Shown: piece by piece, positions 1-57,929 of the stretch
How positions within the stretch are numbered: the first letter of the stretch is position 1
How the letters are laid out: each line of letters opens with the position of its first letter
Assembly (NCBI GenBank): GCA_036139835.1
Contig: JAYZYW010000012.1
Location: 1 to 57,929, forward strand
Reading direction: 5' to 3'
DNA: 57,929 nt
Source of the DNA: Bacteroidota bacterium
GTDB taxonomy: Bacteria > Bacteroidota > Bacteroidia > Flavobacteriales > BACL11
Notes under the pieces: generated by a model
Told to the model about the DNA's origin: nothing
The model's database searches: none
The model's input: only the letters and a program-made list of their open reading frames with translations
Position numbers and translations under genes: made by a program

Positions 1-2804
1 TATGCACCTGTAGTATCCCAAGTAAATGCAGCTTTAGTATGATTACCACTAAAAGTCTGTACTGTTAAGTTAGTTAAATCAGGACAAGCTGCAGCTGTAG
101 TGAAAGTCTCTATTGGAGAGTAGTAAGAACTTTGTCCTCCACAATAGAATGTCTTCATTCTCCACTCATAAGTAGTTGATGGATCTAGATTTAATAACAT
201 CTGACTTGTTGTTTGCAAACCAAAGTTACATAGTCCATTACCAACACCTGCTGATCGTGTTGTCCAATTAGTAGTACCCTGCTTACGATAACGCATAGCA
301 TATTGTAGTACCATACAACTAGAAGTATTCATATTATCCCAACCAAATGTACAACTGATATCAATTACATCAGTAACATAAAGGTTAGTTGGATAAGAAT
401 TACACACAGCAGCTTGCATACAACTACCATCATCACATGTAGCATTTGGATCATAGTTGCTTGCTGTACTGTCTGTACAACCATATGCAGTTAAACAAGA
501 GCCATCATTAACATTAGCTGTTGAATCAAAGTTACATGCAGTCGAATCAGTACAGCCAGAGATACAATAACTAAATGCAAGCCCATTAGAAGTGTCTACA
601 AAGGGTTGCCCATTAGATAACTGATCATAGAATACTACAAAAACATCTTGATTACCATAACCCACTGGTATTGTTATATCTATATAAGTTGGATCCCAAC
701 TATTAATCGAAGCCATTTCACTGCCAACCCAAGCGGTAAAGGTAATATTATTACTAGATGGATAGGTGTTCTCAAACAAACAGAAATTACCATATACTCT
801 TATCATATCCCCTGCACAAGCATCATTACTATTTGAGCTTAGTGAATCTAATGTAATGTTTGGATAAGAAAATGCAAGCCCATTAGAAGTGTCTACAAAG
901 GGTTGCCCATTAGATAACTGATCATAGAATACTACAAAAACATCTTGATTACCATAACCCACTGGTATTGTTATATCTATATAAGTTGAATCCCAACTAT
1001 TAAGCGAAGCCATTTCACTGCCAACCCAAGCGGTAAAGGTAATATTATTACTAGATGGATAAGTATTTTTAAACAAACAGAAATTACCATATACTCTTAT
1101 CATATCCCCTGCACAAGCATCATTACTATTTGAGCTTAGTGAATCTAATGTAATAGAGCAACACGAACCATCATCACAAGTAGATAATGAATTATAATTA
1201 GTTGCCGTTGAATCCGTACAACCATATGCAGTTAAACAAGAGCCATCATCAACATTGGCTGTAGAATCATAATTGCAAGCATTTAGATTTGTACATCCAT
1301 ATACAGGATAAATACAAATTCCGTTATTAACATTAGCTACAGAATAGTAGTTTAATGCTAGTGAATCCATACAGCCATAAATGTAAGGGGCTTGACATGA
1401 ATCAGTATGCTGTCCTAAATCTGACCAATCATTCATAGGGCGTACTATCCATTCAGAATTCTGTGCATTTGTACCTCCGGATAAAGACCAATTAGTATTA
1501 CCTTTTACCACATCACATTTCCTAACCAAAGTATGGTCTTTTGTTCCTTCAAGAAAACCCGCAACATCCCAACCATCACCTATGTCAGGGCCATCTGTAC
1601 CAATAACATCAATAAGCACACTATCTTTAGCAAGACCAACAGCATCATCTCCAGTCCAACTTGCTTGACTCCATGTAATATCAGCAACTGAAGTTATAAT
1701 TGAATCTGTACTAGAATTAGAACTACAGATAATATAGGTATCATCGTGTGCAAGTATCCCAGATAAACTCAAAGTTTTTTCTGCCCAACTTCCGCCATTA
1801 GTTATTTTCCATATCTCATATGCAGATAAGTCAATAGTTATACCGCTTCCATTATATATTTCTATATATTTATTGTAACCACTTCCTTCTCCGTATTCTG
1901 ATATATAAATACCATAAATACAACCACCATCATCACAAGTAGCTAATGGGTCATAGTTAGATGCTGCTTGGTTTGTGCAACCATATACACAATAAGTACA
2001 TGAACTATCATTACAGTTTGCAATTGCATTATAGTTTAATGCCGTTGAGTCTGTACAGCCTGCAAGCCCCCAACAAGATCCATCATCACAAGTTGCCGTT
2101 GAGTCATAATTGCAATAAGTTGGACCTGTGCATCCATATACACAATAAGTGCATGAACTATCATCAATTGTAGCGTTAATATTATAATTAGTTGCCGTAC
2201 TGTCTGTACACCCATAGACTGTAGTTCCTTGACATGGATGAGTATGCTGGCCAATATCCGACCAGTCATTCTGAGGAAGTACTATCCACTCGGAACTTAC
2301 TGAGTCAGTACCTGCTGATAAAAGCCAATTAGTATTACCATTAATCACTGAGCATTTTCGTACTAAAGTATGATCTTTAGTTGCATTAGTGACTCCGGCA
2401 ACATCCCATCCACTACCAGGATCAGGCCCATCTGTACCTACTACATCAACAAGCATCCCGTATTTAGCAAGACCAACAGCATCATCTCCAGTCCAACTTG
2501 CTTGACTCCAACTAACATCTCCAGCCGAACTAATAATTGGATTAATATTTGAACTGCTATGATAAATAATATAAACATCATCATCTGCAAGATTTCCAGA
2601 TAAATTTAAAGTAGATTCTGGCCAAGAACCTCCATTTGTAATTTTCCATATCTGATAATCAGATAAATCAACGCTTGCACCTGTTGGATTATAAATTTCT
2701 ATGTATTTGTTATATCCACTACCTTCTCCATATTCGGATATGAATAAATCTTGGGATAATGCCAATAAAGGCAAAAAGAAGAACAATAAAAATAGTTTTT
2801 TCAT
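1..2804 (-). CDS. Large secreted surface protein, N-terminal part. It has a signal peptide, two lamin-tail-domain-like modules, Cys-rich CTDSTA(C/T)NY repeats, a duplicated ~99-aa module and an Fn3-like end. The 3' end runs off the window start.
   Basis: Absent from the ORF track because there is no stop in the window. My reverse translation from the ATG (complement of 2802-2804) gives MKKLFLLFFFLPLLALSQDLFISEYGEGSGYNKYIEIYN. The spot-checked segments (2701-2804 and 1-59) are open in this frame, ending ...QTFSGNHTKAAFTWDTTGAY at position 1; I did not verify every codon in between. The LFISEY..NKYIEIYN motif recurs near 1900, indicating a second LTD-like module. Confidence 0.75.
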   Translation of the reverse strand, partial: MKKLFLLFFFLPLLALSQDLFISEYGEGSGYNKYIEIYNPTGASVDLSDYQIWKITNGGSWPESTLNLSGNLADDDVYIIYHSSSNINPIISSAGDVSWSQASWTGDDAVGLAKYGMLVDVVGTDGPDPGSGWDVAGVTNATKDHTLVRKCSVINGNTNWLLSAGTDSVSSEWIVLPQNDWSDIGQHTHPCQGTTVYGCTDSTATNYNINATIDDSSCTYCVYGCTGPTYCNYDSTATCDDGSCWGLAGCTDSTALNYNAIANCNDSSCTYCVYGCTNQAASNYDPLATCDDGGCIYGIYISEYGEGSGYNKYIEIYNGSGITIDLSAYEIWKITNGGSWAEKTLSLSGILAHDDTYIICSSNSSTDSIITSVADITWSQASWTGDDAVGLAKDSVLIDVIGTDGPDIGDGWDVAGFLEGTKDHTLVRKCDVVKGNTNWSLSGGTNAQNSEWIVRPMNDWSDLGQHTDSCQAPYIYGCMDSLALNYYSVANVNNGICIYPVYGCTNLNACNYDSTANVDDGSCLTAYGCTDSTATNYNSLSTCDDGSCCSITLDSLSSNSNDACAGDMIRVYGNFCLFKNTYPSSNNITFTAWVGSEMASLNSWDSTYIDITIPVGYGNQDVFVVFYDQLSNGQPFVDTSNGLAFSYPNITLDSLSSNSNDACAGDMIRVYGNFCLFENTYPSSNNITFTAWVGSEMASINSWDPTYIDITIPVGYGNQDVFVVFYDQLSNGQPFVDTSNGLAFSYCISGCTDSTACNFDSTANVNDGSCLTAYGCTDSTASNYDPNATCDDGSCMQAAVCNSYPTNLYVTDVIDISCTFGWDNMNTSSCMVLQYAMRYRKQGTTNWTTRSAGVGNGLCNFGLQTTSQMLLNLDPSTTYEWRMKTFYCGGQSSYYSPIETFTTAAACPDLTNLTVQTFSGNHTKAAFTWDTTGA
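573..1154. repeat. Near-identical tandem duplication with a 297-bp period (copies 573-857 and 870-1154) inside the surface-protein gene
   Basis: Direct comparison: aaatgcaagcccattagaagtgtctacaaagggttgcccattagataactg... recurs exactly 297 nt later with only a handful of mismatches. The period is a multiple of 3, so the duplication is in frame (99 aa). Confidence 0.9.
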
Positions 2805-3119
2805 AATACTTGTTTTAGATTAATAAAATTATGTTATCGTAATAAACAAGTGCTAAGTTACAAAAAAAGTCTGGATGGTTAATTTAAAATGGTTTCGTGG
2901 TTTACGGTAGAAAATATACAACTAAATTTTTAAAAAATCAAGTCTGTAAAATGCTGATTCATAGGATTATATTTCTAACCTAATCTTTCAGCATTAGTTA
3001 CTTTTTTTAATTTATTCATCTAAGATTGAATTCCTTAACATTTTGAGTTTTCAATAATTATTAACACTACTTTATTCATCTCATTAAAATTATATTTTTG
3101 CTTTTGTAAAATAGAATAT

Positions 3120-3965
3120 ATGCAAACAACTACTGAACTAAAAGATATTTGTACGCAAATAAGAAGAGATATTGTGCGTATGGTACATGCCAATAATTCT
3201 GGACATCCTGGCGGATCGCTTGGATGCACGGAATATTTTGTGGCGCTATATTTTGAAATTATGCAACATAATGCTAATTTTAATATGGATGGAAAAGATG
3301 AGGATATATTCTTTCTGTCAAATGGTCACATATCCCCTGTCTGGTATGCAACTCTTGCTCGTGCTGGCTATTTTGAAGTTGCAGAACTTGCTACATTTCG
3401 AAAAATAAACTCTCGTTTGCAAGGACATCCTACTACTCACGATCATTTGGAAGGTGTTCGTGTGGCTTCTGGCTCATTAGGACAAGGTCTCTCAGTTGCT
3501 ATTGGAAGTGCTTTAAGTAAAAAACTCAACAATGATGACAAACTTATTTATTCATTACATGGAGATGGAGAGTTACAAGAAGGGCAAATTTGGGAAGCTT
3601 TGATGTATGCATCCGCTAATAAGGTTGATAATCTGATTGCTACTATTGATTACAATAAAAAACAAATAGATGGCAGTATAGATGATGTACTTACTCTTGG
3701 TAATTTAAAATCAAAACTAGAAGCTTTTGATTGGATTGTTCTAGAAGAGAAAGAAGGGAATAATTTAGAGGCAGTAATCAATATCTTAAACAAGGCAAAA
3801 AGTCTTGTAGGAAACAATAAGCCTGTAACAATTCTGTTACATACTGAAATGGGTAATGGAGTTGATTATATGATGGGCACGCACAAGTGGCATGGCTCTG
3901 CCCCTAATGATGAACAACTCGAAATAGCACTTTCTCAAAATGCAGAAACTTTAGGTGATTATTAA
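3120..3965 (+). CDS. Transketolase, N-terminal (TPP-binding) subunit of a split transketolase
   Basis: 281 aa containing NSGHPGGSLG, LSNGH and GDGELQEGQIWEA, which are classic transketolase N-terminal/TPP motifs. Its length fits the split form. Confidence 0.9.
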   Translation: MQTTTELKDICTQIRRDIVRMVHANNSGHPGGSLGCTEYFVALYFEIMQHNANFNMDGKDEDIFFLSNGHISPVWYATLARAGYFEVAELATFRKINSRLQGHPTTHDHLEGVRVASGSLGQGLSVAIGSALSKKLNNDDKLIYSLHGDGELQEGQIWEALMYASANKVDNLIATIDYNKKQIDGSIDDVLTLGNLKSKLEAFDWIVLEEKEGNNLEAVINILNKAKSLVGNNKPVTILLHTEMGNGVDYMMGTHKWHGSAPNDEQLEIALSQNAETLGDY

Positions 3966-5331
3966 AAAACTTAAAATAGTATTACTTATTTCCTTTCTTT
4001 TGGGATGTGATTTTTCTGCAATAGCTCAAAAAAAGCAAGAACCTGTAAATAGGATTCTTTTTATTTTTGATGCTTCCCAGTCTATGCTTGGTAGATGGCA
4101 GTCAGGCAGAAAGATTGATATTGCTCGAGGATTACTTAATAACATATTAGATAGTTTAAAGAAGAGGGATAATTTAGAGATTGGTTTAAGGGTTTATGGT
4201 CATCAAAAAAGTTACCCTCCACAAGATTGTGATGATACAAAATTAGAGGTTGATTTTGCCTCAAGCGATATGGTGGCAGATCGAATTAAGGCAAAACTAA
4301 AAATGCTTAGAGCAAGAGGCACTACTCCAATTGCAAATGCGCTAGAGAAAGGGGCTTATGATTTCCCAAAAAATGCAAATAGTAGAAATATTATCATTCT
4401 TATTACTGATGGAGTTGAAGAATGTGATATGGACCCCTGTTCTGTGTCTAGACTTTTGCAAAGGGAAGGTATAATTCTTAAGCCATTTGTGATAGGTGTT
4501 GGTTTAGATAAGGCTTATGAAAAGACTTTTGATTGTGTCGGCACCTACTATGATGCTTCAAAAGAAAAGGACTTTGAAGCTGTTTTAGAGGTAGTTATAT
4601 CCTATATTATGAGTTCAACTACAGCACAAGTAAATCTTTTAGATGAAAGCGGAAGTCCAACAGAAACAAATGTGAATCTTACCTTTTATGATGAGTTCTC
4701 ATCTTTTGCCAAATACAACTTTATACACACCATGAATCATAAGGGTAACCCTGACACCATGAGTATTGATCCAATTTTGAAATATAAAGTAGTGGCACAT
4801 ACTATTCCTTCAGTAGAATCGGAAATTATATCTCTAACTCCTGGAAAACATACCATTATTCCACTTTCTACTCCTCAAGGAGAGTTGGAAATCAAAATGC
4901 AAAGTAAACAGGACTATCCCTGTATTATTCGACTAAAGGATCAGCATCATACATTAAATGTACAAACCACAAATACTAAACAGAAATACTTAATTGGAAA
5001 ATACGATGTTGAAGTTTTAACTACCCCTAGACTTATTATTGAAGATGTAAAAATAAAACAATCAGCAGTTGCAGAAATAAAAATTCCAAATACAGGAATA
5101 GCAAATATCCTTTTACCTTCTAAAGGTTATGGTGGTATTTACGAATTTAAAGATAATTTATGGCAGCAGATCTATTCTGTTGATGATAATACACAAAAAG
5201 TAAAGCTTTACTTGCTACCTGGAAATTATAAACTTGTTTTTAGGGCAAAATCAGCGAAGCAGTATATGTATACACGGGAAAAGAAATTTAAAGTACAATC
5301 AGGAAAATCAGAATTAATAAAATTATATTAA
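3955..5331 (+). CDS. von Willebrand factor A (VWA) domain lipoprotein
   Basis: GTG start. The signal peptide ends in LLGC (lipobox-like). ILFIFDASQSM is a MIDAS DxSxS motif and ILITDGVEEC is a typical VWA strand. It overlaps the upstream gene by 11 nt and ends 1 nt before the next gene. Confidence 0.75.
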   Translation: MIIKKLKIVLLISFLLGCDFSAIAQKKQEPVNRILFIFDASQSMLGRWQSGRKIDIARGLLNNILDSLKKRDNLEIGLRVYGHQKSYPPQDCDDTKLEVDFASSDMVADRIKAKLKMLRARGTTPIANALEKGAYDFPKNANSRNIIILITDGVEECDMDPCSVSRLLQREGIILKPFVIGVGLDKAYEKTFDCVGTYYDASKEKDFEAVLEVVISYIMSSTTAQVNLLDESGSPTETNVNLTFYDEFSSFAKYNFIHTMNHKGNPDTMSIDPILKYKVVAHTIPSVESEIISLTPGKHTIIPLSTPQGELEIKMQSKQDYPCIIRLKDQHHTLNVQTTNTKQKYLIGKYDVEVLTTPRLIIEDVKIKQSAVAEIKIPNTGIANILLPSKGYGGIYEFKDNLWQQIYSVDDNTQKVKLYLLPGNYKLVFRAKSAKQYMYTREKKFKVQSGKSELIKLY

Positions 5332-5332
5332 A

Positions 5333-6280
5333 ATGGAAATGAAAGATACTCGCTCAGGATTTGGAGTAGGGCTAACCGAACTTGGAAGAAGAAATTCCAA
5401 AGTAGTAGCACTTTGTGCAGATCTTACTGGCTCGCTTAAAATGAATGATTTCAAAAATGAAAATCCTGATCGTTTTTTTCAAATTGGAATTGCTGAGGCA
5501 AATATGATTGGTATTGCTGCTGGCATGACAATAGGTGGTAAAATACCTTTTACAGGAACATTTGCCAATTTCTCTACTTCAAGGGTTTATGATCAAATCA
5601 GGCAATCGGTTGCCTATTCAGAAAAAAATGTGAAGATATGCGCCTCACATGCTGGTGTTACTTTAGGTGAAGATGGAGCAACTCATCAAGTATTGGAAGA
5701 TATTGGTATGATGAAGATGTTGCCTAATATGGTGGTAATCAATCCTTGTGATTTTAATCAAACAAAAGCGGCAACCATTGCTATTGCTGACCATAATGGG
5801 CCTGTCTACTTGCGATTTGGAAGACCTAAAGTACCTAACTTTACTCCTACTGATCAACAATTTGAAATTGGAAAAGCCTTACATTTACAAAAAGGCACTG
5901 ATGTTACAATTTTTGCTACAGGGCATTTGGTGTGGGAATCTTTAGAGGCTGCAAAAACTTTAGCAGAGAACGGAATCTCTGCAGAAGTAATAAATATCCA
6001 CACCATTAAGCCTTTGGATGAAAAAGCCATCTTAAATGCTGTGAGTAAAACAAAATGTGTAGTCACAGCTGAAGAACATATGCTTAATGGCGGATTGGGC
6101 GATAGTGTAGCGCAGTTGTTAGGTAGAAATAATCCTGTTCCCCTAGAAATGGTTGGTGTAAATGATACTTTTGGAGAAAGTGGTGCACCAATGCAATTAT
6201 TAGAAAAATACGGACTAGACGCAAAAGCAATTGTGACAGCAACTAAGAAAGTAATAAGCAGAAAAACAAACTATAGATAA
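5333..6280 (+). CDS. Transketolase, C-terminal (pyrimidine-binding) subunit
   Basis: 315 aa containing FFQIGIAEANMIGIAAG, HAGVTLGEDGATHQ and IHTIKPLD, which are typical of transketolase and DXS-type C-terminal halves. Confidence 0.9.
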   Translation: MEMKDTRSGFGVGLTELGRRNSKVVALCADLTGSLKMNDFKNENPDRFFQIGIAEANMIGIAAGMTIGGKIPFTGTFANFSTSRVYDQIRQSVAYSEKNVKICASHAGVTLGEDGATHQVLEDIGMMKMLPNMVVINPCDFNQTKAATIAIADHNGPVYLRFGRPKVPNFTPTDQQFEIGKALHLQKGTDVTIFATGHLVWESLEAAKTLAENGISAEVINIHTIKPLDEKAILNAVSKTKCVVTAEEHMLNGGLGDSVAQLLGRNNPVPLEMVGVNDTFGESGAPMQLLEKYGLDAKAIVTATKKVISRKTNYR

Positions 6281-6281
6281 A

Positions 6282-6440
6282 ATGAAAAGATCAATTCTAA
6301 TTTGTCTTTCAATTCTGTTTTCAATAATAACGCTAAAGGCAAAAAATAATCCTCAACTCTATATTTATGAGGGCGGAATGGTAGAAAAAAATTATTATAG
6401 AATAATCTCTGCCATCTTCTTACTTTTGCCGTATGGGTAA
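6282..6440 (+). CDS. Possible small secreted peptide (52 aa), not in the ORF track
   Basis: ATG at 6282 translates to MKRSILICLSILFSIITLKAKNNPQLYIYEGGMVEKNYYRIISAIFLLLPYG. The N-terminus is signal-like. Its stop overlaps the next start as ATGGGTAA. There is no homology evidence. Confidence 0.25.
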   Translation: MKRSILICLSILFSIITLKAKNNPQLYIYEGGMVEKNYYRIISAIFLLLPYG

Positions 6441-7614
6441 TGCAAAAGATATATTTAAACGCCACTTAGCACAAACCTTTTCTTTTCCTTCTTGTTTAGA
6501 AGTTGAATCAGCTAAAGGAAGTTATATAACTGATGTAAATGGTAAAGATTATCTAGATTTTGTTGCGGGCATTTCTGCTTGCACTTTAGGTCACTCAAAC
6601 CCTATAATTACAAATGCTATCAAAAAGCAGTTAGAACAGTATACACATATAATGGTATATGGAGAATATGTACAATCTCCACAATATAAATTAGCTAAAT
6701 TGTTGGCTGATAATCTTCCAAAAAACTTAAGTACAATATATTTTACCACTTCTGGAACTGAAGCGATTGAAGGCGCTATGAAGTTAGCTAAACGAGCAAC
6801 AGGAAGATCAGAAATTATCTCCTGTAAAGACTCTTATCATGGCTCAACCCAAGGCGCGTTAAGCATTATGGGAAATGAACAGCAAAAAGCTAGTTTTCGT
6901 CCTTTATTGCCAAATTGTAATCAAATCATCTATAATGATGAAAAATCTTTAGAATACATCACAAAGCAAACAGCTGGTGTAGTAATTGAACCTATACAAG
7001 GGGCAAGTGGATTTATTACGCCTACAAATAATTTCCTACAAAAAGTAAGAGAAAGGTGTAATAAAACAGGGTCGCTTCTTATTCTTGATGAAATACAAAC
7101 ATGTTATGGCCGATTAGGAACACTATTTGCTTTTGAGAGATATGATGTAATCCCTGATATCTTATGTATTGCAAAAGCAATGGGTGGTGGTATGCCAATA
7201 GGAGCTTTCATATCTTCTTGGGACTTAATGAACCTAATAACTTTTAACCCTCAACTAGGTCACATAACTACTTTTGGAGGACACCCTGTTAATTGTGCAA
7301 CTAGCTTAGCTACTTTACAATATTTACTTGATTCTGATTTAATGCAAGAAATAGAACAAAAAGAATCACTTTTTAGAAAACACTTACAGCATCTAAAAAT
7401 CAAAGAGATAAGAGGAAATGGATTAATGCTTGCTATTGAGTTAGAAGATGAAGCATTAGCGAAAAAAGTAGTTGAACAATCTCTAAAAAAAGGATTGATA
7501 CTTTTTTATTTTTTATTTACTAAAACTGCCATTCGCATTACCCCACCTCTTACTATTTCTGAAGATGAGGTTATTAAAGGGTGTGAGATAATAAAAGAGG
7601 TTCTTAACAATTAA
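6433..7614 (+). CDS. Class-III (acetylornithine/GABA-type) PLP-dependent aminotransferase
   Basis: Contains TSGTEAIEGAMKLAKR, LILDEIQTCYGRLG, and IAKAMGGGMPIGAF with the PLP-lysine context. Confidence 0.85.
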   Translation: MGNAKDIFKRHLAQTFSFPSCLEVESAKGSYITDVNGKDYLDFVAGISACTLGHSNPIITNAIKKQLEQYTHIMVYGEYVQSPQYKLAKLLADNLPKNLSTIYFTTSGTEAIEGAMKLAKRATGRSEIISCKDSYHGSTQGALSIMGNEQQKASFRPLLPNCNQIIYNDEKSLEYITKQTAGVVIEPIQGASGFITPTNNFLQKVRERCNKTGSLLILDEIQTCYGRLGTLFAFERYDVIPDILCIAKAMGGGMPIGAFISSWDLMNLITFNPQLGHITTFGGHPVNCATSLATLQYLLDSDLMQEIEQKESLFRKHLQHLKIKEIRGNGLMLAIELEDEALAKKVVEQSLKKGLILFYFLFTKTAIRITPPLTISEDEVIKGCEIIKEVLNN

Positions 7615-8261
7615 TCCTTAAAGTTTTTATTGTTTAGCATAGGAACAAATGAAAAATTTCCATGTTTTGTAATTTGATTTTCTGTTGCTGAAATTTTTTC
7701 TATCAACTGCATTTCTTGAATATCTCCACCACCTATTGGAGCTACCATCTTACCACATATTTTTAGTTGGGTGAGCAGTTTAGTTGGAATTTCTGTAGCA
7801 CCACAAGTGATAATTATTTTATCAAAAGGAGCAAACTTTGGTAATCCTTGGTAGCCATCTCCATAAAAGAAATGACATTTATATCCAATTTTAGGTAAGA
7901 ACCCTTTCGTGTTCTTAAATAAATCTTGTTGTCTTTCAATGGTATAAACATTTGCTTCCATAGCAATCAATACTGCTGCTTGATAGCCAGATCCAGTTCC
8001 TATTTCTAATACCTTATCATAAGGTTTTATTGCTAAAAGTTCAGTCTGCTTGGCAACAGTAAAAGGCTGAGAAATAGTTTGCCCTGAACCTATTGGAAAA
8101 GCCTTGTCTACATACGCAAAATTGATAAATGCATTATCCATAAAAAGGTGCCTTGGAATTTTACCAATAGCGGCTAAAACATTTTCATCCTTTATTCCTT
8201 TCTCTCTTACTTCTTCAACTAGCTTTTTTCTTAATCCTTGATGTTTAAATGTGTCTTGCAT
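7611..8261 (-). CDS. pcm: Protein-L-isoaspartate O-methyltransferase
   Basis: 216 aa containing GQTISQPFTVA and VLEIGTGSGYQAAVL (SAM motif I), with typical Pcm length. Confidence 0.9.
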   Translation of the reverse strand: MQDTFKHQGLRKKLVEEVREKGIKDENVLAAIGKIPRHLFMDNAFINFAYVDKAFPIGSGQTISQPFTVAKQTELLAIKPYDKVLEIGTGSGYQAAVLIAMEANVYTIERQQDLFKNTKGFLPKIGYKCHFFYGDGYQGLPKFAPFDKIIITCGATEIPTKLLTQLKICGKMVAPIGGGDIQEMQLIEKISATENQITKHGNFSFVPMLNNKNFKD

Positions 8262-8332
8262 TTATTCTTAATCCTTAATTGCTTTTCTTTATAAATATTC
8301 TATTTTCGCCAACAAATCTATATTACAAAAGA

Positions 8333-9298
8333 ATGATAAAAATAGGCGTTATTGGCGCAGGACATCTAGGAAAAATACACATTCGTTTGTTAAAAGAAAT
8401 ACAAGATTTCCAGTTGATAGGTTTTATGGATACTAATGACGAAAATGCAAAGCAAATTGTTGATGAATTTGGCATCACTGCATATCATTCTGCAACAGAT
8501 TTAATTGAAAAATGTGATGCAGTTGATGTGGTTACGCCTACTGAGTCTCATTTTGAATATGCAAAATTAGTACTAGAAAAGAACAAGAGTCTATTTATAG
8601 AAAAACCCATTACAACTACTATTAAGCAAGCAAAAGAATTATTATCACTCACTGATGGTAAAAGTTGTAAAATTCAAGTTGGACATGTGGAGAGATTCAA
8701 CCCTGCCTTTACTGCAATTGAGAATGAATGTAATAATCCTATGTTTATTGAAGCACACCGCTTGACAGAATTTAATCCTAGAGGAACAGATGTTCCAGTA
8801 GTCCATGATTTGATGATTCATGATATTGATATTATCTTAAAATTAGTTGATTCGAAAGTAAAACAAATAAATGCAAGTGGTGTATCGATCATTAGCGATA
8901 CACCTGATATTGCAAATGCCAGAATTGAATTTGAAAATGGATGTGTTGCCAACCTTACTGCTAGCAGAATATCATTTAAAAATATGCGCAAAACAAGGGT
9001 TTTTCAGCAAGACGCATACATTGCCATAGATTTTTTGCATAAAAAAGCTGAACTAATAAGAATGCAGGAAGTTAAAAATATTGACGATCCTTTTGCAATG
9101 ATTATTGATCCGGGAAATGGAAAAGCCAAAAAACAAATTCAATTTGAAAGTCCAAAGACAGAGGAAAATAATGCGATAAAAGATGAGCTCACTTCCTTTT
9201 ATTTTGCAATTAAGAATAATACTGAACCCATTGTTAGCATTCAAGATGCAATTAATGCACTTGATATTGCGCAAAAAATCGCACAACAAATAAAATAA
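8333..9298 (+). CDS. Gfo/Idh/MocA family NAD-dependent oxidoreductase
   Basis: MIKIGVIGAGHLGKIH forms a Rossmann GxGxxG motif and EKP occurs in FIEKPIT. I chose the internal ATG at 8333 over the track start at 8279. Confidence 0.8.
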   Translation: MIKIGVIGAGHLGKIHIRLLKEIQDFQLIGFMDTNDENAKQIVDEFGITAYHSATDLIEKCDAVDVVTPTESHFEYAKLVLEKNKSLFIEKPITTTIKQAKELLSLTDGKSCKIQVGHVERFNPAFTAIENECNNPMFIEAHRLTEFNPRGTDVPVVHDLMIHDIDIILKLVDSKVKQINASGVSIISDTPDIANARIEFENGCVANLTASRISFKNMRKTRVFQQDAYIAIDFLHKKAELIRMQEVKNIDDPFAMIIDPGNGKAKKQIQFESPKTEENNAIKDELTSFYFAIKNNTEPIVSIQDAINALDIAQKIAQQIK

Positions 9299-9327
9299 CG
9301 ATTCGTTTGAGATAGCACAAAACCATT

Positions 9328-10167
9328 ATGAAGCACCTTACTTGCATTCTATTTATTTCAATTTTTCTTTTTTCTTCTTGTAGAAAAACTGATTTAAATA
9401 ATGGTATTCCCTCCTACATCAGCATTCCTTCTGTTGATTTAAGTGAAAACCCTAATCAAGGAAGTAGTTCACATAAAATTACTGATGTATGGGTATATTT
9501 CGATAACGATTTGCAGGGAATATATCCATTACCAGCAAACTTTCCAGTGCTTAAGGAAGGAAAGCAAAATATCAGTATAAAGGCAGGAATCAAAAACAAT
9601 GGTATAGCAGCAACTAGAAAAAATTATCCTTTTTATGATTTTCATACGGAAGAGATAACGCTTAAGAAAGATAGCATTACTATTATAAATCCTGAGGTAA
9701 GTTATTTTGAAAACACATCATTCCATATCATTGATTTTGAAATTGGTAGTAAGAAATTTGAAGAAACACCTAGTAGCGACACCACTTTCTTAATCAATAA
9801 TGATACTATGTTTGAAGGAAATTCTGGAGGAGTACATTTAGCATCTCCACATCTTACTTTTGAAATCGCAACAGACGCCATACATTTACCGAAAATAGGC
9901 ACCCCTATTTATGTAGAACTGAATTATAAATGCAACACTTCTTTTCAAATTGGTGTTTTTGCAGATTTTAACCCTACAATTGTTACAACTTCATTAGTTA
10001 CTGTAAATCCAAAAAATGAATGGAATAAAATTTATGTAGATTTAACTTCTGCCATTATTAATACATTACAAGCTAACAATCATAAAGTATTTATTTCTAT
10101 GAGGCGAGATATAAACAGTGCTGAAGTTGCAGAGTTATATTTGGATAATTTCAAAGTGGTATATTAA
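9328..10167 (+). CDS. Hypothetical lipoprotein
   Basis: The signal peptide ends in LFSSC. No recognisable catalytic motif. It abuts the sugar-transferase gene (stop 10167, next start 10168). Confidence 0.5.
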   Translation: MKHLTCILFISIFLFSSCRKTDLNNGIPSYISIPSVDLSENPNQGSSSHKITDVWVYFDNDLQGIYPLPANFPVLKEGKQNISIKAGIKNNGIAATRKNYPFYDFHTEEITLKKDSITIINPEVSYFENTSFHIIDFEIGSKKFEETPSSDTTFLINNDTMFEGNSGGVHLASPHLTFEIATDAIHLPKIGTPIYVELNYKCNTSFQIGVFADFNPTIVTTSLVTVNPKNEWNKIYVDLTSAIINTLQANNHKVFISMRRDINSAEVAELYLDNFKVVY

Positions 10168-11565
10168 ATGAGTAAAAATTTCCAAATAGCAAAGTACCTC
10201 TTTTTTGATCTCTTATCTGCAGTGATTTCTTGGACTTTGTTTTTCAGTTATAGAAAAGTTTTTATAGAAGAACTGCCAATTGATTTTACGCAAAAGTTTT
10301 ATATTGGGATTATAGCTATTCCTGTATTCTGGATCCTACTTTATTTGATAGCAGGTGCTTATAATAATATATATAGAAAGTCGAGACTGAAAGAACTTTC
10401 CGATACTCTTTTTATTGTTTTAATCGGAACTATCATTATTTTCTTTGTGGCGTTGTTGGATGATTATATCGATAACTATAAGACTTATTACAGTTTGTTT
10501 ATTGTGCTTTTTTGTGCCCATTTATTACTTACTGCTTCTTTTAGATTTATTCTTACCTCAATTTCTGCACGCAAGGTGCATCAAAAAGATATTCGTTTCA
10601 ATACATTTATAATTGGTAGTAATGTTAGGGCAGTCGAAATGTATAAAGAACTTGAAAATGAGAAATTATCAAGCGGATATAACTTTATTGGCTTTGTTTG
10701 TGTTGAAGAAAAGACAAAATACCTACTTAGTGATTATATCCCTAAAATGGGAGGTTTAGAGCAGTTGAAACAACTTATAAAACAGCATAATGTTGAGGAT
10801 GTAATTATTGCTGTGGAGAGTACAGAGCACAATAAAATTGAAGAAATAATAGACCTTTTAGAAGGCACAGATGTATATATAAAGATGCTTCCTGATATGT
10901 GTGATATCATCTCTGGAAAAGTGAAAATGAGTACTATATTTGGTACTGCTTTAATTGAAATTGAGCACGATTTAATGCCTACCTGGCATTGGTTTTTGAA
11001 ACGCTTCTTTGATTTTAGCATTTCTTTATTTGTGTTGATTTTACTCTCACCCATCTACCTACTTACAGCATTATTGGTGCTTTTTTCCTCAAAAGGCAGT
11101 ATATTTTTTAATCAAGAAAGAGTTGGTTTATATGGTAGAAATTTTAAAATCATCAAATTTCGTTCAATGTATGAAAATGCAGAGATAAATGGCCCTCAAC
11201 TTTCCTCCGACAATGATGAAAGGATTACCCCATGGGGAAAAATAATGCGAAAAATAAGACTGGATGAATTACCACAATTTTACAATGTACTTATAGGAGA
11301 GATGTCAATCGTTGGCCCTAGACCTGAAAGACAATATTATATTGATTTAATTACAGAAAAAGCTCCTCACTATCATCATTTACATAAGGTTAAGCCAGGC
11401 ATTACCTCATGGGGGATGGTAAAGTTTGGCTATGCTGAAAATGTAGATGAAATGATAGAAAGAATGAAATATGATATTTTATATATTGAAAATATATCCT
11501 TTACTCTAGATTTGAAGATATTAATTTATACAATATTAATTGTGTTACAAGGAAGGGGAAAATAA
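10168..11565 (+). CDS. Polyprenyl-phosphate sugar phosphotransferase (WbaP/EpsB-type initiating sugar transferase)
   Basis: Multiple N-terminal TM helices. The C-terminal domain carries KFRSM, DELPQ and VGPRPE, which are hallmark bacterial sugar transferase motifs. Confidence 0.85.
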   Translation: MSKNFQIAKYLFFDLLSAVISWTLFFSYRKVFIEELPIDFTQKFYIGIIAIPVFWILLYLIAGAYNNIYRKSRLKELSDTLFIVLIGTIIIFFVALLDDYIDNYKTYYSLFIVLFCAHLLLTASFRFILTSISARKVHQKDIRFNTFIIGSNVRAVEMYKELENEKLSSGYNFIGFVCVEEKTKYLLSDYIPKMGGLEQLKQLIKQHNVEDVIIAVESTEHNKIEEIIDLLEGTDVYIKMLPDMCDIISGKVKMSTIFGTALIEIEHDLMPTWHWFLKRFFDFSISLFVLILLSPIYLLTALLVLFSSKGSIFFNQERVGLYGRNFKIIKFRSMYENAEINGPQLSSDNDERITPWGKIMRKIRLDELPQFYNVLIGEMSIVGPRPERQYYIDLITEKAPHYHHLHKVKPGITSWGMVKFGYAENVDEMIERMKYDILYIENISFTLDLKILIYTILIVLQGRGK

Positions 11566-11589
11566 CACTAACAATTTTAAAAAAGAAAA

Positions 11590-12483
11590 ATGAAAAATAT
11601 AAGCGTAATAGGAGCTGGGACTATGGGAAATGGAATAGCTCATACTTTTGCTCAAAAAGGATTTAGAGTTAATTTAATTGACATTTCAGCTGAAGCACTT
11701 GAACAAGCAATTACAACTATTGAAAAGAATTTAGACAGAATGGTGAAGAAAGGAAAGATAATTGAAGAAGATAAAGTAGACACCTTATCTAATCTTACCA
11801 CATATACCGATATTTCAAATGGCGTTAAAGATGCTGATTTAGTTGTAGAGGCTGCTGCTGAAAATGTAGATTTAAAACTAAAGATTTTTAAGCAATTGGA
11901 TGAAGTGTGTAATAACAATACCATTTTAGCTTCTAATACCTCTTCTATCTCTATTACTCAGATAGCAGAAGTGACTAATAGAAAGGAAAAAGTGATTGGC
12001 ATGCACTTTATGAACCCTGTACCTATTATGAAGTTAGTTGAAGTAATCAGAGGTAAAGCAACATCTGATGAGGTGACAGTAATAATTATGGAACTAAGTA
12101 AAGATTTAGGAAAAATTCCAGTTGAGGTTAATGATGCTCCAGGGTTTGTTGCCAACAGAATCTTGATGCCAATGATTAATGAAGCAATTTATACTTTGCA
12201 TGAGAAAGTATCTTCTGTTGAAGGAATAGACACAGTAATGATACTTGGAATGTCTCATCCCATGGGCCCATTACATTTAGCTGATTTTATTGGTTTAGAT
12301 GTCTGCCTTTCAATTTTAGAGGTAATGTATAAGGACTTTGAAGATGAAAAGTATGCACCTTGCCCTCTTTTAGTTGAAATGGTAGAAGCAGGCAAACTTG
12401 GCGAAAAATCAGCTGAGGGTTTTTATAATTATGCTGATGGACCAAGAAATAAAAAGGTAGCTGATCAATTTACTCTTAGTTGA
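11590..12483 (+). CDS. hbd: 3-hydroxyacyl/3-hydroxybutyryl-CoA dehydrogenase
   Basis: Contains VIGAGTMGNGIA (Rossmann), SNTSSISIT, HFMNPVP and GFVANRI. Confidence 0.9.
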   Translation: MKNISVIGAGTMGNGIAHTFAQKGFRVNLIDISAEALEQAITTIEKNLDRMVKKGKIIEEDKVDTLSNLTTYTDISNGVKDADLVVEAAAENVDLKLKIFKQLDEVCNNNTILASNTSSISITQIAEVTNRKEKVIGMHFMNPVPIMKLVEVIRGKATSDEVTVIIMELSKDLGKIPVEVNDAPGFVANRILMPMINEAIYTLHEKVSSVEGIDTVMILGMSHPMGPLHLADFIGLDVCLSILEVMYKDFEDEKYAPCPLLVEMVEAGKLGEKSAEGFYNYADGPRNKKVADQFTLS

Positions 12484-13066
12484 GCCTCCCTTCTAGTTTA
12501 GCTTGGATTAAAATATGTTCAATTAACATATCTTCTCTTTCGTTAATTGGATCGTATTTTGCTTTCAAATCATTTTCGTAAAATTTGGCCAGTGTTTGCC
12601 AAAAAAAAGCATTAAACCTTCCTCTGTAAGATCTTACCAACTCGTAAGATGTGATTTGGGTTTCTCTATAAATCAACTTTACCAATATTCTTCCCTCATT
12701 CATGGTGAGTTGTTTCAATTGCTCGGCATATTCTTCTTTTATCCAACTAGCAACTTCTTTGGTGTAGCGTTTTTTATGCCTTCTTTTTGGGATAGTATCT
12801 AATCCAATTTGAATTGCAGTTAATCTTGATCTTGCTTTTAGTGCATATGGGTACACTTTAAGGACTTTTCTCTTCAAAATGAAATAGCGTAATTTTTCAT
12901 CATGATTTCTAAATGCTAATATCTCTACTTCTGGCACTTTGGAAATTATAATAGTGTCATCATCAACTATTGTAAATTCCTTTACAGAAGGATTTACTTG
13001 TGCAGTTGATAATATTCCGAATACTAAAAAAATAAGAAGAAAAAAGAGAATCTTCTGAAACTGCAT
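12476..13066 (-). CDS. Conserved Bacteroidota protein, probably DUF4294-like
   Basis: Signal peptide plus a basic helical protein of about 196 aa. The family assignment is from memory of similar flavobacterial proteins and is tentative. Confidence 0.45.
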   Translation of the reverse strand: MQFQKILFFLLIFLVFGILSTAQVNPSVKEFTIVDDDTIIISKVPEVEILAFRNHDEKLRYFILKRKVLKVYPYALKARSRLTAIQIGLDTIPKRRHKKRYTKEVASWIKEEYAEQLKQLTMNEGRILVKLIYRETQITSYELVRSYRGRFNAFFWQTLAKFYENDLKAKYDPINEREDMLIEHILIQAKLEGRLN

Positions 13067-13067
13067 C

Positions 13068-16000
13068 TTATCTTTGGATAATAAGTTTGTGTTTTATGCT
13101 TGTATTTGCAGTAGTCACTTTTGCAAAATATATACCATTACTGAGTTTACTTAAATTTAAAGTAAAAGCGAAACTATTAAGATTTTCAAAGTCATATAAT
13201 ATTTTTCCACCTATATCCAAAATGGAAATTGATAAAATGTGCATATCACTACTTATTACACACAAATCCTTTAGAGGGTTAGGATGTACAACAATTTGTT
13301 GAATTTTCTCATCAACTGATGAATAAATAGCCAAAAAATTAGCTGAAAATTCAGTACATCCATTAAATTGAACTTCTACTGTATATTGTCCACCTTGTGT
13401 AATATTGATTGAAGATGAATTTGAGCCATTTATAGCAACTCCAGAAAGATACCATTGATATGCATATAATGGATTATTTGTTGTTGAAAGTTGATTTCCA
13501 TTTTGAGTGATAATAGGTGTTAGAAGTGGAGGGTTCAAGACAGCTGTAATCTCCTTATATTCAGATTTACAGTTTTCCTTTAGTTGCAAATTGTAATAAA
13601 AATACCAGTTGTCTTGAGCACTGCTAATATTAGCCCCTGTAAATGATAATAAGTTGCCGATATTTTGAGGGAAAGTAGCGCCATTATTATTTCTAAAAAG
13701 TCCAGAATTGGAATATCTCACTCCTAATTGCAAATCATTTCCAACAGGAATGTCAAAATCCAAATATAATGTTTGCTTCCCAACTATAACAGTGATTGTA
13801 GTGTCATCTAAAACCACACCACTATTGTCCCTTAACTCAAAAGTAATGGTATTTAGAACATCAGCATATACATCAGCCGCTACTAAATTACACTCTGCGA
13901 AACAATCAAAAATCATATGTCTTATTCCATAATAAAAAGCACCACCTCCAATATTTGTGTCTAATGGCCCTCCAGAAATAATTGGAGAATCTTCAGTCAA
14001 ATAATAATTGGTAGAAGTGTTTAAAACAGGTGTAGTGTATGTATTTCCTGTGTGAATTATATTTCCAGAAGAGGTATCATTATACCAATTAATTTGACCT
14101 ATGGAATATGAAATAAGATTAAAGGAAGTAGAATCTGCACAAATAGTGTCGTTATAAGCAATTGGGGCTGGACTGTAAGATATAGTAATTAAATTATTCT
14201 CAACTACAGAATCTGTTCCTAGTGCATTGGAAACTGTCAAACTAACAGTATAAACACCTTGGCTTTGATAATTATGAGTCGGGTTTTCTTGATTTGAGGT
14301 GGTACCATCTCCAAAATCCCACAACCAAGAGTTTGGCATATTCAAGCTATTATCAGAAAAACTAATTATGCCTGAACAACTATTTGTAGTACTTGCCGAT
14401 ATTATAGCAAAAGGAGGTGCTAGACATGAATTATTAGTTGGCTGCTTATTAACAGCAACTGTCCTACCCCCTTTTTTACTAGGACTGATTAAAGCTCGAA
14501 TAGCAAACCAATTATCAGTATTTGCAGGATTAGTATTGTGGTAAAAAGCAGAGTTTGCTGTAGAACTTACAATAGAATCCATGTATTTTTGTCCTAACAT
14601 TGAAATTTCATAACCATTTGCACCTGCAACAGGATTCCAATTAAAATAAATTGAATCTGGGCAAGTCCAATCAACCATAAAATTTTGCACAAGAGGAATT
14701 ATGGTAAAATTTTCATCTGATTGATCGTTATAGAGCCCTCTACTAACTCTAATTAATGCGTCTCCACTTACATTATTTGGTACTGTCCAATTAAAATAAC
14801 GAATAGAAGAATTTACATTTGATGATATGTTTCCCCATGTCATACCATTATTTAATGAAAATTCTAAAGTGAAAGTTCCTGTATTTCCAAAAGCATCCCA
14901 CCTAATCATTTCATTTTCTCCAGGAACCAGCCCCTCTCCTCCATTTGGATAAGTTAAGGTGATTCCTTCTGAAATAATATCATATACTACATAATATTTT
15001 TGTGGGCCATAGGGTATTGAGGTTCCTGAAACAGACAAAGTATAATTTCCATCAGCAGGATTGTCAAGCGTAATTTGTTCCATATTATTTCTATCATCAA
15101 CTCCTCTTGTAGCTGGCTGATTTAAATTGCTTGTGTTTGGAGTATGATCTAATACCCAAGGCTGATAATTGGTTCCACTAGGCTCGCTAAGTGAAATATC
15201 CAAATTATTGATAAGCGCAATACTTGCACTAGCACTCGCTTGTTTATCATGCCAATATACCATTAATTTTAGTTGCTTAGTCCCTGTAGGAATTGTAATG
15301 TTATGTGTATTATTTCCTAAATGCGAGATACTATCTTCAAAATAATGCTGATTTTCTAAAATCTGGATTGCCCTTAATGCATTTACTTCTCCCCATCCAT
15401 ATTTAAAATCAGGTCCTGAATTCCCCAAATCATCTGCAGTATTTAATAAAACCCCTTTCATCAATCCTGATGGAGGATTTTGTCCACCATTTAATTCTTT
15501 GTATGCTTGATAAAGCTGCCCTAAAACTCCTGCAATACCAGGGCAAGCCATAGAAGTTCCCGTATAAGTATCGTAATCATTTGTAGAAACAGTTGAATAA
15601 ACAGAGCTGCCTTTTGCGCCAATATCTGGTTTTATCCTGCCATCATGCGCAGGACCTCTACTAGAAGAATTTGCCAGACCACTTGAGGAAGTTAAATTGG
15701 CAGTAGCTATTACATTTTTGGCTTGTTTGTGTCCTCCTGTTACATTACCCCAATTGCTTCCGGCACCATAACCGCAATCAGATGTACCATCATTACCTGC
15801 TGAAAAGACATGAATTAATGAGGGGTATAGCCTGACTTGTTCATCTAAATCTCTTGCTAAAGAAGTATAGCCAGCATTGCAACCATTTGAATAGGACTTG
15901 GAAGTAATAATTACATCATTGTTTTGATAGATCCCTGGCACGCTATAATAGTTGTTATTTGAAGACGAATAGACATATAAAAAAGCACCATCAGCCATTC

Positions 16001-16853
16001 CTCTTCCATAAGGATCCAAATTTCCTGCACCCATAATAGTTCCAGCTACATGATCTCCATGACTTCCACTACTACTAGTTACGGCACTTTGATCAATTCT
16101 TCCCTGATAATCAATATGAGGACCAATTTCACCATCATCTTGCATCATAATGTTGATACCCTCTCCATTATAATGCCGTCCGTTTGAATATTCTGCATTG
16201 ATAACATTAGAACGATGAAGCGTTCTTCCTGTTTTATTTTCTGGATATGAAGGTGGATCAATAGGTGCAATAAAATGTACAAAAGGATGTGATGCTAACT
16301 TCTGTAAATTAGAAAGATTACTACTGATAATAAATGAATGAGCATAAGTATTAATCTCTTTAATATTGAATTGATCAACTTTTAAAGATTCAAATGCATC
16401 TGTCAAATCTACATCTTTGTAAAGCAAAACTTCCAGTACAGCATTTTCACCTTTCTTTGCCCAATCAGGACAATTTCCATTTTGTAATTTTGGATGAATT
16501 TTTTGCTCTACTTTTACTTCAATTAAGGCAATTACATTGAAAGATGTTAACTTTTTCTTACTTAGATTATCTGATATGGAAACCAAAAAAGTATTATTAG
16601 GAATATACTCCAAAAATCGAACACCTAAACGCTCTAGTTTTTCTTTTTGCTTTGTACTTGGTAAAACAGAAAACTGCATAAACCGATAATATTTCTCCTT
16701 AAAGATTTCATTACTACGGATAGTCAAATCGATAAGATTAATTTCATTAGCAGGAGTAATAGTTCCTGACTTTAACAAAATTTCAGAGTTTGGCTGTTGA
16801 GAAAAACCCAACAAAGAAATTGAGAATATAAGAAGAAAAGTAAGTAATCGCAT
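13068..16853 (-). CDS. S8 (subtilisin-family) serine peptidase with a PKD domain and a T9SS C-terminal sorting domain
   Basis: Catalytic motifs are MQDDG (Asp), HGDHVAGTI (His) and GTSMACPGIAG (Ser). The PKD motif is WDFGDGTTS...NPTHNY. The C-terminal ~80 aa (HPNPLKD...GIYFAKV...KLIIQR) is a typical T9SS type-A CTD. Confidence 0.9.
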   Translation of the reverse strand: MRLLTFLLIFSISLLGFSQQPNSEILLKSGTITPANEINLIDLTIRSNEIFKEKYYRFMQFSVLPSTKQKEKLERLGVRFLEYIPNNTFLVSISDNLSKKKLTSFNVIALIEVKVEQKIHPKLQNGNCPDWAKKGENAVLEVLLYKDVDLTDAFESLKVDQFNIKEINTYAHSFIISSNLSNLQKLASHPFVHFIAPIDPPSYPENKTGRTLHRSNVINAEYSNGRHYNGEGINIMMQDDGEIGPHIDYQGRIDQSAVTSSSGSHGDHVAGTIMGAGNLDPYGRGMADGAFLYVYSSSNNNYYSVPGIYQNNDVIITSKSYSNGCNAGYTSLARDLDEQVRLYPSLIHVFSAGNDGTSDCGYGAGSNWGNVTGGHKQAKNVIATANLTSSSGLANSSSRGPAHDGRIKPDIGAKGSSVYSTVSTNDYDTYTGTSMACPGIAGVLGQLYQAYKELNGGQNPPSGLMKGVLLNTADDLGNSGPDFKYGWGEVNALRAIQILENQHYFEDSISHLGNNTHNITIPTGTKQLKLMVYWHDKQASASASIALINNLDISLSEPSGTNYQPWVLDHTPNTSNLNQPATRGVDDRNNMEQITLDNPADGNYTLSVSGTSIPYGPQKYYVVYDIISEGITLTYPNGGEGLVPGENEMIRWDAFGNTGTFTLEFSLNNGMTWGNISSNVNSSIRYFNWTVPNNVSGDALIRVSRGLYNDQSDENFTIIPLVQNFMVDWTCPDSIYFNWNPVAGANGYEISMLGQKYMDSIVSSTANSAFYHNTNPANTDNWFAIRALISPSKKGGRTVAVNKQPTNNSCLAPPFAIISASTTNSCSGIISFSDNSLNMPNSWLWDFGDGTTSNQENPTHNYQSQGVYTVSLTVSNALGTDSVVENNLITISYSPAPIAYNDTICADSTSFNLISYSIGQINWYNDTSSGNIIHTGNTYTTPVLNTSTNYYLTEDSPIISGGPLDTNIGGGAFYYGIRHMIFDCFAECNLVAADVYADVLNTITFELRDNSGVVLDDTTITVIVGKQTLYLDFDIPVGNDLQLGVRYSNSGLFRNNNGATFPQNIGNLLSFTGANISSAQDNWYFYYNLQLKENCKSEYKEITAVLNPPLLTPIITQNGNQLSTTNNPLYAYQWYLSGVAINGSNSSSINITQGGQYTVEVQFNGCTEFSANFLAIYSSVDEKIQQIVVHPNPLKDLCVISSDMHILSISILDIGGKILYDFENLNSFAFTLNLSKLSNGIYFAKVTTANTSIKHKLIIQR

Positions 16854-16937
16854 TATTTTATGAATGTTTTGGCGAATTTACAACTGATTTATCTAAATAT
16901 AAAAGTTTCCGCAATTTATTTAAAAAATCTTATTTGT

Positions 16938-17291
16938 TCAAGACTCTTTATAAACATAATTGATTTTGACTGTTTTTGATTTTGGTAAATTAAAAGGAAT
17001 AGTAATTTTAAATTTGGTATTTATTCTTATTCCTTTATTAATCTGAGAGGGGAATTTCAATAACCCAACTATGCGTTTAGCTTCTTGATCACATCCATAG
17101 CCAATACCAGATGTAACCTTAATACTATGCACCTTCCCTTTATCATTTACCTCATAATTCAGGAACACTTTTCCTTCTACTCTATGTAAAAGTGCCTCTT
17201 GCGGGTATTGCAAATTTTCCTTTACAAATTTTTTCAAAGCCTGATTTCCACCAGGATATTCCGCTTTTTTCACAAACTTTTTCTCTCTCAT
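16938..17291 (-). CDS. TonB C-terminal domain protein
   Basis: YPGGNQALKKFVKENLQYPQEALLHRVEGKVFLNYEVNDKGKV is a typical TonB_C fold signature. Confidence 0.7.
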   Translation of the reverse strand: MREKKFVKKAEYPGGNQALKKFVKENLQYPQEALLHRVEGKVFLNYEVNDKGKVHSIKVTSGIGYGCDQEAKRIVGLLKFPSQINKGIRINTKFKITIPFNLPKSKTVKINYVYKES

Positions 17292-17329
17292 AATTTTGTA
17301 AAGATAGGTATTAAACTATACGCTTTAAT

Positions 17330-18520
17330 TTAAGACAATACCTCTGCTACTTTATCAGCTGCTTCCTGTAATAATATAACTGACTCTACTTTTAGACCAC
17401 TTTCATCAATCAATTTTTTAGCTTCTTTAGCATTTGTTCCTTCTAATCTTACAATTAACGGAACATTAATATCTCCAATATTATTATAAGCATCAACAAT
17501 ACCTTGAGCTACTCTATCACATCTTACAATCCCACCAAAGATATTTACTAATATTGCCTTTACTTCCGGGTCTTTTAAAATAATTCTAAAAGCCTGCTCT
17601 ACTCTTTTGGCGTCTGCTGTTCCCCCAACATCCAGAAAGTTTGCTGGGTTCCCTCCTGCTTGTTTGATGATGTCCATGGTAGCCATAGCTAATCCCGCAC
17701 CATTTACCATACACCCCACATTACCATCTAACTTTACAAAATTCAAACCAAACTCCCCCGCTTCTACTTCTATAGGATCTTCTTCTCTTTTATCTCTTAA
17801 TTCCTCATAATCTTTGTGGCGGAATAAGGCGTTGTTATCGAGCGTTACTTTAGAGTCCACTGCCATTATCTTATCATCAGACGTTTTTAGTACCGGATTA
17901 ATCTCAAATAAAGAAGAATCCGTATTGTCATAAGCCGTGTATAATGCATGTACAAATTTACACATCTCATTAAAAGATGTTCCTGTAAGACCTAAATTAA
18001 AAGCTACCTTTCTACATTGAAATGAAGTAATCCCAACTTTAGGGTCTATTTCTTCTGTAAAAATAAGGTCAGGTGTTTCTTCTGCTACCTTTTCTATATC
18101 CATTCCACCTTCTGTAGAATACATTATCATATTTCTTCCTGTTGCTCTATTTAGTAATACAGATATATAAAATTCAGAAGTCTCGCTTTCTCCTGTATAG
18201 TAAACATCTTCAGCAATCAAAACTTGATGAACAGTTTTTCCTTCCGCACTGGTTTGTGGAGTTATCAGTTGCATACCCAAAATATCGTTTGAAATGGATT
18301 TTACTTCTTCTAGAGATTTAGCAAGTTTTACGCCACCACCCTTTCCTCTTCCTCCTGCATGTACTTGTGCTTTTATTACCCACCAGTTGGTTCCGGTTTT
18401 TAATGATAATTCTTTGGCAGCATCTACTGCTTCCTCTGGATTAGTTGCTACTACACCTCTTTGTATGCGTACACCAAAGCTATTGAGTAATTCTTTTCCT
18501 TGATATTCGTGTAAATTCAT
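17330..18520 (-). CDS. sucC: Succinate-CoA ligase (ADP-forming) beta subunit
   Basis: Begins MNLHEYQGKELL and contains KAQVHAGGRGKGGGVK and MVNGAGLAMATMD. The start is set at the internal Met (18520), which gives the canonical N-terminus. Confidence 0.95.
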   Translation of the reverse strand: MNLHEYQGKELLNSFGVRIQRGVVATNPEEAVDAAKELSLKTGTNWWVIKAQVHAGGRGKGGGVKLAKSLEEVKSISNDILGMQLITPQTSAEGKTVHQVLIAEDVYYTGESETSEFYISVLLNRATGRNMIMYSTEGGMDIEKVAEETPDLIFTEEIDPKVGITSFQCRKVAFNLGLTGTSFNEMCKFVHALYTAYDNTDSSLFEINPVLKTSDDKIMAVDSKVTLDNNALFRHKDYEELRDKREEDPIEVEAGEFGLNFVKLDGNVGCMVNGAGLAMATMDIIKQAGGNPANFLDVGGTADAKRVEQAFRIILKDPEVKAILVNIFGGIVRCDRVAQGIVDAYNNIGDINVPLIVRLEGTNAKEAKKLIDESGLKVESVILLQEAADKVAEVLS

Positions 18521-18613
18521 TATGTGTTTTTTGTAAAGCAAAAGTATATGATTGATTTGAATTAAATAATACTATTAACATTAAATTGTATTTTTGTTTG
18601 TGAATATTCTAAG

Positions 18614-20932
18614 ATGATAAAAAAAAATCTTTCTTTTATTTTTTACTTAATACCATTATGTATTTATGGTCAATTTGATGAAAAGAAGATCTATAATATA
18701 GAGAAAACTGAAAAGACACCTAAGATTGATGGAGTATTAAACGATAAATGTTGGGAGCCTTTATATGTAGCTAAAGATTTCTCTCAAATCTCGCCTAAAA
18801 ATGGTCATCCTGAAAGAGTACATCAAAAGACAGAAGTTAAAATATGTTATGATAATAAGAACATGTATTTTGGAGTAATGATGTATGATAATGCTCCTGA
18901 CAGTATATTAAAGGAACTTTCAAAAAGAGATGAAGAGCATAAAAATTTTGATGGATTTAGTATATTTATAAATCCATTCAATGATGGTCAAGTTGAATAT
19001 AACTTTATGGTTACAGCAGCAGGGATTCAGATAGATAGAAAATTTTCTAAGACCGGAATTGATAAAACATGGGATGCTGTTTGGGAATCAGCTGTAAAAA
19101 TAAATAATAAAGGGTGGGTAGCAGAGATTTCTATTCCTTTCTCTCAATTAAGGTTCCCAGACAACAACCTGCCTTGGGCTTTAAATATGGCAAGAACAAT
19201 AAGAAGATATCGTGAAGATTATAGTTGGAATCCAATCAACGTAGAATATGATGATTATTCATTGCAAGCAGGACTTATTAAAGGTATTAAAAATATTAAT
19301 GCTCCCCTTCGCCTTTCTTTCATGCCATATTCTTCAATCTATATGAATATTTACGATAATGAAATCAACTTCCCTTATAATTACGGAATGGATTTGAAGT
19401 ACGGAGTAAATGAAAGTTTTACTCTTGATATGACTCTTATTCCAGATTTTGGACAAGTTGCATCTGACGCTATGGTGCTTAACCTTTCTCCTTTTGAAGT
19501 AAAGTATGAGGAAAAAAGGCAATTCTTTAATGAAGGGACTGAACTCTTTAATAAAGGGCAAGATATGTTTTATAGTCGTAGGATACAAGATGATTTGTTA
19601 AATGCAACCAAGATTACTGGAAGAACAAAAAATGGTTTAGGAATTGCTTTACTTAATGCCGTAACAAATAAAACAGATGATAATCCATTAACAAATTATA
19701 ATATTATAATAGTAGATCAATCTTTTGGTAATGGATCTTCATTAAGTATGATGAATACCCACATGCTTCAAACAGAAAATAAAGAAGATGCGAATGTGAC
19801 AGGCGTCTTCACAAGAATCAATAATAAAAATAACACCCATACTTATAATGGAAAAATAAAAATGAGTCAAGAGTTTGAAGAAAATGAAACCATAAAAGGA
19901 TTTTCAGGATTATTTAGTATCGAAAAAACAAATGGTAGCTATAGATATGGTTTATACAGCATGTTTGAAGATGATAGATACAATCCAAATGATGTAGGTT
20001 TTTTATATGCAAATAATGAGATAAGCAATGTTTTATCTTTAAGTTATCATCAGTTTAAAGTAAATAAAAGATTTATTAATTCAAGAGTCTCAACAAATAT
20101 AAATCATCAAACATTATTTACTGAGCAAAAATTCGTGAATCTAAATATAGAGACATCTGTGAATGCAACATTTAAGAACTATACAAGTCTTTCGTTAAAA
20201 ACACAATTTAATCCTTATGAGAAAAATGATTTTTATGAAGCAAGAACAAATGATTTAGACAATCCTATAAAGAGATCGAGGTCAATAGGCTTAAACGGCT
20301 GGATATCAACTGATTATAGAAAAATTATTGCAATTGATATTGGAGGAGGCGCTAACACTAAGCCTTTATATAAAGGATATGGTTACCGTTGGCGCATATC
20401 ACCAAGATTACGAATAAATGATAAAATATCTCTTCGCTATATACTTTCTATTAGAAATCAATTTAACGATATTGGATTTGTAATAAATGACACATCAAAC
20501 ATAGAAATATATCCTCCAAAAATTGATTATATATTTAGCAAACGCAATACTTATATGGTAACTAATGTTTTAAGCGCAAATTATATTCTAAATAATAAAA
20601 TAGACTTGTCTATACAATTAAGATATCATATGGATCAAGTAATAAATACTGATTTTTTATCATTAGGAGAAGATGGTTATTTAGATCAAAATGATTACAA
20701 TGGTAATCATAATATTAATTATACAACATGGACATCTGATGTTGCATTTAATTGGTGGTTTGCTCCAGGGAGTCAGATGAGTATCGTGTGGAAAAATTCT
20801 ATTGATAATGAAACAAACTATATAATAAATAATTGGTTCGGAAACATAGAAGAATCCTTTAGTTTATATCAACAAAATAGTCTTTCCTTAAAACTAATTT
20901 ATTATTTAGATTATCTTTACCTCAGAAAATGA
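18614..20932 (+). CDS. Large secreted/outer-membrane protein, CBM9/DUF5916-like
   Basis: Signal peptide. The N-terminal region PKIDGVLNDKCWE is typical of family-9 carbohydrate-binding-like domains. The long C-terminal part is beta-rich and ends in aromatic residues. The family call is tentative. Confidence 0.5.
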   Translation: MIKKNLSFIFYLIPLCIYGQFDEKKIYNIEKTEKTPKIDGVLNDKCWEPLYVAKDFSQISPKNGHPERVHQKTEVKICYDNKNMYFGVMMYDNAPDSILKELSKRDEEHKNFDGFSIFINPFNDGQVEYNFMVTAAGIQIDRKFSKTGIDKTWDAVWESAVKINNKGWVAEISIPFSQLRFPDNNLPWALNMARTIRRYREDYSWNPINVEYDDYSLQAGLIKGIKNINAPLRLSFMPYSSIYMNIYDNEINFPYNYGMDLKYGVNESFTLDMTLIPDFGQVASDAMVLNLSPFEVKYEEKRQFFNEGTELFNKGQDMFYSRRIQDDLLNATKITGRTKNGLGIALLNAVTNKTDDNPLTNYNIIIVDQSFGNGSSLSMMNTHMLQTENKEDANVTGVFTRINNKNNTHTYNGKIKMSQEFEENETIKGFSGLFSIEKTNGSYRYGLYSMFEDDRYNPNDVGFLYANNEISNVLSLSYHQFKVNKRFINSRVSTNINHQTLFTEQKFVNLNIETSVNATFKNYTSLSLKTQFNPYEKNDFYEARTNDLDNPIKRSRSIGLNGWISTDYRKIIAIDIGGGANTKPLYKGYGYRWRISPRLRINDKISLRYILSIRNQFNDIGFVINDTSNIEIYPPKIDYIFSKRNTYMVTNVLSANYILNNKIDLSIQLRYHMDQVINTDFLSLGEDGYLDQNDYNGNHNINYTTWTSDVAFNWWFAPGSQMSIVWKNSIDNETNYIINNWFGNIEESFSLYQQNSLSLKLIYYLDYLYLRK

Positions 20933-21582
20933 TTGAAGCCAAGAATATACATTTTTCATATGGAAATCTTAAGGTCTTAAAAGGGCTAGATTTACAGATT
21001 GATAAAGGAGAGTTCGTGAGTATTGTAGGAGTTTCCGGAAGCGGAAAGACTACTCTCTTGCAACTATTAGGAACTTTAGAAAATGTAGATAGTGGTGAAA
21101 TAAATATAAACGGGAAATCAGTTCAGCAACTCTCTGATAAACAGCTGTCCGTTTTTAGAAATCAAGCAATAGGGTTTGTGTTTCAGTTTCATAATTTATT
21201 AGCAGAATTTACTGCATTGGAAAATGTGTGTTTGCCAGCTCTTATTGCTGGAGAAAGTAAAAAAGAAACAGAAAAAAAAGCCAAAGAAATACTTAAAATG
21301 CTCAGCATGGATAACAGGATTAATCACAAACCAAATGAACTATCAGGCGGAGAACAGCAAAGAGTGGCGGTAGCTCGGGCACTTATCAACTCCCCTGCTA
21401 TAATCTTGGCAGATGAGCCATCAGGAAATTTAGACTCTAAAAATGCTGAAGAATTACATCAATTACTTTTAAAATTAAATAAAGAAAAAGGACAAACCAT
21501 AGTTGTGGTTACACATAACGCAGAGTTTGCCAACATGGCTAACAGAAAAGTTGAAATTATAGATGGGAAATTAAATAGTTAG
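20929..21582 (+). CDS. ABC transporter ATP-binding protein (LolD/MacB-type)
   Basis: Walker A GVSGSGKTT, signature LSGGEQQRVAVARAL, Walker B ILADEPSGNLD. Confidence 0.9.
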   Translation: MIEAKNIHFSYGNLKVLKGLDLQIDKGEFVSIVGVSGSGKTTLLQLLGTLENVDSGEININGKSVQQLSDKQLSVFRNQAIGFVFQFHNLLAEFTALENVCLPALIAGESKKETEKKAKEILKMLSMDNRINHKPNELSGGEQQRVAVARALINSPAIILADEPSGNLDSKNAEELHQLLLKLNKEKGQTIVVVTHNAEFANMANRKVEIIDGKLNS

Positions 21583-21626
21583 AAAAAAGGGGTTAACTTT
21601 GCTTAAAAGCGTATCTTTGCACTTTG

Positions 21627-23651
21627 ATGAGATATCAAAACCCACAACTGCTTTACGCGCTTTTTGCAATAGCAATTCCCATTATTATTCATCTTTTCAA
21701 TCTAAGAAAATACAAAACTGTTCGTTTTAGCAGCGTCCGTTTTTTGAAGCAAATTAAAAAAGCAAAACGCTCTCGATCTAGATTAAAAAACATACTCATT
21801 CTATTAAGTAGAATTTTAGCTATTACATGCTTAGTGCTTGCATTTGCAAAACCCTATTTTCCTGCAAAAGAAAGACAAACAATTATTGCAAAAAACATCT
21901 GCTTTTACATTGACAACTCTTTAAGTATGGAAAGTATATCGGAAGATGGGATGCTCATTGATGTTGCAAAAAGCAAAGCAGAAGAAATTGTCAAACAACA
22001 CGAAAAAGAAAGTAATTTTTTCATTATCACCAATGATTTTTCTGCTAAACATAACCATTCTTTCAGTGGTATAGAGTTATCAAAAAGGATACGAAACATA
22101 AAAACTTCTCCTCATCAAAGAAGTGTTTCAGCTATTTATAGTCGGCTTCAAAGTCTGACTAATGAATATACACAACTCTATCTACTTACCGATATGCAAA
22201 AAAGTACTTTTAGTATTGAGGATTTGAATATTTTAGACTCAAATATTAATGCTTTAATTATTCCACTCAGTAGTACAAATACTAATAATTTATACTTTGA
22301 TAGTTGTTGGGCTAACAGCCCAATTATCCAGCAAGGGAAACCAATTGAAATTGTAGCTATGCTGAGCAATAAATCGGATATTAAATTAGAAAACATTCCG
22401 GCATTTTTACATGTGAATAATCAGCAAAAAGCAATAACTAATTTTAGTATTTTACCAAACGAAACAACTGAAATTGAATTTAAATTTACTCCATTATCTT
22501 CTGGGTTTAAGGGATGTGAAATCTCTCTGCAGGACTATCCTATTTCCTTTGATGATCGCTTTTATTTTTCCTTCAGAATTTTAGATAAGATAAAAGTGTT
22601 ATCTATTTATGAGAATAGCGAAAATATTGCATTAAAAACGCTTTATAGTAATGATGATGCATTTCATTATAAATCAGTAAATGTTGGGCAAATAAACTAT
22701 GATGCAATTAAAAATCAGCAACTATTGATTTTAGATGGGCTTTCCGACATCTCATCCGGACTCTTACAAACAATTGAAGCTTTTGTTCAGCAAGGGGGTA
22801 ATTTAGGAATTATTCCTAACAATGATATTAATTTTACTGATTACAATCAACTTTCCAACTTACTTAAAATAGATGATCTTATAGTTATAGATACTACAAA
22901 GCAAAAGGTAAATAAAATTGCCTATAATCATCAAGTATTTGATGGTGTATTTCAAAAGGAAGAGAAAAAAATAAATCTTCCAATTGTAAGTAAGCATTAT
23001 AAGTTTTCAAACAAATATAAAACCAATAAGCAATCTATTTTTTCTCTTGAAATGGGAGATGATTTTATAAGCCACTACCAATATAATACTGCTAATATTT
23101 ATCTCTTTTCCTCCCCACTAAACAATGAAAGTAGTAATTTTAGCAATCATGCTCTTTTTGTACCTTTGATGTACAATATAGCTCTGATGAGTACTGAAAA
23201 GTTGACACGGTTTAATAGAATTAATGAAAAGCAATATTTTGATGCGCCTGCATTAGAAAATTCAGAATATATTTATCATTTGCAATCGAAAAATTTTGAT
23301 ATCATACCTGCAGAAAAATTTGTAGCTGGAAAAAGAAAGCTATACTTACACGATCAATTAAAAAAGGCAGGAAATTACAAACTGACTGCAAACAATCATA
23401 CCAAAGATATTATTGCTTTTAATTATGACAAAAAAGAGTCTGTTCCTGCCCTATACAGTATTAGTGAGGTTGAAGATATTTTTTATAGCAAAAACATCAA
23501 AAATATAATGATAAACAAAAAAGTAAATCAGCAGACAACAAACATTGTACAAGAACTTAGCCTAGGGAAAAGTTATTGGAAAATTTTTATAGTATTTACC
23601 CTACTTTTTTTACTAATTGAAATTTTATTCATCAAATATTTAAAGTCATGA
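21627..23651 (+). CDS. BatA-type N-terminal double-TM domain protein
   Basis: The N-terminus PQLLYALFAIAIPIIIHLFNLRKYKTVRFSSVRFLK matches the aerotolerance BatA N-terminal motif. The ATG at 21627 is preferred over the TTG at 21624. Confidence 0.6.
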   Translation: MRYQNPQLLYALFAIAIPIIIHLFNLRKYKTVRFSSVRFLKQIKKAKRSRSRLKNILILLSRILAITCLVLAFAKPYFPAKERQTIIAKNICFYIDNSLSMESISEDGMLIDVAKSKAEEIVKQHEKESNFFIITNDFSAKHNHSFSGIELSKRIRNIKTSPHQRSVSAIYSRLQSLTNEYTQLYLLTDMQKSTFSIEDLNILDSNINALIIPLSSTNTNNLYFDSCWANSPIIQQGKPIEIVAMLSNKSDIKLENIPAFLHVNNQQKAITNFSILPNETTEIEFKFTPLSSGFKGCEISLQDYPISFDDRFYFSFRILDKIKVLSIYENSENIALKTLYSNDDAFHYKSVNVGQINYDAIKNQQLLILDGLSDISSGLLQTIEAFVQQGGNLGIIPNNDINFTDYNQLSNLLKIDDLIVIDTTKQKVNKIAYNHQVFDGVFQKEEKKINLPIVSKHYKFSNKYKTNKQSIFSLEMGDDFISHYQYNTANIYLFSSPLNNESSNFSNHALFVPLMYNIALMSTEKLTRFNRINEKQYFDAPALENSEYIYHLQSKNFDIIPAEKFVAGKRKLYLHDQLKKAGNYKLTANNHTKDIIAFNYDKKESVPALYSISEVEDIFYSKNIKNIMINKKVNQQTTNIVQELSLGKSYWKIFIVFTLLFLLIEILFIKYLKS

Positions 23652-24916
23652 ATGTACTTATCAAATCGGCAAAGGTGATTGATCCAAAAGGAAAACACCA
23701 CAACAAAACACGAGACATCCTAATTAAGAATGGAAAAATTAAAAAGATTGGGGCCAACATAAAGGTAGATAAAGTAAAGTTATATACTGCTAGAAATTTA
23801 CATCTATCCTTAGGCTGGTTCGATATGCATGCTAATTTTAGAGATCCTGGATATGAGCATAAAGAGGATGTCAACTCAGGAAGTAATGCGGCAGCAAAAG
23901 GAGGTTTTACTAATGTTTTGCTTATGCCTAACACCCTGCCAATAACCGATAATAATGCACAAGTAGAATACATACAAAGCAAGGCTAAAAATAATATTGT
24001 TTCTGTGTATGTTGCAGGAAGTTTAAGCAAAAAAATGCAAGGGAAAGAAATGGTGGAAATGTATGATATGAAAAATGCTGGCGCAATAGCGTTTACTGAC
24101 GATAAAAATGCAATACAACATAATGAGGTAATGAAAAATGCCTTGCTTTACGCAAAAGATTTTGATGGCTTAATTATGAATTATCCAAATGATAAAAGCA
24201 TCTCAAATGGAGGACAAATAAATGAGGGAAAAATCAGTACGGCATTGGGGTTAAAAGGAATAGCTGAAATGGCTGAAGAAATGATGATTGATAGAGATAT
24301 CTCTCTTTGCGATTATACTAATGGAAAATTACACCTTTGCTATCTTTCCACTAAAAATAGCGTAGAAAAAATAAAAAAGGCTAAAAAGATGGGATTGAAA
24401 ATATCTGCAGATGTTTGTTTGCATAATTTACTACTAACTGATGAAGAGATCACTCATTTTGATACCCGTTATAAAGTGCTCCCACCGCTAAGACGTAAGC
24501 AAGATTGTGCTGCTTTAATAAAAGGACTGAAAGATGGCACTATTGATGTAATTTGTACCGACCATAGCCCTGAGGATGAGGAAAACAAAAAGACAGAATT
24601 TGACAATGCAGCTTTTGGTATTATAGGCTTGGAAAGTGCATTTGGGCTGATAGGAAAACACCTTGGCCCTCATTTAAGTTTAGCTGAAATTATAGAAAAA
24701 ATTGCAATAAACCCTCGGAGAATATTAAAAATAGAAAACACAAAAATCGAGGAAGGTTCAGCTGCTAACCTCACCCTTTTTGATCCTGAAATGGAGTGGA
24801 AATTTCAAAAAACAGATATTGCATCCAAATCCGTAAACACGCCTTTTTTTGGCGAAAAGCTAAAAGGAAAAGCTGTGGCAATTTATAATAAAGGTAAATT
24901 TTTAGAAATTTCTTAA
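23648..24916 (+). CDS. pyrC: Dihydroorotase (cyclic amidohydrolase family)
   Basis: Contains GWFDMHANFRDPG and ICTDHSPE (metal ligands), with amidohydrolase length. Confidence 0.8.
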   Translation: MNVLIKSAKVIDPKGKHHNKTRDILIKNGKIKKIGANIKVDKVKLYTARNLHLSLGWFDMHANFRDPGYEHKEDVNSGSNAAAKGGFTNVLLMPNTLPITDNNAQVEYIQSKAKNNIVSVYVAGSLSKKMQGKEMVEMYDMKNAGAIAFTDDKNAIQHNEVMKNALLYAKDFDGLIMNYPNDKSISNGGQINEGKISTALGLKGIAEMAEEMMIDRDISLCDYTNGKLHLCYLSTKNSVEKIKKAKKMGLKISADVCLHNLLLTDEEITHFDTRYKVLPPLRRKQDCAALIKGLKDGTIDVICTDHSPEDEENKKTEFDNAAFGIIGLESAFGLIGKHLGPHLSLAEIIEKIAINPRRILKIENTKIEEGSAANLTLFDPEMEWKFQKTDIASKSVNTPFFGEKLKGKAVAIYNKGKFLEIS

Positions 24917-24975
24917 TAACTAAATAAGCCAAGCATTTGATCGACTTCTTTTATCTCCAATTTTAATACTAATAT

Positions 24976-27801
24976 CTAATAATCTAAATAGACTTTCTTC
25001 TCTACAGTACCATCATCATAAATATACAGTAAAGTCGTTTCTTCTTTTTTTGTAGAAAAATCCACTTCCCTGCCTAATACATCTGTAATGCGCACTAGTT
25101 TTTTATCTTTAGTAATCAAATTAATATCATTTACATCAGATGTGCTTTGTTCTTCGTAAAGAGAGAAATCATCCACAGCAGCTTCAATTAAAGAGCCGCC
25201 ATCCAAATATTGCCCTAAATGCGTACTATCAGAAGCAATGAATTTTACCCTCACTTGATTGCTTAGATTTACATAGTCCTTTACCCTAAAAGCAAATCTT
25301 CTCCAGCTTTTATCAGACGTTTTATTACTCTCTACATAATGCCAATTCACCCCATCATCTGTAATCAATACTTGCCACCAATCAGCACCAGGATTTGCGC
25401 CTGATGGAGGGTTATTAGTGTACCATCTGTAATAGGTAAATGTAGGGTTTGTATAATTACTTAAATCATAAAATGGTGAAAACAAAGTAGTATGTCCATC
25501 GTCAACATCATTAGTTCCTATTCCATCAAGTAGTCCAGCATTTCCTGTAAATGCACATTCAATCCCATTTACTGTATGATCTTCATCCGTTTGACAAATT
25601 GTTGAAGGATCTGAAGGATCAGAAAAAGATCCAGTTGGCTCATCAATTACCCATAAACCAGTAGTAGCATTATCGGTTGCATCTCCCAATTGCCAAAAAC
25701 CCATATTAGCATCAAAATCTTCAATTCCCATAAACTCAAAACCATTCAAAATAAAATAAGGCACATTTGCATATTGGTTAAGGTTTGCCGCCATTGGTGT
25801 AATACCTGATTGTTTACCGTAAATATCTTCCAATAAAATATAATAAGCAATAAGCGTTCCTGCTGGCTGAGCCGGAATCTGACCAATATAAGTTGTCCCT
25901 CCAGTGCTTGTAAGCGGAATATCGTTCCATGTGTTTGTATTGTTTAACTTATAATGCACTTTAGCATCATTTAATGCCCAAATATATGTAAGAGCAATAG
26001 TTGCATTTATGGAAATGTCATTGTTTGCAGTTGACATCATTACAGGTGTATGTATAATATTAGCATTCGATAAAAGTGAAATTCCATGAATTGCAAAAGC
26101 ATTTACAATCAACTGATCATTAGGAGTTCCATTGTAAATATTCCCATCATTATCATCTGCCATAAGAGTTTCTAATAGAATATCAGTATAAATAATTCCT
26201 TCTGTTCCGCCTGGACCATCTGGGGCACCATCATAAGTGTATTTGAATAGATCCATCATTTGCCCCATATCATTAAAACCTAAATAAGTGTCCCAGAAAC
26301 ATCCTGCAATAATTTCACCATCAGCATGTACTTCGCCTACTATATCTTGGGGATATACTTTTTTATTAACATCATATCTTCTTACAAAGTCATTAGGATC
26401 AGACAAACTCATTCCTTCTCCTAAAATAGGATTCTGTGTAATAGATAATCCCCAAATATCTGCATATCCTTCATTTAATGCTCCATTCCACATGCCATTA
26501 TTTCCATATCGGTAATCATTTATTCCATGTCCATATTCATGATATACCACATCTCCTATTTTAGCCAAAGAATTACAATCATTTCCTTCTGCATAAAAAT
26601 TTATGCTTCCTCCACTATAAAAAGCATTACAGGAACCTTGTACATCCACATTAGTAGTCATAGCAAAGTCTAGTCCAGTGAAAGTTGGAAAAATAGTTTT
26701 CATGTAATCATGTACTACATTTACATGATAATAGGCTGATCGCTCTTGAGAGGTAGCATCATTATCAAAAGAAATGTTGTTGGTAGTACCTAAAGTTGTA
26801 TTGATACTAGGAGTACTTCCTCCAGTTTCCACTTTTGACCATCTTCCTTCCAAACCATAATAAACATTACTACCTACATTTGCCGAGAGTGTCAAATCAC
26901 CATTTTGATCGGTATAATAAGTTGTGCCATTCACATGTACTCTCAAATTCACTAAATCCTTAACTGTTGCTGGTACATAAGGCTGTACAGCATATAGATT
27001 CGATTCTACATGTACAGAAGTAGATGATGGTGGCTCAGCACAAGAATGAGTTTCATACAAAATAATATTTTTCCGCATCAACAATTCTCCTGTGTGCGCA
27101 TCCACAAAACAAAGATATTTTGCTGGGCCAACATTAATAGTTGTTTCAAATTCTACCTCATAAAAAAGATGATAATTGTATTTGTTGTTTTTAGGTATTG
27201 GAAGTACTTTCAAATAAGTTTTTACTATTGCATTATTAATTGTATTTGCAATACCGAAAGTAGCACTATTTATTGCATCAGTTCTTGAGATAGTTGGCAG
27301 TACACTTAAATCAATATCAGAAAAAATATCCAAACCAAAAACAACCAATTTATCATCCTTTGTTGTTTTAATGTACAATCTACTATCATGCACTTGTAGT
27401 CCTTTGTAAGATTGCTGAAAATCTAAATATTTATATTTTTCATTTTCTCTTACATCTAAAAGGGAAATATCAGCAAGCGGGATATTGAAATCTGATAGTT
27501 CATCAGTTATAAAATTAATTACTTTATCTGTTGTGGAATTGCCATTTAATAGTTCAATAGGCTCACCATATGCTCTATGCGGCTTTAGGTTAAACTGATT
27601 AAAATTCACAAACCAACGCGGATACCTATCAAGGAAATGCTGCCAAGCATTTTGGTGCCTTAGGGTTTGTTGTAAATTTAAATCAGTGGTAATTTGCTCT
27701 TTAATGTAGCGTACCTCATACTCATCATTTGCATTATTGTCATATGCAAAAACACTAGCGGATAGCATCAAAATTAAACAGAATATTGTCGTTTTTCTCA
27801 T
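24976..27801 (-). CDS. Secreted gluzincin (thermolysin/M4-like) zinc metalloprotease with a probable T9SS CTD
   Basis: HEYGH (HExxH) is followed 24 residues after its first His by the E of NEGYADIWG, which matches thermolysin spacing. It has a signal peptide. The C-terminal ITDVLGREV...YIYDDGTVEKKVYLDY resembles a sorting domain. Confidence 0.7.
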   Translation of the reverse strand: MRKTTIFCLILMLSASVFAYDNNANDEYEVRYIKEQITTDLNLQQTLRHQNAWQHFLDRYPRWFVNFNQFNLKPHRAYGEPIELLNGNSTTDKVINFITDELSDFNIPLADISLLDVRENEKYKYLDFQQSYKGLQVHDSRLYIKTTKDDKLVVFGLDIFSDIDLSVLPTISRTDAINSATFGIANTINNAIVKTYLKVLPIPKNNKYNYHLFYEVEFETTINVGPAKYLCFVDAHTGELLMRKNIILYETHSCAEPPSSTSVHVESNLYAVQPYVPATVKDLVNLRVHVNGTTYYTDQNGDLTLSANVGSNVYYGLEGRWSKVETGGSTPSINTTLGTTNNISFDNDATSQERSAYYHVNVVHDYMKTIFPTFTGLDFAMTTNVDVQGSCNAFYSGGSINFYAEGNDCNSLAKIGDVVYHEYGHGINDYRYGNNGMWNGALNEGYADIWGLSITQNPILGEGMSLSDPNDFVRRYDVNKKVYPQDIVGEVHADGEIIAGCFWDTYLGFNDMGQMMDLFKYTYDGAPDGPGGTEGIIYTDILLETLMADDNDGNIYNGTPNDQLIVNAFAIHGISLLSNANIIHTPVMMSTANNDISINATIALTYIWALNDAKVHYKLNNTNTWNDIPLTSTGGTTYIGQIPAQPAGTLIAYYILLEDIYGKQSGITPMAANLNQYANVPYFILNGFEFMGIEDFDANMGFWQLGDATDNATTGLWVIDEPTGSFSDPSDPSTICQTDEDHTVNGIECAFTGNAGLLDGIGTNDVDDGHTTLFSPFYDLSNYTNPTFTYYRWYTNNPPSGANPGADWWQVLITDDGVNWHYVESNKTSDKSWRRFAFRVKDYVNLSNQVRVKFIASDSTHLGQYLDGGSLIEAAVDDFSLYEEQSTSDVNDINLITKDKKLVRITDVLGREVDFSTKKEETTLLYIYDDGTVEKKVYLDY

Positions 27802-27895
27802 CTAGTTTTTTATTTAAAATTCGGTTTGCAATTTACCAATATTTAAATTATTAAAACAAATTAGTGTAGTTAATTTCTTTTAAATTCTTACTTGT

Positions 27896-28657
27896 TCAAA
27901 GTCTTAGAACTAGACCGTCATAGGCAGGTTTTATAAAGTCAGGTAATTCTTGTTCAACTTCATTGTGCAAACCCATCAAATGACTGATATGTATAAGATA
28001 CCCTTGTTTTGGTTGTAATTCTTCAAGCAATTCCACTGCTTGGCGTAAACTTAAGTGTGAGATATGTGGGGTTTTTCTAAGGGCATCTAATACTATCAAC
28101 TCTGCTCCTTTCATCTTTTGTTTCTCCATCTCTGAGATTTCACTTATATCCGTTAAATAAACAAAGTCTTTTATTCTATAACCAAAAACATTAAGCTTAT
28201 AGTGTAATGCCTCAATAGGTAAAATTTTAACCCCTCCAACAGAAAATTCTTCGTTTTTGATGGTGTGAATCTTAACCTGAGGAATCCCTGGATATTTATA
28301 TGCAGAAAAAACATATGGAAATTCTCTGATTAGTGCCTCTTCAACTTCATCTGTGCAATAGACATCCATATCCTTTTTAAGTTTGTAATTAAAAGCTCTT
28401 ACGTCATCCATACCTGCTATATGATCTTTATGTTGATGAGTAAAAATAACTGCATCTAACTTCTGTACATTTTCTCTAAGCATTTGCTGACGAAAATCAG
28501 GACCAGTATCAATCACTATTGTTTGCTTTTCTATTTCAATAAGCACTGAAGTTCTTAGCCGATTATCTTTTAGATTATCAGATTTGCATACCTGACAACC
28601 GCAAGCAATAACGGGTATTCCTTGAGAGGTTCCTGTACCTAAAAATGTAACTTTCAT
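27896..28657 (-). CDS. MBL-fold metallo-hydrolase (PhnP/GPMB-like)
   Basis: FTHQHKDHIAG is an HxHxDH motif. The N-terminus is MKVTFLGTGTSQGIP. Confidence 0.85.
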   Translation of the reverse strand: MKVTFLGTGTSQGIPVIACGCQVCKSDNLKDNRLRTSVLIEIEKQTIVIDTGPDFRQQMLRENVQKLDAVIFTHQHKDHIAGMDDVRAFNYKLKKDMDVYCTDEVEEALIREFPYVFSAYKYPGIPQVKIHTIKNEEFSVGGVKILPIEALHYKLNVFGYRIKDFVYLTDISEISEMEKQKMKGAELIVLDALRKTPHISHLSLRQAVELLEELQPKQGYLIHISHLMGLHNEVEQELPDFIKPAYDGLVLRL

Positions 28658-28747
28658 AATTAGTTCAATATTATAGCAGGTAAAATTAATACATTAATCT
28701 TGCCTTAGTAAATATATCTGTATAAATTTGCGGCTGAAAAAATTAAA

Positions 28748-30178
28748 ATGGAAAAAGCAATAATCTTATCGGCTAACCAAAAAGCATTACAAATAAATCG
28801 CGAATCAAAAATTTATGGCACATTTGTAGAGGTAGGTGCAGGACAAGAGGTTGTTCGTCATTTTTTTAGAGCTGGTATGGCATCTCATACTATTGCAAAA
28901 ACCATGTCTGCATACGATAAAGATTTTTCAGATTCAATTTATGGGAAAGAAGAAGATGGTCGATATGTTTGTGAATCTCGTTTGCAGAAAATGATTGAAA
29001 AGGAATATTCCCTATTGGAAGATCGTCTTGATAGAAAACAGCATCAGAATAAAAAATTCTTTGCATTTGCTAATACAATGAAAACCATCAATCATGAGAA
29101 GACAATAAAAGGACATGGATGGATGGGAATTCGTTTTCAATCGAATGCAAAAGACCACCCAAGTAATGTTATTTTACATGTTCGTTTAAATGATGCGGAC
29201 GCGAAATTACAACAAGAAACAATTGGAATATTAGGCGTAAATCTCGCTCATGCCTGTTTTTTCAATCACAATGATCCTAAAGCGCTATTAAGATCTTTAT
29301 ATGATAATTTAAGTCGTAACAATATTGAGATTGATATGATAAAAATGACTGGCCCTGATTTTAAGGAAGTAGATAATCGATTGCTGAGTCTTACGCTTGT
29401 AAAAGAAAGAATGACTGATGCAGTTATTTTTAGCCCTGATGGGATAAATCACCAACCTGCAGATATACTTTACAAAAAAAATATTTTAACCATTAGAGGA
29501 AGTTTTCGTCCAGTAACAAAAGTAAATATCAATATGCTTGAAAATGGCATGGAAAAGTTCTTAGAAAATAAAAGAGTAAAAAAGGACAATCTGCAACTTC
29601 TTTTTGAAATCACACTTTCCAATCTAAGAATGGAGGGAGAGATTAATGAAAAAGACTTTTTAGATCGGGCTGACATTCTGTGTTCATTAGGTTATACGGT
29701 AATGATTTCAAATTATAAAAAATATTACAAATTAGTAGAATACCTATCTCAATTTACTAGAGCTCGAATGGGGCTTATTGTTGGGGTAGATAATTTATTA
29801 GAAATGTTTAATGATGCTTATTATCGTAATTTGAATGGGGGAATTATGGAAGCATTTGGTATTATTGTTACTAGAGATATCAAAATTTATCTATACCCAT
29901 TCAAACCAAACGATAAAGTTGAATTACAAAACAGTAAAAATATCGCTATTCATCCCCGCATTAAGCCAATTTACAACTATCTGTATTCAAATGGAAGAAT
30001 TGAAGATTTGAATTATAATCCTGATGTATTACATATTTTCTCAAGAGAAGTCTTAAGTCTTGTCAAATCATGTAAAGAGGGTGAATGGGAAAATATGGTT
30101 CCTGAAGGAGTAGCAGAGATCATAAAAGAAAAATCTCTTTTCGGGAGCAAGTATAAAATTAAACCTAAGAAGAATTAA
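28748..30178 (+). CDS. Conserved hypothetical protein
   Basis: 476-aa ORF with good coding character. I recognise no motif with confidence. Confidence 0.4.
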   Translation: MEKAIILSANQKALQINRESKIYGTFVEVGAGQEVVRHFFRAGMASHTIAKTMSAYDKDFSDSIYGKEEDGRYVCESRLQKMIEKEYSLLEDRLDRKQHQNKKFFAFANTMKTINHEKTIKGHGWMGIRFQSNAKDHPSNVILHVRLNDADAKLQQETIGILGVNLAHACFFNHNDPKALLRSLYDNLSRNNIEIDMIKMTGPDFKEVDNRLLSLTLVKERMTDAVIFSPDGINHQPADILYKKNILTIRGSFRPVTKVNINMLENGMEKFLENKRVKKDNLQLLFEITLSNLRMEGEINEKDFLDRADILCSLGYTVMISNYKKYYKLVEYLSQFTRARMGLIVGVDNLLEMFNDAYYRNLNGGIMEAFGIIVTRDIKIYLYPFKPNDKVELQNSKNIAIHPRIKPIYNYLYSNGRIEDLNYNPDVLHIFSREVLSLVKSCKEGEWENMVPEGVAEIIKEKSLFGSKYKIKPKKN

Positions 30179-30213
30179 ACCTTTTCAGCTTTATATAATA
30201 TAAACAGAAAATT

Positions 30214-32679
30214 ATGAGAAAAATATTACTTTTTATTTTTATTGTTCCGCTTTTTGCATTAGCACAAGATAGAGGTGGCGGTCGCGGAATAGGTGGTAGT
30301 TTTAAAGGTTTTGGTAAAGACAATTCTAAAGATTACATAAAAGGAAATATTGTAGGGAAAGTGCTTGACAGTGAGACTGGTGAACCTTTAGAGTTTGCAA
30401 ACATCAGTCTTAGTAATATTAGATGGAACAAGATAGTAGAAGGCACCATAACAGATGAGAAGGGTAAATTTTACATTGAAAAAATTCGTTCTGGAAAATA
30501 CCGAGTCAATATTAGTTTTATTGGTTACAATACACAAGAAATTGATTTTGAATTAACCAAAAGAAAGCCTGACGTGAAACTAGGTGAGATCCTAATGATT
30601 GCTGATAGCGAAATGCTTTCTGAAGTTAAGATTATTGAGCAAAAACCCATCTATGAAAATAAGATTGACAAAATCGTTTATAATGCAGAGAACGATATGA
30701 ATGAGGGTTTATCTGATGCTACAGATGTATTAAGAAAAGCACCTTTACTTACAGTGGATTTAGAAGGTGAAGTAAGTTTGAGAGGAAGTAAGAATATCAA
30801 GTTTTTAGTAAATGGTAAAGCCTCTACATTTTTTACTTCTGATATTGCTACTGCACTAAAAATGATTCCATCTGATGAAATTAAAAGTGTAGAAATTATT
30901 ACTAGTCCAGGCGCAAAGTATGATGGTGAAGGAGATGCAGGCATTGTAAACATTGTTACTAAAAAGAAGATTATTGATGGGTATAAGAGTACTATCAATA
31001 CTGCGTTTGGGACTAAAGTAAATCGACAATCTGCAAATTTGAGTATTGGAAAAGGAAGATTTGGACTTTCAGCAAGAGGAGGAATACACTATAATTGGGC
31101 AAGAAAAGGATTTTCTTTTTCTAAAAGAGAAGATTGGGATGAGAACAATATAAACGACATCAAATCTATAATTGACACTTCAAATACCTTTAGCCAATAT
31201 ACACGCTATAATGGTTCTATCAATATGTTTTATGATATTAATGGATACAATAATATTATGTCTGACATTAGAATTGGTGGAAGAAGATCCTATAGTTACG
31301 ATTCCACCTCTTATTATTTTGTTAACGACTCAAGAGAAGATTATGAGTCCTACATTAAAACCAATAGTAGTGTAAATAGATTAGAATGGAGCACAGATTA
31401 CACTAAAACATTTGAAGATGCAGAAGAAAAAGAATTAAGTATTTCATTTCAAATTGGCGGGAATTTTGGAGATGATGATATAGATAATTTAGAAGATGGG
31501 AATTTAAAATATCATAATGCAAATGATGAAAAAGAAATGGAAAGTACATTGCAATTAGATTATATTCATCCTTTTTGGGAAGAAAATAAAATAGAACTAG
31601 GTGGTAAGTTAATCAATAGAAATAGAGAAATGGTTTATTCTAATACTTCTTCCTTATCAGAATATTCTGCTCCACAAGAAACTTTCAATTATTCACAGAA
31701 AGTTTTTGCAACTTATCTTTCTTCTGATTGGGTTTTCCCTTCAGATATCGGTGTAAAAGCTGGCTTAAGACATGAATACACACAAATAAGTGGAGATTGG
31801 CAATCTGGAGAAGATGAGCCCTTCAAAAATGATTATGGTAAAATATTACCAAGTTTAGCTGTTGCAAAAAAATTTAGCGATTCTAAATCTTTAAAAATTA
31901 GTTACAATAAAAGAATTTCTAGGCCTAGGACAAAATACATAAATCCCAACACATTAAACACTAATAATTTTAGCCGCACTATTGGAAATCCTGATCTCTC
32001 CCCTTCGTTAACTCATCAAGTGGAAATGGGATACAATAGTTTTGGAAAAAAATACCAAGGTAGTTATTATGTGTACGCAAAACAAACTAAAGATATTGTA
32101 GAATCATACTCAAGAATGGAAGATGGTCTAATGATTACTACTTTCGAAAATATTGGTTCTAGCATCACTTATGGAATAAATTATTACGGATCATTACGAT
32201 ATGAAAAATGGAATATTAGAGCCGGTTTTAATCTTTATCAGTATAAGGGAAGTGCTACAATAGATGGCAATGAAGAGTCCTTAACATCTAACTTACTTTA
32301 CTCCTACAATTTTGGAGGTATGTACGATTTAGGAAAAAAATGGAAAGTTGAAGGTTGGGGCTTTTTTCGATCTCCTTCTCAAACCATACAGGGAACCGCT
32401 ACTTCTTTTAGTATGATGAGTTTTGGTGTGAAAAAGGAACTTAATAATAAAAGAGGGTCAGTTGGTATACATATAGTCGAACCATTTAGCAAATACAAAA
32501 TATTCTCTTCTGATACGAATGCTGATGATTTTACTTATACAAGTGACAGATATATTGCTTTCCGTTCTATTGGAATTAACTTTCAGTATACTTTTGGGAA
32601 ACTTAACTTTAAATCTGCTAGCAAAAAGTCAAACATCAATAATGATGATGTAGATCAGGGTGATGGGCAAGAATTTTAA
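30214..32679 (+). CDS. TonB-dependent-receptor-like outer membrane beta-barrel protein with an N-terminal carboxypeptidase-regulatory-like domain
   Basis: Signal peptide. GKVLDSETGEPLEFANISL is a CarbopepD_reg-like motif. A plug-like region is followed by a long barrel ending in aromatic residues. Confidence 0.75.
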   Translation: MRKILLFIFIVPLFALAQDRGGGRGIGGSFKGFGKDNSKDYIKGNIVGKVLDSETGEPLEFANISLSNIRWNKIVEGTITDEKGKFYIEKIRSGKYRVNISFIGYNTQEIDFELTKRKPDVKLGEILMIADSEMLSEVKIIEQKPIYENKIDKIVYNAENDMNEGLSDATDVLRKAPLLTVDLEGEVSLRGSKNIKFLVNGKASTFFTSDIATALKMIPSDEIKSVEIITSPGAKYDGEGDAGIVNIVTKKKIIDGYKSTINTAFGTKVNRQSANLSIGKGRFGLSARGGIHYNWARKGFSFSKREDWDENNINDIKSIIDTSNTFSQYTRYNGSINMFYDINGYNNIMSDIRIGGRRSYSYDSTSYYFVNDSREDYESYIKTNSSVNRLEWSTDYTKTFEDAEEKELSISFQIGGNFGDDDIDNLEDGNLKYHNANDEKEMESTLQLDYIHPFWEENKIELGGKLINRNREMVYSNTSSLSEYSAPQETFNYSQKVFATYLSSDWVFPSDIGVKAGLRHEYTQISGDWQSGEDEPFKNDYGKILPSLAVAKKFSDSKSLKISYNKRISRPRTKYINPNTLNTNNFSRTIGNPDLSPSLTHQVEMGYNSFGKKYQGSYYVYAKQTKDIVESYSRMEDGLMITTFENIGSSITYGINYYGSLRYEKWNIRAGFNLYQYKGSATIDGNEESLTSNLLYSYNFGGMYDLGKKWKVEGWGFFRSPSQTIQGTATSFSMMSFGVKKELNNKRGSVGIHIVEPFSKYKIFSSDTNADDFTYTSDRYIAFRSIGINFQYTFGKLNFKSASKKSNINNDDVDQGDGQEF

Positions 32680-32767
32680 TCGTATAAATATCTTCGATTA
32701 ACCTATCGATAATCCTGGCTCATTTAGTGAAGAACCTATTATCCATTATATTTTAAAGAGTTGATTT

Positions 32768-35700
32768 TTATTGTAGCATTAGCTTTCTGTTTACAATTCC
32801 TTCACTTGTTTTAATTTCAAGCAAGTAAATTGCATCTGGATATTTCCCTAACATAATTTGTTTGTTGTAGTTCCCTACAAAACTTTCTAAGTTTTCTGTA
32901 TAAATTTCCTCACCCAACATATTCAATACTCTTAGTTGTAAATTCTGTTTTTCTTTACTTGTAAAAGTGATATTAAATATATCTTCTGATGGATTAGGAT
33001 ATATACTAAGATCAACTATATCAAACTCAGTAATATCTGTTGAAATCCAAGTCACATTAAAATAAATTGTATCTGAGATACATTGATTGATATCTTCCAC
33101 TATTACCCAATAATTTCCATTAGCAATTGGAGTGATTTGCTGTGTAATCTGTGTTGTATTCCATTGATATGAGTAAGGAGTGTTTCCTCCTACAGCGCTT
33201 ACATCTAAATCAAGGCCAACTTGAGATACAGTCGCAATCACTTGTGATGCAACAGTTAAGTTTGTAGTGATAATACTATCACAACCATTCACTGAAGTAA
33301 GGAGGTCAGTATAAGTGCCTGAGCTTGTATAAATACTATTTCCAACAATAAAAGTGTCTCCATAACAAATATCGACTATATTATTTATAACGTGTATATC
33401 GTTAACAGTCAAATCTAAGATATGTACACTATCACAACCAGCAGCATTAGTATAAGTATTACTGTGTACTCCACTTGTTGTATAAGTAACCCCATCCCAT
33501 GTATAACTATCACATGCTGTAACCGATGATGCTCCTGAAGTAGAATTATTAATTGTTAAGTTCAGTGTAGCTATAGAATCACAACCATTTGAGTTTGTTG
33601 TAGAATAAGTGTAAGTTCCTGATGCTGTATATGTAGTTCCATTCCAAGAGTAAGTATCACATTCTATTACAATAGATGTTGATGTTGTGCTTGTATTAAT
33701 TGTTAAGTTCAGTGTAGCTATAGAATCACAACCATTTGAGTTGGTGGTTGTGTAAGAGTAGCTGCCTGAACTTGTATATGTAGTTCCATTCCATAAGTAG
33801 TTATCACAAGTTGTGTAAGCAGATGTACTTGTTGTGCTTGGATTAATTGTAAGTGTTAATGTATGTACGCTATCACAGCCTGTAGCGTTAGTGAAAGTTT
33901 GATCGTAAGATCCAGATTGAGTAATTGACTGGTTGTTCCAAATATAAGTACTGCAAACTGTAACTGCAGAGGCTCCAGTGTTTAAGTAGTTAATCGTTAA
34001 ATTAAGTACCGCCGTACTATCACAACCATTAGTATTTGTTAAGCCGCAAGATTGAGCCGGCACATTTGTATTGTAAGTAGCCCCATTTATTGTTCCATTG
34101 TTTCCATTAACTGTTTGGTCATAAGTAATTGTTCCTGAACCTTGTTCAAAATTCCAATAACTAATTAATCCAGTTTCATTACCGATTGGTGGGCAATTCA
34201 TATATTGTTGAATTTCTTGTTGGGTTAATGCTATGTCCCAAATTTCAAAATTATCTATAAATCCATCGCACCAAGTATTATATACATTACTTCCATTATA
34301 AATCTCTTGGCCAATATTCAGGTCTCCAGAAAATGTAGCAGTACTATTCCATGTATTTGGATCTTGTATGCCATCTATATAAAGCTTAATAATTCCAGAC
34401 TCTCTAACTACAGAATAGTGATGCCATGCAGCCACCGTTGGATTAAATGCTGCTACAATTGTTGTGCTATCTGCATGATATACCTTTGTAACAGTACCTC
34501 CGTCTCCAACATACAACTCTAACCCCCCCGTCTTAACATCACCAATACACCAAAAAGGATTATTTGCAGAGCCTGTGGCTTTATACCACCAGCCTTGTAT
34601 ACAGAAATCACCATTTAAACTCAAAGGAGAGTTAAATATGTTATTTATATAATCGCCACTACCATCAAAACTCATAGAGTAATTATTACTTGTTGTACTT
34701 CCTCTATAAGAATAGGTTCCACTACTATCATAAGTAGTACCATTCCAAACCAGACTATCATCACATACTGAAATGTTAGTATATGAAGTGTCTGCTTGGT
34801 TAATAGAATTAATTAACACAGAATCCACAACAACACAGCCATCTGCATGCGTAATAATAACGCTATTCCATCCTGTAGTTAAAGTAAAATTGTTTTTTAT
34901 AGTCACACCATTATCCCAAAGATATGTACAGTTAGAAGTCATACATTGGCATCCGGAAGAGCCTACTGTAGCTGTGCCATTTGAGTCGTTAGAACAAGTA
35001 TTAGGAATAATTCCGCCAAATCCAGTGGCATATCTATCAACTAGGTTAATTGTCCTTAATTCATAACAACCCATTGAGTCAGTAACTTGTACCCAATAGG
35101 AACCTGTTGCTAAGTTTTGAATACTAGCGTTGGTACTTTGATTAGACCATAGATACGTATAAGGAAAACCATTCCCTATTAAATTAACATTAATGTTGCC
35201 GTCTGTAAAGCCATTACAAGGCTTAGTAGCATTAACGCTAGAAATAACAGAGCTATTTCCACAATCAACTAATTCAGAATTATATACCCCATCCATATTG
35301 GTCCCTAAATAACTTCCCCAAGCAATACCTGAATTAGGAACAATAGATGTCAATTCGTGACGATAAACATAAATACCTTTCCATCCCATAGGATTTAAGC
35401 TGTCTTTTTTTACTGAATATATCAGGTCTAATAGTCCATCATTATCTAGATCGGTTATGAGTGGAGTTGAGCCTATATTTACACCTGTTCTTGTTTGATC
35501 AAGCGTATTAATCGTATTTGTGGTAAAATCGATTGACTCAACACGATTTTTAAAATACCCCCCATCTAAATAGGTTATAGAATAAAGTCCTTCATCTCGC
35601 CCATCATTGTTAAGGTCTACTGAATTTGAAGATGAGAAATTGATAGCACCCAAACTATCTAAAAAGCTCACGGTGCCATCATTACCATCAAGCATTACCT

Positions 35701-36706
35701 GATAATAATCGTTATACGAAGGAGCAGTTCCTTTAAATAGAACTAATAACACGTCAGGAGTCAAATCACCTGTAAAATTCCCAATTACTGGTTCGGCACT
35801 TGATTCTGTTCCTGGTTTTTGATAGGTCCATATCGGAGAAAATGTCTGTCCAGCAATTTTTGTTACGAGCCCATCGAACGATTGAATGATAATATCATAG
35901 GTACCGTAATCTGTTTTATGAATGGCAGCTGGCGCAATAAAACCTTTATTTAGATCACTTGCTAAAATGATAGATCCAGTAATATTACCCAGTAAAAGAT
36001 CCGAAAGTAAAACTGCATAAAAATTTCCGCCAAAATTTTCCCCTCCTGTCCCATATAAGACCCATTTATTACCTGTATTCTGAATATCTGCAACTATTGG
36101 AGAGCAATAAATCTCTGAACTATCTGGAACAACAGCTTTAATGATAAGGTTTCCTGTGAGAGCACTTACCACCATCAAATGTCCAGGAGGTCTATTAGAT
36201 TGCCAAGCAGGAGCAGTATGATCTCCACCGTTAGCAACAAGAATATCAGGATAAGTATCCCCATCAATGTCATGAATAAATTGAGGATTGTAAAAATTAA
36301 AAAGCCCGCTATCAGCCGGATTCGTACTGTAAGGAAAATAGTCCCATAGTAATGTGCCATTTGTCCCGTCTATTGCTAGCAATTGAGCCGAACGTCCAAC
36401 AATGATTACATCGTTGATCCCATCAGATGTGATATCCTGGAAAATAGCACTTCCAAATACTTCATCTCGAGATGACCTTTTCCAAAGTAAAGAGCCATCT
36501 ACACCATTGTAGGCCATTATCCCGTTATCACTAAACACACTATCAGTTCCACCTCCTATTACTACATCCATCACACCATCTCCATTAAGATCCGTAGATC
36601 GAGGTGATGAAAGCGTCGGGATTGAGTCAGTAAATGTTTGCCAATTTTGTGCGTTCGTATATATCGAAAAAAAAACAAATAGTGTAAAAAATAATCGCTT
36701 CATCAT
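32768..36706 (-). CDS. FG-GAP/VCBS-repeat and LamG-like secreted protein with tandem 49-aa Cys modules and a T9SS CTD
   Basis: The N-terminus has repeated D.NGDG/DLDNDG motifs typical of FG-GAP repeats. The middle has a LamG-like block (FDGSGDYI...WHHY...LYIDG). There are about five modules of the form ...NGCDSIATLNLTIN. The C-terminus reads IYPNPSEDIFNITF...LLEIKT...KLMLQ. Confidence 0.8.
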   Translation of the reverse strand: MMKRLFFTLFVFFSIYTNAQNWQTFTDSIPTLSSPRSTDLNGDGVMDVVIGGGTDSVFSDNGIMAYNGVDGSLLWKRSSRDEVFGSAIFQDITSDGINDVIIVGRSAQLLAIDGTNGTLLWDYFPYSTNPADSGLFNFYNPQFIHDIDGDTYPDILVANGGDHTAPAWQSNRPPGHLMVVSALTGNLIIKAVVPDSSEIYCSPIVADIQNTGNKWVLYGTGGENFGGNFYAVLLSDLLLGNITGSIILASDLNKGFIAPAAIHKTDYGTYDIIIQSFDGLVTKIAGQTFSPIWTYQKPGTESSAEPVIGNFTGDLTPDVLLVLFKGTAPSYNDYYQVMLDGNDGTVSFLDSLGAINFSSSNSVDLNNDGRDEGLYSITYLDGGYFKNRVESIDFTTNTINTLDQTRTGVNIGSTPLITDLDNDGLLDLIYSVKKDSLNPMGWKGIYVYRHELTSIVPNSGIAWGSYLGTNMDGVYNSELVDCGNSSVISSVNATKPCNGFTDGNINVNLIGNGFPYTYLWSNQSTNASIQNLATGSYWVQVTDSMGCYELRTINLVDRYATGFGGIIPNTCSNDSNGTATVGSSGCQCMTSNCTYLWDNGVTIKNNFTLTTGWNSVIITHADGCVVVDSVLINSINQADTSYTNISVCDDSLVWNGTTYDSSGTYSYRGSTTSNNYSMSFDGSGDYINNIFNSPLSLNGDFCIQGWWYKATGSANNPFWCIGDVKTGGLELYVGDGGTVTKVYHADSTTIVAAFNPTVAAWHHYSVVRESGIIKLYIDGIQDPNTWNSTATFSGDLNIGQEIYNGSNVYNTWCDGFIDNFEIWDIALTQQEIQQYMNCPPIGNETGLISYWNFEQGSGTITYDQTVNGNNGTINGATYNTNVPAQSCGLTNTNGCDSTAVLNLTINYLNTGASAVTVCSTYIWNNQSITQSGSYDQTFTNATGCDSVHTLTLTINPSTTSTSAYTTCDNYLWNGTTYTSSGSYSYTTTNSNGCDSIATLNLTINTSTTSTSIVIECDTYSWNGTTYTASGTYTYSTTNSNGCDSIATLNLTINNSTSGASSVTACDSYTWDGVTYTTSGVHSNTYTNAAGCDSVHILDLTVNDIHVINNIVDICYGDTFIVGNSIYTSSGTYTDLLTSVNGCDSIITTNLTVASQVIATVSQVGLDLDVSAVGGNTPYSYQWNTTQITQQITPIANGNYWVIVEDINQCISDTIYFNVTWISTDITEFDIVDLSIYPNPSEDIFNITFTSKEKQNLQLRVLNMLGEEIYTENLESFVGNYNKQIMLGKYPDAIYLLEIKTSEGIVNRKLMLQ

Positions 36707-36766
36707 AATAGTAATTTTAATAAAAGCAAAATTATAAAAATTTTATGAGAAATATAAAGAGAGAGA

Positions 36767-36855
36767 AGTCAGGATGAGAGGATTCCTCTACCCTTTTTTA
36801 TATGTCTACAGCAAGTCTACAAACTAAAATTTTCACCACTTTTCTCAACACTAAT
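36767..36855. repeat. Copy A of a ~90-nt conserved intergenic element (motif core AGTCAGGATGAGAGGATT ... TTTTCACCACTTTTCT)
   Basis: Aligns along its length with 38632-38722. It lies upstream of the minus-strand gene that starts at 36706. Confidence 0.7.
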
Positions 36856-36919
36856 CAATTTGCTAATTCAAGTCTAATAATTATTAGGATATAGTTATTT
36901 TTGTAAAAAAATAGAATCA

Positions 36920-38350
36920 TTGATTACACTATTTCTAATTTTTACATGTATCATAATACTGATGTTGCTATTGATTAAAGAACACCCAAAATCAACATCA
37001 AAATTCCTAGAAGAAGATGCAAATTTAAATAACATGCCCTCTAAAGGAGGAGAAGGGAAGTCAGTTGTTGTTATTGGTGGAGGTATAAGTGGGTTGTCAA
37101 GTGCAAAATATTTAATTGATGCTGGATTTGATGTAACATTATTAGAAAAAAGAAATATTGTTGGAGGTAATAATGATCCATATATGAAAAATGGAAAACA
37201 TTATGCTACTACCGTAATCATAACCCTTCCAGCACAACAACCTCATTATCTTGAATTATGTAGAGAATATGGGATATCCCAAACTCCACATAAGTTTGAC
37301 AAATTAGAGGGGGCAATAGTAATGCAAGATAAGATATTGATAACGAGAATGGGGTCCGGATTCATTACATTTCTTAAATTAATCTATAAACAATGTTCTT
37401 TTAAAGAAATTATAGATGGAATTAGAATTCTTTTCCTTTTCTATAGGCAATTTAAATTGCGGCCTGAATCAAAAAAAAGTGTAAAAGATGTTCTTGGATC
37501 AAAATTGATTAATTCTCCTGTGTTTACACATGTTTTTATGCCCTGGATAGGAATAAATACATGGTGTAGATTTGAAGATGTTGATATTCAACCAGCACAT
37601 ATATTTGGAGCATTTATTTTTGAATATGCATTACCCATTAAAATGAGATATAAGAATTATCTAAAAAACGAAGACAGATGGTGTGTTTTGGATGGGCGTC
37701 TAATTCATAAATTAGAAAAAATATTATTAAAGGAAGAAAAATATAAACAATACTTAGATACAACTGTACAGAATATAAAAAGAAAGAAAGACGGTAAGTT
37801 AATAGTAAGTGCGCATACAAAAGAATGGTTAACTGACTATGTAATTGTTGCAACGCAACCATTTCAAGCATTACCTTTAATTAAAAACCTAGGACCTAAA
37901 GAATTAATAGATGAACTAGAGAAATGGGACAAAATGGATTGTTATGTTATATTACACGCTGATATCTCTAACATAAAAAATATGCCATGGATTCATCAAA
38001 CATATAAAAATAAAGTAACAGGCAACTTTTATATTACAAATACAATAAAACCAATTATGGCAGAAGAAAACTTAGAATATGTAATCACATTTGTTTATAA
38101 TCAAGAAAACTATACAGACTTTATATCAAATAATATTGACAATTCAAAGATTGTAAAAGTATATGAGCCTAAATTGCCAGTCTTTACATTAGAAAATTCT
38201 GTTAACAGAAATGACATATGGAAAAAGATTGATGATAAATGTACAGATATATACTGGACTCAAGCATGCAGATCTGGATTACAGTACCATAATAATGGTA
38301 TTTTAAGTGCAAAACGAGTAATAAGATCCCTTGTTAAAAAAATAAATTAA
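36920..38350 (+). CDS. Membrane-anchored NAD(P)/FAD-binding oxidoreductase (amine-oxidase-like)
   Basis: VVVIGGGISGLSSAKYLIDAGFDVTLLEKRNIVGGN is a dinucleotide-binding motif. The track start is a TTG, and an alternative ATG lies at 36962. Confidence 0.7.
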   Translation: MITLFLIFTCIIILMLLLIKEHPKSTSKFLEEDANLNNMPSKGGEGKSVVVIGGGISGLSSAKYLIDAGFDVTLLEKRNIVGGNNDPYMKNGKHYATTVIITLPAQQPHYLELCREYGISQTPHKFDKLEGAIVMQDKILITRMGSGFITFLKLIYKQCSFKEIIDGIRILFLFYRQFKLRPESKKSVKDVLGSKLINSPVFTHVFMPWIGINTWCRFEDVDIQPAHIFGAFIFEYALPIKMRYKNYLKNEDRWCVLDGRLIHKLEKILLKEEKYKQYLDTTVQNIKRKKDGKLIVSAHTKEWLTDYVIVATQPFQALPLIKNLGPKELIDELEKWDKMDCYVILHADISNIKNMPWIHQTYKNKVTGNFYITNTIKPIMAEENLEYVITFVYNQENYTDFISNNIDNSKIVKVYEPKLPVFTLENSVNRNDIWKKIDDKCTDIYWTQACRSGLQYHNNGILSAKRVIRSLVKKIN

Positions 38351-38413
38351 ACTATCTTATTGAAGGAGTAGTCTCTTATTAATCACCTTGTAATATAAAA
38401 AAATAAATTATCA

Positions 38414-38602
38414 CTACTCCTTTTTACAACAAGACGAGTGACAGTAAGGACATCCCATTGCAGCAGCAATTAGAAAAAGGGCATAGACTCCAAGTGTTGG
38501 AATTGGTTCCAATCCATTTTGTGTAAAAGTGTGATACATCAAGCAGATAAAACCTGCTGCCCATGCAGCACAAAGCAATAAATAACACGTTTTTGATTTC
38601 AT
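38414..38602 (-). CDS. Small two-TM membrane protein with a Cys-rich C-terminus
   Basis: 62 aa with two hydrophobic helices, ending CPYCHSSCCKKE. It is preceded by copy B of the conserved element. Confidence 0.4.
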   Translation of the reverse strand: MKSKTCYLLLCAAWAAGFICLMYHTFTQNGLEPIPTLGVYALFLIAAAMGCPYCHSSCCKKE

Positions 38603-38631
38603 AATTAGAAATTTAATTGCAACAAAGTAAT

Positions 38632-38722
38632 AAAGTCGAGATGAGAGGATTACCCTCAGCCTCTTCTTACATGATTACAACAATTTATAAAGCTAAATTT
38701 TTCACCACTTTCTGCACCGCTA
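38632..38722. repeat. Copy B of the ~90-nt conserved intergenic element
   Basis: AAGTCGAGATGAGAGGATTACCCTC...CTAAATTTTTCACCACTTTCT aligns with 36767-36855. Confidence 0.7.
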
Positions 38723-38738
38723 GCTTTTACTTTATCAG

Positions 38739-39107
38739 TTAAATCAATCTCTTATATGCATATGGAATCAAATCTTCCATAGGAATCACATCAAGTGTTT
38801 TTTCATTAGTGGCTTCTAAAACAACCATTGGAGCACTGTTATTTTGAAAAGCTTCTTTCCAACGTAAAGCACATAAACACCATCTGTCTCCAGGTTTAAC
38901 TCCATCAAAACCAAACTCTGGAAATGGAGTTGTAAGGTCGTTTCCTGCTTCTTTTGAGAATTTTAAAAATTCTTTTGTAGCAATAATACAAACAGTATGC
39001 ATTCCTAAATCAGTATCATCTGTATCACAACAGCCATTTCTAAAATATCCTGTTAACGGCTCTTGGCTACATATAATTAACGGATCCCCAAATATATTTT
39101 TATTCAT
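38739..39107 (-). CDS. DUF2237-family protein
   Basis: PLTGYFRNGCCDT...GMHTVC...GDRWCLCALRW is the characteristic conserved-Cys pattern of DUF2237, recalled from memory. Confidence 0.65.
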   Translation of the reverse strand: MNKNIFGDPLIICSQEPLTGYFRNGCCDTDDTDLGMHTVCIIATKEFLKFSKEAGNDLTTPFPEFGFDGVKPGDRWCLCALRWKEAFQNNSAPMVVLEATNEKTLDVIPMEDLIPYAYKRLI

Positions 39108-39117
39108 ATTTCAAGTA

Positions 39118-39447
39118 TTATATATTATTTCTATTTTTTGAAATAAAATTATACACTAAATTTAAAAAAGGATTAGGTAATATATTAAATATGTAAAAAA
39201 GATTATACGGAAACTTCATGAATTTACAAACATTTAATACTGCAGTAGCTCTTAAAAATATTTTTTCTTGAGAATTAATATAGATAACAGAATCTATATT
39301 TTGTATACCATAATTAGATATTAACTCCCTTCCATTAAAAGAGTTAAAAGAAAAGAACAATGTGTCTGAACCTTCAATTAAAGAAGATATTTTATGTGCT
39401 AAATTGGAACAAAATTGACAATCACCATCATATAATACGTACCTCAT
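39118..39447 (-). CDS. DCC-family thiol-disulfide oxidoreductase (DUF393)
   Basis: The N-terminal YDGDCQFC motif is the DCC signature. Confidence 0.7.
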   Translation of the reverse strand: MRYVLYDGDCQFCSNLAHKISSLIEGSDTLFFSFNSFNGRELISNYGIQNIDSVIYINSQEKIFLRATAVLNVCKFMKFPYNLFYIFNILPNPFLNLVYNFISKNRNNI

Positions 39448-39504
39448 GATTATTTATATATTTTTGTCAAGATTACAAATAAATTTTATTTCTCAATAAT
39501 TATA

Positions 39505-39846
39505 ATGAAAATGATAAGTAAAAAAACATGCATTCCTTGTCAAGGAGGGATCCCACCGCTTGAACATCAAGAAATTAATACATTAATGAATCAACTAGAA
39601 GATGGTTGGACAGTTTATAGAAATAAAGAGATAAGAAAAGAATATATATTTACTAAATATACTGATGCAATTATTTTTTCTAATAAGATTGCTAAGTTAT
39701 CTGAAAAAGAAGGTCATCACCCTTTTATACACATTGATTACAAAAAAGTAACCATCATACTATTTACTCATAAAATAAATGGCTTACATGAAAATGATTT
39801 TATTCTAGCTTCAAAATGCGATATAGTTGTAAAATCACTAAAATAA
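39505..39846 (+). CDS. phhB: Pterin-4-alpha-carbinolamine dehydratase (PCD/DCoH)
   Basis: EGHHPFIHIDYKKVTIILFTH plus LHENDFILA is the canonical PCD active-site region. 113 aa. Confidence 0.85.
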   Translation: MKMISKKTCIPCQGGIPPLEHQEINTLMNQLEDGWTVYRNKEIRKEYIFTKYTDAIIFSNKIAKLSEKEGHHPFIHIDYKKVTIILFTHKINGLHENDFILASKCDIVVKSLK

Positions 39847-39857
39847 TAAAAAATAAA

Positions 39858-39887
39858 GTCGGGATGAGAGGACGACAATTTACTAGA
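39858..39887. repeat. Copy C of the dispersed motif (AGTCGGGATGAGAGGACGACAATTTACTAG)
   Basis: Shares its core with copies A, B, E and F. Its extended tail CGAYAATTTACTA matches 55848-55877. Confidence 0.6.
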
Positions 39888-39976
39888 AATAAAACCTCTA
39901 ATTGTAAACCGTATTGTAAACTCTAGATTTCAAAGAATTAATGTTCAAAATATATAAAAGTTTTATACAATTGAGA

Positions 39977-40261
39977 TTATACACTAACCTTATCTTCAGC
40001 CCTATTAATTAAAATAGTTTCTGAAACAGGAGATCCCATGGACCAATATTTCCATCCATTAGCATAAAGATAGATGTAATATTGTCCATCTTTCCAGAGT
40101 TCTTTCATCCCATGTTTTCTAATATACAATACGGTATTCTCAAACTCAATGGGATTATCCCATTCTTTTTTTAAAGTATAATAATGGGGTATGTCAAGCA
40201 TAGTTTTAGCAAATCTATACTCCTTACTCTCTAATAACTGTATTATATCCACTCTCGCCAC
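39977..40261 (-). CDS. Hypothetical protein (94 aa), last gene of the island operon
   Basis: The ORF lies 4 nt downstream of the DUF4338-like gene. It contains PHYYTLKKEW...YWSMG...INRAE, and I cannot place the family. Confidence 0.5.
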   Translation of the reverse strand: MARVDIIQLLESKEYRFAKTMLDIPHYYTLKKEWDNPIEFENTVLYIRKHGMKELWKDGQYYIYLYANGWKYWSMGSPVSETILINRAEDKVSV

Positions 40262-40265
40262 CCTA

Positions 40266-42251
40266 TCAAAACTCTAAACTAGTTTGATTGGTTTTCTCTT
40301 TAATAACAACTCTTGAGATATGATTTATTGGGTAATATATATCGTGCTTTGAAACCTTGTCAATGATACTTTGGTTTTTTGTTCGCATTGAAAGCCAACG
40401 ACTAATCCAGTAATCAGAAATCAATTTTGTTATTTTTTTTCCGTTCTTAAGAGAAAAAGGATACTTAGGAACTTTTTCTAATCCTAACAAATAATCTCTA
40501 TAATTTACTGCTAAAGGAATAGCATAAATAATCCTTGGGTTTTTATGATTGAGTATTTGTGCAGCATCTAAATGTAGTTTATCAAGAGATGCTCTAAGAG
40601 CTCTTAATCTAGGGTTCGCTCCTTCACCAAAAATTGAATTCACTTTTCTAAGATTCAAACGAGTTAAATAAATATCCGACAATAATTTTGTTGTAGTACT
40701 TAAATGAAAGCTACCAAAGCCTTCTGTCTTACCAATTCTAATATATTTTATACAATTGTTTTTTCTTCTATTAGAAAAGATAGATGATGGAATTTTTATT
40801 CTATTGTATTGCGAAGCATTGTCACCATACAATGATGTAGTACCCAGAAAAACTAAATTACATTTAGGATATATAGCACAACCCTTCATTCCAGAGGCTA
40901 TCTTAGTTGCTCTTGATGCATACCTATTCTTGTATTCATTAATGATTTCAGGTGAACACAATAACATGGATACTAATTTTCCGCCCAATAATAACGAATA
41001 TGGACCTTGTACTGATCCACATGTAGATATATCCGCAATCTCATTACCTACCAATGAACCTTTATGTAATCGAATTAATTTACCGATTGCATTCTTAAAA
41101 CGATTCTGCTTACAAAGATCATTTATTGAAGAAGCATCTAAATTATTGTTAAAAAATGAATCGCAATCTTTTTTTATTGATAATAATAATTGTAACCTAT
41201 TTAACCTCTTGCTTAAGTATAAATTTGTAGTAGAGACATTTTCCCAATCTATGCTGTCAGATGCTAATAATTTTTTTATTTCACCTGGATTCATAATGTG
41301 TTTTTCTTTTGCCTCTAACGACAAGACTCTTAATCTTTGTATTATGACATCATTTGGCTTTTCTATATTAGATTTAGAAATTAATTTATTGTCAATCAAG
41401 TCATCAATCTTAATCGCGTCAAACTGTTTGTTAAACATACGAAACAGCCAATTAGATGTTTTCTTATTGGGATTTGCTATAATATACTCTATTATCTTTT
41501 CATTATTCCAGCCTATTAATTTCTCTCTTACTGATAATTGAGCCATTGCACTGTTTAATTCAAAAACCCCAATTACTGGATGATTCTCAACTGCAGCGTC
41601 TCTGACTAAAAATTTCATAGATCGACCAGGTATTGGCTTAGAAACGGAAGTCCAATTAAGTCTAAAATATTTCCAAATATCTAGTAATCTTAAACCAGTA
41701 AACTCGCATTTATCTTTTTCATTTACAACCTGAACATATGGCTGTATAATTTTTTTTAATTGCAGTATTCTCTGTTTTTCATTTTTAGTTCTTCTATTGA
41801 TATTATTTAACTCCTTAGCCATCTGCTGACCATCTCTGTATAGTGAGAATATAGAAACCCACTTATCCTTATAATATTTTTTACGATGTAGTTTTGAAAC
41901 AAAATTTTGAATAGTCTCTTTTGCCATAAAAGCATCTCTTTCGATGTTTTGCTTTGACATTACAATCTGTTTTGAGGGCTTGTCGTCCGAGAAAAACATA
42001 AACCCATTTTTGTAATTCCAATTCACTAATAGCAAATCAAGTGTTAAACTTTTGGTAAACATTAATTCAAGGGAAGCATCCGAAAGATCATTAGTAATGA
42101 TTAATTCTTTCTTGCAACTAACAAGAAATTCAACTCTATTTTCTTTTTTGATGCTTCTTGAAATTTTTTTAAAATACTTCTCGAAAAGATCTTTGTTCTC
42201 AGGGAATGTGAAAGTCGGATTATATGGGATTTTTTTTATCATATTAAGCAA
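40266..42251 (-). CDS. DUF4338 (Druantia DruA)-like protein, 661 aa
   Basis: GRSMKFLVRDAAVENHPVIGVFELNSAMAQLSVREKLIGWN resembles the DUF4338 core (G..lrYLV...lG.l.fs.aaw.l..RD.wIGW). A later LVFLGTTSLYGDNASQYNRI...IGKTEGFG resembles the family C-terminal block. This is recognised from memory, not computed. Its start overlaps the upstream GHKL gene by 8 nt. Confidence 0.55.
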   Translation of the reverse strand: MLNMIKKIPYNPTFTFPENKDLFEKYFKKISRSIKKENRVEFLVSCKKELIITNDLSDASLELMFTKSLTLDLLLVNWNYKNGFMFFSDDKPSKQIVMSKQNIERDAFMAKETIQNFVSKLHRKKYYKDKWVSIFSLYRDGQQMAKELNNINRRTKNEKQRILQLKKIIQPYVQVVNEKDKCEFTGLRLLDIWKYFRLNWTSVSKPIPGRSMKFLVRDAAVENHPVIGVFELNSAMAQLSVREKLIGWNNEKIIEYIIANPNKKTSNWLFRMFNKQFDAIKIDDLIDNKLISKSNIEKPNDVIIQRLRVLSLEAKEKHIMNPGEIKKLLASDSIDWENVSTTNLYLSKRLNRLQLLLSIKKDCDSFFNNNLDASSINDLCKQNRFKNAIGKLIRLHKGSLVGNEIADISTCGSVQGPYSLLLGGKLVSMLLCSPEIINEYKNRYASRATKIASGMKGCAIYPKCNLVFLGTTSLYGDNASQYNRIKIPSSIFSNRRKNNCIKYIRIGKTEGFGSFHLSTTTKLLSDIYLTRLNLRKVNSIFGEGANPRLRALRASLDKLHLDAAQILNHKNPRIIYAIPLAVNYRDYLLGLEKVPKYPFSLKNGKKITKLISDYWISRWLSMRTKNQSIIDKVSKHDIYYPINHISRVVIKEKTNQTSLEF

Positions 42252-43659
42252 AGTACAAAGCTAATATCTTAGAGAGATATTTCTGAAATTCTTTTTGTTT
42301 TTTTATGCTTAATACATTTCTTTCTGCCTCGATCAATGCAAATATAAATAATTCAACAAATACCCTTGCCTCATCATTTCTTACTTTTGTAAATACTTCT
42401 GAGTAAATAGGATGATGTTTATTTATAGTAATAACATCGCATCCTTCATTAGTCTCATATTCGTATAATATTTCTTTTGCCAGATAAGAAAATTTCAATT
42501 GCTTGTTTGAGCGTTTCTCATTAATTGAAACCAAACATTTTGAATTTTTCCCAATAAAGTTATCATTTTCATTTATTATCCTTTTAGTCTTACTAGAAGA
42601 CTCTGATCTTAGTGAGATAAACTTTTTAATAACTCTGGAGTATAAATCCCTACTTATTGACTGGAGATCATTATTCAAAATATTTGTAATATATTTGTTA
42701 GGGCTGATACCTTGTTTTGTATTTGTTACACCAAAGAACTGATCTAATACTGGCTCAAAAACAATTTCCATCCTCCACCAATAATCATAATTTTGATGTG
42801 GCTTTACAAAATAACTTCCCCTATCTATCTCTACATCAGATCTAATGATTGACACTCCTTTGTATGATGTTATAAGCATCTTCTTTTTTATTTTATTTGG
42901 AAGATAAGACCACTCTTGAATGGGTAATTCTACAAACCTCACAAGTATTTGAGAAATAGAATTAAAATGCGGCACTCTAACGTTATATTTAAGGGTCTTT
43001 CCATATTGTTTACCTCCTGTTGGGCTCCACCCCTTTTCCATAACATATAGAGGATCCCAATGCTGTATTCTTTCATTATTTAAATATAATCGAACACTAT
43101 CTCTAAATAGAAGGTATCTGTACCTAATTGCAAAGCACAATTTTAATTTTTTGATAAAAGCATTAAAATATTTTACATCAAGCCTGTCAACCTTGGTCAA
43201 CCTTACTAATGTTCCGTTTGAATCTAATTGCTTTTTTTTTGAAACTATACTTGAATCGAGTGCTAACTTTCCATTTTTTTGAATTTCATCATAATCTAAA
43301 TAGTTATAATACTCTTTACTCCCCTTTGCTCGTGTGTAAAATTCTATTCTACGAGCTAAAGATAAGCCAGCTTGCTTAAAGCCAACCCCATAACAGCCAA
43401 TACTATTCTTTTTATCTTTTTTTGTTGTTCCTCCAAATAAAAATGCACGATCTAACTCAGTTTGCAACATTCCAGATCCATCATCTTTAATCTCTATGCT
43501 AAATACATCATCTTGTTTTATAATAGTGATATGAATATTAAATGCAAGCGCATCAATTGCATTCTCAATAATTTCTGCAAGTGATGCGCAAGCATTTTTG
43601 TATCCTGATTGACGTTGAGCTCTTAAAAAATCTTTTGGATCTACAAGGTTTCGAGACAT
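42244..43659 (-). CDS. GHKL-superfamily ATPase, MORC/MutL-like (HATPase_c_3 type), copy 1
   Basis: Bergerat-fold motifs are AEIIENAIDA (N box), DDGSGM (G1) and GCYGVGFKQAG (G2). The downstream WWRMEIVFEPVLDQFFGVTNTKQGI block is shared with the 693-aa paralog. Confidence 0.85.
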   Translation of the reverse strand: MSRNLVDPKDFLRAQRQSGYKNACASLAEIIENAIDALAFNIHITIIKQDDVFSIEIKDDGSGMLQTELDRAFLFGGTTKKDKKNSIGCYGVGFKQAGLSLARRIEFYTRAKGSKEYYNYLDYDEIQKNGKLALDSSIVSKKKQLDSNGTLVRLTKVDRLDVKYFNAFIKKLKLCFAIRYRYLLFRDSVRLYLNNERIQHWDPLYVMEKGWSPTGGKQYGKTLKYNVRVPHFNSISQILVRFVELPIQEWSYLPNKIKKKMLITSYKGVSIIRSDVEIDRGSYFVKPHQNYDYWWRMEIVFEPVLDQFFGVTNTKQGISPNKYITNILNNDLQSISRDLYSRVIKKFISLRSESSSKTKRIINENDNFIGKNSKCLVSINEKRSNKQLKFSYLAKEILYEYETNEGCDVITINKHHPIYSEVFTKVRNDEARVFVELFIFALIEAERNVLSIKKQKEFQKYLSKILALYFA

Positions 43660-43662
43660 AAT

Positions 43663-44001
43663 CTAAGGTGTAAATATTTCAATATCGTAAATTAAAATAA
43701 AAACTCTCTTCTTTTTGTATGATTGGGTAGTGTCATCATCCCATGGGGCAGGAGACTCTTTAAGTGTTACGTCTAATTTATAAGGTTGGTGTTTTTTTAT
43801 CAAATACCCTTCATCTACCAGAAAAGTGTCTATCAAATATTTATTTTTTTGATAATCTTCTTTATTCCTCACAATCTCCCAATCAATACAAATACAATAT
43901 ATTCCCTTACCTTGACTCATATAAAAAACTCCTTCTTTCAGTTCATTGAGCGTTTTAAAAGTAATTGGATCTTTTAATCTTTTAGATAATCTATTTTTCA
44001 T
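43663..44001 (-). CDS. Hypothetical protein (112 aa)
   Basis: The ORF overlaps the upstream gene by 11 nt and ends 3 nt before the GHKL start. No motif recognised. Confidence 0.5.
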   Translation of the reverse strand: MKNRLSKRLKDPITFKTLNELKEGVFYMSQGKGIYCICIDWEIVRNKEDYQKNKYLIDTFLVDEGYLIKKHQPYKLDVTLKESPAPWDDDTTQSYKKKRVFILIYDIEIFTP

Positions 44002-45208
44002 CTTCTTTAATATTTATTTGGTTTATAGAATTCACTTTGGCTTGATGGAGTGCAATGGTTTTTACAGCTTCATTCTTTGTGGTCTCTTCATCAAGATCAA
44101 TTAACTCATTTGATTTCTGATTAGCAGGATTAATCTTCTGTCCCAACTCCATTTCTGTCGCTTGCTGCAATATATCTTCAGGAAGTAGGTGGATATTGTC
44201 CTTAAGAAAATTTAAAAGCCAATCATTAAAGAAAGTATTAACTTGAACAGTTCTTTTTCCAAAACTCATTAAACCGCTAACCACTCTTGCAATACCTTCA
44301 CTATCTTCTGGACCTAGGGTTTCGAAACACTCATAAATCTCTCTTTGTTTTAGGCTTAATAAAATCGTTTCAAGGGAGTCTAGTGTTATTACATGAACAG
44401 TATAGCTAGAATCACGATAAACTTTCTCTTTGATAACCTCGGCAGTATTCGATGGAATTACAAGATACAGATGTTTATGTACCGATTTATATTTTCCGTA
44501 TTTTCCAATGCTTGAAACCTGATTTTTAATGTATGTTGGAAAATTATCAAGGTTATCATTATATGGTGCCTTTGCATCAAAAATTACATAATCATTAACT
44601 ATTTGTATCGTGTTGTCAGGAGATTTACCTTCAAATGGAAAAGAATCTATATAAGCAATTCCATGTAAATCACATAAGTGCTTAATTACTGTCTGAACCA
44701 AATCCTGATGACTCTTCCAGGTTTTTCTTTTTTCCTCCCATGCATCACTCCTTGCTTGCTCCTGCTCATTAATTCTTCTTTGGATATCATCATTTAATTT
44801 TTGCTGAGTTGCATCTAATTGATTAATAGAATTTTTATGCTCCAAATTACGAGAATTCTCTTTTTGCTCATACTTATTTACAATTTCTTGTAATTCTTTG
44901 TTGGTTTGAGCTAAGGGAGTTAAATGATTAATACGTTCCTGAAAAATCTTATTATCACTTTTTAGAGATCTAATTTCTTCATTACAGTGATCAACATTAT
45001 TTTGTTTGATAGTAAGTGTTTCTTGAAGATTTGAATTCTCTACTAGCAATCTTTCATTAATCTGCATTGCATCATATACAATTGCCTTTATTTCAGAGAG
45101 TAAAATTAAGATTGATTGCCAATTAAAAAGCCTTGTTATCCAAGATGAATTAATTACTGATTCAATCTTTTCTTTAAATACGAATGGTTTTTCCAATATT
45201 GTTTTCAT
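43991..45208 (-). CDS. RmuC-like coiled-coil protein with a putative PD-(D/E)xK nuclease core
   Basis: The N-terminal ~170 aa are heptad-rich (LQETLTIKQNN...EEIRSLKSDNKIFQERINHL...). The C-terminal PDNTIQIVNDYVIFDAKAP resembles the RmuC (R)PD...vviDAK motif. Confidence 0.6.
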   Translation of the reverse strand: MKTILEKPFVFKEKIESVINSSWITRLFNWQSILILLSEIKAIVYDAMQINERLLVENSNLQETLTIKQNNVDHCNEEIRSLKSDNKIFQERINHLTPLAQTNKELQEIVNKYEQKENSRNLEHKNSINQLDATQQKLNDDIQRRINEQEQARSDAWEEKRKTWKSHQDLVQTVIKHLCDLHGIAYIDSFPFEGKSPDNTIQIVNDYVIFDAKAPYNDNLDNFPTYIKNQVSSIGKYGKYKSVHKHLYLVIPSNTAEVIKEKVYRDSSYTVHVITLDSLETILLSLKQREIYECFETLGPEDSEGIARVVSGLMSFGKRTVQVNTFFNDWLLNFLKDNIHLLPEDILQQATEMELGQKINPANQKSNELIDLDEETTKNEAVKTIALHQAKVNSINQINIKEDEK

Positions 45209-45210
45209 TA

Positions 45211-45522
45211 TTATAGTTTTAAATTATTAGTTTCAGTTTTCTCTAAGTGATATGCGATGCCAATTGTTACAAAATCAGTTAGCATTTCAAATTTTACATC
45301 AAGCGAAGCCTCTGGAAATTGAAAAATCATAAATTGTCTCATCTTTTCAAATTTCTCTTTGATTCCATTAGAGTAATGATATGGGCGCTCGGAAAGCATT
45401 TTGAGAGCTAAATACTCATACTTGTCCTGCCCAATTTCTGAAGGACATGATGGTGTTTTTTGGACTTGTTCTTTTTCCTTCTTTAGCTGTTTTTTAGTTT
45501 TAAATCCTATTTTTTGTGTCAT
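45211..45522 (-). CDS. Hypothetical protein (103 aa)
   Basis: The ORF lies 12 nt after the DUF932-like gene and 2 nt before the RmuC-like start. No motif recognised. Confidence 0.5.
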   Translation of the reverse strand: MTQKIGFKTKKQLKKEKEQVQKTPSCPSEIGQDKYEYLALKMLSERPYHYSNGIKEKFEKMRQFMIFQFPEASLDVKFEMLTDFVTIGIAYHLEKTETNNLKL

Positions 45523-45534
45523 TGTATTGTGTTT

Positions 45535-46644
45535 TTAGTTATTAATTAATGCGGGAAATGGGCTAGGCACCTTATTTGCCATATCATAATCTCCATAAAA
45601 GAGTTCTCCTGACTGACTTTGTAGTTTATGCCCCTGAGCATCTGTTATTTGATTATTATGAGAAGCGAAATCAGTAATCACATTAATCAACTCCCAAACA
45701 CTCATTGGAGATTCAGCATTTCGCTTTTCTTTAGCACTTAACTTATACATATTAATCCCCAATTTCTTATACTCAGTCTCAGCATGATTGATTGGTAAAT
45801 ATTCATTCACTGAATGCTTGTTCACTACTGAAGTGTTTAAAAGCAAATGTCTGGCCCTCATCATTTCATGAATCGAAGCTCGTGTATTTACTGCACTGAA
45901 CACGTGTTTATCAAATGATTGGGGCTTGAAGTTTCTACTTTCTAAAGCCTCAACTACATCAAGGAAATTATTGTAAGTCGTATGGTTTAGATCCTTCATT
46001 TGACAACTTTCCTCTAGTTTATTTGCAATCATTCCATTGGTACAAATTAATCGACCTAAATAGGTTGATAGTTGCACTCCACTATTAATAGAGTTAGTCA
46101 AACTAATCCCAGAGATAAAATCCTCGCCTGCAATACCATTTACAGACCAGTAATTCTCTGGAAGTAAGGTGTTGATATTTACATTCCCAGAGTCATCGAC
46201 CGACATTTCATTTACCTCTAAATTATTTCGGTTTATAATGTTTTCGGCAAGATCCAAGAAACTTACATTAGATATTAAATCATGCTTACGTTTTTTAAAA
46301 CCAATAACATGTTTGTTTTTTGGATTCACAAGCATCAGTAAAGTCATTGTAGAGTTATTAGCAGTTTCGTTTCTAAACCACTCAACAAATTTTATTTTCT
46401 GTTTAGCTGAAGAGTAATTTTCAATTTGACTCAACATACCCCTGCTAAGACCAAGTAATTGAAATAGGTCCTTCTTGGCATTCTCGTCTAATTGTAATCT
46501 TTTACCTTTATATTCGATAAAAGAGTCATTCTTCATTTCAATGTCGGTAAGTTTAACTGGCCTTGAAATGGGTTGAGCTTTAATTGCAACATTCTTTGTT
46601 TTTTCATATTCTGTTGCTGCAAGTACTTCAAAATTATTTGTCAT
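45535..46644 (-). CDS. DUF932-like (phage/plasmid-associated) protein
   Basis: About 370 aa, with a GRLICTNGM motif resembling the conserved (v/l)C.NG block of DUF932. The size fits. Tentative. Confidence 0.55.
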   Translation of the reverse strand: MTNNFEVLAATEYEKTKNVAIKAQPISRPVKLTDIEMKNDSFIEYKGKRLQLDENAKKDLFQLLGLSRGMLSQIENYSSAKQKIKFVEWFRNETANNSTMTLLMLVNPKNKHVIGFKKRKHDLISNVSFLDLAENIINRNNLEVNEMSVDDSGNVNINTLLPENYWSVNGIAGEDFISGISLTNSINSGVQLSTYLGRLICTNGMIANKLEESCQMKDLNHTTYNNFLDVVEALESRNFKPQSFDKHVFSAVNTRASIHEMMRARHLLLNTSVVNKHSVNEYLPINHAETEYKKLGINMYKLSAKEKRNAESPMSVWELINVITDFASHNNQITDAQGHKLQSQSGELFYGDYDMANKVPSPFPALINN

Positions 46645-46660
46645 TTTAATTAATTTTATG

Positions 46661-46681
46661 AGGGGCTCTTAAGCCCCCTCT
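46661..46681 (-). terminator. GC-rich intercistronic hairpin (GAGGGGC-TCTTAA-GCCCC(C)TC)
   Basis: A 7-bp stem with one bulge lies between the RadA-bL12 stop (46692) and the DUF932-like start (46644). There is no clear U-tract on the minus strand, so its function (terminator, attenuator or processing site) is unresolved. Confidence 0.35.
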
Positions 46682-46691
46682 GGTTATTATT

Positions 46692-47801
46692 TTAGTTAAT
46701 GTAGTCTGTTAGGAAAGAAGTTGATCCATAGAATTGTCTTAATTCTACTTCAGCACCTAATTTTTCAAGTTCGGTTTTCAAAGCTTCTGCTTCATCTTTA
46801 GCCACACCTTCTTTTACTGCTTTTGGTGCACTATCAACTATGTCTTTGGCTTCTTTTAGTCCTAATCCAGTAAATTCTTTTACAAGTTTAACTACTGCAA
46901 GTTTAGAACCACCAGCAACTGCTAATATAACATCAAATTCTCCTGCTTTCTTACTAGTAGTGTCAACGACCTCAAGTATTTCAGAATCTTGTGTCGAAGA
47001 GTCAGAGATCCAATCATCAAAAGTTTCCACTGCTTGAGATGAAACAGAAGTGTTTTTCTCGACAGTTTTCTCTAAAGACTGTTGCCTCCCATTTAACTTG
47101 GTATCAAAAATGAGTTTTCCTTCATTAGAAAAATTAAAGTACAGTGGCTTGTCTGTTTCTCCTTTTCTGTTTTTTATTGCAGTTATATAGCGACTGCAAT
47201 TATTACCCTCTCCTTTAACAATTCGAAACATGCCAGTAAGCATATGTTCAATACGCTTATTTCCTTTATAGTTTCCGCCTTTGGTAATTTGAAAAACAAT
47301 AAAGAAACTGGTAAACTTCCCTTTTTTGTTATCTCCTTTCTTGTGCTTAGTAAATAGTTGTAGTAAATATTTCTCCACAACATATCTTTTTTCATTATTC
47401 TGAATCATAATAGATTCCATTAGTTCATTAATAGAGTCTATAGTAACAACATCCCATCCAAGAGCCAATTTTTCTTCTATTTCTTTTTTGGGATTTTTTG
47501 AATTAAGAAGATCCAAATAAACTACTTCTCCCATCTCAATTCTAGTGCTATACTCCTCTATATCAGGCTCTTCCATTTCGCACTGTATGTTTAATACACG
47601 TAGAGATGTTTTTGCAATTTTACCTGATATGTAAAATGCAACGCTTGACTTTCCGCTTCCAGCATCACCATATATACCATATGATGTTGCGGGCGTTAAC
47701 CCTCCCTTGTAAGATAGAAGGTCATCAAATTTTGTGTTACTTAAAATAGGCACCTGTAATTTTTTAGGCGACTTAATGTTTTTTACTTTCTTTAGTTTCA
47801 T
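46692..47801 (-). CDS. RadA/Sms-like RecA-fold ATPase fused to a ribosomal protein bL12 (L7/L12) C-terminal domain
   Basis: The N-terminal domain has [21 protein letters not shown] (Walker A), VVTIDSI, and [22 protein letters not shown]...[10 protein letters not shown], which matches the RadA pattern (hvTKeG..aGp..LEH.vD......KNRfG). C-terminal residues 288-354 read [67 protein letters not shown]. This aligns nearly position for position with the E. coli RplL CTD ([67 protein letters not shown]). Confidence 0.85.
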
Positions 47802-47849
47802 AATTATTATTATTTTGATTAATAAATAGGGTTACATAGTCCACCTATC

Positions 47850-47875
47850 CCGGGGGATCTATCAGGGGCCCCCGG
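47850..47875 (-). terminator. GC-rich hairpin/palindrome (CCGGGGG-N12-CCCCCGG, containing GGGGCCCC)
   Basis: It lies between the 99-aa gene stop (47895) and the RadA-bL12 start (47801). It stands out as a short GC-rich stretch (23 of the 29 nt at 47847-47875 are G or C) in a locally AT-rich spacer. Confidence 0.3.
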
Positions 47876-47894
47876 TTTGGTGAACTAATGATAT

Positions 47895-48194
47895 TTAAGC
47901 TATTTGTTCCGCTAAATATCTTTGCTCTAGATAGCTAGAATTTTTCCATCCATCGATAAAAAAAAGGTATTGTGTAGCATTGAACCAAGTTTCCTCTTCT
48001 GTTTTTGGAATTGGCATAAGATGTTGTGTAGAAATATCTTTTCCATCCAAAAAAATTCTTGGCGAACCTTTAATATATACTAGTTTAGCTTTTGGAAAAT
48101 CTGTCAGCACTGTGTTTTTGTACTGGCTTAATTTTGATGCTTTTTTGCATCTTTTTTGTGAGGGCTTTACTTCCTCCATCATTAATTGTTTCAT
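47895..48194 (-). CDS. Hypothetical protein (99 aa)
   Basis: The first ORF after the 454-bp spacer. No motif recognised. Confidence 0.45.
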   Translation of the reverse strand: MKQLMMEEVKPSQKRCKKASKLSQYKNTVLTDFPKAKLVYIKGSPRIFLDGKDISTQHLMPIPKTEEETWFNATQYLFFIDGWKNSSYLEQRYLAEQIA

Positions 48195-48430
48195 TGTCTT
48201 AATTTTTAAATTAATATTATGTTAATGGAGGTTAATCAAAAACGGTTATTTTTCTTCTTGTCCCATCTCTACAAAGTAGAAATTAATGGTTCCAAGCCAA
48301 TCCTGGTAACCTCCTTAATTTTTGTTTGTTCAATTATTCTTTCTAAATAAGAGATGGCTGGTCTCCTGGATGAATAATTTAAGTCAACATGTAATTAATA
48401 ACATTGCATAAATGCACTTGTTTATATACG

Positions 48431-48446
48431 CCAAATTTTAATTTGG
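48431..48446. promoter_or_regulatory. Perfect 16-bp palindrome CCAAATTTTAATTTGG, a candidate operator, with the half-site TTAATTTGG repeated at 48466-48474
   Basis: It lies in the 454-bp non-coding gap upstream of the 99-aa/RadA-bL12 genes. A related palindrome, CCAAATTTGG, lies at 51600-51609 upstream of the GHKL-PLD pair. Confidence 0.3.
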
Positions 48447-48648
48447 TTAATGTTACTTTTTTACTTTAATTTGGGAAAATTGAATGCTTTTTCGTGTAGT
48501 ATTTCAATTATTCCTTGTTATTTGCCCACTATGAAATACAGGGAGTGTGTTAGACAAAAGGTAATTTCAGTAATTTTTTTAAGCATTTGAAAGAACTAAC
48601 TCTATTTATTTGACTAAACTAATTGAAAATAGTTTAATCGGTTCATAT

Positions 48649-49485
48649 TTAAGCAGCAGTTTTTAACAATTTTTTTGACAATTGCTGCGTATATGGTGTT
48701 TGGCATGAGGGGCATGCAAAATGCTCAATAAAATGCATCTGAAACCATGCCCCAACCAACAATTCATTACAGTTTTCACATTTAACTTTAATACAAATCG
48801 GATTTGAATTTAAAAACCAAATATGCCGATAGTTATTTAACAATAAGTTTTCTTTTGATGAATACAATTCTTTTATTTTAAACTTCTTAAATCGAAATGG
48901 ATGCCAAGAAAAATCTGTAATCCATTCTGATGATTTATATTCTTTTGCAACCCACAATGGATTATATATGTAGGGCTTGTATTTTGACAAGCCTAATCTG
49001 TGCTTTATTAATGGGGTTAAAAACTGATTCTCTACTGTTACCCCATTATTTACTATTTGTACACATGCAATGTCTTTTAAGTATTCAAACTCCTCTATAA
49101 ACGGTGAAATCACTTCTGATTTTACGTTTTCTAAGATTATTGTATTCTCAAAATTTCTCTCAGCATTATAGGTCCAGTTGTAACTACCAGTAATAAGCGT
49201 TTCTCTATCAATCACACAAAATTTATTATGCATTAAAGAAGAAGTTGTAGTTACATAGATCTTACACCCTAATTCCGAAAGATAATCAAAATATTGCATG
49301 TTAATGGATGCATTTTTATCTACAATCACTTCCACATCAATACCAGCAAAGGCTTTGTTGGCAAGTAATTTTAATATGTCTGCATTTGTAAAATAACACA
49401 TTGCTATTCTGATGGAATTTTTAGCACATAACAACTCATTGTAAAGTCTTGTACTAATATTATAGAAATAACTATTAATCTTCAT
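48649..49485 (-). CDS. PLD-superfamily (single HKD) nuclease-like protein with a C-terminal Cys4 zinc-ribbon
   Basis: LMHNKFCVIDRETLITGSYNWT is an HxK(x)4D...GSxN HKD motif. The C-terminal CENC...CPSC motif suggests a zinc ribbon. Its start overlaps the upstream GHKL gene by 11 nt. Confidence 0.85.
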   Translation of the reverse strand: MKINSYFYNISTRLYNELLCAKNSIRIAMCYFTNADILKLLANKAFAGIDVEVIVDKNASINMQYFDYLSELGCKIYVTTTSSLMHNKFCVIDRETLITGSYNWTYNAERNFENTIILENVKSEVISPFIEEFEYLKDIACVQIVNNGVTVENQFLTPLIKHRLGLSKYKPYIYNPLWVAKEYKSSEWITDFSWHPFRFKKFKIKELYSSKENLLLNNYRHIWFLNSNPICIKVKCENCNELLVGAWFQMHFIEHFACPSCQTPYTQQLSKKLLKTAA

Positions 49486-51556
49486 CAGGTGCAGTATTAG
49501 TAATATTATTCATTCCATATTTTCTAGCTAATCGCTCATAATTGATACTACTATATTCAGATATCGTTGCAATTCTTTGTCTCATTTCCATTGCAGGTAT
49601 TGTTCCAGATTTAGACAATAACTGCCCCCAGGAAATAAATAAAATATCAAGTATATCAGTAGTCATATCGCCTACTCCCTCATTAATATAAAATTCTTTT
49701 ATTAAGGGATGATCTGTATTGTATATTACCTTACATCTGCCAGGAGCGATAAGTTCTGCATCAAAAATTGGTGCCGTTGTCCCTCTGGATTCTAAAGCAG
49801 TAATAAAAGGCCTTTTTTTAATATCTCTCTCCAACTCATTTACTGCTTCTGCAATGAGTTCTTTTGTTTTAGGGCTCAAATTATCTTCCTCTAAATCATC
49901 TAAATCAATTTTTTTCTTTTCTAAAATAGATGCAACCTCTTTTTTCGCATTTTCTACTCCAATTAGTAGTACATCTTCACTCCAAGTTTCTGGCGACCAG
50001 TGCTTACTATGTTTTTTAGTTACCTGTTCTGCTTTAGAAGATTCCTTTTCTCGTTTTTTAATTACCTTTTCTAATGTTTGTTCACGTAACAAGTCTCTTG
50101 ATTTATTGTCAAGTTGTCTAAGAAACTGTGGAATACCTTTGTCAGATAAAAGATCCCATATTTTCTTGTTTAGTGTAATTTGTTGTTTATTTACTGTAAG
50201 TCCAAAATATTCGTCTAGTATAGGATCAAAATCTATCTCCATTCTCCAATAACGAGATTGATTTTGTAAAACCATATTATTCTTTTTATTTTCAAAGCTA
50301 GTTCTTGTTACTTCATCAATTTGTCTATTTTTTCTCGTAATAATAGCATATTGATATTTTTTTAATGTGGTCCACCTTCCTTTCATTGGCATACCATCAG
50401 CATCGAAATCGTCAGATTGATCACCCGGCATAGCCGAAAGATTCTTATTTTTTGGATCCCAAAGACGAACAAACTTTGGATGATAAAAAGCAAACCTTAT
50501 GGTAATATTTCCCCATTCCCCTTGGCTATTTTTGATTTGGAATTTAGAGGATTCATATCTCTTGGCAATAATTCCCATATCAAAAAGTTTCTTTCTTCCT
50601 TCTGTAGTAGGTTCAAAAGGAAACCCTTCTTTTGTTCCATCATGTTTAATCAGTTTTTTATCATACTCTTCAGTAAATTTATCATTAAGTCCCCGTTTAT
50701 GGTGTAAAAATGCTTCTGGCTCTAAGAATAATGGATCTTTTGGTGCTATAATAACATTGTTGACTTTGATAGTTATTTTCTTAAAGATAGCTGATCGGTA
50801 AGTTTCTGATAAATTATCAATAATGGAACTATGAAAATTTTGTGGTGTTGAATAGCCCCAAGTCAAACCACCATATTTTTTTGGAAATTTTACATGTACA
50901 ATGGTTCCTGATGTTAAGGTTGAAATCTTTTGTTTTTCATATAGGTATTCTTGTACCTTTTTAGGAATATCTTTTTTTTCTGGTTCTGGCACCATCACCA
51001 TACCTGTTTCTTTATGAACTAAATTACCATCTTCTTTCTCTAATTCCTTTTTGTTGATAGAAATTGAATACCAATCGGTTTTACTGTTCTTTGAATACAC
51101 CTCGTATTCTTCACTTAAAAATAATGCTGAACTTGGTAATCCAAAACCATACTTCCCCAGAAAGTTTCCTTTTTTCAAATGACGATGCGTCCCACCCCAC
51201 ATAACAGCTGTTTTCAATACATCTTTAGACATGCCGGTACCACTATCGATCACAAATATATCAGTGATCTCGTTGCTTTGTGGACGGGTATAGTAATAGA
51301 TGAAGATTTGGTCAGCACCGGATTCTATCGAATTATCAACCATTTCATTTATGGCCGAACCGGTTGATTTGTATCCACTATCTCGAATACTTCCTAGAAA
51401 TTGCTGCGTAGCTACTAATGGCAACCCCTTTCTGTGAAGATTGTTTAAGTGTTTTGCATAATCTTCTTGAAGTTGTGAATTGGTTTTCTGATTTACAGAA
51501 TCCAGTATTAGATTCTTCGCTACTTCTTTCTTTTCTTTTAATTGTTTTTTTGTCAT
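49475..51556 (-). CDS. GHKL-superfamily ATPase, MORC/MutL-like (HATPase_c_3 type), copy 2 (693 aa)
   Basis: Motifs are NEMVDNSIESGA (N box), DSGTGM (G1) and GKYGFGLPSS (G2). YWRMEIDFDPILDEYFGLTVNKQQI is shared with the 471-aa paralog. Confidence 0.85.
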   Translation of the reverse strand: MTKKQLKEKKEVAKNLILDSVNQKTNSQLQEDYAKHLNNLHRKGLPLVATQQFLGSIRDSGYKSTGSAINEMVDNSIESGADQIFIYYYTRPQSNEITDIFVIDSGTGMSKDVLKTAVMWGGTHRHLKKGNFLGKYGFGLPSSALFLSEEYEVYSKNSKTDWYSISINKKELEKEDGNLVHKETGMVMVPEPEKKDIPKKVQEYLYEKQKISTLTSGTIVHVKFPKKYGGLTWGYSTPQNFHSSIIDNLSETYRSAIFKKITIKVNNVIIAPKDPLFLEPEAFLHHKRGLNDKFTEEYDKKLIKHDGTKEGFPFEPTTEGRKKLFDMGIIAKRYESSKFQIKNSQGEWGNITIRFAFYHPKFVRLWDPKNKNLSAMPGDQSDDFDADGMPMKGRWTTLKKYQYAIITRKNRQIDEVTRTSFENKKNNMVLQNQSRYWRMEIDFDPILDEYFGLTVNKQQITLNKKIWDLLSDKGIPQFLRQLDNKSRDLLREQTLEKVIKKREKESSKAEQVTKKHSKHWSPETWSEDVLLIGVENAKKEVASILEKKKIDLDDLEEDNLSPKTKELIAEAVNELERDIKKRPFITALESRGTTAPIFDAELIAPGRCKVIYNTDHPLIKEFYINEGVGDMTTDILDILFISWGQLLSKSGTIPAMEMRQRIATISEYSSINYERLARKYGMNNITNTAPDED

Positions 51557-51560
51557 AACG

Positions 51561-51749
51561 TTATTTTAATAATTTATTAAAAATAAAATCACCTATCATC
51601 CAAATTTGGAAAATAGGAGAAAGCAAAACAGAATATGCTGTATAATCTTTACTGATAAAATTTTGGATTTGGAATCCCGAGTTTATGATTTTTTTCACTT
51701 TAAAATGATACATAATAAATTGCCGCTTTGACCAATTTATCATGCTCAT
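51561..51749 (-). CDS. Doubtful small ORF (62 aa)
   Basis: It ends 4 nt before the GHKL-2 start, which is suggestive. However, its composition looks like AT-rich spacer and there is no homology evidence. Confidence 0.2.
   Translation of the reverse strand: MSMINWSKRQFIMYHFKVKKIINSGFQIQNFISKDYTAYSVLLSPIFQIWMIGDFIFNKLLK
51600..51609. promoter_or_regulatory. Palindrome CCAAATTTGG about 45 nt upstream of the GHKL-2 start
   Basis: A perfect 10-bp palindrome with the same half-site as the 48431-48446 palindrome. Confidence 0.25.
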
Positions 51750-51891
51750 CTTAGTTGTTAGATCTTCAGGATTTTCCTGTTAAAGACCCCTGATAAACTG
51801 GGTTTTTTGCACTGCAAACATACAAAAAAAAAATGAGACTACAAAATAATTTGGTGTATTTCTTACCTAAAAAATGACTTTGCTAGGTTAA

Positions 51892-54039
51892 TTAAGTGCG
51901 TGAAAATAAAGTGGTTGTTAATTCTTGTTGTGCAACTAAAATTGGCCACCAAAATGCCTCTCCTTGCCACCCTAAATCACTTTTTCCATTTTGTCTTAGT
52001 AGAATTAATGTTGGGGTTTTCATTCCATGTTTTCTTGCCAATTGTAATTCGCTTTTTGACCCAGCAGCAGTATCAGGAACATCTTCAAATCTTCCGTCAA
52101 ATCTTTTTCTACTTATATTTCTGTTAGTTCGAACAATGAGGTTTATATAATTTGTATCCTTATCTTGTTTTATTAAATGCTTTGCAAGACTTTTCATCTC
52201 ACTTAATGGTAACTGGTAATGATCCTCAAAAAGCAAACCTTCCCAAATATTATCCATAATACTACAAAACTCTGTATAGGATATTTTTATTATTGTAGAT
52301 AAATCCTGTTGATATGGGTTGTATAATAAATGTAGAATATGATCTACACGCATTGTAATTTTTTTCTGTATAGATTGTGTTTGTGTGTTAAACCCGATTG
52401 GCAAGATACGTCTGCCAGCAGTAATAGTATGAACATCTGATAATAGCAGTTTATTAGGAGAGCAAGGGATTACGCCTTCCAATTCCCTTTGTATAAAATT
52501 AATGGGACAATTTGGGCCATTTTTTTCAATCGATTCCCACAATGCATTTTCAATTCTGTGCATACTTTCTAAAACACGGTATATCCCCAAACTTGTATAC
52601 ATTCTTGTTATTGCCATATCATTAATTGGTCTTGGACCGAAACATCTTAAATGCTGTAAAACTGTATCCATTTGAAATCTTCTTGGCGATCTTCCATACC
52701 AAAAAGCAATCAAATTTTCTACACTTATTCCTCTATCTAAAATTGTACCACCCACAAAAATCATAAAGGGAGAGGAAAGTTCTAATTGTCCTGTTGCTTC
52801 ATCCATTAAGGCCTCTGTATCAGTATCAGAATTAACTGTCTGCACACAGATATAACCATCAACTAGAGCGCTTTTCACACTTTCCAACACCTTCTTAAAT
52901 GAAGGCATTTTAGTATCTGATAATTTGTTTATTGAATATTTAAAATAATCGTAATAAACTTTTATTAGTTCAGCAAATGATTTAGAGTCTAACTGTAATA
53001 AAGAAGAGTAATTTCTAAGACAGCAAGCAACTATATCTGCTTGCCAATCGTGTCTAACCTTCTGTGTTTCGGTGTGTACAACAAAAGAATATTTTTTTGG
53101 TGTTACCTTTTGTTCTTTGTCTTGGATTCTTCGGATTGAACCCCCCACTATAAAATTTAATAATGCATCCCATAACCCATCAACTCCATGAATTCGAATA
53201 TTTGGATTTAATCTAATACTTCTAGGCGTTCGTAAAACTCTTAATTCATCATTTGTTATCTCCTCAAATATGTCGTGAAAAATGGATTCGCTTTCATTAC
53301 TTGGCAGATTAAAGAATTCATCTCCTCCTATGTATTTATCGTGTTTGGGAACAAGATGCGTAAATACTGGTCTTGTTGGTGCCAATAATTGCCCATTTAT
53401 TTCCTGATATCCATCAGGCTGTAAATAAAGAGAGTAAGGAGTAGCTGTTACTAACAGAAAATCCGAGTCAGTGAGTAATTTTCTGAAAGAACTGATTTGC
53501 CCCATAATTGTTCCTACTTGTATTTCTCCACTATTTCTTCTAAAACTAAGACCGCAAAAATCAGCTTCATCATCAATAATTAAAGTTTTACTTTTTTTTA
53601 GGCGATCGTGATTACGGTATGTTCTAATTAATCTGTTAAGATTGTCATCTTCTTTCTTTACACAAAAAATAAGTTTTTTATTTTGCTGATATCCAGAAAG
53701 CACATTTACTTTCATTATATCAAGAACTTCTACTAAGTCATCTTCAACAAATTCTTTAAATTCAGACCTCAATCTTTTATATGTTTGGCTCAAAAGGAAC
53801 TTTGTTCCTTTAGTTAACACAACTATTGACTCAAAACCATTATCTAATGCTAATGCAATTATACCACAGTATGCAAATGTTTTTCCAGCTTGCACTCTAC
53901 CCAGTAACATTCCTGGCTTTCTAGGTGAGGTTTGATTTGAAAGAAGATCTTCAACAGTACCCTCAATACATTTCGTAAGAGCAGTAGTATAATTTTCTTT
54001 CTGCTTTTTATATAAGTAAAATTTTCCGGTTTTTTTCAT
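51892..54039 (-). CDS. Z1-domain protein (SF2 helicase-like P-loop NTPase)
   Basis: Motifs are GRVQAGKT (Walker A), LIIDDEAD (Walker B/DEAD-like) and VTATP (motif III). The C-terminal FVGGTILDRGISVENLIAFWYGRSPRRFQMDTVLQHLRCFGPR matches the Z1 block (L.RGlT.eGL.vsYf.R.......DTL.Q..RWFGYR). Confidence 0.8.
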   Translation of the reverse strand: MKKTGKFYLYKKQKENYTTALTKCIEGTVEDLLSNQTSPRKPGMLLGRVQAGKTFAYCGIIALALDNGFESIVVLTKGTKFLLSQTYKRLRSEFKEFVEDDLVEVLDIMKVNVLSGYQQNKKLIFCVKKEDDNLNRLIRTYRNHDRLKKSKTLIIDDEADFCGLSFRRNSGEIQVGTIMGQISSFRKLLTDSDFLLVTATPYSLYLQPDGYQEINGQLLAPTRPVFTHLVPKHDKYIGGDEFFNLPSNESESIFHDIFEEITNDELRVLRTPRSIRLNPNIRIHGVDGLWDALLNFIVGGSIRRIQDKEQKVTPKKYSFVVHTETQKVRHDWQADIVACCLRNYSSLLQLDSKSFAELIKVYYDYFKYSINKLSDTKMPSFKKVLESVKSALVDGYICVQTVNSDTDTEALMDEATGQLELSSPFMIFVGGTILDRGISVENLIAFWYGRSPRRFQMDTVLQHLRCFGPRPINDMAITRMYTSLGIYRVLESMHRIENALWESIEKNGPNCPINFIQRELEGVIPCSPNKLLLSDVHTITAGRRILPIGFNTQTQSIQKKITMRVDHILHLLYNPYQQDLSTIIKISYTEFCSIMDNIWEGLLFEDHYQLPLSEMKSLAKHLIKQDKDTNYINLIVRTNRNISRKRFDGRFEDVPDTAAGSKSELQLARKHGMKTPTLILLRQNGKSDLGWQGEAFWWPILVAQQELTTTLFSRT

Positions 54040-54090
54040 CGAGAAAAATTATTGAATTTTCTGTCTATTCAATTATCTTCATAAAATAAT

Positions 54091-55017
54091 TTAGTCATCA
54101 GCAAAAAAAATCAGATTCCCATCTGTTTTATAATTAAATTCTGTATTGAATATGCCAAGAAAAGATAAAATAGTAGGGGATAAGTCTGCTTGACTGCTTA
54201 TATAATCTTCCTTATAAGAAATACTTGGATGTTCAGATAATAATATAGTCTTTTTAATATGAGGGTTATTATTATCGCTATGAGATGTTCCATCACCTCC
54301 ATGATCAGAAACTATAAAGATCATCCAGTCTTCTCCTTCATGTCTTTTTTCTTGTATCATACCAAATAAGTTCTGTACATAAGAATCTAGTATTGAAAGT
54401 TTATTTACATATTCTGGAACAGATGAACTAAATCCATAACTATGTCCAGCTCCATCAAGTTCATCAAATTGCAAGAACAAAACATCTGGAGATATAGGGT
54501 CTGATTCTACTAATAGTTTTTTTACAGATAAAAAAACTAAAGAGTCATTGGGTTCAGAATTAGAATAATCTACATGAGAAGATAATATGTGTGTATTTAT
54601 AGGTTCCCAATTAACAATAGAAGCAGTATTTATACTCTGCTGTATATCTTCTATATATCTAAAGAATGGAGGGAAGTGAAGGTAATTAGGATCACTAAAA
54701 CTATTATCAACTATATTATGTTTGTTATAATGAACTCCTGTCAATATACTAGACCAATTTGGTCCACTTACAGTATAATGCTCAACAATATGAGATGAAT
54801 TATAATAAATATTCTTTCCATGAAACATACTATGCATAAAAGGAGTAGATTCAGGTAATAATACATCACTCCTAAATCCATCTATACCGATTATAAGAAC
54901 TTTCCTGTCTATTTTTGTAGAATCTATAGTAGTTTCGCCATATTGCTCATATGTCTGAGAGTCTTTATTACAACTAATAAATATCAAAGGAATAAATAGA
55001 AAGAATAGTTTTTTCAT
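54091..55017 (-). CDS. Nucleotide pyrophosphatase/phosphodiesterase (alkaline-phosphatase superfamily) lipoprotein
   Basis: The signal peptide ends in FISC. IGIDGFRSD, DELDGAGHSYG and SDHGG are metal-ligand motifs of the NPP family. Confidence 0.8.
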   Translation of the reverse strand: MKKLFFLFIPLIFISCNKDSQTYEQYGETTIDSTKIDRKVLIIGIDGFRSDVLLPESTPFMHSMFHGKNIYYNSSHIVEHYTVSGPNWSSILTGVHYNKHNIVDNSFSDPNYLHFPPFFRYIEDIQQSINTASIVNWEPINTHILSSHVDYSNSEPNDSLVFLSVKKLLVESDPISPDVLFLQFDELDGAGHSYGFSSSVPEYVNKLSILDSYVQNLFGMIQEKRHEGEDWMIFIVSDHGGDGTSHSDNNNPHIKKTILLSEHPSISYKEDYISSQADLSPTILSFLGIFNTEFNYKTDGNLIFFADD

Positions 55018-55038
55018 TGAAACAAAAGTAGAAAAAAA

Positions 55039-55057
55039 GTCGGGAAGAGAGGATTAC
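55039..55057. repeat. Copy E of the dispersed motif (GTCGGGAAGAGAGGATTAC)
   Basis: It lies 22 nt upstream of the minus-strand NPP start and is preceded on the plus strand by CAAAAGTAGAAAAAAA, as in copy F. Confidence 0.6.
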
Positions 55058-55188
55058 TTTGACTTATCTGCAATTAAATTTGCATAATCATAAATCATTA
55101 AATAATTGCATAAAAGAAGATCTCTTACTAAAATAAGAAGCTACCATTGGTAGCTTCCTATAAAGTAATTATCTTATTTTGTTTAGGT

Positions 55189-55761
55189 TTATTTAATACT
55201 TTTTAAAATATTATCAATCTTTGGTTTTACAAACCAACTATTATTAGAATTTCCTAATCTTTGATCTATATTATTATTTATAATGGTATTTTTAGAACAA
55301 TGTACTGTTTGGGTTACCGAATAAGATATTGATATCGGGATACCCATTTCTAACCATGATGTATCCATATTCATATCATAGATAGTAATTGAAAGACTTG
55401 TTTTAGTAAATGAACAGGGTATTGAAAATGTCGTGTCCTCATCTGTAATTGTTAACATATTGTTTGAATAAACATAATCAAGGGTATCTCCATCAACAAA
55501 CATGTTTCCATTATTAGTAAACTGAAGATTTCCTTCAATACCAGCATCATATGGAGTCATAGTAACAGTTCCTGATCCTGACATTGAGTCAACAACCATT
55601 CCCATCATTGTTACAGTAAGTGATGTGTCAAGATCTACAGAAGTAGGTGTCCAAATACCGACAATTGTTGGAGAAGATGGCGGATTATTTTCTTCTTCTT
55701 CTTTCTTGCATGCTGCAAAAACGATTGATAAAGCTAAAAATGTATAAATTAATTTTCTCAT
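55189..55761 (-). CDS. Hypothetical lipoprotein (lipocalin-like size)
   Basis: The signal peptide ends in FAAC. No catalytic motif recognised. Confidence 0.5.
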   Translation of the reverse strand: MRKLIYTFLALSIVFAACKKEEEENNPPSSPTIVGIWTPTSVDLDTSLTVTMMGMVVDSMSGSGTVTMTPYDAGIEGNLQFTNNGNMFVDGDTLDYVYSNNMLTITDEDTTFSIPCSFTKTSLSITIYDMNMDTSWLEMGIPISISYSVTQTVHCSKNTIINNNIDQRLGNSNNSWFVKPKIDNILKSIK

Positions 55762-55811
55762 GAGTTATTTCTTTTAGATTATTAAGGCTGCGAATATAAA
55801 AAAATAACTAA

Positions 55812-55877
55812 GATGGGGATGAGAAAAGTCGAACCTTCTAAGAAAATGGTCGGAATGAGAGAGCGATAATTTACTAA
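55812..55877. repeat. Copies D1/D2 of the dispersed motif (GATGGGGATGAGAAAAG... and GGTCGGAATGAGAGAGCGATAATTTACTAA)
   Basis: Two adjacent degenerate copies. D2 matches copy C over about 30 nt. Confidence 0.55.
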
Positions 55878-55918
55878 TGACAGATGATAAGAAACAATTG
55901 GATTCTTGGAAGATAATC

Positions 55919-56113
55919 TTAACATCCATCAAACAACCAGAAGAAGAATAGAATTGGAAGCACAGCTAGTATAATCTGTACAATACAACTACCTCCAACA
56001 AATAATCCCCCTAAAGCTCCCATACATCCACCCTCACCAGAACCATCATCAGATAACAATCCAATTATTCCACCTATAACAGCACAAACAATAAGAACAA
56101 TTAACCAATTCAT
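55919..56113 (-). CDS. Small Gly-rich two-TM membrane protein
   Basis: 64 aa that are almost entirely hydrophobic or Gly. Confidence 0.4.
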   Translation of the reverse strand: MNWLIVLIVCAVIGGIIGLLSDDGSGEGGCMGALGGLFVGGSCIVQIILAVLPILFFFWLFDGC

Positions 56114-56210
56114 AATATTTTTTTAATGTAAGTAAACTTACAAAAAATATTAAGACTATAAAGAAAAAATGCGGAAAAGGAACCATTAAGAATGATTCCC
56201 CTAATAAATC

Positions 56211-56651
56211 TTATTGAGGCGTATAAATTGTATTCCCAAAAGCATCTTTTTTATACGTCCCTTTTGTATTGCCATATGAATCCTTTTCAACAGTATTACC
56301 AAAAGCATCTTTTGAATAAGTTGATTGTGTATTCCCATAAGCATCTTTTTTCACCGTATTACCAAAAGCATCTTTTGAATAAGTTGATTGTGTATTCCCA
56401 TAAGCATCTTTTTTCACCGTGTTACCAAAAGCATCATTAGAATAAGTGGACTTTGTATTCCCATAAGCATCTTTTTTCACCGTATTACCAAAAGCATCTT
56501 TTGAATAAGTGGACTTTGTATTCCCATAAGCATCTTTTGCAACCGTATTACCAAAAGCATCTTTTGAATAAGTTGTTGTATTGGTTCCCCATTGACTAAA
56601 CCCCAATGTTGCGGTGAAGATAAAGATTAACGTAAAAATAAATTTTTTCAT
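56211..56651 (-). CDS. Secreted tandem-repeat protein with about six units of KDAFGNTV.KDAYGNT.STYS
   Basis: MKKFIFTLIFIFTATLGFSQ is a signal peptide (start at the internal Met, 56651). Highly regular 20-aa repeats follow. Confidence 0.7.
   Translation of the reverse strand: MKKFIFTLIFIFTATLGFSQWGTNTTTYSKDAFGNTVAKDAYGNTKSTYSKDAFGNTVKKDAYGNTKSTYSNDAFGNTVKKDAYGNTQSTYSKDAFGNTVKKDAYGNTQSTYSKDAFGNTVEKDSYGNTKGTYKKDAFGNTIYTPQ
56230..56580. repeat. 60-bp tandem repeat array (about 5.5 units), coding
   Basis: The unit attcccataagcatcttttttcaccgtattaccaaaagcatcttttgaataagttgattgtgt is repeated head to tail with few substitutions. Confidence 0.9.
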
Positions 56652-56777
56652 AACAAATAAAGTATTGATTAACAAACAAATATATAAATTATTTTATAAC
56701 TCATATCTAATTTATAATATATAACGGATATACTTTTGGGTGTAAAAAACACAATAGTAGTAATAGTTTTTTCATTG

Positions 56778-57239
56778 TTAATCTGCTTTTTTATTTAATA
56801 CTATGTCTGAAATTACAAAATTTATTGAATTCACCTTAATTAAAGTCATTCCTGAAATCTCAAAATCATCTCCAGCACTATAAACTTTTAACCCATTTCC
56901 ATTTGGAGGCATACTCATTATAGATAATTTGGTTGGCGCATTACACATTAAGCTTCCTTTATTTGAGTAAAAATTAAGCGCTCCATCAACTTTATTATCT
57001 AAAGTGAAATAAAAAGTCTTAAACAAAATTTTACCTTTTGACTCAACATTTATTGTTATCATTTCATTTAAAGAGACGTCTTTTCCTGATTTTGAGGTTA
57101 ATTCAGAGTTTTTTGAAGTGACACTAAAGCTAACTATAGTATCTGCAATAGAATCTTGAATTTTATTCTTTTGAGAATCATTTACACAAGAACTAAATAG
57201 CAAAGGCAAGCAAAGTAGTATAAGAAGTAGTTTTTTCAT
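56778..57239 (-). CDS. Hypothetical lipoprotein
   Basis: The signal peptide ends in LFSSC. No motif recognised. Confidence 0.5.
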   Translation of the reverse strand: MKKLLLILLCLPLLFSSCVNDSQKNKIQDSIADTIVSFSVTSKNSELTSKSGKDVSLNEMITINVESKGKILFKTFYFTLDNKVDGALNFYSNKGSLMCNAPTKLSIMSMPPNGNGLKVYSAGDDFEISGMTLIKVNSINFVISDIVLNKKAD

Positions 57240-57259
57240 TGGGACAAAAGTAGAAAAAA

Positions 57260-57278
57260 GGCGGGATGAGATGATTGC
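57260..57278. repeat. Copy F of the dispersed motif (GGCGGGATGAGATGATTGC)
   Basis: It lies between the stop at 57290 and the start at 57239 and is preceded by CAAAAGTAGAAAAAA, as in copy E. Confidence 0.55.
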
Positions 57279-57289
57279 ATTCTTCCCTC

Positions 57290-57929
57290 CTATTGTAATA
57301 TCAATTTCTTGTTAATCACCCCATTATCTGTCTCTATCTCTAAGAAATAGATTCCTTTTGCTTTATTACTTAGGTCAATCTGTTTTGTGTACTCCCCAAT
57401 GAATTGTTGTAGGTCTTCACTTATAAGTTGCTCTCCTATTACATTTAGTATTCTAACCTTTAAGTTTTGTTTTTCTTCTGTTGTAAAAGTGATATTGAAA
57501 ATATCTCTACTTGGGTTAGGGTAAATACTTAAGTTATCTATAGAAGAGTTCTCACTCTCTATTCTTATTAGAGTTCCTGGCTGAGTCCAGAAGATAAATG
57601 GTGACCACCATGATCTGTATCTGGAAATTGTTGGATGACAATAAGCTCTTGCACTAGCTCTGTAGGATTCTCCTGCAACTAAACCAAACTTAACAACAGA
57701 TAGTGTTGGATAATATATACCAAAACCTCCAGCAGTAAACCAAGAAGAACCAACTGTATCTACTCTTATTAATACTCTAGCATAAGTGTATGCACCTGTA
57801 GTATCCCAAGTAAATGCAGCTTTAGTATGATTACCACTAAAAGTCTGTACTGTTAAGTTAGTTAAATCAGGACAAGCTGCAGCTGTAGTGAAAGTCTCTA
57901 TTGGAGAGTAGTAAGAACTTTGTCCTCCA
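57290..57929 (-). CDS. C-terminal part of a secreted protein ending in a T9SS type-A sorting domain. The 5' end runs off the window end and is in frame with 1..2804.
   Basis: My reverse translation reads ...AYTYARVLIRVDTVGSSWFTAGGFGIYYPTLSVVKFGLVAGESYRASARAYCHPTISRYRSWWSPFIFWTQPGTLIRIESENSSIDNLSIYPNPSRDIFNITFTTEEKQNLKVRILNVIGEQLISEDLQQFIGEYTKQIDLSNKAKGIYFLEIETDNGVINKKLILQ*. The stop is the complement of 57290-57292. Confidence 0.8.
   Translation of the reverse strand, partial: GGQSSYYSPIETFTTAAACPDLTNLTVQTFSGNHTKAAFTWDTTGAYTYARVLIRVDTVGSSWFTAGGFGIYYPTLSVVKFGLVAGESYRASARAYCHPTISRYRSWWSPFIFWTQPGTLIRIESENSSIDNLSIYPNPSRDIFNITFTTEEKQNLKVRILNVIGEQLISEDLQQFIGEYTKQIDLSNKAKGIYFLEIETDNGVINKKLILQ
57789..57929. 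repeat. Terminal 141-bp exact duplicate of positions 1-141
   Basis: tatgcacctgtagtatcccaagtaaatgcagc...gtaagaactttgtcctcca is identical at both ends of the window. Confidence 0.95.

What the first reader, a model, noticed from the sequence alone, without database searches (positions are those of the whole stretch)
39977..46644. Seven-gene tightly spaced run pairing a second GHKL ATPase with a DUF4338 (DruA)-like protein, an RmuC-like nuclease and a DUF932-like protein
The spacings between consecutive minus-strand genes are 12, 2, -11, 3, -8 and 4 nt. The order is DUF932-like, 103 aa, RmuC-like, 112 aa, GHKL-1, DUF4338-like, 94 aa. This spacing argues for a single co-translated unit. As far as I know, DUF4338 is known as the signature of Druantia type I DruA, always together with the giant DruE helicase and DruB-D, and none of those is present. 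As far as I recall, a GHKL/MORC ATPase whose stop overlaps a DUF4338 protein, preceded by a coiled-coil RmuC-type nuclease, is not a described system.
Basis: partly seen in the sequence, partly recalled or inferred. Interest (0 to 1): 0.8.

Follow-up and report, generated by a model that had tools for sequence, protein, structure and literature searches.

The report
GHKL ATPase–DruA defence core without DruE
The seven tightly packed genes are real, but only the ATPase-plus-DruA pair is a widely conserved unit. That pair is the apparently unreported front end of Druantia type I phage-defence loci, here in a recurrent helicase-less form with added nuclease and phage-like genes.

Summary
**Observation.** The coordinates, strand and spacings are exact. 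The 661-aa protein is a full-length long-form DruA/DUF4338. The 471-aa protein is a MORC-like GHKL ATPase.

- The "RmuC-like" protein is a coiled coil plus a PD-(D/E)xK nuclease. It has the RmuC architecture but belongs to a separate family.
- The "DUF932-like" protein is only a distant, sub-threshold relative of DUF932.
- The seven genes are not one conserved unit.

**What is conserved.**
- A ~500-aa GHKL gene sits directly upstream of long DruA in at least 77 of 83 loci from many phyla.
- Among 56 fully flanked loci, 33 carry Druantia-I genes (a 977-aa protein, DruD, DruE) and 23 do not.
- A second, ~620-aa GHKL is present in 21 of those 23, against 2 of the 33. It is often preceded by an ECF-type sigma factor.

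**This window.** It belongs to the DruE-less class. Its second GHKL lies 5.8 kb upstream, with a Z1 helicase and a PLD nuclease. Between them sit a rare 103-aa/nuclease/112-aa cassette, which recurs with these genes in three short metagenomic contigs, and a phage-related pair (RecA-L12 fusion, DUF932-like).

**Verdict.** A new variant of a known kind. The mechanism is inferred, not shown.

The parts
40266..42251 (-). Long-form DruA (DUF4338), 661 aa (658 aa from the ATG). One half of the conserved core.
   Evidence: Pfam PF14236 E=2.1e-27 and PADLOC DruA1 E=2.2e-130. There are 2139 homologues, the best non-self at 43% identity. 80 columns are invariant across 69 sequences. The AlphaFold2 model has pLDDT 90.9 and pTM 0.90. 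Foldseek against the PDB is not significant (best E=0.7), but the list is dominated by acetyltransferases. PMC10853773 calls DUF4338 a GNAT domain.
42244..43659 (-). GHKL2: MORC-like GHKL ATPase, 471 aa. The obligate upstream partner of long DruA.
   Evidence: HATPase_c_3 E=1.9e-21, with weak MzaB and MutL hits. The closest PDB sequences are MORC4, MORC2 and MutL. The Bergerat motifs ExxxNAxD, DxGxG and GxxGxG are readable in the translation. An orthologous GHKL sits directly upstream of DruA in at least 77 of 83 loci.
39977..40261 (-). 94-aa orphan ORF (GTG start), 4 nt after DruA.
   Evidence: No Pfam, PADLOC, NCBIfam or PHROG hit. No relative in any of about 170 related loci. Whether it is a real gene is unproven.
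43663..44001 (-). 112-aa protein, third gene of the nuclease cassette.
   Evidence: No family hit. A 32%-identical homologue holds the same position in L085. A weakly similar 116-aa positional equivalent is in L089.
43991..45208 (-). 405-aa protein: long coiled coil (about residues 30-165) followed by a PD-(D/E)xK (restriction-endonuclease-fold) nuclease domain.
   Evidence: P197-D198 and F210-D211-A212-K213 are invariant in 27 homologues. The AF2 model has pLDDT 77. The top Foldseek hits are all REase-fold nucleases: McrC (E=2e-3, probability 0.98), BspD6I, FokI, Hjc and VRR-NUC. There is no RmuC match.
45211..45522 (-). 103-aa protein, first gene of the nuclease cassette.
   Evidence: Homologues lie directly upstream of the nuclease gene in L085 (44-46% identity), L096 (32%) and L089 (28%).
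45535..46644 (-). 369-aa distant DUF932 relative with phage affinities.
   Evidence: PF06067 E=0.0038, below threshold. 5 of 7 family members hit DUF932 as their best family, best E=4.7e-4. Only 6 clusters exist in 5.8 billion. Relatives occur in a phage-like contig that carries a lysozyme (L093, 27% identity) and in jumbo phage LR756508.
46692..47801 (-). 369-aa RadA/KaiC-like P-loop ATPase fused to a ribosomal L7/L12 C-terminal domain. Outside the stated finding but in the same run.
   Evidence: Ribosomal_L12 E=3.4e-26 and KaiC-like ATPase E=4.9e-6. TIGR00855 scores 87 bits, at or above its cutoff, and RadA scores 3.8e-12. Its adjacency to the DUF932-like gene is conserved in L096. The ATPase part has a relative in the same jumbo phage.
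47895..48194 (-). 99-aa protein.
   Evidence: No family hit. A 42%-identical homologue follows the GHKL1-type gene in L085.
48649..49485 (-). PLD/HKD-type putative nuclease, 278 aa. It overlaps the GHKL1 stop by 11 nt.
   Evidence: PLDc_2 E=1.4e-25 and PADLOC DrmC E=1e-12. The HxK motif LMHNKFCVID is readable. A PLD gene holds the same position in L001.
49475..51556 (-). GHKL1: a second, longer MORC-like GHKL ATPase, 693 aa. It is the partner that replaces DruB-D-E in DruE-less loci.
   Evidence: HATPase_c_3 E=4.8e-17. GHKL1-type genes are present in 21 of 23 DruBDE-less loci against 2 of 33 DruBDE-containing loci (Fisher p=4e-11).
51892..54039 (-). Z1-domain superfamily-II helicase, 715 aa.
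   Evidence: Z1 E=3.8e-22 plus weak DEAD and ResIII hits. PADLOC Helicase_II E=4.4e-53. The sequence DTVLQHLRCFG fits the DThhQXuRhFG motif of the helicases in MORC operons described in PMC2292703. An orthologue (E=9e-202) lies upstream in L001.

Best explanation
The finding is the downstream part of a roughly 14-kb, 12-gene co-directional defence island (39977-54039). Housekeeping genes flank it on both sides.

**Core.** The two-gene pair GHKL2 (a MORC-like ATPase) plus long-form DruA (a GNAT-like fold) is the conserved core. The same pair sits at the front of Druantia type I-like loci. It works with interchangeable partner modules:
- the 977-aa protein, DruD and the DruE helicase (classical Druantia I), or
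- as here, a second paralogous GHKL ATPase (GHKL1).

**This lineage.** GHKL1 comes with a Z1 helicase and a PLD nuclease. Two further cassettes lie between GHKL1/PLD and GHKL2-DruA:
- a 103-aa / coiled-coil PD-(D/E)xK nuclease / 112-aa trio;
- a phage-derived RecA-L12 ATPase plus a DUF932-like protein.

**Proposed working (inferred, not shown).** The MORC-like ATPases act as ATP-driven DNA clamps that engage invading DNA. DruA acylates or otherwise licenses a partner or target. The Z1 helicase, the PLD nuclease and the coiled-coil nuclease are the DNA-degrading effectors that stand in for DruE.
For: **Shown by tool results**
- Gene order and junctions of 12 nt or less.
- DruA and GHKL identities.
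- The GHKL-DruA pair occurs in at least 77 of 83 loci across at least 7 phyla, in all 5 viral-contig loci and on a Roseivivax plasmid.
- Partner switching: GHKL1 is present in 21 of 23 DruBDE-less loci against 2 of 33 DruBDE loci, p=4e-11. GHKL1-type loci sit at 8 or more separate places in a rough DruA neighbour-joining tree.
- L004 confirms that DruD1 (E=2.5e-102) and DruE1 (E=0) lie next to a GHKL-DruA pair.
- The closest DruA locus, L001, has Z1 / 210 aa / GHKL1 / PLD / 77 aa / GHKL2 / DruA.
- The cassette recurs with these genes: L089 has 103-like / nuclease / 116 aa / GHKL2 / DruA; L085 has GHKL1 / 99-aa homologue / 205 aa / 103 / nuclease / 112; L096 has RecA-L12 / DUF932 / 103 / nuclease.
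- The nuclease active-site motif is intact and the fold is REase-like.
- The PLD protein resembles DrmC.
- The island is flanked by a pterin dehydratase gene and a phosphodiesterase gene.

**From the literature**
- DUF4338 is called a GNAT domain in PMC10853773.
- MORC/Z1/nuclease operons are predicted restriction-like systems in PMC2292703.
Against: - No experiment bears on this island, so defence activity is inferred from homology and context only.
- The GNAT assignment is weak here: Foldseek's best E is 0.7 and there are no sub-threshold acetyltransferase Pfam hits in 69 members.
- Most DruE-less loci carry no obvious nuclease and instead have a sigma factor next to GHKL1. The window lacks that sigma factor, so the 'effector' logic may not generalise.
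- The wider family of the 405-aa nuclease is mostly solitary among housekeeping genes. None of 80 metagenome loci has a GHKL or DruA gene.
- L085 ends 137 nt after the 112-aa homologue without a GHKL2 start.
- The three supporting contigs are short (1.8-4.3 kb), and two come from one study.
- The census covers the best 80 of 415 hits and is not phylogenetically corrected.
Confidence: 0.5

Rival explanations
1. The island holds three or four independent defence systems side by side, compacted onto one strand:
- a Z1-helicase / MORC / PLD restriction-like system;
- a stand-alone coiled-coil nuclease trio;
- an orphan GHKL2-DruA pair;
- phage-derived cargo.

On this reading the tight spacing reflects island compaction, not joint function.
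For: - L001 lacks the whole middle block.
- Relatives of the 405-aa nuclease also sit in front of a type I R-M operon (L090/L091) or alone.
- L085 appears to end after the trio.
- Z1 + MORC + nuclease is already a predicted self-contained system.
- Gaps of 454 nt and 335 nt could hold separate promoters.
Against: - GHKL1-type genes accompany GHKL2-DruA in 21 of 23 DruE-less loci, mostly with no Z1 or PLD gene, so GHKL1 is tied to the core rather than to Z1/PLD.
- The trio abuts GHKL2 by 3 nt here and overlaps it in L089.
- The close subfamily of the trio (46-58% identity) has so far been seen only next to these GHKL, DruA, RecA-L12 or DUF932-like genes.
Confidence: 0.3
2. The GHKL-DruA module (with sigma factor and GHKL1) is not an anti-phage system. 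It is a regulatory, establishment or anti-defence module of mobile elements, and this island is the remnant of such an element.
For: - ECF-type sigma factors lie next to GHKL1 in 14 loci.
- Neighbours include conjugation or mobile-element genes in L004 (TraG, TraI_2), L002 (ArdC, serine recombinase) and L001 (ParB, PRTase-CE).
- Integrases occur in several loci, and there are plasmid copies.
- The DUF932-like and RecA-like genes have phage relatives.
Against: - About half of the loci are bona fide Druantia-I arrangements with DruD and DruE. From my own knowledge, Druantia type I was shown to defend (Doron et al. 2018).
- The window has no integrase, tRNA gene or transfer genes.
- DruA is very rare in viral contigs: 5 loci in 2.9 million.
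- Carriage on mobile elements is typical of defence systems too.
Confidence: 0.12
3. The locus is a decayed Druantia type I system that lost DruB-E. It is functionally dead cargo.
For: DruB, DruD and DruE are absent from the whole window. Annotation pipelines label such loci only as 'DruA'.
Against: - All 80 family-invariant DruA residues are retained.
- The ORFs are intact and the GHKL, PLD and nuclease motifs are intact.
- The DruE-less architecture recurs in at least 7 phyla with a specific replacement partner.
Confidence: 0.05

Closest known systems
Druantia type I (DruA-DruB-DruC-DruD-DruE; Doron et al. 2018, cited from my own knowledge; PADLOC models)
   Same: It has the same DruA family, matching the long PADLOC DruA1 model nearly end to end. 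In related loci the same GHKL-DruA pair lies directly beside DruD1 and DruE1.
   Different: No DruB/C-type, DruD or DruE gene occurs in the window. A second GHKL ATPase, a Z1 helicase, a PLD nuclease and a PD-(D/E)xK nuclease are present instead. The GHKL partner of DruA is not part of the published five-gene definition, as far as I could find.
MORC/paraMORC + Z1-type SF-II helicase + nuclease operons (Iyer, Abhiman & Aravind 2008, PMC2292703); MZA system (MzaB GHKL, MzaC Z1) in PADLOC/NCBIfam
   Same: The Z1 helicase carries the DThhQXuRhFG-type motif. It is followed by a MORC-like GHKL and a nuclease. There are weak MzaB and MzaC hits.
   Different: The nuclease is PLD/HKD rather than REase-fold. 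The MzaB and MzaC scores are far below the equivalog cutoffs (61.6 bits against 850). No AIPR or methylase gene is present. A second GHKL and DruA are present, which those systems lack.
RmuC (PF02646; E. coli b3832)
   Same: Both have an N-terminal long coiled coil followed by a PD...(D/E)xK nuclease motif. E. coli RmuC reads PDVIVRLPQGKDVVIDAK. The window protein reads PDNTIQIVNDYVIFDAK. Most members of both families are solitary chromosomal genes.
   Different: No sequence or profile similarity is detectable. The family is small and discrete, with 587 representative clusters. The window protein has no N-terminal membrane helix.
DUF932 proteins of prophages and integrative elements (PF06067)
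   Same: Sub-threshold but consistent matches cover the C-terminal two thirds in 5 of 7 members. Relatives occur in phage contigs.
   Different: It scores below the gathering threshold (17.5 bits against 23) and belongs to a very rare subfamily of 6 clusters.
DISARM DrmC / Nuc-like PLD nucleases
   Same: The PLDc_2 domain has an HxK motif, and the best PADLOC hit is DrmC.
   Different: No DrmA, DrmB or other DISARM components are present. The protein has a C-terminal extension with a Cys-rich tail.

Membership tests
DruA / DUF4338 (PF14236) | Significant match to the family profile above the curated cutoff | tested here: met
   96.5 bits against a cutoff of 27, E=2.1e-27. PADLOC DruA1 E=2.2e-130, nearly full length.
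Druantia type I system | DruA present | tested here: met
Druantia type I system | DruE (YprA-like giant helicase) encoded in the locus | tested here: not met
   tblastn of a DruE1 orthologue (L004, PADLOC E=0) against the whole window gives no hit at E<=1e-3.
Druantia type I system | DruB/DruC/DruD encoded in the locus | tested here: not met
   The DruD1 orthologue and the 949-aa DruB/C-position protein of L004 have no hit in the window. No PADLOC DruB, DruC or DruD hit beyond one chance-level DruC match (E=0.082).
Druantia type I system | Protects against phage | not testable with these tools
   Needs an experiment.
GHKL / MORC-like ATPases | Bergerat ATP-binding fold with N-box, G1 and G2 motifs | tested here: met
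   HATPase_c_3 E=1.9e-21 (471 aa) and 4.8e-17 (693 aa). The motifs are readable. The nearest PDB sequences are MORC4 and MORC2.
GHKL / MORC-like ATPases | S5-fold transducer domain after the GHKL domain | not tested
   No structure model was made of either GHKL protein.
RmuC (PF02646) | Match to the RmuC profile or to a bona fide RmuC | tested here: not met
   0 of 27 family members hit PF02646 at E<=1. hhalign against E. coli RmuC gives probability 0.3.
RmuC (PF02646) | Coiled coil followed by a PD-(D/E)xK nuclease domain | tested here: met
   Helix 30-165 followed by an alpha/beta domain. Invariant PD...DAK motif. REase-fold Foldseek hits.
DUF932 (PF06067) | Match above the gathering score | tested here: not met
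   17.5 bits against a cutoff of 23. However, 5 of 7 relatives have DUF932 as their best sub-threshold family, so it is a distant relative at most.
MZA / MORC-Z1 restriction-like systems | Z1-domain helicase next to a GHKL ATPase | tested here: met
   Z1 E=3.8e-22. GHKL1 lies 335 nt downstream on the same strand.
MZA / MORC-Z1 restriction-like systems | MzaB/MzaC equivalog-level similarity and an AIPR component | tested here: not met
   MzaB scores 61.6 and 24.8 bits against a cutoff of 850. MzaC E=5.1e-11, partial only. No AIPR hit in the island.
GNAT acyltransferases (for DruA) | GNAT fold with an acyl-CoA binding motif | tested here: inconclusive
   The model is of high confidence, but Foldseek's best E is 0.7. 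Acetyltransferases dominate the list. No Pfam acetyltransferase signal in 69 members. The assignment rests on PMC10853773.

The most novel reading that the evidence does not exclude
GHKL2-DruA (a MORC-like ATPase plus a GNAT-like enzyme) is an autonomous, ancient sensing or licensing module of prokaryotic immunity. It plugs into interchangeable output modules:
- the DruB-D-E helicase complex in classical Druantia I;
- a paralogous GHKL plus an ECF sigma factor in a hitherto undescribed DruE-less family found in at least 7 phyla;
- in this lineage, a Z1 helicase, a PLD nuclease and a coiled-coil PD-(D/E)xK nuclease.

That would redefine Druantia type I as 'GHKL-DruA plus output'. It would also give an entry point to the mechanism of Druantia I, for which I found no mechanistic study in the searchable library.
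Probability: 0.35. Interest if true: 0.75.

Novelty: new variant of a known kind. Interest (0 to 1): 0.62.

Why it matters
I found no paper in the searchable library that characterises how Druantia type I works or what DruA does.

The data give three concrete handles:
- Long-form DruA almost always has a MORC-like ATPase partner.
- That pair survives without DruE when a second GHKL ATPase is present.
- This offers a smaller system (three or four genes) for dissecting DruA function.

It also means current annotation is incomplete. Pipelines label such loci 'DruA' plus 'ATP-binding protein', so they miss a recurrent system.

The window's version adds candidate nuclease effectors. These could show what the core controls.

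Tried and rejected
- **RmuC membership of the 405-aa protein.** Rejected at sequence level by Pfam on 27 members, a profile search of PDB sequences, hhalign against E. coli RmuC and an exhaustive HMM search.
- **Attachment-site repeats around the island.** The 33-nt direct repeat at 39840 and 55021 looked like an att pair. Its 18-nt core occurs 5 times in the window in intergenic DNA, so I rejected it as att evidence.
- **tRNA genes, Rfam RNAs, promoters and terminators in the island.** Nothing informative came out.
- **A sigma-factor gene in the window**, as seen in related loci. None was found.
- **GNAT support for DruA from sub-threshold Pfam hits.** None was found. A profile search of PDB sequences also gave nothing.
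- **Plasmid relatives of the DUF932-like protein.** None was found.
- **GHKL or DruA genes next to the wider nuclease family.** 0 of 80 metagenome loci have them.
- **The YprA-helicase preprint.** It has no GHKL, MORC or GNAT mention.

Full report

Yes. The seven minus-strand ORFs lie exactly where stated. Their spacings are 12, 2, -11, 3, -8 and 4 nt.

- The 661-aa product is a full-length DruA. Pfam PF14236 scores 96.5 bits (cutoff 27). The long PADLOC DruA1 model scores E=2.2e-130 over positions 104-666 of 675.
- The 471-aa product (GHKL2 below) is a GHKL ATPase (HATPase_c_3, E=1.9e-21). All three Bergerat motifs are readable. Its nearest solved relatives are MORC4, MORC2 and MutL.
- No relative of DruD, DruE or the DruB/C-position protein occurs anywhere in the 57.9-kb window.

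The block's upstream edge is arbitrary. The same strand continues as follows:

| Gene | Coordinates | Gap to the next gene downstream |
|---|---|---|
| RadA/KaiC-like ATPase fused to an L7/L12 C-terminal domain | 46692-47801 | 47 nt |
| 99-aa gene | 47895-48194 | 93 nt |
| PLD nuclease | 48649-49485 | 454 nt |
| Second GHKL ATPase (GHKL1, 693 aa) | 49475-51556 | overlaps PLD by 11 nt |
| Z1-domain SF-II helicase | 51892-54039 | 335 nt |

Housekeeping genes flank the island: a pterin dehydratase and a phosphodiesterase lipoprotein. The host looks like a low-GC Bacteroidota, because a gene with a T9SS sorting domain lies nearby. I found no tRNA gene, no Rfam RNA and no informative promoter or terminator signal.

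**2. What the individual products are**

*The 405-aa 'RmuC-like' protein.*
- The AlphaFold2 model (pLDDT 77) shows one long helix, residues 30-165, followed by an alpha/beta domain.
- In 27 homologues, P197-D198 and F210-D211-A212-K213 are invariant. This is a canonical PD-(D/E)xK motif.
- The top Foldseek matches in the PDB and in the viral library are all restriction-endonuclease-fold nucleases: McrC (E=2e-3, probability 0.98), BspD6I, FokI, Hjc and VRR-NUC.
- It therefore shares RmuC's architecture and motif spacing; compare E. coli RmuC.
- It is not a detectable RmuC family member. None of 27 members hits PF02646. hhalign against E. coli RmuC gives probability 0.3. An exhaustive profile search finds a discrete family of only 587 representative clusters.

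*The 369-aa 'DUF932-like' protein.*
- It is a distant relative at best. It scores 17.5 bits against a cutoff of 23, although 5 of its 7 relatives have DUF932 as their best sub-threshold hit.
- The family is extremely rare: 6 clusters in 5.8 billion.
- Its distant members sit in phage-like DNA: a contig with a lysozyme gene, and jumbo phage LR756508. The same jumbo phage also encodes a relative of the RecA-like ATPase.

*The small proteins.* The 94-, 99-, 103- and 112-aa products match no library.

*DruA.*
- It gives a very confident model (pLDDT 90.9, pTM 0.90).
- No solved structure matches significantly (best E=0.7). The Foldseek list is dominated by acetyltransferases: Hpa2, HAT1, NAT10, p300, MYST and Gna1.
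- This agrees weakly with the statement in PMC10853773 that DUF4338 is a GNAT domain.
- Pfam gives no independent support.

**3. What is conserved elsewhere**

DruA has 2139 homologues in the protein collection, and the best non-self hit is only 43% identical. A scan of one genome per GTDB species found 415 relatives, and I analysed the best 80 loci plus three from contig look-ups.

*The GHKL-DruA pair.*
- A ~500-aa GHKL gene lies directly upstream of DruA on the same strand in 77 of 83 loci, usually overlapping or within a few nucleotides.
- Two of the six exceptions (L073, L076) also show a GHKL gene just upstream. They appear to be artefacts of my ORF selection.
- All five viral-contig loci and a Roseivivax plasmid show the same pair.
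- On that plasmid the pipeline annotates only 'ATP-binding protein' and 'DruA'.

*Two alternative partner sets.*
- Among 56 loci with at least 8 kb on both sides, 33 carry Druantia-I genes. These are a ~977-aa protein, DruD (PADLOC DruD1, E=2.5e-102) and DruE (DruE1, E=0).
- The other 23 lack them.
- 21 of those 23 carry a second, longer GHKL (~610-640 aa, the window's GHKL1 type), against 2 of the 33 (Fisher p=4e-11).
- In a rough neighbour-joining tree of DruA, the DruE-less loci appear at 8 or more separate places, so this is not one inherited accident.
- In 14 loci an ECF-type sigma-70 factor sits directly upstream of GHKL1. The window has none.

*Position of the window.* Its DruA groups with Bacteroidota DruE-less loci. 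Its nearest relative is L001, with the order Z1 / 210 aa / GHKL1 / PLD / 77 aa / GHKL2 / DruA. This is the window's outer architecture without the six genes in the middle.

**4. The middle block**

None of the 94-, 112-, 405-, 103-, DUF932-like, RecA-L12 or 99-aa products has a relative in the 84 DruA loci. The seven-gene run as a whole is therefore not a conserved unit.

The block is not random cargo either. Three short metagenomic contigs carry its closest relatives in the same order:

| Contig | Gene order |
|---|---|
| L089 | 103-like / nuclease (46% identity) / 116 aa / GHKL2 / DruA N-terminus |
| L085 | GHKL1 C-terminus / 99-aa homologue / 205 aa / 103 / nuclease (52%) / 112, then apparently the end of the operon |
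| L096 | RecA-L12 C-terminus / DUF932-like (58%) / 103 / nuclease N-terminus |

More distant nuclease relatives (31-38% identity) behave differently. Some overlap the start of a type I R-M operon. Most are solitary among housekeeping genes, and 0 of 80 metagenome loci have a GHKL or DruA gene nearby.

My reading is that a small sub-clade of a mostly housekeeping nuclease family, with its two small companions, was recruited into this GHKL/DruA island. The RecA-L12 and DUF932-like pair occupies a variable slot; L085 has a 205-aa gene there.

**5. How it most likely works**

*Shown:* gene order, domain identities, the conserved pairing and the switching of partners.

*Inferred:*
- GHKL2-DruA is a sensing or licensing core.
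- MORC-type GHKL ATPases are ATP-driven dimerising DNA clamps. This rests on general knowledge of MORC and MutL and on the argument in PMC2292703.
- DruA is probably an acyltransferase-like enzyme.
- The output is DruB-D-E in classical Druantia I, and GHKL1 (with or without a sigma factor) in the DruE-less class.
- In this window the Z1 helicase, the DrmC-like PLD nuclease and the coiled-coil PD-(D/E)xK nuclease are plausible DNA-degrading effectors.

I put about 0.5 on this integrated-system reading. I put 0.3 on 'several adjacent systems', 0.12 on a regulatory or establishment role for a mobile element, and 0.05 on a dead remnant.

**6. Comparison with what is known, and novelty**

- The locus is not a member of Druantia type I as defined, because DruE and DruB-D were tested and are absent.
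- It contains a Z1 / MORC / nuclease arrangement of the kind predicted in 2008. Its scores are far below the MZA equivalog thresholds, and it has no AIPR component.
- In the searchable literature I found no paper linking Druantia or DruA to a GHKL ATPase, and none characterising DruA. That library is incomplete, so prior description elsewhere cannot be excluded.

I rate it a new variant of a known kind, with moderately high interest.

**7. Limits**

- ORF calling in the related loci was naive: longest-ORF greedy selection.
- The census covers the 80 best of 415 hits and is not phylogenetically corrected.
- The three contigs that support the cassette are short, and two come from one study.
- Nothing here is experimental.

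Noticed in passing
window 36765, 38632, 39855, 55036, 57257 (+ strand): The 18-nt motif AAAGTCGGGAWGAGAGGA occurs five times, always in intergenic DNA (0.01 expected by chance). Four copies lie 18-60 nt upstream of the start codons of minus-strand genes. It is probably a host promoter or 5'-UTR element. The copies at 39855 and 55036 bracket the island and could be mistaken for att repeats.
   Followed up: partly
window 46692-47801 (-): A RadA/KaiC-like P-loop ATPase is fused to a complete ribosomal L7/L12 C-terminal domain (the NCBIfam L12 model scores at or above its cutoff). This is an unusual fusion. The L12 C-terminal domain normally recruits translational GTPases. The fusion is conserved in L096, and the ATPase part has a relative in jumbo phage LR756508.
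   Followed up: partly
L005, L006, L009, L010, L012, L023, L034, L035, L037, L039, L043, L068, L074, L082 (gene directly upstream of the ~620-aa GHKL): An ECF-type sigma-70 factor (~200-235 aa; Sigma70_r2 plus r4) directly precedes the GHKL1-GHKL2-DruA genes in 14 loci. A sigma factor is also adjacent on the Roseivivax plasmid (L099). A sigma factor inside a defence-like operon is unexplained.
   Followed up: partly
L090 9985-11199 and L091 3506-4720: A 35%-identical relative of the coiled-coil nuclease overlaps the start of a type I R-M operon (hsdR-hsdM-hsdS) and is preceded by two small genes. This is a second, different defence context for the family.
   Followed up: no
L098 (Hymenobacter canadensis plasmid NZ_CP114768) 9067-12225: A 1052-aa protein is annotated DruA, with the DruA domain N-terminal and about 550 extra residues of unknown nature. 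It sits divergently from a 1578-aa DUF3883/NOV_C protein, and there is no separate GHKL gene upstream.
   Followed up: no
L034 and L037 (two contigs of one Cyclobacteriaceae MAG): One genome carries two copies of the sigma / GHKL1 / GHKL2 / DruA module. Each is followed by a TIR-domain protein and a ~500-aa partner.
   Followed up: no
L092 (jumbo phage LR756508.1, 453700-454764 and 420990-421715): One 484-kb uncultured phage encodes relatives of both the DUF932-like protein (23% identity, E=2e-28) and the RecA-like ATPase (29% identity), about 32 kb apart. This suggests both window genes are of phage origin.
   Followed up: partly
window 56211-56675 (-): A predicted lipoprotein is built of tandem ~20-residue repeats (STYSKDAFGNTVKKDAYGNT...). 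The opposite strand carries a mirror-image repetitive ORF.
   Followed up: no
L001 12058-20458: Convergent with the closest DruA locus are a Card1-type CARF nuclease, a PLD protein and a 1300-aa AAA_11/AAA_12 helicase. Upstream lie ParB and a PRTase-CE gene. So L001 is itself a dense defence or mobile-element island.
   Followed up: no

Follow-up and report, generated by a model that had tools for sequence, protein, structure and literature searches.

The window, by which the whole analysed stretch of 57,929 nt is meant, possesses a 14-kb block of genes lying between phhB and a gene for an NPP/phosphodiesterase (Table 1). Both borders were recovered where the initial annotation had placed them, as was the single orientation of the block, in which every ORF of 90 aa or more is on the minus strand. 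These number 12 and not the 13 genes claimed, the only additional minus-strand ORF being one of 62 aa within the 335-nt gap. The sizes given for the two non-coding gaps are exact, and the two GC-rich hairpins are also present, namely 47837-47887 (-28.2 kcal/mol, z -2.8), which holds one of just two places in 58 kb where GC reaches 75% or more over 20 nt, and 48288-48311 (-14.2 kcal/mol, z -2.8). As judged from the sequence, a split of the block into four putative transcription units is plausible. No tRNA gene was identified in the contig, and an Rfam search produced no match apart from one chance miRNA match in the gaps.

Table 1. Genes and other features of the block and its borders, in order of position in the window.
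Feature	Position	Strand	Matches and remarks
phhB (Pterin_4a)	ends 39846		left border of block
21-nt motif AATAAAGTCGGGATGAGAGGA	39852..39872	+	6 nt past phhB stop; partner copy 55033-55053
Terminal small ORF, 94 aa	39977..40261	-	beside DruA in no other locus
Long-form DruA (DUF4338, GNAT-like C-terminal domain), 661 aa	40266..42251	-	PADLOC DruA1 2.2e-130; Pfam DruA 2.1e-27
Short GHKL ATPase, 471 aa	42244..43659	-	Pfam HATPase_c_3 1.9e-21
Small ORF, 112 aa	43663..44001	-	no detectable family; stop 3 nt from short GHKL start
Coiled coil + PD-(D/E)xK nuclease, 405 aa	43991..45208	-	coiled coil aa 23-181; nuclease domain C-terminal
Small ORF, 103 aa	45211..45522	-	no detectable family
Divergent DUF932-like protein, 369 aa	45535..46644	-	rare family, mostly phage-like contigs
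RecA/KaiC/Sak4-like ATPase + ribosomal bL12 C-terminal domain	46692..47801	-	KaiC 4.9e-6; TIGR sms 3.8e-12; Ribosomal_L12 3.4e-26
Small ORF, 99 aa	47895..48194	-	no detectable family; followed by GC-rich hairpin 47837-47887
Non-coding gap, 454 nt	48195..48648	.	holds hairpin 48288-48311; upstream boundary of nested six-gene module
PLD/HKD nuclease, 278 aa	48649..49485	-	Pfam PLDc_2 1.4e-25; NucT-like and DrmC-like matches
Long GHKL (paraMORC-like) ATPase, 693 aa	49475..51556	-	Pfam HATPase_c_3 4.8e-17
Non-coding gap, 335 nt	51557..51891	.	position occupied by sigma-70-like gene (207-222 aa) in related loci
Z1-type SF2 helicase, 715 aa	51892..54039	-	Pfam Z1 3.8e-22; PADLOC Helicase_II 4.4e-53
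NPP/phosphodiesterase ORF	54091-55017	-	right border of block

The Z1 protein, two GHKL ATPases, PLD protein and RecA/RadA-like ATPase named in the initial annotation all correspond to genuine Pfam or NCBIfam matches, and the catalytic motifs of the five are intact. The Z1-type protein is the sole helicase among the 12 island proteins and scores 79.4 bits against the Pfam Z1 model (cut-off 25). It has a Walker A motif (GRVQAGKT), a DEAD motif (IIDDEADF) and, in its Z1 C-terminal domain, the sequence DTVLQHLRCFG, which fits the DThhQXuRhFG helicase (Iyer 2008; PMC2292703). Its gene is set apart by the 335-nt gap and could be an independent unit. The long GHKL ATPase retains its N-box and DxGxG motifs, and its gene overlaps by 11 nt with that of the PLD nuclease, a protein that bears the motifs HxKxxxxD and GSxN together with a Cys4 region at its C-terminus.

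At the other end of the block lies a long-form DruA, which matches Pfam PF14236 with 96.5 bits (cut-off 27) and for which 2139 homologues were found at E<=1e-10; the GNAT assignment of its C-terminal domain follows published work (PMC10853773). DruA had been overlooked in the initial annotation, as had the ribosomal L12 domain described below. The druA gene overlaps by 8 nt with that of the short GHKL ATPase. Homologues of the latter (32-36% identity) lie directly upstream of long DruA in nine of nine independent contexts, and the short GHKL is thus a constant partner of long-form DruA. No description of a GHKL partner of DruA was found in the literature on Druantia with MORC, HATPase or MutL-like, nor was anything found on the combination of a Z1 domain, GHKL and defense; as far as the literature searched shows, this partner stands outside the published DruABCDE definition.

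The arrangement of Z1, long GHKL, PLD, short GHKL and long DruA, with gene order and orientation unchanged, is found again in one unrelated metagenome locus, L100, the only other locus in which the complete five-gene set was seen. Amino acid identities to the window are 45% for Z1 (over its full length), 26% for the long GHKL, 40% for PLD, 35% for the short GHKL and 42% for DruA, and PLD is placed between the two GHKL genes in both loci. With the same order retained at 26-45% identity, chance clustering is hard to invoke. Homologues of the long GHKL hold the same relative position in L100, L105, L108, L109 and L116, and in the last four of these a sigma-like gene accompanies the long GHKL further upstream of the short GHKL-DruA pair. 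This sigma-like gene is absent from the window, and no remnant of it was detectable in the 335-nt gap. In two further loci (L103, L115) DruB-E lie downstream of the pair. Across contexts, therefore, the partners of short GHKL-DruA are sigma-like plus long GHKL, Z1 plus PLD, or the DruB-E of canonical Druantia I. The homologous loci are flanked by defence genes (Card1, SIR2, nSTAND, KAP, HipA, Druantia), and other DruA loci adjoin TraG/TraI, ArdC, resolvase or integrase genes. On balance, the five genes appear to constitute one conserved, previously undescribed system and not a loose set of NTPases and nucleases.

In the window this core is interrupted by 4.98 kb holding six genes between PLD and the short GHKL, with no flanking repeats around the six. 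The RecA-like ATPase of this nested module is a fusion protein, its ATPase part occupying aa 1 to approximately 250 and a ribosomal bL12 C-terminal domain occupying aa 289-354 (nt 46740-46937). The L12 domain is genuine (PF00542, 91.8 bits), with TIGR00855 matched at model positions 51-124 only. The N-terminal L10-binding/dimerisation domain of bL12 (PF16320) is absent, so the protein is not a full bL12, its N-terminus being the RecA-like ATPase. Some alleles are without the domain, with versions of the gene lacking 279 nt found in X8 and X4. The ATPase domain is 37% identical to the phage-contig protein P0012, and its PHROGs matches include Sak4-like.

The next large gene product of the nested module had been called DUF932-like. 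A match to this family is present (Pfam PF06067), at 17.5 bits and so under the cut-off of 23. Just five homologues were found, and five of the six family members match DUF932 weakly (best 4.7e-4); contexts of the family include L110, L114 and the huge phage LR756508. Phage-like contigs and a 484-kb phage hold the closest relatives of both this protein and the RecA-like domain, and the genes of the two adjoin each other in L114.

The 405-aa protein had been described as RmuC-like. It resembles RmuC in its architecture of a coiled coil followed by a PD-(D/E)xK domain; however, no RmuC match was obtained with the window protein (E<=10) or with 45 members of its family (E<=0.01). The invariant residues of the nuclease domain are P197-D198 and D211-A212-K213. 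A single-sequence AlphaFold model was discarded (pLDDT 56.5) and an alignment-based AF2 model used in its place (pLDDT 83.7), for which the top Foldseek matches are McrC, FokI, BspD6I and Hjc. The family comprises 288 representative clusters and is absent from the IMG/VR, phage and plasmid collections. Scans of viral contigs with the DUF932-like protein, the coiled-coil nuclease and the profile of the nuclease family were negative. The nested module is of partly phage origin, and we read the six genes as a second cassette captured into the operon, either defensive or phage-derived.

The block is accessory. Eight relatives (phhB 82-93% aa identity, at least 400 nt of downstream sequence) keep the DUF2237-DCC1-phhB order, have different genes downstream and possess none of the island genes. 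In runs X8, X9 and X23 the left flank has a depth of 3-27 and the island one of approximately 0-1, while in runs X1-X3 island depth equals flank depth. The region that follows phhB is a hypervariable slot, occupied here by the block. Synteny with relatives is also lacking on the right, where NPP and lipoprotein genes lie; exact-sequence look-ups with NPP and phhB gave no match, and an NPP scan of genome contigs returned relatives of at most 55% identity with no shared synteny, which are therefore silent on presence or absence. Joints in Logan contigs that skip the island were rejected as evidence of an empty site, since most of their sides are of just 20-40 nt and lie on repeated promoter/signal-peptide motifs.

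Integrase, transposase, relaxase and capsid domains are absent from the 12 island proteins and 28 other scanned ORFs, in agreement with the initial annotation, and the same ORF set and its surroundings show none of the other hallmarks of integrative elements (recombinase, T4SS, terminase, tRNA target, att repeats). The accompanying claim that there is no flanking direct repeat holds only in part. Repeats at the immediate borders are AT-rich chance matches; there is, nevertheless, a 21-nt repeat at both flanks, AATAAAGTCGGGATGAGAGGA, which resembles a promoter-associated element more than an att site. With five copies across the contig (0.03 expected), it is not counted as an att repeat. The copy at 39852-39872 is kept after phhB in the closest relative (L025) and is the last conserved sequence ahead of the variable region, the contigs of relatives diverging within 39857-39971.

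The composition of the block is host-like (GC 0.316 vs 0.324, tetranucleotides within the host range, codon usage borderline), as could be expected after long residence or if the donor had a similar GC content; it is uninformative on transfer, neither for nor against. The initial view, in which accessory DNA of the defence-island type shows no visible route of acquisition, survives: the block is not conserved at this locus, and no link to a conjugative element was found in the contig. Its gain probably involved recombination via conserved flanks instead of an integrase of its own.

Several known systems resemble the core in part. With Druantia type I it has the long-form DruA in common (PADLOC DruA1 2e-130), and L103 and L115 carry the same short GHKL and DruA pair directly upstream of DruB-E-like genes. 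However, none of the 12 proteins in the window matches DruE, DEAD+MZB or DUF1998 (YprA-like). DruB, DruC and DruD are also lacking, with the 94-aa ORF alone following DruA and having no PADLOC match, and in the place of DruB-E the window has the Z1 helicase, the PLD nuclease and a second GHKL. Operons combining a Z1 helicase, MORC/paraMORC and a nuclease have been predicted to be restriction-modification-like (Iyer 2008; PMC2292703). As in these, a nuclease and a GHKL ATPase occur in the window together with an SFII helicase whose C-terminal domain bears DThhQXuRhFG, HATPase_c_3 in the 693-aa and 471-aa proteins accounting for the GHKL part of GHKL(+S5), and the predicted logic of clamp or looping, unwinding and cleavage is shared. 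A methyltransferase is frequent in those operons, if not universal, whereas the window has neither a methyltransferase domain among the 12 proteins nor Vsr. Their nuclease is of the RE fold instead of PLD/HKD, and the window has two GHKL paralogues and DruA.

A Z1 gene adjoining that of a PLD-family nuclease is also seen in the plasmid Dcm + PLD + Z1 systems of Mucilaginibacter (NZ_CP155082) and Psychrobacter (NC_021668), but these include a C5 methyltransferase while lacking both GHKL and DruA, and their Z1 is approximately 24% identical to that of the window. In Mza (MzaABCDE), likewise, a Z1-domain protein occurs together with a GHKL/MutL-like ATPase; the NCBIfam scores are, however, 24.8 bits for MzaB (cut-off 850) and 47.5 for MzaC (cut-off 1500), with no MzaA, MzaD or MzaE. 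The paraMORC3-type GHKL-nuclease VcSduA, a Shedu protein, has been shown experimentally to be anti-phage, with both activities needed (PMC12137116). There too a GHKL ATPase controls a nuclease, but within a single GHKL-DUF4263 polypeptide, while the window has a separate PLD protein and further components.

The pattern is that of a variant akin to the known Druantia and paraMORC/Z1 systems. It is fairly probable that the block is an accessory locus for defence against phage, with a single conserved multi-gene system at its centre. Alternatively, it might bring together in one defence hotspot two or three systems that are independent of each other, namely a methylase-less Z1/paraMORC/PLD unit, an orphan GHKL-DruA (Druantia I minus DruB-E) and a phage-derived cassette. 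The units are indeed parted by the 335- and 454-nt gaps and the two hairpins, most GHKL-DruA loci are without Z1 or PLD, plasmids carry Z1 and PLD without GHKL or DruA, and defence genes cluster in any case. Such a composite nevertheless appears unlikely in view of the matching order of all five genes in L100, the association of the long GHKL with short GHKL-DruA in five loci and the shared position of PLD between the GHKL genes. It is quite improbable that the block, or its central six genes, is a decayed mobile element minus its integrase (a phage satellite, cryptic prophage or ICE cargo) with the RecA-like, DUF932-like and nuclease genes as a recombination or replication module. The phage-like relatives of the first two of these genes, their adjacency in L114, the Sak4-like match and the mobility genes beside other DruA loci would fit such an origin, but both sets of boundaries are free of integrase, capsid, terminase, relaxase and tRNA genes and of att-like flanking repeats, the nuclease family is missing from the viral, phage and plasmid collections, and the ORFs are all intact and packed tightly with the GHKL-DruA genes.

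A role in housekeeping DNA repair or chromosome organisation, instead of defence, is highly improbable. Repair paralogues do exist for GHKL+S5 ATPases, helicases, PLD and PD-(D/E)xK nucleases and RecA-like ATPases, and the composition is host-like; close relatives, however, are without the block, homologous loci sit amid defence genes and mobile elements, and the NCBIfam scores fall far below cut-off for both MutL (26 vs 180) and RadA (46 vs 403). The whole 57.8-kb contig could also be read as a circular extrachromosomal replicon with the block as plasmid cargo, for which integration machinery would be unnecessary. Its first and last 141 nt are identical, an assembler signature of a circular path, and one reading frame crosses the junction. 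The circular-plasmid reading of this overlap was judged unlikely, and the replicon as a whole extremely so: the junction is inside a unitig of approximately 760 nt with a depth 4-5x that of unique sequence, into which other sequences branch; sucC, pyrC, transketolase, 3-hydroxyacyl-CoA dehydrogenase and other chromosomal housekeeping genes are aboard; no replication, partition or transfer genes occur among the scanned ORFs; and the DUF2237-DCC1-phhB synteny is common to many metagenome contigs.

Under the favoured reading of a single conserved defence system, a role can be predicted for each protein. The core would be the short GHKL and long-form DruA, the same two genes as are found ahead of DruB-E in certain Druantia type I loci. 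This pair would have a sensing or marking role and may stand in for the cytosine methyltransferase that normally goes with Z1 and PLD restriction modules. Points against the single-system reading are that no methyltransferase for self/non-self discrimination was identified among the island proteins, that the full set was seen elsewhere in L100 alone, that the core is interrupted in the window, that the sigma-like gene is missing and that Z1 stands behind a gap. The long GHKL would act as an ATP-driven DNA clamp, Z1 would translocate on or unwind the invading DNA, and the PLD nuclease would cut it. More tentatively, short GHKL-DruA might be a portable sensing/marking module for interchangeable effectors, these being DruB-E in Druantia I and the long GHKL with or without Z1 and PLD here. 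The window would then hold an undescribed DruE-less relative of Druantia with a GNAT-like protein in the place of a methyltransferase. As part of the same tentative proposal, the nested RecA-like ATPase may recently have captured the factor-binding domain of L12, which would provide a link to the translation GTPases (EF-Tu, EF-G, IF2), as is likewise hinted at by L12-TIR fusions elsewhere.

Of the components of Druantia type I, itself among the broadest-acting defence systems known, DruA is the one understood least. If GHKL-DruA is self-contained and works with varied helicase and nuclease effectors, it would offer a simpler system for probing DruA, and the question is raised of whether self-recognition might rely on DruA in place of DNA methylation. 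The locus further indicates that large defence systems can occupy integrase-free hypervariable slots in marine flavobacteria, and that a protein of a conflict system has taken up a ribosomal L12 domain, which is present in some of its naturally coexisting alleles and absent from others.

The observation made in the initial annotation proved essentially correct, and its reading of the block as a defence island is supported and can be sharpened. The conserved core of the block joins a DruA/GHKL pair of Druantia type to three further proteins, namely a Z1 helicase, a paraMORC-like ATPase and a PLD nuclease, and this combination is, as far as was found, undescribed. At 57,929 nt the window spans an entire metagenome contig, which derives from a population of marine Flavobacteriales (32% GC); near-identical DNA is found in seawater metagenomes of at least a dozen studies. 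Among genomes, Flavobacteriales MAGs come nearest to it, their NPP phosphodiesterase proteins being 43–55% identical. The end of phhB at 39846 and the position of the NPP gene were confirmed. Of the 13 co-directional genes initially claimed, the minus-strand orientation stood but not the count, which is 12 for ORFs of 90 aa or longer. The DruA gene had escaped recognition. The block proteins retain intact Walker, DEAD, N-box, DxGxG and HxK motifs throughout.

Features of the window; genes of the block are in transcription order
Feature	Coordinates	Strand	Details
NPP phosphodiesterase gene	54091-55017	-	
Z1-type SF2 helicase	51892-54039	-	Pfam Z1 (3.8e-22); PADLOC Helicase_II (4.4e-53); motif DTVLQHLRCFG
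Non-coding gap	51557-51891		335 nt
Long GHKL ATPase	49475-51556	-	693 aa; Pfam HATPase_c_3
PLD/HKD nuclease	48649-49485	-	278 aa; Pfam PLDc_2; 11-nt overlap with GHKL gene
Non-coding gap	48195-48648		454 nt
Nested six genes	43663-48194	-	
Stronger hairpin	47837-47887	-	-28.2 kcal/mol
i08	46692-47801	-	RecA/KaiC/Sak4-like ATPase
bL12 C-terminal domain in i08	46740-46937	-	PF00542, 91.8 bits
i07	45535-46644	-	Rare, weakly DUF932-like family
i05	43991-45208	-	160-residue coiled coil, then PD-(D/E)xK domain
Short GHKL ATPase	42244-43659	-	471 aa; Pfam HATPase_c_3
Long-form DruA	40266-42251	-	661 aa; PADLOC DruA1 (2.2e-130); 8-nt overlap with GHKL gene
94-aa ORF	39977-40261	-	No family
Motif copies (span 36.7-57.3 kb)	36766-36782, 38633-38649, 39856-39872, 55037-55053, 57258-57274	+	
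~70-aa ORF	38402-38611	-	Between amine oxidase and DUF2237 genes
Lipoprotein gene	55189-55762		190 aa; right of NPP
63-nt tandem repeats	56167-56638		Six copies, 62-100% identical to reference copy
ORF containing the repeats	56211-56675		154 aa

The best DruA homolog with context (42% identical) lies on a 53-kb JGI metagenome contig (L100), where it is preceded by genes for Z1 (45% identity), a 210-aa protein, the long GHKL (26%), PLD (40%), a 77-aa protein and the short GHKL (35%), in the same order and orientation as in the window. The five genes Z1, long GHKL, PLD, short GHKL and DruA are thus regarded as one conserved system. A short GHKL gene is found directly upstream of long DruA in all nine independent contexts examined, with the genes beyond it differing. 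Further upstream there is a sigma-70-like gene together with a long GHKL in three loci (L108, L109, L116) and two long-GHKL-like genes in a Roseivivax plasmid (L105), while in two others (L103, L115) DruB/C/D-sized genes and a DEAD/MZB helicase of 1,800–2,000 aa come after the pair, as in canonical Druantia type I. Short GHKL and DruA thus behave like a fixed unit to which different partners are joined, these being Z1, long GHKL and PLD in the window. No DruE, methyltransferase or sigma-like gene was found in the block, nor was a remnant of the latter detectable in the 335-nt gap.

Nested within this core are six further genes, and the module they form is partly phage-derived. The closest relative of i08 (37% identity) is found in a phage-like 96-kb contig, and the i07 family, with five homologs, occurs in phage-like contigs and in a 484-kb phage. 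Homologs of the two adjoin in one compared locus (L114), and both families are present in one and the same huge phage. The i05 family (288 representative clusters) has no members in the viral, phage or plasmid collections that were searched; its residues PD...DAK are invariant in the alignment. The AlphaFold model of i05 from a 45-sequence alignment (pLDDT 83.7) gave McrC, FokI, BspD6I and Hjc as top Foldseek matches, with weak E-values (0.005–0.07). As no member of this family matches Pfam RmuC, the original label "RmuC-like" holds as an architectural analogy but not as a family assignment. Relatives of the three small ORFs were not detectable, and no repeats flank the module. It may serve defence as a second cassette or assist the DruA system as an accessory, or it may be a phage fragment that was captured.

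The RecA-like ATPase i08 ends in a genuine bL12 C-terminal (factor-binding) domain, the bL12 N-terminal domain being absent from it. A contig from another, unrelated study matches at 100% identity across the fusion junction. In contigs of two sequencing runs (X8, X4) a net 279 nt are missing in frame, and these represent natural alleles without exactly the L12 domain. The rplL genes of many abundant bacteria match the L12 segment at 80–92% DNA identity. It was also observed that in four database proteins (P0021, P0023, P0041, P0054) TIR domains are found together with an L12 C-terminal domain, which suggests repeated use of this domain in conflict-system proteins.

Both non-coding gaps have exactly the lengths first reported, and two GC-rich hairpins are present. 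The stronger (CCGGGGGCCCC...CCCCCGGG) lies between a 99-aa ORF and the RecA-like gene and is exceptionally GC-rich, being one of only two 20-nt stretches of at least 75% GC in this 32% GC contig; no U-tract directly follows it.

The block is accessory. Scanning metagenomes with phhB gave 80 loci, 12 of them with phhB at 82–93% amino acid identity, and most of these 12 retain DUF2237 and/or DCC1 genes beside it. Eight reach at least 400 nt past phhB; the content there differs in each, and all eight lack the island genes and NPP. In the closest relative (L025, DUF2237 99% identical at amino acid level), a copy of the 21-nt motif described below follows phhB, and after it come a 96-aa membrane protein, the motif again and an aldehyde dehydrogenase. 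Logan contigs of three runs (X8, X9, X23) cover the left flank at 85–92% identity and a depth of 3–27, with depth falling to about 0–1 over 40156–54099 except for the L12 segment, while in runs X1–X3 island depth equals flank depth. The variable region probably extends past 54039, since NPP and the lipoproteins on the right flank likewise lack synteny in relatives.

Other small genes around the block were also noted. The amine oxidase and DUF2237 genes are separated by a 388-nt "gap" that contains a conserved ~70-aa ORF; as an 80% identical DNA copy directly follows phhB in a relative (L023, approximately 737–974), this cassette moves between slots. A 1,238-nt contig of run X9 carries the 190-aa lipoprotein gene at 99% identity, flanked on either side by unlike sequence, so this gene too is a mobile or variable cassette. 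The 63-nt repeats lie in the variable cell-surface gene region right of the block.

As to how the block was acquired, the absence of mobility genes was borne out, with no integrase, transposase, relaxase or phage structural domains in the 12 island proteins or in 28 other ORFs scanned, which encode transketolase, sucC, pyrC, aminotransferase, 3-hydroxyacyl-CoA dehydrogenase, a TonB receptor and similar functions. The window has no tRNA, as stated initially, and no Rfam families. The suggested comparison of k-mer, GC and codon usage gave no signal for the block: GC content is 0.316 versus 0.324, tetranucleotide distance is inside the host range, codon-usage distance of the core genes (0.422) is barely over the host 95th percentile (0.412), and codon usage of the nested module is within the null. 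A 17–21-nt motif (AAWAAAGTCGGGATGAGAGGA, 21 nt; AAGTCGGGATGAGAGGA) occurs in five copies, all on the plus strand, against 0.03 expected. Island and NPP lie between the copies at 39852 and 55033, and one copy stands directly after phhB, where the sequences of relatives start diverging. Four copies lie 20–60 nt upstream of minus-strand gene starts beside a TAnnTTTG-like box, those at 36766 and 38633 share ~80 nt of extended similarity, and the two in L025 are arranged as in the window. The motif is read as promoter-associated rather than as an att site, and could serve as a regulon's promoter element. The contig ends (1–141 and 57789–57929) form an exact 141-nt overlap resembling a circular assembly, and one ORF of ~1100 aa for a T9SS-type surface protein reads over the junction. 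A circular contig was nevertheless rejected given the core metabolic genes it carries and a junction within a ~760-nt unitig at 4–5 times the depth of unique sequence, so that a repeat probably accounts for the apparent circle. For the acquisition, the most economical reading is that homologous recombination replaced the content of a hypervariable slot.

Iyer et al. (2008) predicted restriction-like operons with exactly the same SFII helicase type, MORC/paraMORC GHKL ATPases and a nuclease; a cytosine methylase is often present in these, whereas the block has no methyltransferase. Plasmid Z1 genes occur in triplets with a Dcm methyltransferase and a PLD restriction endonuclease. A paraMORC3-type GHKL-nuclease fusion was shown experimentally to be anti-phage, with both activities needed (PMC12137116), and a GNAT-like fold has been assigned to DUF4338 (PMC10853773). 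Equivalog scores of the window proteins are far under the Mza cut-offs. The published DruABCDE definition of Druantia type I has no GHKL component, unlike the canonical DruA-DruE loci of L103 (8433–21523) and L115 (8011–21758) in other genomes, where DruA is directly preceded by an additional gene for a GHKL ATPase; no description of a GHKL partner of DruA was found in literature on Druantia with GHKL, MORC, HATPase or MutL-like. Function and mechanism of the block are predicted from domain content and conserved context. From the comparison with known systems, the five-gene system is filed as a relative of Druantia type I as well as of the paraMORC/Z1 systems, and a member of neither as now defined.

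Follow-up and report, generated by a model that had tools for sequence, protein, structure and literature searches.

A RadA-like ATPase gene carrying a captured ribosomal bL12 C-terminal domain in a chromosomal island of a Flavobacteriales bacterium

Introduction

Translational GTPases are bound by helices 4-5 in ribosomal protein bL12's C-terminal domain (CTD), and the face formed by these helices binds EF-Tu, EF-G, IF2 and RF3 (PMC3299993 and references cited there). According to Mizuno et al. 2019 (PMC6375957), bL12 domains are also embedded in larger phage polypeptides, where they were repeatedly acquired, share about 30-40% identity with bL12 of cells, and occur in carriers that have homologues without the domain. 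RadA/Sms, a branch-migration helicase, is characterized by a KNRxG motif that has been described as RadA-specific and needed for function (PMC4357459). A KNRxG-dependent structure-specific nuclease, gp65 of mycobacteriophage D29, is cited in the same source.

An earlier note on the locus studied here had been made from the letters of the sequence only and proposed that a RadA-type ATPase and a bL12 CTD are combined in one open reading frame (ORF). In the present work, we followed up this proposal by computational analysis of the window, i.e. the whole stretch of 57,929 nucleotides (contig JAYZYW010000012.1, Bacteroidota, Flavobacteriales). The phenomenon of embedded bL12 domains is known; what is new is the RadA-like ATPase as partner, and hence the architecture, only.

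Materials and methods

For detection of further fusions, 5.8e9 clusters, 1.84e9 representatives, the GTDB species genomes (among the matches listed), IMG/VR and the JGI metagenomes were searched. Conservation within the ATPase family was read from an alignment of 45 members (A2). Profile matches were obtained with Pfam, NCBIfam, PHROGs and PADLOC-DB 2.0, and further matches with PDB chains and structural models. The coordinates of all features are listed in Table 1.

Table 1. Features of the fusion gene and its surroundings, with positions in the window and the evidence used for their assignment.
Feature	Position	Strand	Evidence
Co-oriented island, ~14 kb	39977..54039	-	Pfam, PADLOC and NCBIfam matches
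DUF932-like gene, conserved partner of the ATPase family	45535..46644	-	Profile matches; homologue beside a relative
G+C-rich hairpin GAGGGGGC..GCCCCTC, between fusion and DUF932-like genes	46660..46680	-	Read from sequence
Fusion gene, 369 codons and stop	46692..47801	-	ORF list; Pfam, PDB and NCBIfam matches of both halves
Read-through tail of 15 residues (355-369)	46695..46739	-	Read from sequence
CAA (Gln356) in place of the native rplL TAA stop	46734..46736	-	Alignment to native 3' ends
Captured bL12 CTD, residues 288-354	46740..46940	-	Pfam, PDB, fold model, rplL nucleotide homology
C-terminal extension typical of the family, residues 234-287	46941..47102	-	Model, relatives, family homology
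RecA-fold ATPase core, RadA/KaiC-like, residues 25-232	47106..47729	-	KaiC profile, RadA PDB chains, AF2 model
KNRKG, residues 210-214 (RadA-type KNRxG)	47160..47174	-	Family alignment
Walker B strand VVTIDS, residues 118-123	47433..47450	-	D122 invariant in family alignment
Walker A GDAGSGKS, residues 45-52	47646..47669	-	Family alignment A2
99-aa upstream gene	47895..48194	-	Match (44% identity) with the ORF located upstream of P0121 (contig L009)

Results

Structure and reality of the fusion gene

The gene starts with ATG and is uninterrupted, resulting in a product of 369 amino acids. Both halves proposed in the earlier note lie in this one ORF and are profile-significant (Pfam, PDB, NCBIfam), the nucleotide coordinates given there for the CTD were exact, and the quoted ATPase motifs were all found, namely QITKGG (residues 171-176) and IEH (184-186) besides GDAGSGKS and KNRKG. 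Also, the bL12 N-terminal domain is indeed missing, as no Ribosomal_L12_N domain was detected with Pfam (PF16320), and its place is taken by residues 1-287, which belong to the ATPase together with its tail. Expression of the CTD on its own was considered and rejected, since no in-frame ATG is located close to residue 288; a sigma-70-like match at 46966-46937 was likewise discarded as a CTD promoter, being no better than the shuffled expectation.

The analysis shows that the fusion gene is real and lineage-specific. For the frameshift or chimera that the earlier note had considered at the junction, the outcome differed between the two sides of the CTD: the 3' junction, consisting of tail, hairpin and DUF932 sequence, was independently confirmed in L112, whereas the 5' junction between ATPase and CTD (46941-46976) was observed solely within the window. 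L112, contig k141_727844 from ENA sample ERZ27259039, is a 691-bp metagenome contig in which the same 3' module is joined to a full-length rplL, with rplJ-like and full rplL sequence upstream of the CTD segment. In its rplL-like gene, codon 21 is an in-frame TAG and two invariant positions of helix 5 are replaced (D to G, I to V). The read-through tail of L112 is nearly identical to that of the window, and the hairpin is conserved with few changes. The fusion product was absent from the protein collection, in which the product of every checked neighbor is present, and ten alternative starts (GTG and TTG read as V or L) gave no match in this collection either.

The RadA-like ATPase half

The RecA-fold ATPase region comprises residues 1-233, with a pLDDT above 90 over the core in the AF2 model. 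Its closest counterpart is RadA/Sms, with which it shares the RecA-fold core, the Walker A and B motifs and KNRxG, and which gave the best match both by sequence (PDB 5lkm and 8rxc, residues 31-251, E 3e-8) and by fold (S. pneumoniae RadA, E 4e-13, rmsd 3.2 Å over about 241-245 columns). In contrast to RadA/Sms, the protein is a member of a short family from phage-like contexts and lacks both flanking domains of the helicase. There is no N-terminal C4 zinc finger, residues 1-73 being without cysteine, and no C-terminal Lon-protease-like domain, the C-terminus being made up of a helix followed by an acidic tail and then the bL12 CTD; the match to the RadA model TIGR00416 (E 3.8e-12, 45.7 bits versus a cut-off of 403) accordingly spans only model positions 82-276 of 454. 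The KaiC profile PF06745 matched residues 25-219 with 26.5 bits (cut-off 26.6) and, at E ≤0.001, 32 of the 45 family members; KaiC itself has this domain in duplicate, whereas the fusion has a single one. The protein resembles Sak4 (PF13479, phrog_124) and D29 gp65, which are carried by phages, in being a core-only RecA-fold protein. For Sak4, the AAA_24 profile PF13479 remained at 17.4 bits, below its cut-off of 27, and phrog_124 matched residues 38-134 alone (E 1.3e-5). KNRxG is common to the fusion ATPase and gp65 according to the literature description of gp65 (PMC4357459), and tblastn of mycobacteriophage records revealed no detectable similarity to the ATPase.

In alignment A2, residues G45, G48 and K51 of Walker A are invariant and G50 is nearly so. 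E75 is invariant as well and, from its position, is probably the catalytic glutamate. KNRKG contains the invariant residues K210 and R212, and conservation of N211 and G214 is at least 90%. The C-terminal extension consists of a long helix, an ETFDDWI motif (residues 259-265) and an acidic disordered hinge tail (266-287); in the model, the predicted helix spans residues 234-275, and pLDDT is below 50 starting at residue 273. Since the C-termini of relatives likewise consist of a helix followed by an [ED]xFDxhF motif and an acidic tail, and family homology extends to about residue 286, the natural C-terminus of the ATPase is where the CTD was attached. Insertion of the CTD inside the 3' end of the ATPase gene, with the present tail as the old C-terminus, was rejected because the acidic tails of relatives are without similarity to it.

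None of the 78 ATPase relatives examined has a bL12 domain. Relatives occur in phage-like contigs with replication/recombination-type neighbors and are frequently linked to a DUF932-like gene; in the annotated phage collection, weak matches or host contamination were found only. The contig of the nearest relative P0121 (L009) is chimeric-looking, with a G4T4 telomere repeat at its end.

The bL12 domain and its constraint

The CTD assignment of the earlier note held up in the profile search, in which Ribosomal_L12 (PF00542) matched residues 289-354 over profile positions 1-66 of 67 (E 3.4e-26, 91.8 bits, cut-off 25.9). The E. coli bL12 CTD (1ctf/3j9y) aligned to residues 288-354 without gaps (E ~1e-20, 46 of 67 residues identical), and modeled residues 276-369 superimposed on 1CTF with 1.1 Å over 67 columns. 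Identity to flavobacterial bL12 is 85-90% at the protein level. The CTD retains 47 of 51 conserved positions, among them, in the flavobacterial state, those that correspond to E. coli K65, V66, I69, K70, R73, L80, K81, E82 and K84, and its helix 4-5 positions are identical to the flavobacterial consensus; in fusion numbering, this face includes K300, V304, K305, K308, L315 and E317. On the window-specific branch of the CTD, six replacements stand against four synonymous codon changes, and omega is about 0.5 on this branch versus about 0.08 among native rplL CTDs. Four of the replacements, K294A, L310F, E347K and A348L, are at positions at least 92% conserved in 78 native sequences.

Source of the captured fragment

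Comparison with native genes showed that the captured piece is a fragment of about 215 nt from a marine Flavobacteriales rplL. Homology to rplL begins exactly at 46940/46941, with the first codon of the CTD, and fades about 7 nt past the former stop codon. In the alignment, native rplL 3' ends read ...GAATTAAAGTAATTCT..., in contrast to ...GAATTAAGACAATTCT... in the window, so that the rplL stop is now CAA and 15 residues are added, which are disordered in the model. Nucleotide identity of the CTD to native marine Flavobacteriales rplL is 87.4% (L113) and 89.6% (L115), and 91.3% to L112. A very recent capture from a sequenced genome was rejected, as the best GTDB representatives reach 72-82% nucleotide identity, compared with 87-90% for metagenomic natives. 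The GC3 value is 7.5%; the codon style of the donor is thus largely kept and the event is too recent for decay to be judged. Native rplL loci have the order rplJ-rplL-rpoB. This is not the location here, where the neighbors are the 99-aa ORF and the DUF932-like gene.

Genomic context

The co-oriented island contains, in this order, a DruA-like gene, an HATPase_c_3 gene, a 112-aa gene, a 405-aa coiled-coil gene, a 103-aa gene, the DUF932-like gene, the fusion gene, the 99-aa gene, a PLD gene, a second HATPase_c_3 gene and a Z1/helicase gene. The two HATPases are MORC-like and the PLD gene encodes a nuclease, and together with the DruA-like and Z1/helicase genes these bear out the description of the surroundings as an accessory or defence-like island. 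Its flanks are chromosomal: a pterin dehydratase gene borders one side, and lipoprotein genes border the other. L114, which is from another sample, contains part of the island as well. No tRNA gene, no repeat of the CTD, no integrase among the ORFs scanned and no structural phage genes were detected in the island. L112 had prompted the reading that a site-specific integration took place into the 3' end of rplL, in which case the CTD would be an attP-borne replacement copy; because of the missing tRNA gene, second CTD copy and integrase and the unrelated chromosomal flanks, this was rejected as the main reading.

The DUF932-like gene is only weakly matched by PF06067 (E 0.004), with phrog_1362 at E 8e-5. 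The phage-like contigs L108-L111 carry a homologue (28% identity, 314 aa, E 7e-30) at a distance of 1.5 kb downstream of P0154, an ATPase relative, and a further contig (L001) has a DUF932 gene as well. The 99-aa gene has its match in the ORF upstream of P0121, the closest ATPase relative. For the 405-aa, 103-aa and 112-aa genes no neighbors in common with the phage contigs were found, and PDB sequence searches with the 405-aa protein and the DUF932-like protein yielded no significant match. An assignment of the 405-aa protein as RmuC-like is unsupported by Pfam, PHROGs and NCBIfam. The hairpin between the fusion and DUF932-like genes was not called in a simple terminator scan because no T-run follows it. 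The fusion protein and its immediate neighbors matched none of the known defence models of PADLOC-DB 2.0; weak partial matches of the fusion protein were to MTase_II (5e-5, linker and CTD) and IetA (0.003, P-loop). Neither a type III CRISPR locus nor a RelE-like gene was seen in the window.

Comparison with other proteins carrying bL12 domains

Among about 15 billion proteins, no second ATPase-bL12 fusion was found, in line with the statement of the earlier note that the fusion was unfamiliar. Of the background given there, which named stand-alone bL12 genes in viral genomes, the novelty of the partner stands, but bL12 domains within larger phage polypeptides have already been reported (PMC6375957). 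As in these phage proteins, a bL12 CTD is part of a larger unrelated polypeptide, was acquired independently and is absent from homologues of the carrier. In contrast to the phage domains with their ~30-40% identity, the CTD of the fusion is 85-90% identical at the amino acid and 87-91% at the DNA level, which indicates a much younger capture than that of the phage domains. A RadA-like ATPase is not among the carriers named in the excerpted text of PMC6375957. The fusion gene is located in a chromosomal island in which no structural phage genes were detected, and its carrier family occurs in phage-like contigs.

Non-ribosomal proteins with a bL12 CTD C-terminal to or beside an enzymatic or effector domain, as in the fusion, were also found in our searches. 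TIR-bL12-CTD proteins (P0021, P0023, P0054) are encoded in arrays of TIR paralogues with variable or alternative sensor-like C-terminal domains, and Nannocystis/Myxococcales proteins (P0001 and others) contain multiple bL12 CTDs. Unlike the fusion, these proteins come from other phyla, have TIR, TPR or no partner domains and no RecA-fold ATPase, and their CTDs show greater divergence, with 45-57% identity to that of the fusion. The TIR proteins in arrays and the phage proteins of PMC6375957 are precedents for the grafting of bL12 CTDs.

Discussion

With its ATPase motifs intact, the protein is most likely still the nucleotide-dependent DNA motor of its family, and formation of a ring oligomer is probable by analogy to RadA and KaiC. 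Every subunit would carry a CTD on a flexible acidic tether with an unchanged helix 4-5 face, and the assembly would mirror the layout of the L10-(L12)4-6 stalk, with which the fusion has the CTD in common and would share the proposed logic of an oligomerizing base, a flexible hinge and several factor-binding CTDs. It differs from ribosomal bL12 in lacking the L10-binding N-terminal domain, in its location outside the rplKAJL-rpoBC operon and in its 15-residue tail. Because the helix 4-5 face is unchanged, docking of proteins that normally use the stalk is a candidate activity; putative binding of such proteins, most plausibly translational GTPases, may couple or recruit them to the ATPase. 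As the fusion is a singleton, conservation cannot vouch for function. We regard as the best explanation overall, with confidence evenly poised, that the captured-CTD fusion is a working motor displaying stalk-like CTDs that bind stalk-docking proteins. The functional idea of the earlier note, in which translation factors are bound or sequestered by the protein or a decoy role is taken on, would fit the intact face, and is weakened by the singleton gene and the relaxed constraint on the CTD.

If the CTD is functional, the gene would represent a natural experiment, in which the factor-docking module of the stalk was placed on another oligomeric scaffold and the donor is identifiable in DNA. Titration or recruitment of EF-Tu, EF-G, IF2, RF3 or stalk-docking immune effectors by multivalent CTDs would then be testable in vivo and, together with the phage and TIR bL12-CTD proteins, a functional CTD would support the stalk-factor interface as a recurrent target in phage-host conflict.

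A possible though doubtful explanation is a young chimeric gene, in which a piece of rplL (or a whole copy, later trimmed) was fused by chance and the CTD is a slowly decaying passenger, while the ATPase works, or not, just like its CTD-less relatives. The singleton architecture, the substitutions at otherwise invariant sites, the lost stop with the gain of a disordered tail, and the missing product in the protein collection all favor this explanation, and with 13 changes an omega of about 0.5 is indistinguishable from neutrality. The rplL-like gene of L112, with its TAG codon and helix-5 replacements, has the appearance expected of a decaying captured copy. However, the ORF is intact across 369 codons, both boundaries of the capture are structural domain limits, the GTPase-binding face is untouched, and the low GC3 points to a capture too recent for decay to be judged; also, independent grafting of the same domain onto proteins of phages and onto TIR proteins speaks for a usefulness of the grafted module. 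A neutral accident would be a clean and datable case of a piece of a core ribosomal gene being captured and fused.

Less expected, and in our view unlikely, is a ring showing about six bL12 CTDs as a free-standing stalk mimic that captures translational GTPases or soaks up stalk-docking effectors or toxins. If true, this would be a previously undescribed means of monitoring the stalk-factor interface or of interfering with it, with the TIR-bL12-CTD proteins as signaling counterpart. Effectors of this kind would be Cami1-like RelE nucleases and stalk-dependent ribosome-inactivating proteins (RIPs), and the user would be a mobile element or a defence island.

We consider it improbable that the CTD serves as decoy or bait, mimicking the stalk to intercept or sense bL12-docking attackers of translation, for example stalk-captured RelE-type effectors such as Cami1 or ribosome-inactivating toxins, and thereby triggering the ATPase and neighboring nucleases. 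Effectors using the stalk do exist: the CARF-RelE effector Cami1 carries out mRNA cleavage at the A site (PMC11229360), and an L12-stalk-dependent RIP was reported (PMC12737465). The bL12 CTD chain in the structure of cA4-bound Cami1 on the 70S ribosome (PDB 8phj) matches our model, the gene lies within an island of defence-type genes, and an array of TIR paralogues that have alternative sensor-like domains includes TIR-bL12-CTD proteins. Against this, the ATPase and its immediate neighbors match no known defence model, its relatives are found in phage-like replication/recombination-type neighborhoods and not in defence operons, a type III CRISPR locus and a RelE-like gene were not seen in the window, and the architecture is a singleton.

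An assembly or recombination artefact, in which the junction is absent from the organism because a 200-nt rplL-like repeat misled the assembler or a rare rearrangement occurred, is very improbable: the 5' junction is indeed seen in the window alone, L112 shows the CTD segment joined to other upstream sequence and the contig of the nearest ATPase relative looks chimeric itself, but the CTD shows 9-13% divergence from each native rplL found and has its own substitutions, so that it is no misplaced ribosomal copy, two chimeric joins would be needed to place the ~215-nt stretch between island sequences, the join is in frame and lies where the ATPase tail naturally ends, and the downstream junction was independently confirmed.

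For genome annotation, the fusion is a trap, as it passes the cut-off of the NCBIfam L12 equivalog model TIGR00855 (87.0 versus 84.4).

Architecture of the fusion gene and its ATPase family

The fusion gene is a genuine-looking, unique and evolutionarily young join of a mobile-element-type ATPase and an intact bL12 C-terminal domain (CTD). An earlier note on this DNA had claimed a near-canonical bL12 CTD behind a RadA-type RecA-fold ATPase, a missing bL12 N-terminal domain and a location in an accessory or defence-like island, and this observation is correct in every detail. Residues 289-354 cover the Pfam model of the bL12 CTD end to end (E 3.4e-26), the alignment to E. coli CTD structures is gapless (46/67 residues identical, E about 1e-20), and the predicted CTD model, which was built with native bL12 sequences included, superposes on 1CTF at 1.1 Å. 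No bL12 N-terminal domain was detected in the fusion protein by Pfam search. With 87.0 bits versus a cut-off of 84.4 bits, the protein passes the NCBIfam L12 equivalog model.

Residues 1-233 were modelled as a RecA-fold ATPase with pLDDT above 90, and their top sequence and fold matches were the S. pneumoniae RadA helicase domain, followed by KaiC. Across a 45-member family alignment, invariant residues include three of Walker A (G45, G48, K51), two of KNRKG (K210, R212), the Walker B aspartate (D122) and E75; KNRxG is a RadA-type motif (PMC4357459). Searches with the N-terminal part and a HMMER search, exhaustive over 1.84 billion cluster representatives, yielded many relatives of 240-410 aa with 27-37% identity as well as a fragment, P0121, with 72% identity. 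No Pfam family scored above threshold for these relatives (KaiC, AAA_25, AAA_24 and DnaB_C matched weakly only), and unlike RadA the family has neither zinc finger nor Lon domain. When 286 retrieved proteins were parsed, 78 matched the ATPase, the remaining matches were bL12 CTDs, and none of the 286 matched both. Among the 150 best matches a two-domain relative cannot have been missed, since its expected score is above 200 bits versus 98 bits for the weakest of them.

Relatives with known context are located on phage-like contigs rich in small ORFs (L001, 96 kb; L108, 40 kb). The DUF932-like gene adjoining the fusion gene has a homologue on contigs L108-L111 (E 7e-30, 28% identity across 314 aa), located 1.5 kb downstream of the ATPase gene there. 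A DUF932 gene is also present on L001, and upstream of P0121 lies a homologue of the 99-aa gene that precedes the fusion gene. These shared neighbours indicate that ATPase and DUF932-like partner together form a conserved mobile-element-type module. C-terminally, the relatives have a long helix, the motif [ED]xFDxhF and a disordered, acidic tail. The window protein is alike: its helix spans 234-275, ETFDDWI lies at 259-265, and the acidic tail runs up to residue 287, directly before the CTD, which starts at residue 288; thus, the family's own tail serves as hinge. On contig L009 (ENA ERZ23498697, 1057 bp; region nt 825-1057), P0121, the closest ATPase relative, breaks off at residue 155; the sequence that follows is unrelated and terminates in GGGGTTTTGGGGTTTTGGGG, a telomere repeat of ciliate type, and the contig is probably chimeric.

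Features of the fusion locus and of the related ENA contig L112
Feature	Sequence	Position (nt)	Strand	Remarks
Fusion ORF	window	46692-47801	minus	369 residues
DruA-like gene	window	within 39977-54039		PADLOC DruA1, E 2e-130; other Druantia genes absent
MORC-like HATPase_c_3 genes (two)	window	within 39977-54039		
PLD nuclease gene	window	within 39977-54039		
Z1/helicase gene	window	within 39977-54039		weak similarity to MzaC
ORFans (several)	window	within 39977-54039		
End of gene with acidic ETAEEPEAE repeat (part 1)	L112			
Full-length rplL-like gene (part 2)	L112	171-590		preceded by rplL leader; 90.7% identical to native rplL L113 over 443 nt
Read-through tail and hairpin (part 3)	L112	within 171-691		as in window
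First 55 nt of DUF932-like gene (part 4)	L112	within 171-691		identical to window

Origin and state of the captured domain

DNA homology to rplL sets in precisely with the first CTD codon (46940) and stops about 7 nt past the native stop position. The native 3' end reads ...GAATTAAAGTAATTCT... and the window ...GAATTAAGACAATTCT..., so that CAA stands in place of the native stop and translation runs on for another 15 residues. The top GTDB species representatives are Flavobacteriales with 72-82% nucleotide identity to the captured piece, while native genes of marine Flavobacteriales, metagenomic and from NCBI (L113, L115), reach 87-90% nucleotide and 90% amino acid identity; P0311 and P0372 ('Flavobacteriales bacterium TMED123') are example proteins of this closest lineage. 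The window itself is low-GC Bacteroidota chromosome encoding a T9SS sorting domain, sucC and pyrC, and the rplL donor was probably the host lineage.

The fusion CTD has kept 47 of 51 conserved positions, a conserved position being one that is the same in 90% or more of the 78 native flavobacterial CTDs compared; the altered ones are K294A, L310F, E347K and A348L. Helices 4-5 of bL12 contact translational GTPases (PMC3299993 and references cited there), and here the equivalents of E. coli K65, V66, I69, K70, R73, L80, K81, E82 and K84 are all in the flavobacterial state. Both the CTD fold and the predicted binding face are thus intact. Polarised with L112, L113 and L115, the window-specific branch carries six replacements and four synonymous codon changes, and its omega is about 0.5 versus about 0.08 among native pairs. 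Constraint on the CTD therefore appears relaxed or altered. GC3 (7.5%) is within the range of ribosomal-protein genes, and rare codons are somewhat enriched.

Gene junctions

The only close relative of CTD plus tail that was found, P0287, is encoded on the 691-bp contig L112 (ERZ27259039 k141_727844). In the rplL-like gene of this contig, codon 21 is an in-frame TAG, and two invariant positions of helix 5 carry replacements. Since some Flavobacteriales L10 proteins have acidic C-terminal tails, the upstream fragment of L112 may be rplJ. In rplJ 3' ends of Chryseobacterium and other Weeksellaceae (L031-L089), L10 has a 25-30-residue acidic C-terminal extension rich in Glu/Pro/Ala/Thr, which is absent from the other Flavobacteriales loci examined. 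L112 could be a related island with a captured rplJ'-rplL fragment from which the window fusion derived by deletion, a recombination product of chromosomal rplL and the island copy, or a chimera assembled at low coverage. Since private substitutions are scattered among shared ones along the CTD, their pattern does not decide among these readings. Under every one of them, L112 independently confirms the 3' junction; the 5' (ATPase-CTD) junction is known from the window alone.

Genomic setting

The fusion gene lies inside a co-oriented block of roughly 14 kb (39977-54039), both flanks of which are ordinary chromosomal genes. For this block no tRNA gene and no second CTD copy as repeat were found, and no integrase matched among the window ORFs scanned; part of the block recurs on a 2.1-kb contig of a different sample. 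The fusion protein matched none of the PADLOC defence models. At 40266-43659, the DruA-like gene, without DruB-E, overlaps a HATPase_c_3 gene by 8 nt, and the pair may be a two-gene variant, not canonical Druantia. The PLD nuclease, HATPase_c_3 and Z1/helicase trio at 48649-54039 is weakly similar to MzaB/MzaC of the MZA system and may form a defence cassette that is related to, but distinct from, that system. Outside the block, 56211-56675 encodes a secreted protein of 154 aa made up of roughly nine STYSKDAFGNTVKKDAYGNT-type repeats. Neighbouring genes, looked up with ATG start, are all in the protein collection as NCBI proteins. The fusion product was absent from it with the annotated and alternative starts, among which non-ATG variants were probably poorly tested, and the ORF may have been left uncalled or labelled a pseudogene in the public record.

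Possible function

RadA and KaiC relatives assemble into rings. If the fusion protein did likewise, the ring would display several factor-binding CTDs, each on a flexible acidic tether, an arrangement that matches the design of the ribosomal stalk. We consider with about even confidence that the protein acts as a functional stalk mimic binding translational GTPases or, as the weaker case, other stalk-docking proteins. The main rival, that the CTD is a neutral passenger in a young chimeric gene, is compatible with the omega value and the 13 changes in the CTD, and we regard it as possible but rather unlikely. Cami1, a CARF-RelE effector, is reportedly captured by the ribosomal stalk. The decoy role proposed in the earlier note, or a sensor role, has precedents in the structure of Cami1 on the ribosome with the bL12 CTD (PDB 8phj; PMC11229360), in a reported L12-stalk-dependent RIP (PMC12737465), and in TIR-bL12-CTD proteins, which belong to arrays of TIR paralogues whose other domains vary, but seems improbable to us. 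An assembly artefact is very improbable, given the 9-13% divergence of the CTD from all native genes and the island sequence bordering it on either side. The weight of the finding is limited by the singleton status of the fusion, whose function is putative.

Other non-ribosomal bL12 domains

The earlier note knew of no such fusion. This holds for the RadA-like partner, which is new, as are the stalk-like architecture and a capture so young that DNA comparison still identifies the donor; bL12 domains grafted into larger phage polypeptides, by contrast, had been published: they were repeatedly acquired, and homologues of these polypeptides are without the domain (Mizuno et al. 2019, PMC6375957).

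Several TIR-domain proteins (P0021, P0023, P0041, and P0054 at L116 7001-8713) have one or two bL12 CTDs at the C-terminus. In the array to which P0054 belongs, the TIR paralogues bear RCC1/WD40 or TPR domains instead, and a Band_7 protein and a trypsin-like protease lie next to it; the array looks like a conflict system in which the bL12 CTD is one module among several alternatives. Proteins of 320-1060 aa with four to eight tandem bL12 CTDs (P0001-P0008, P0140-P0151 and others from Nannocystis/Myxococcales and metagenomes) are annotated merely as 'ribosomal protein L7/L12'. Small phage ORFs in IMG/VR (L090-L095, 127-342 aa) contain only the helix 4-5 hairpin motif in otherwise unrelated proteins, and the same segment is matched by PHROGs 26927, 2546, 35727 and 5819 of unknown function.
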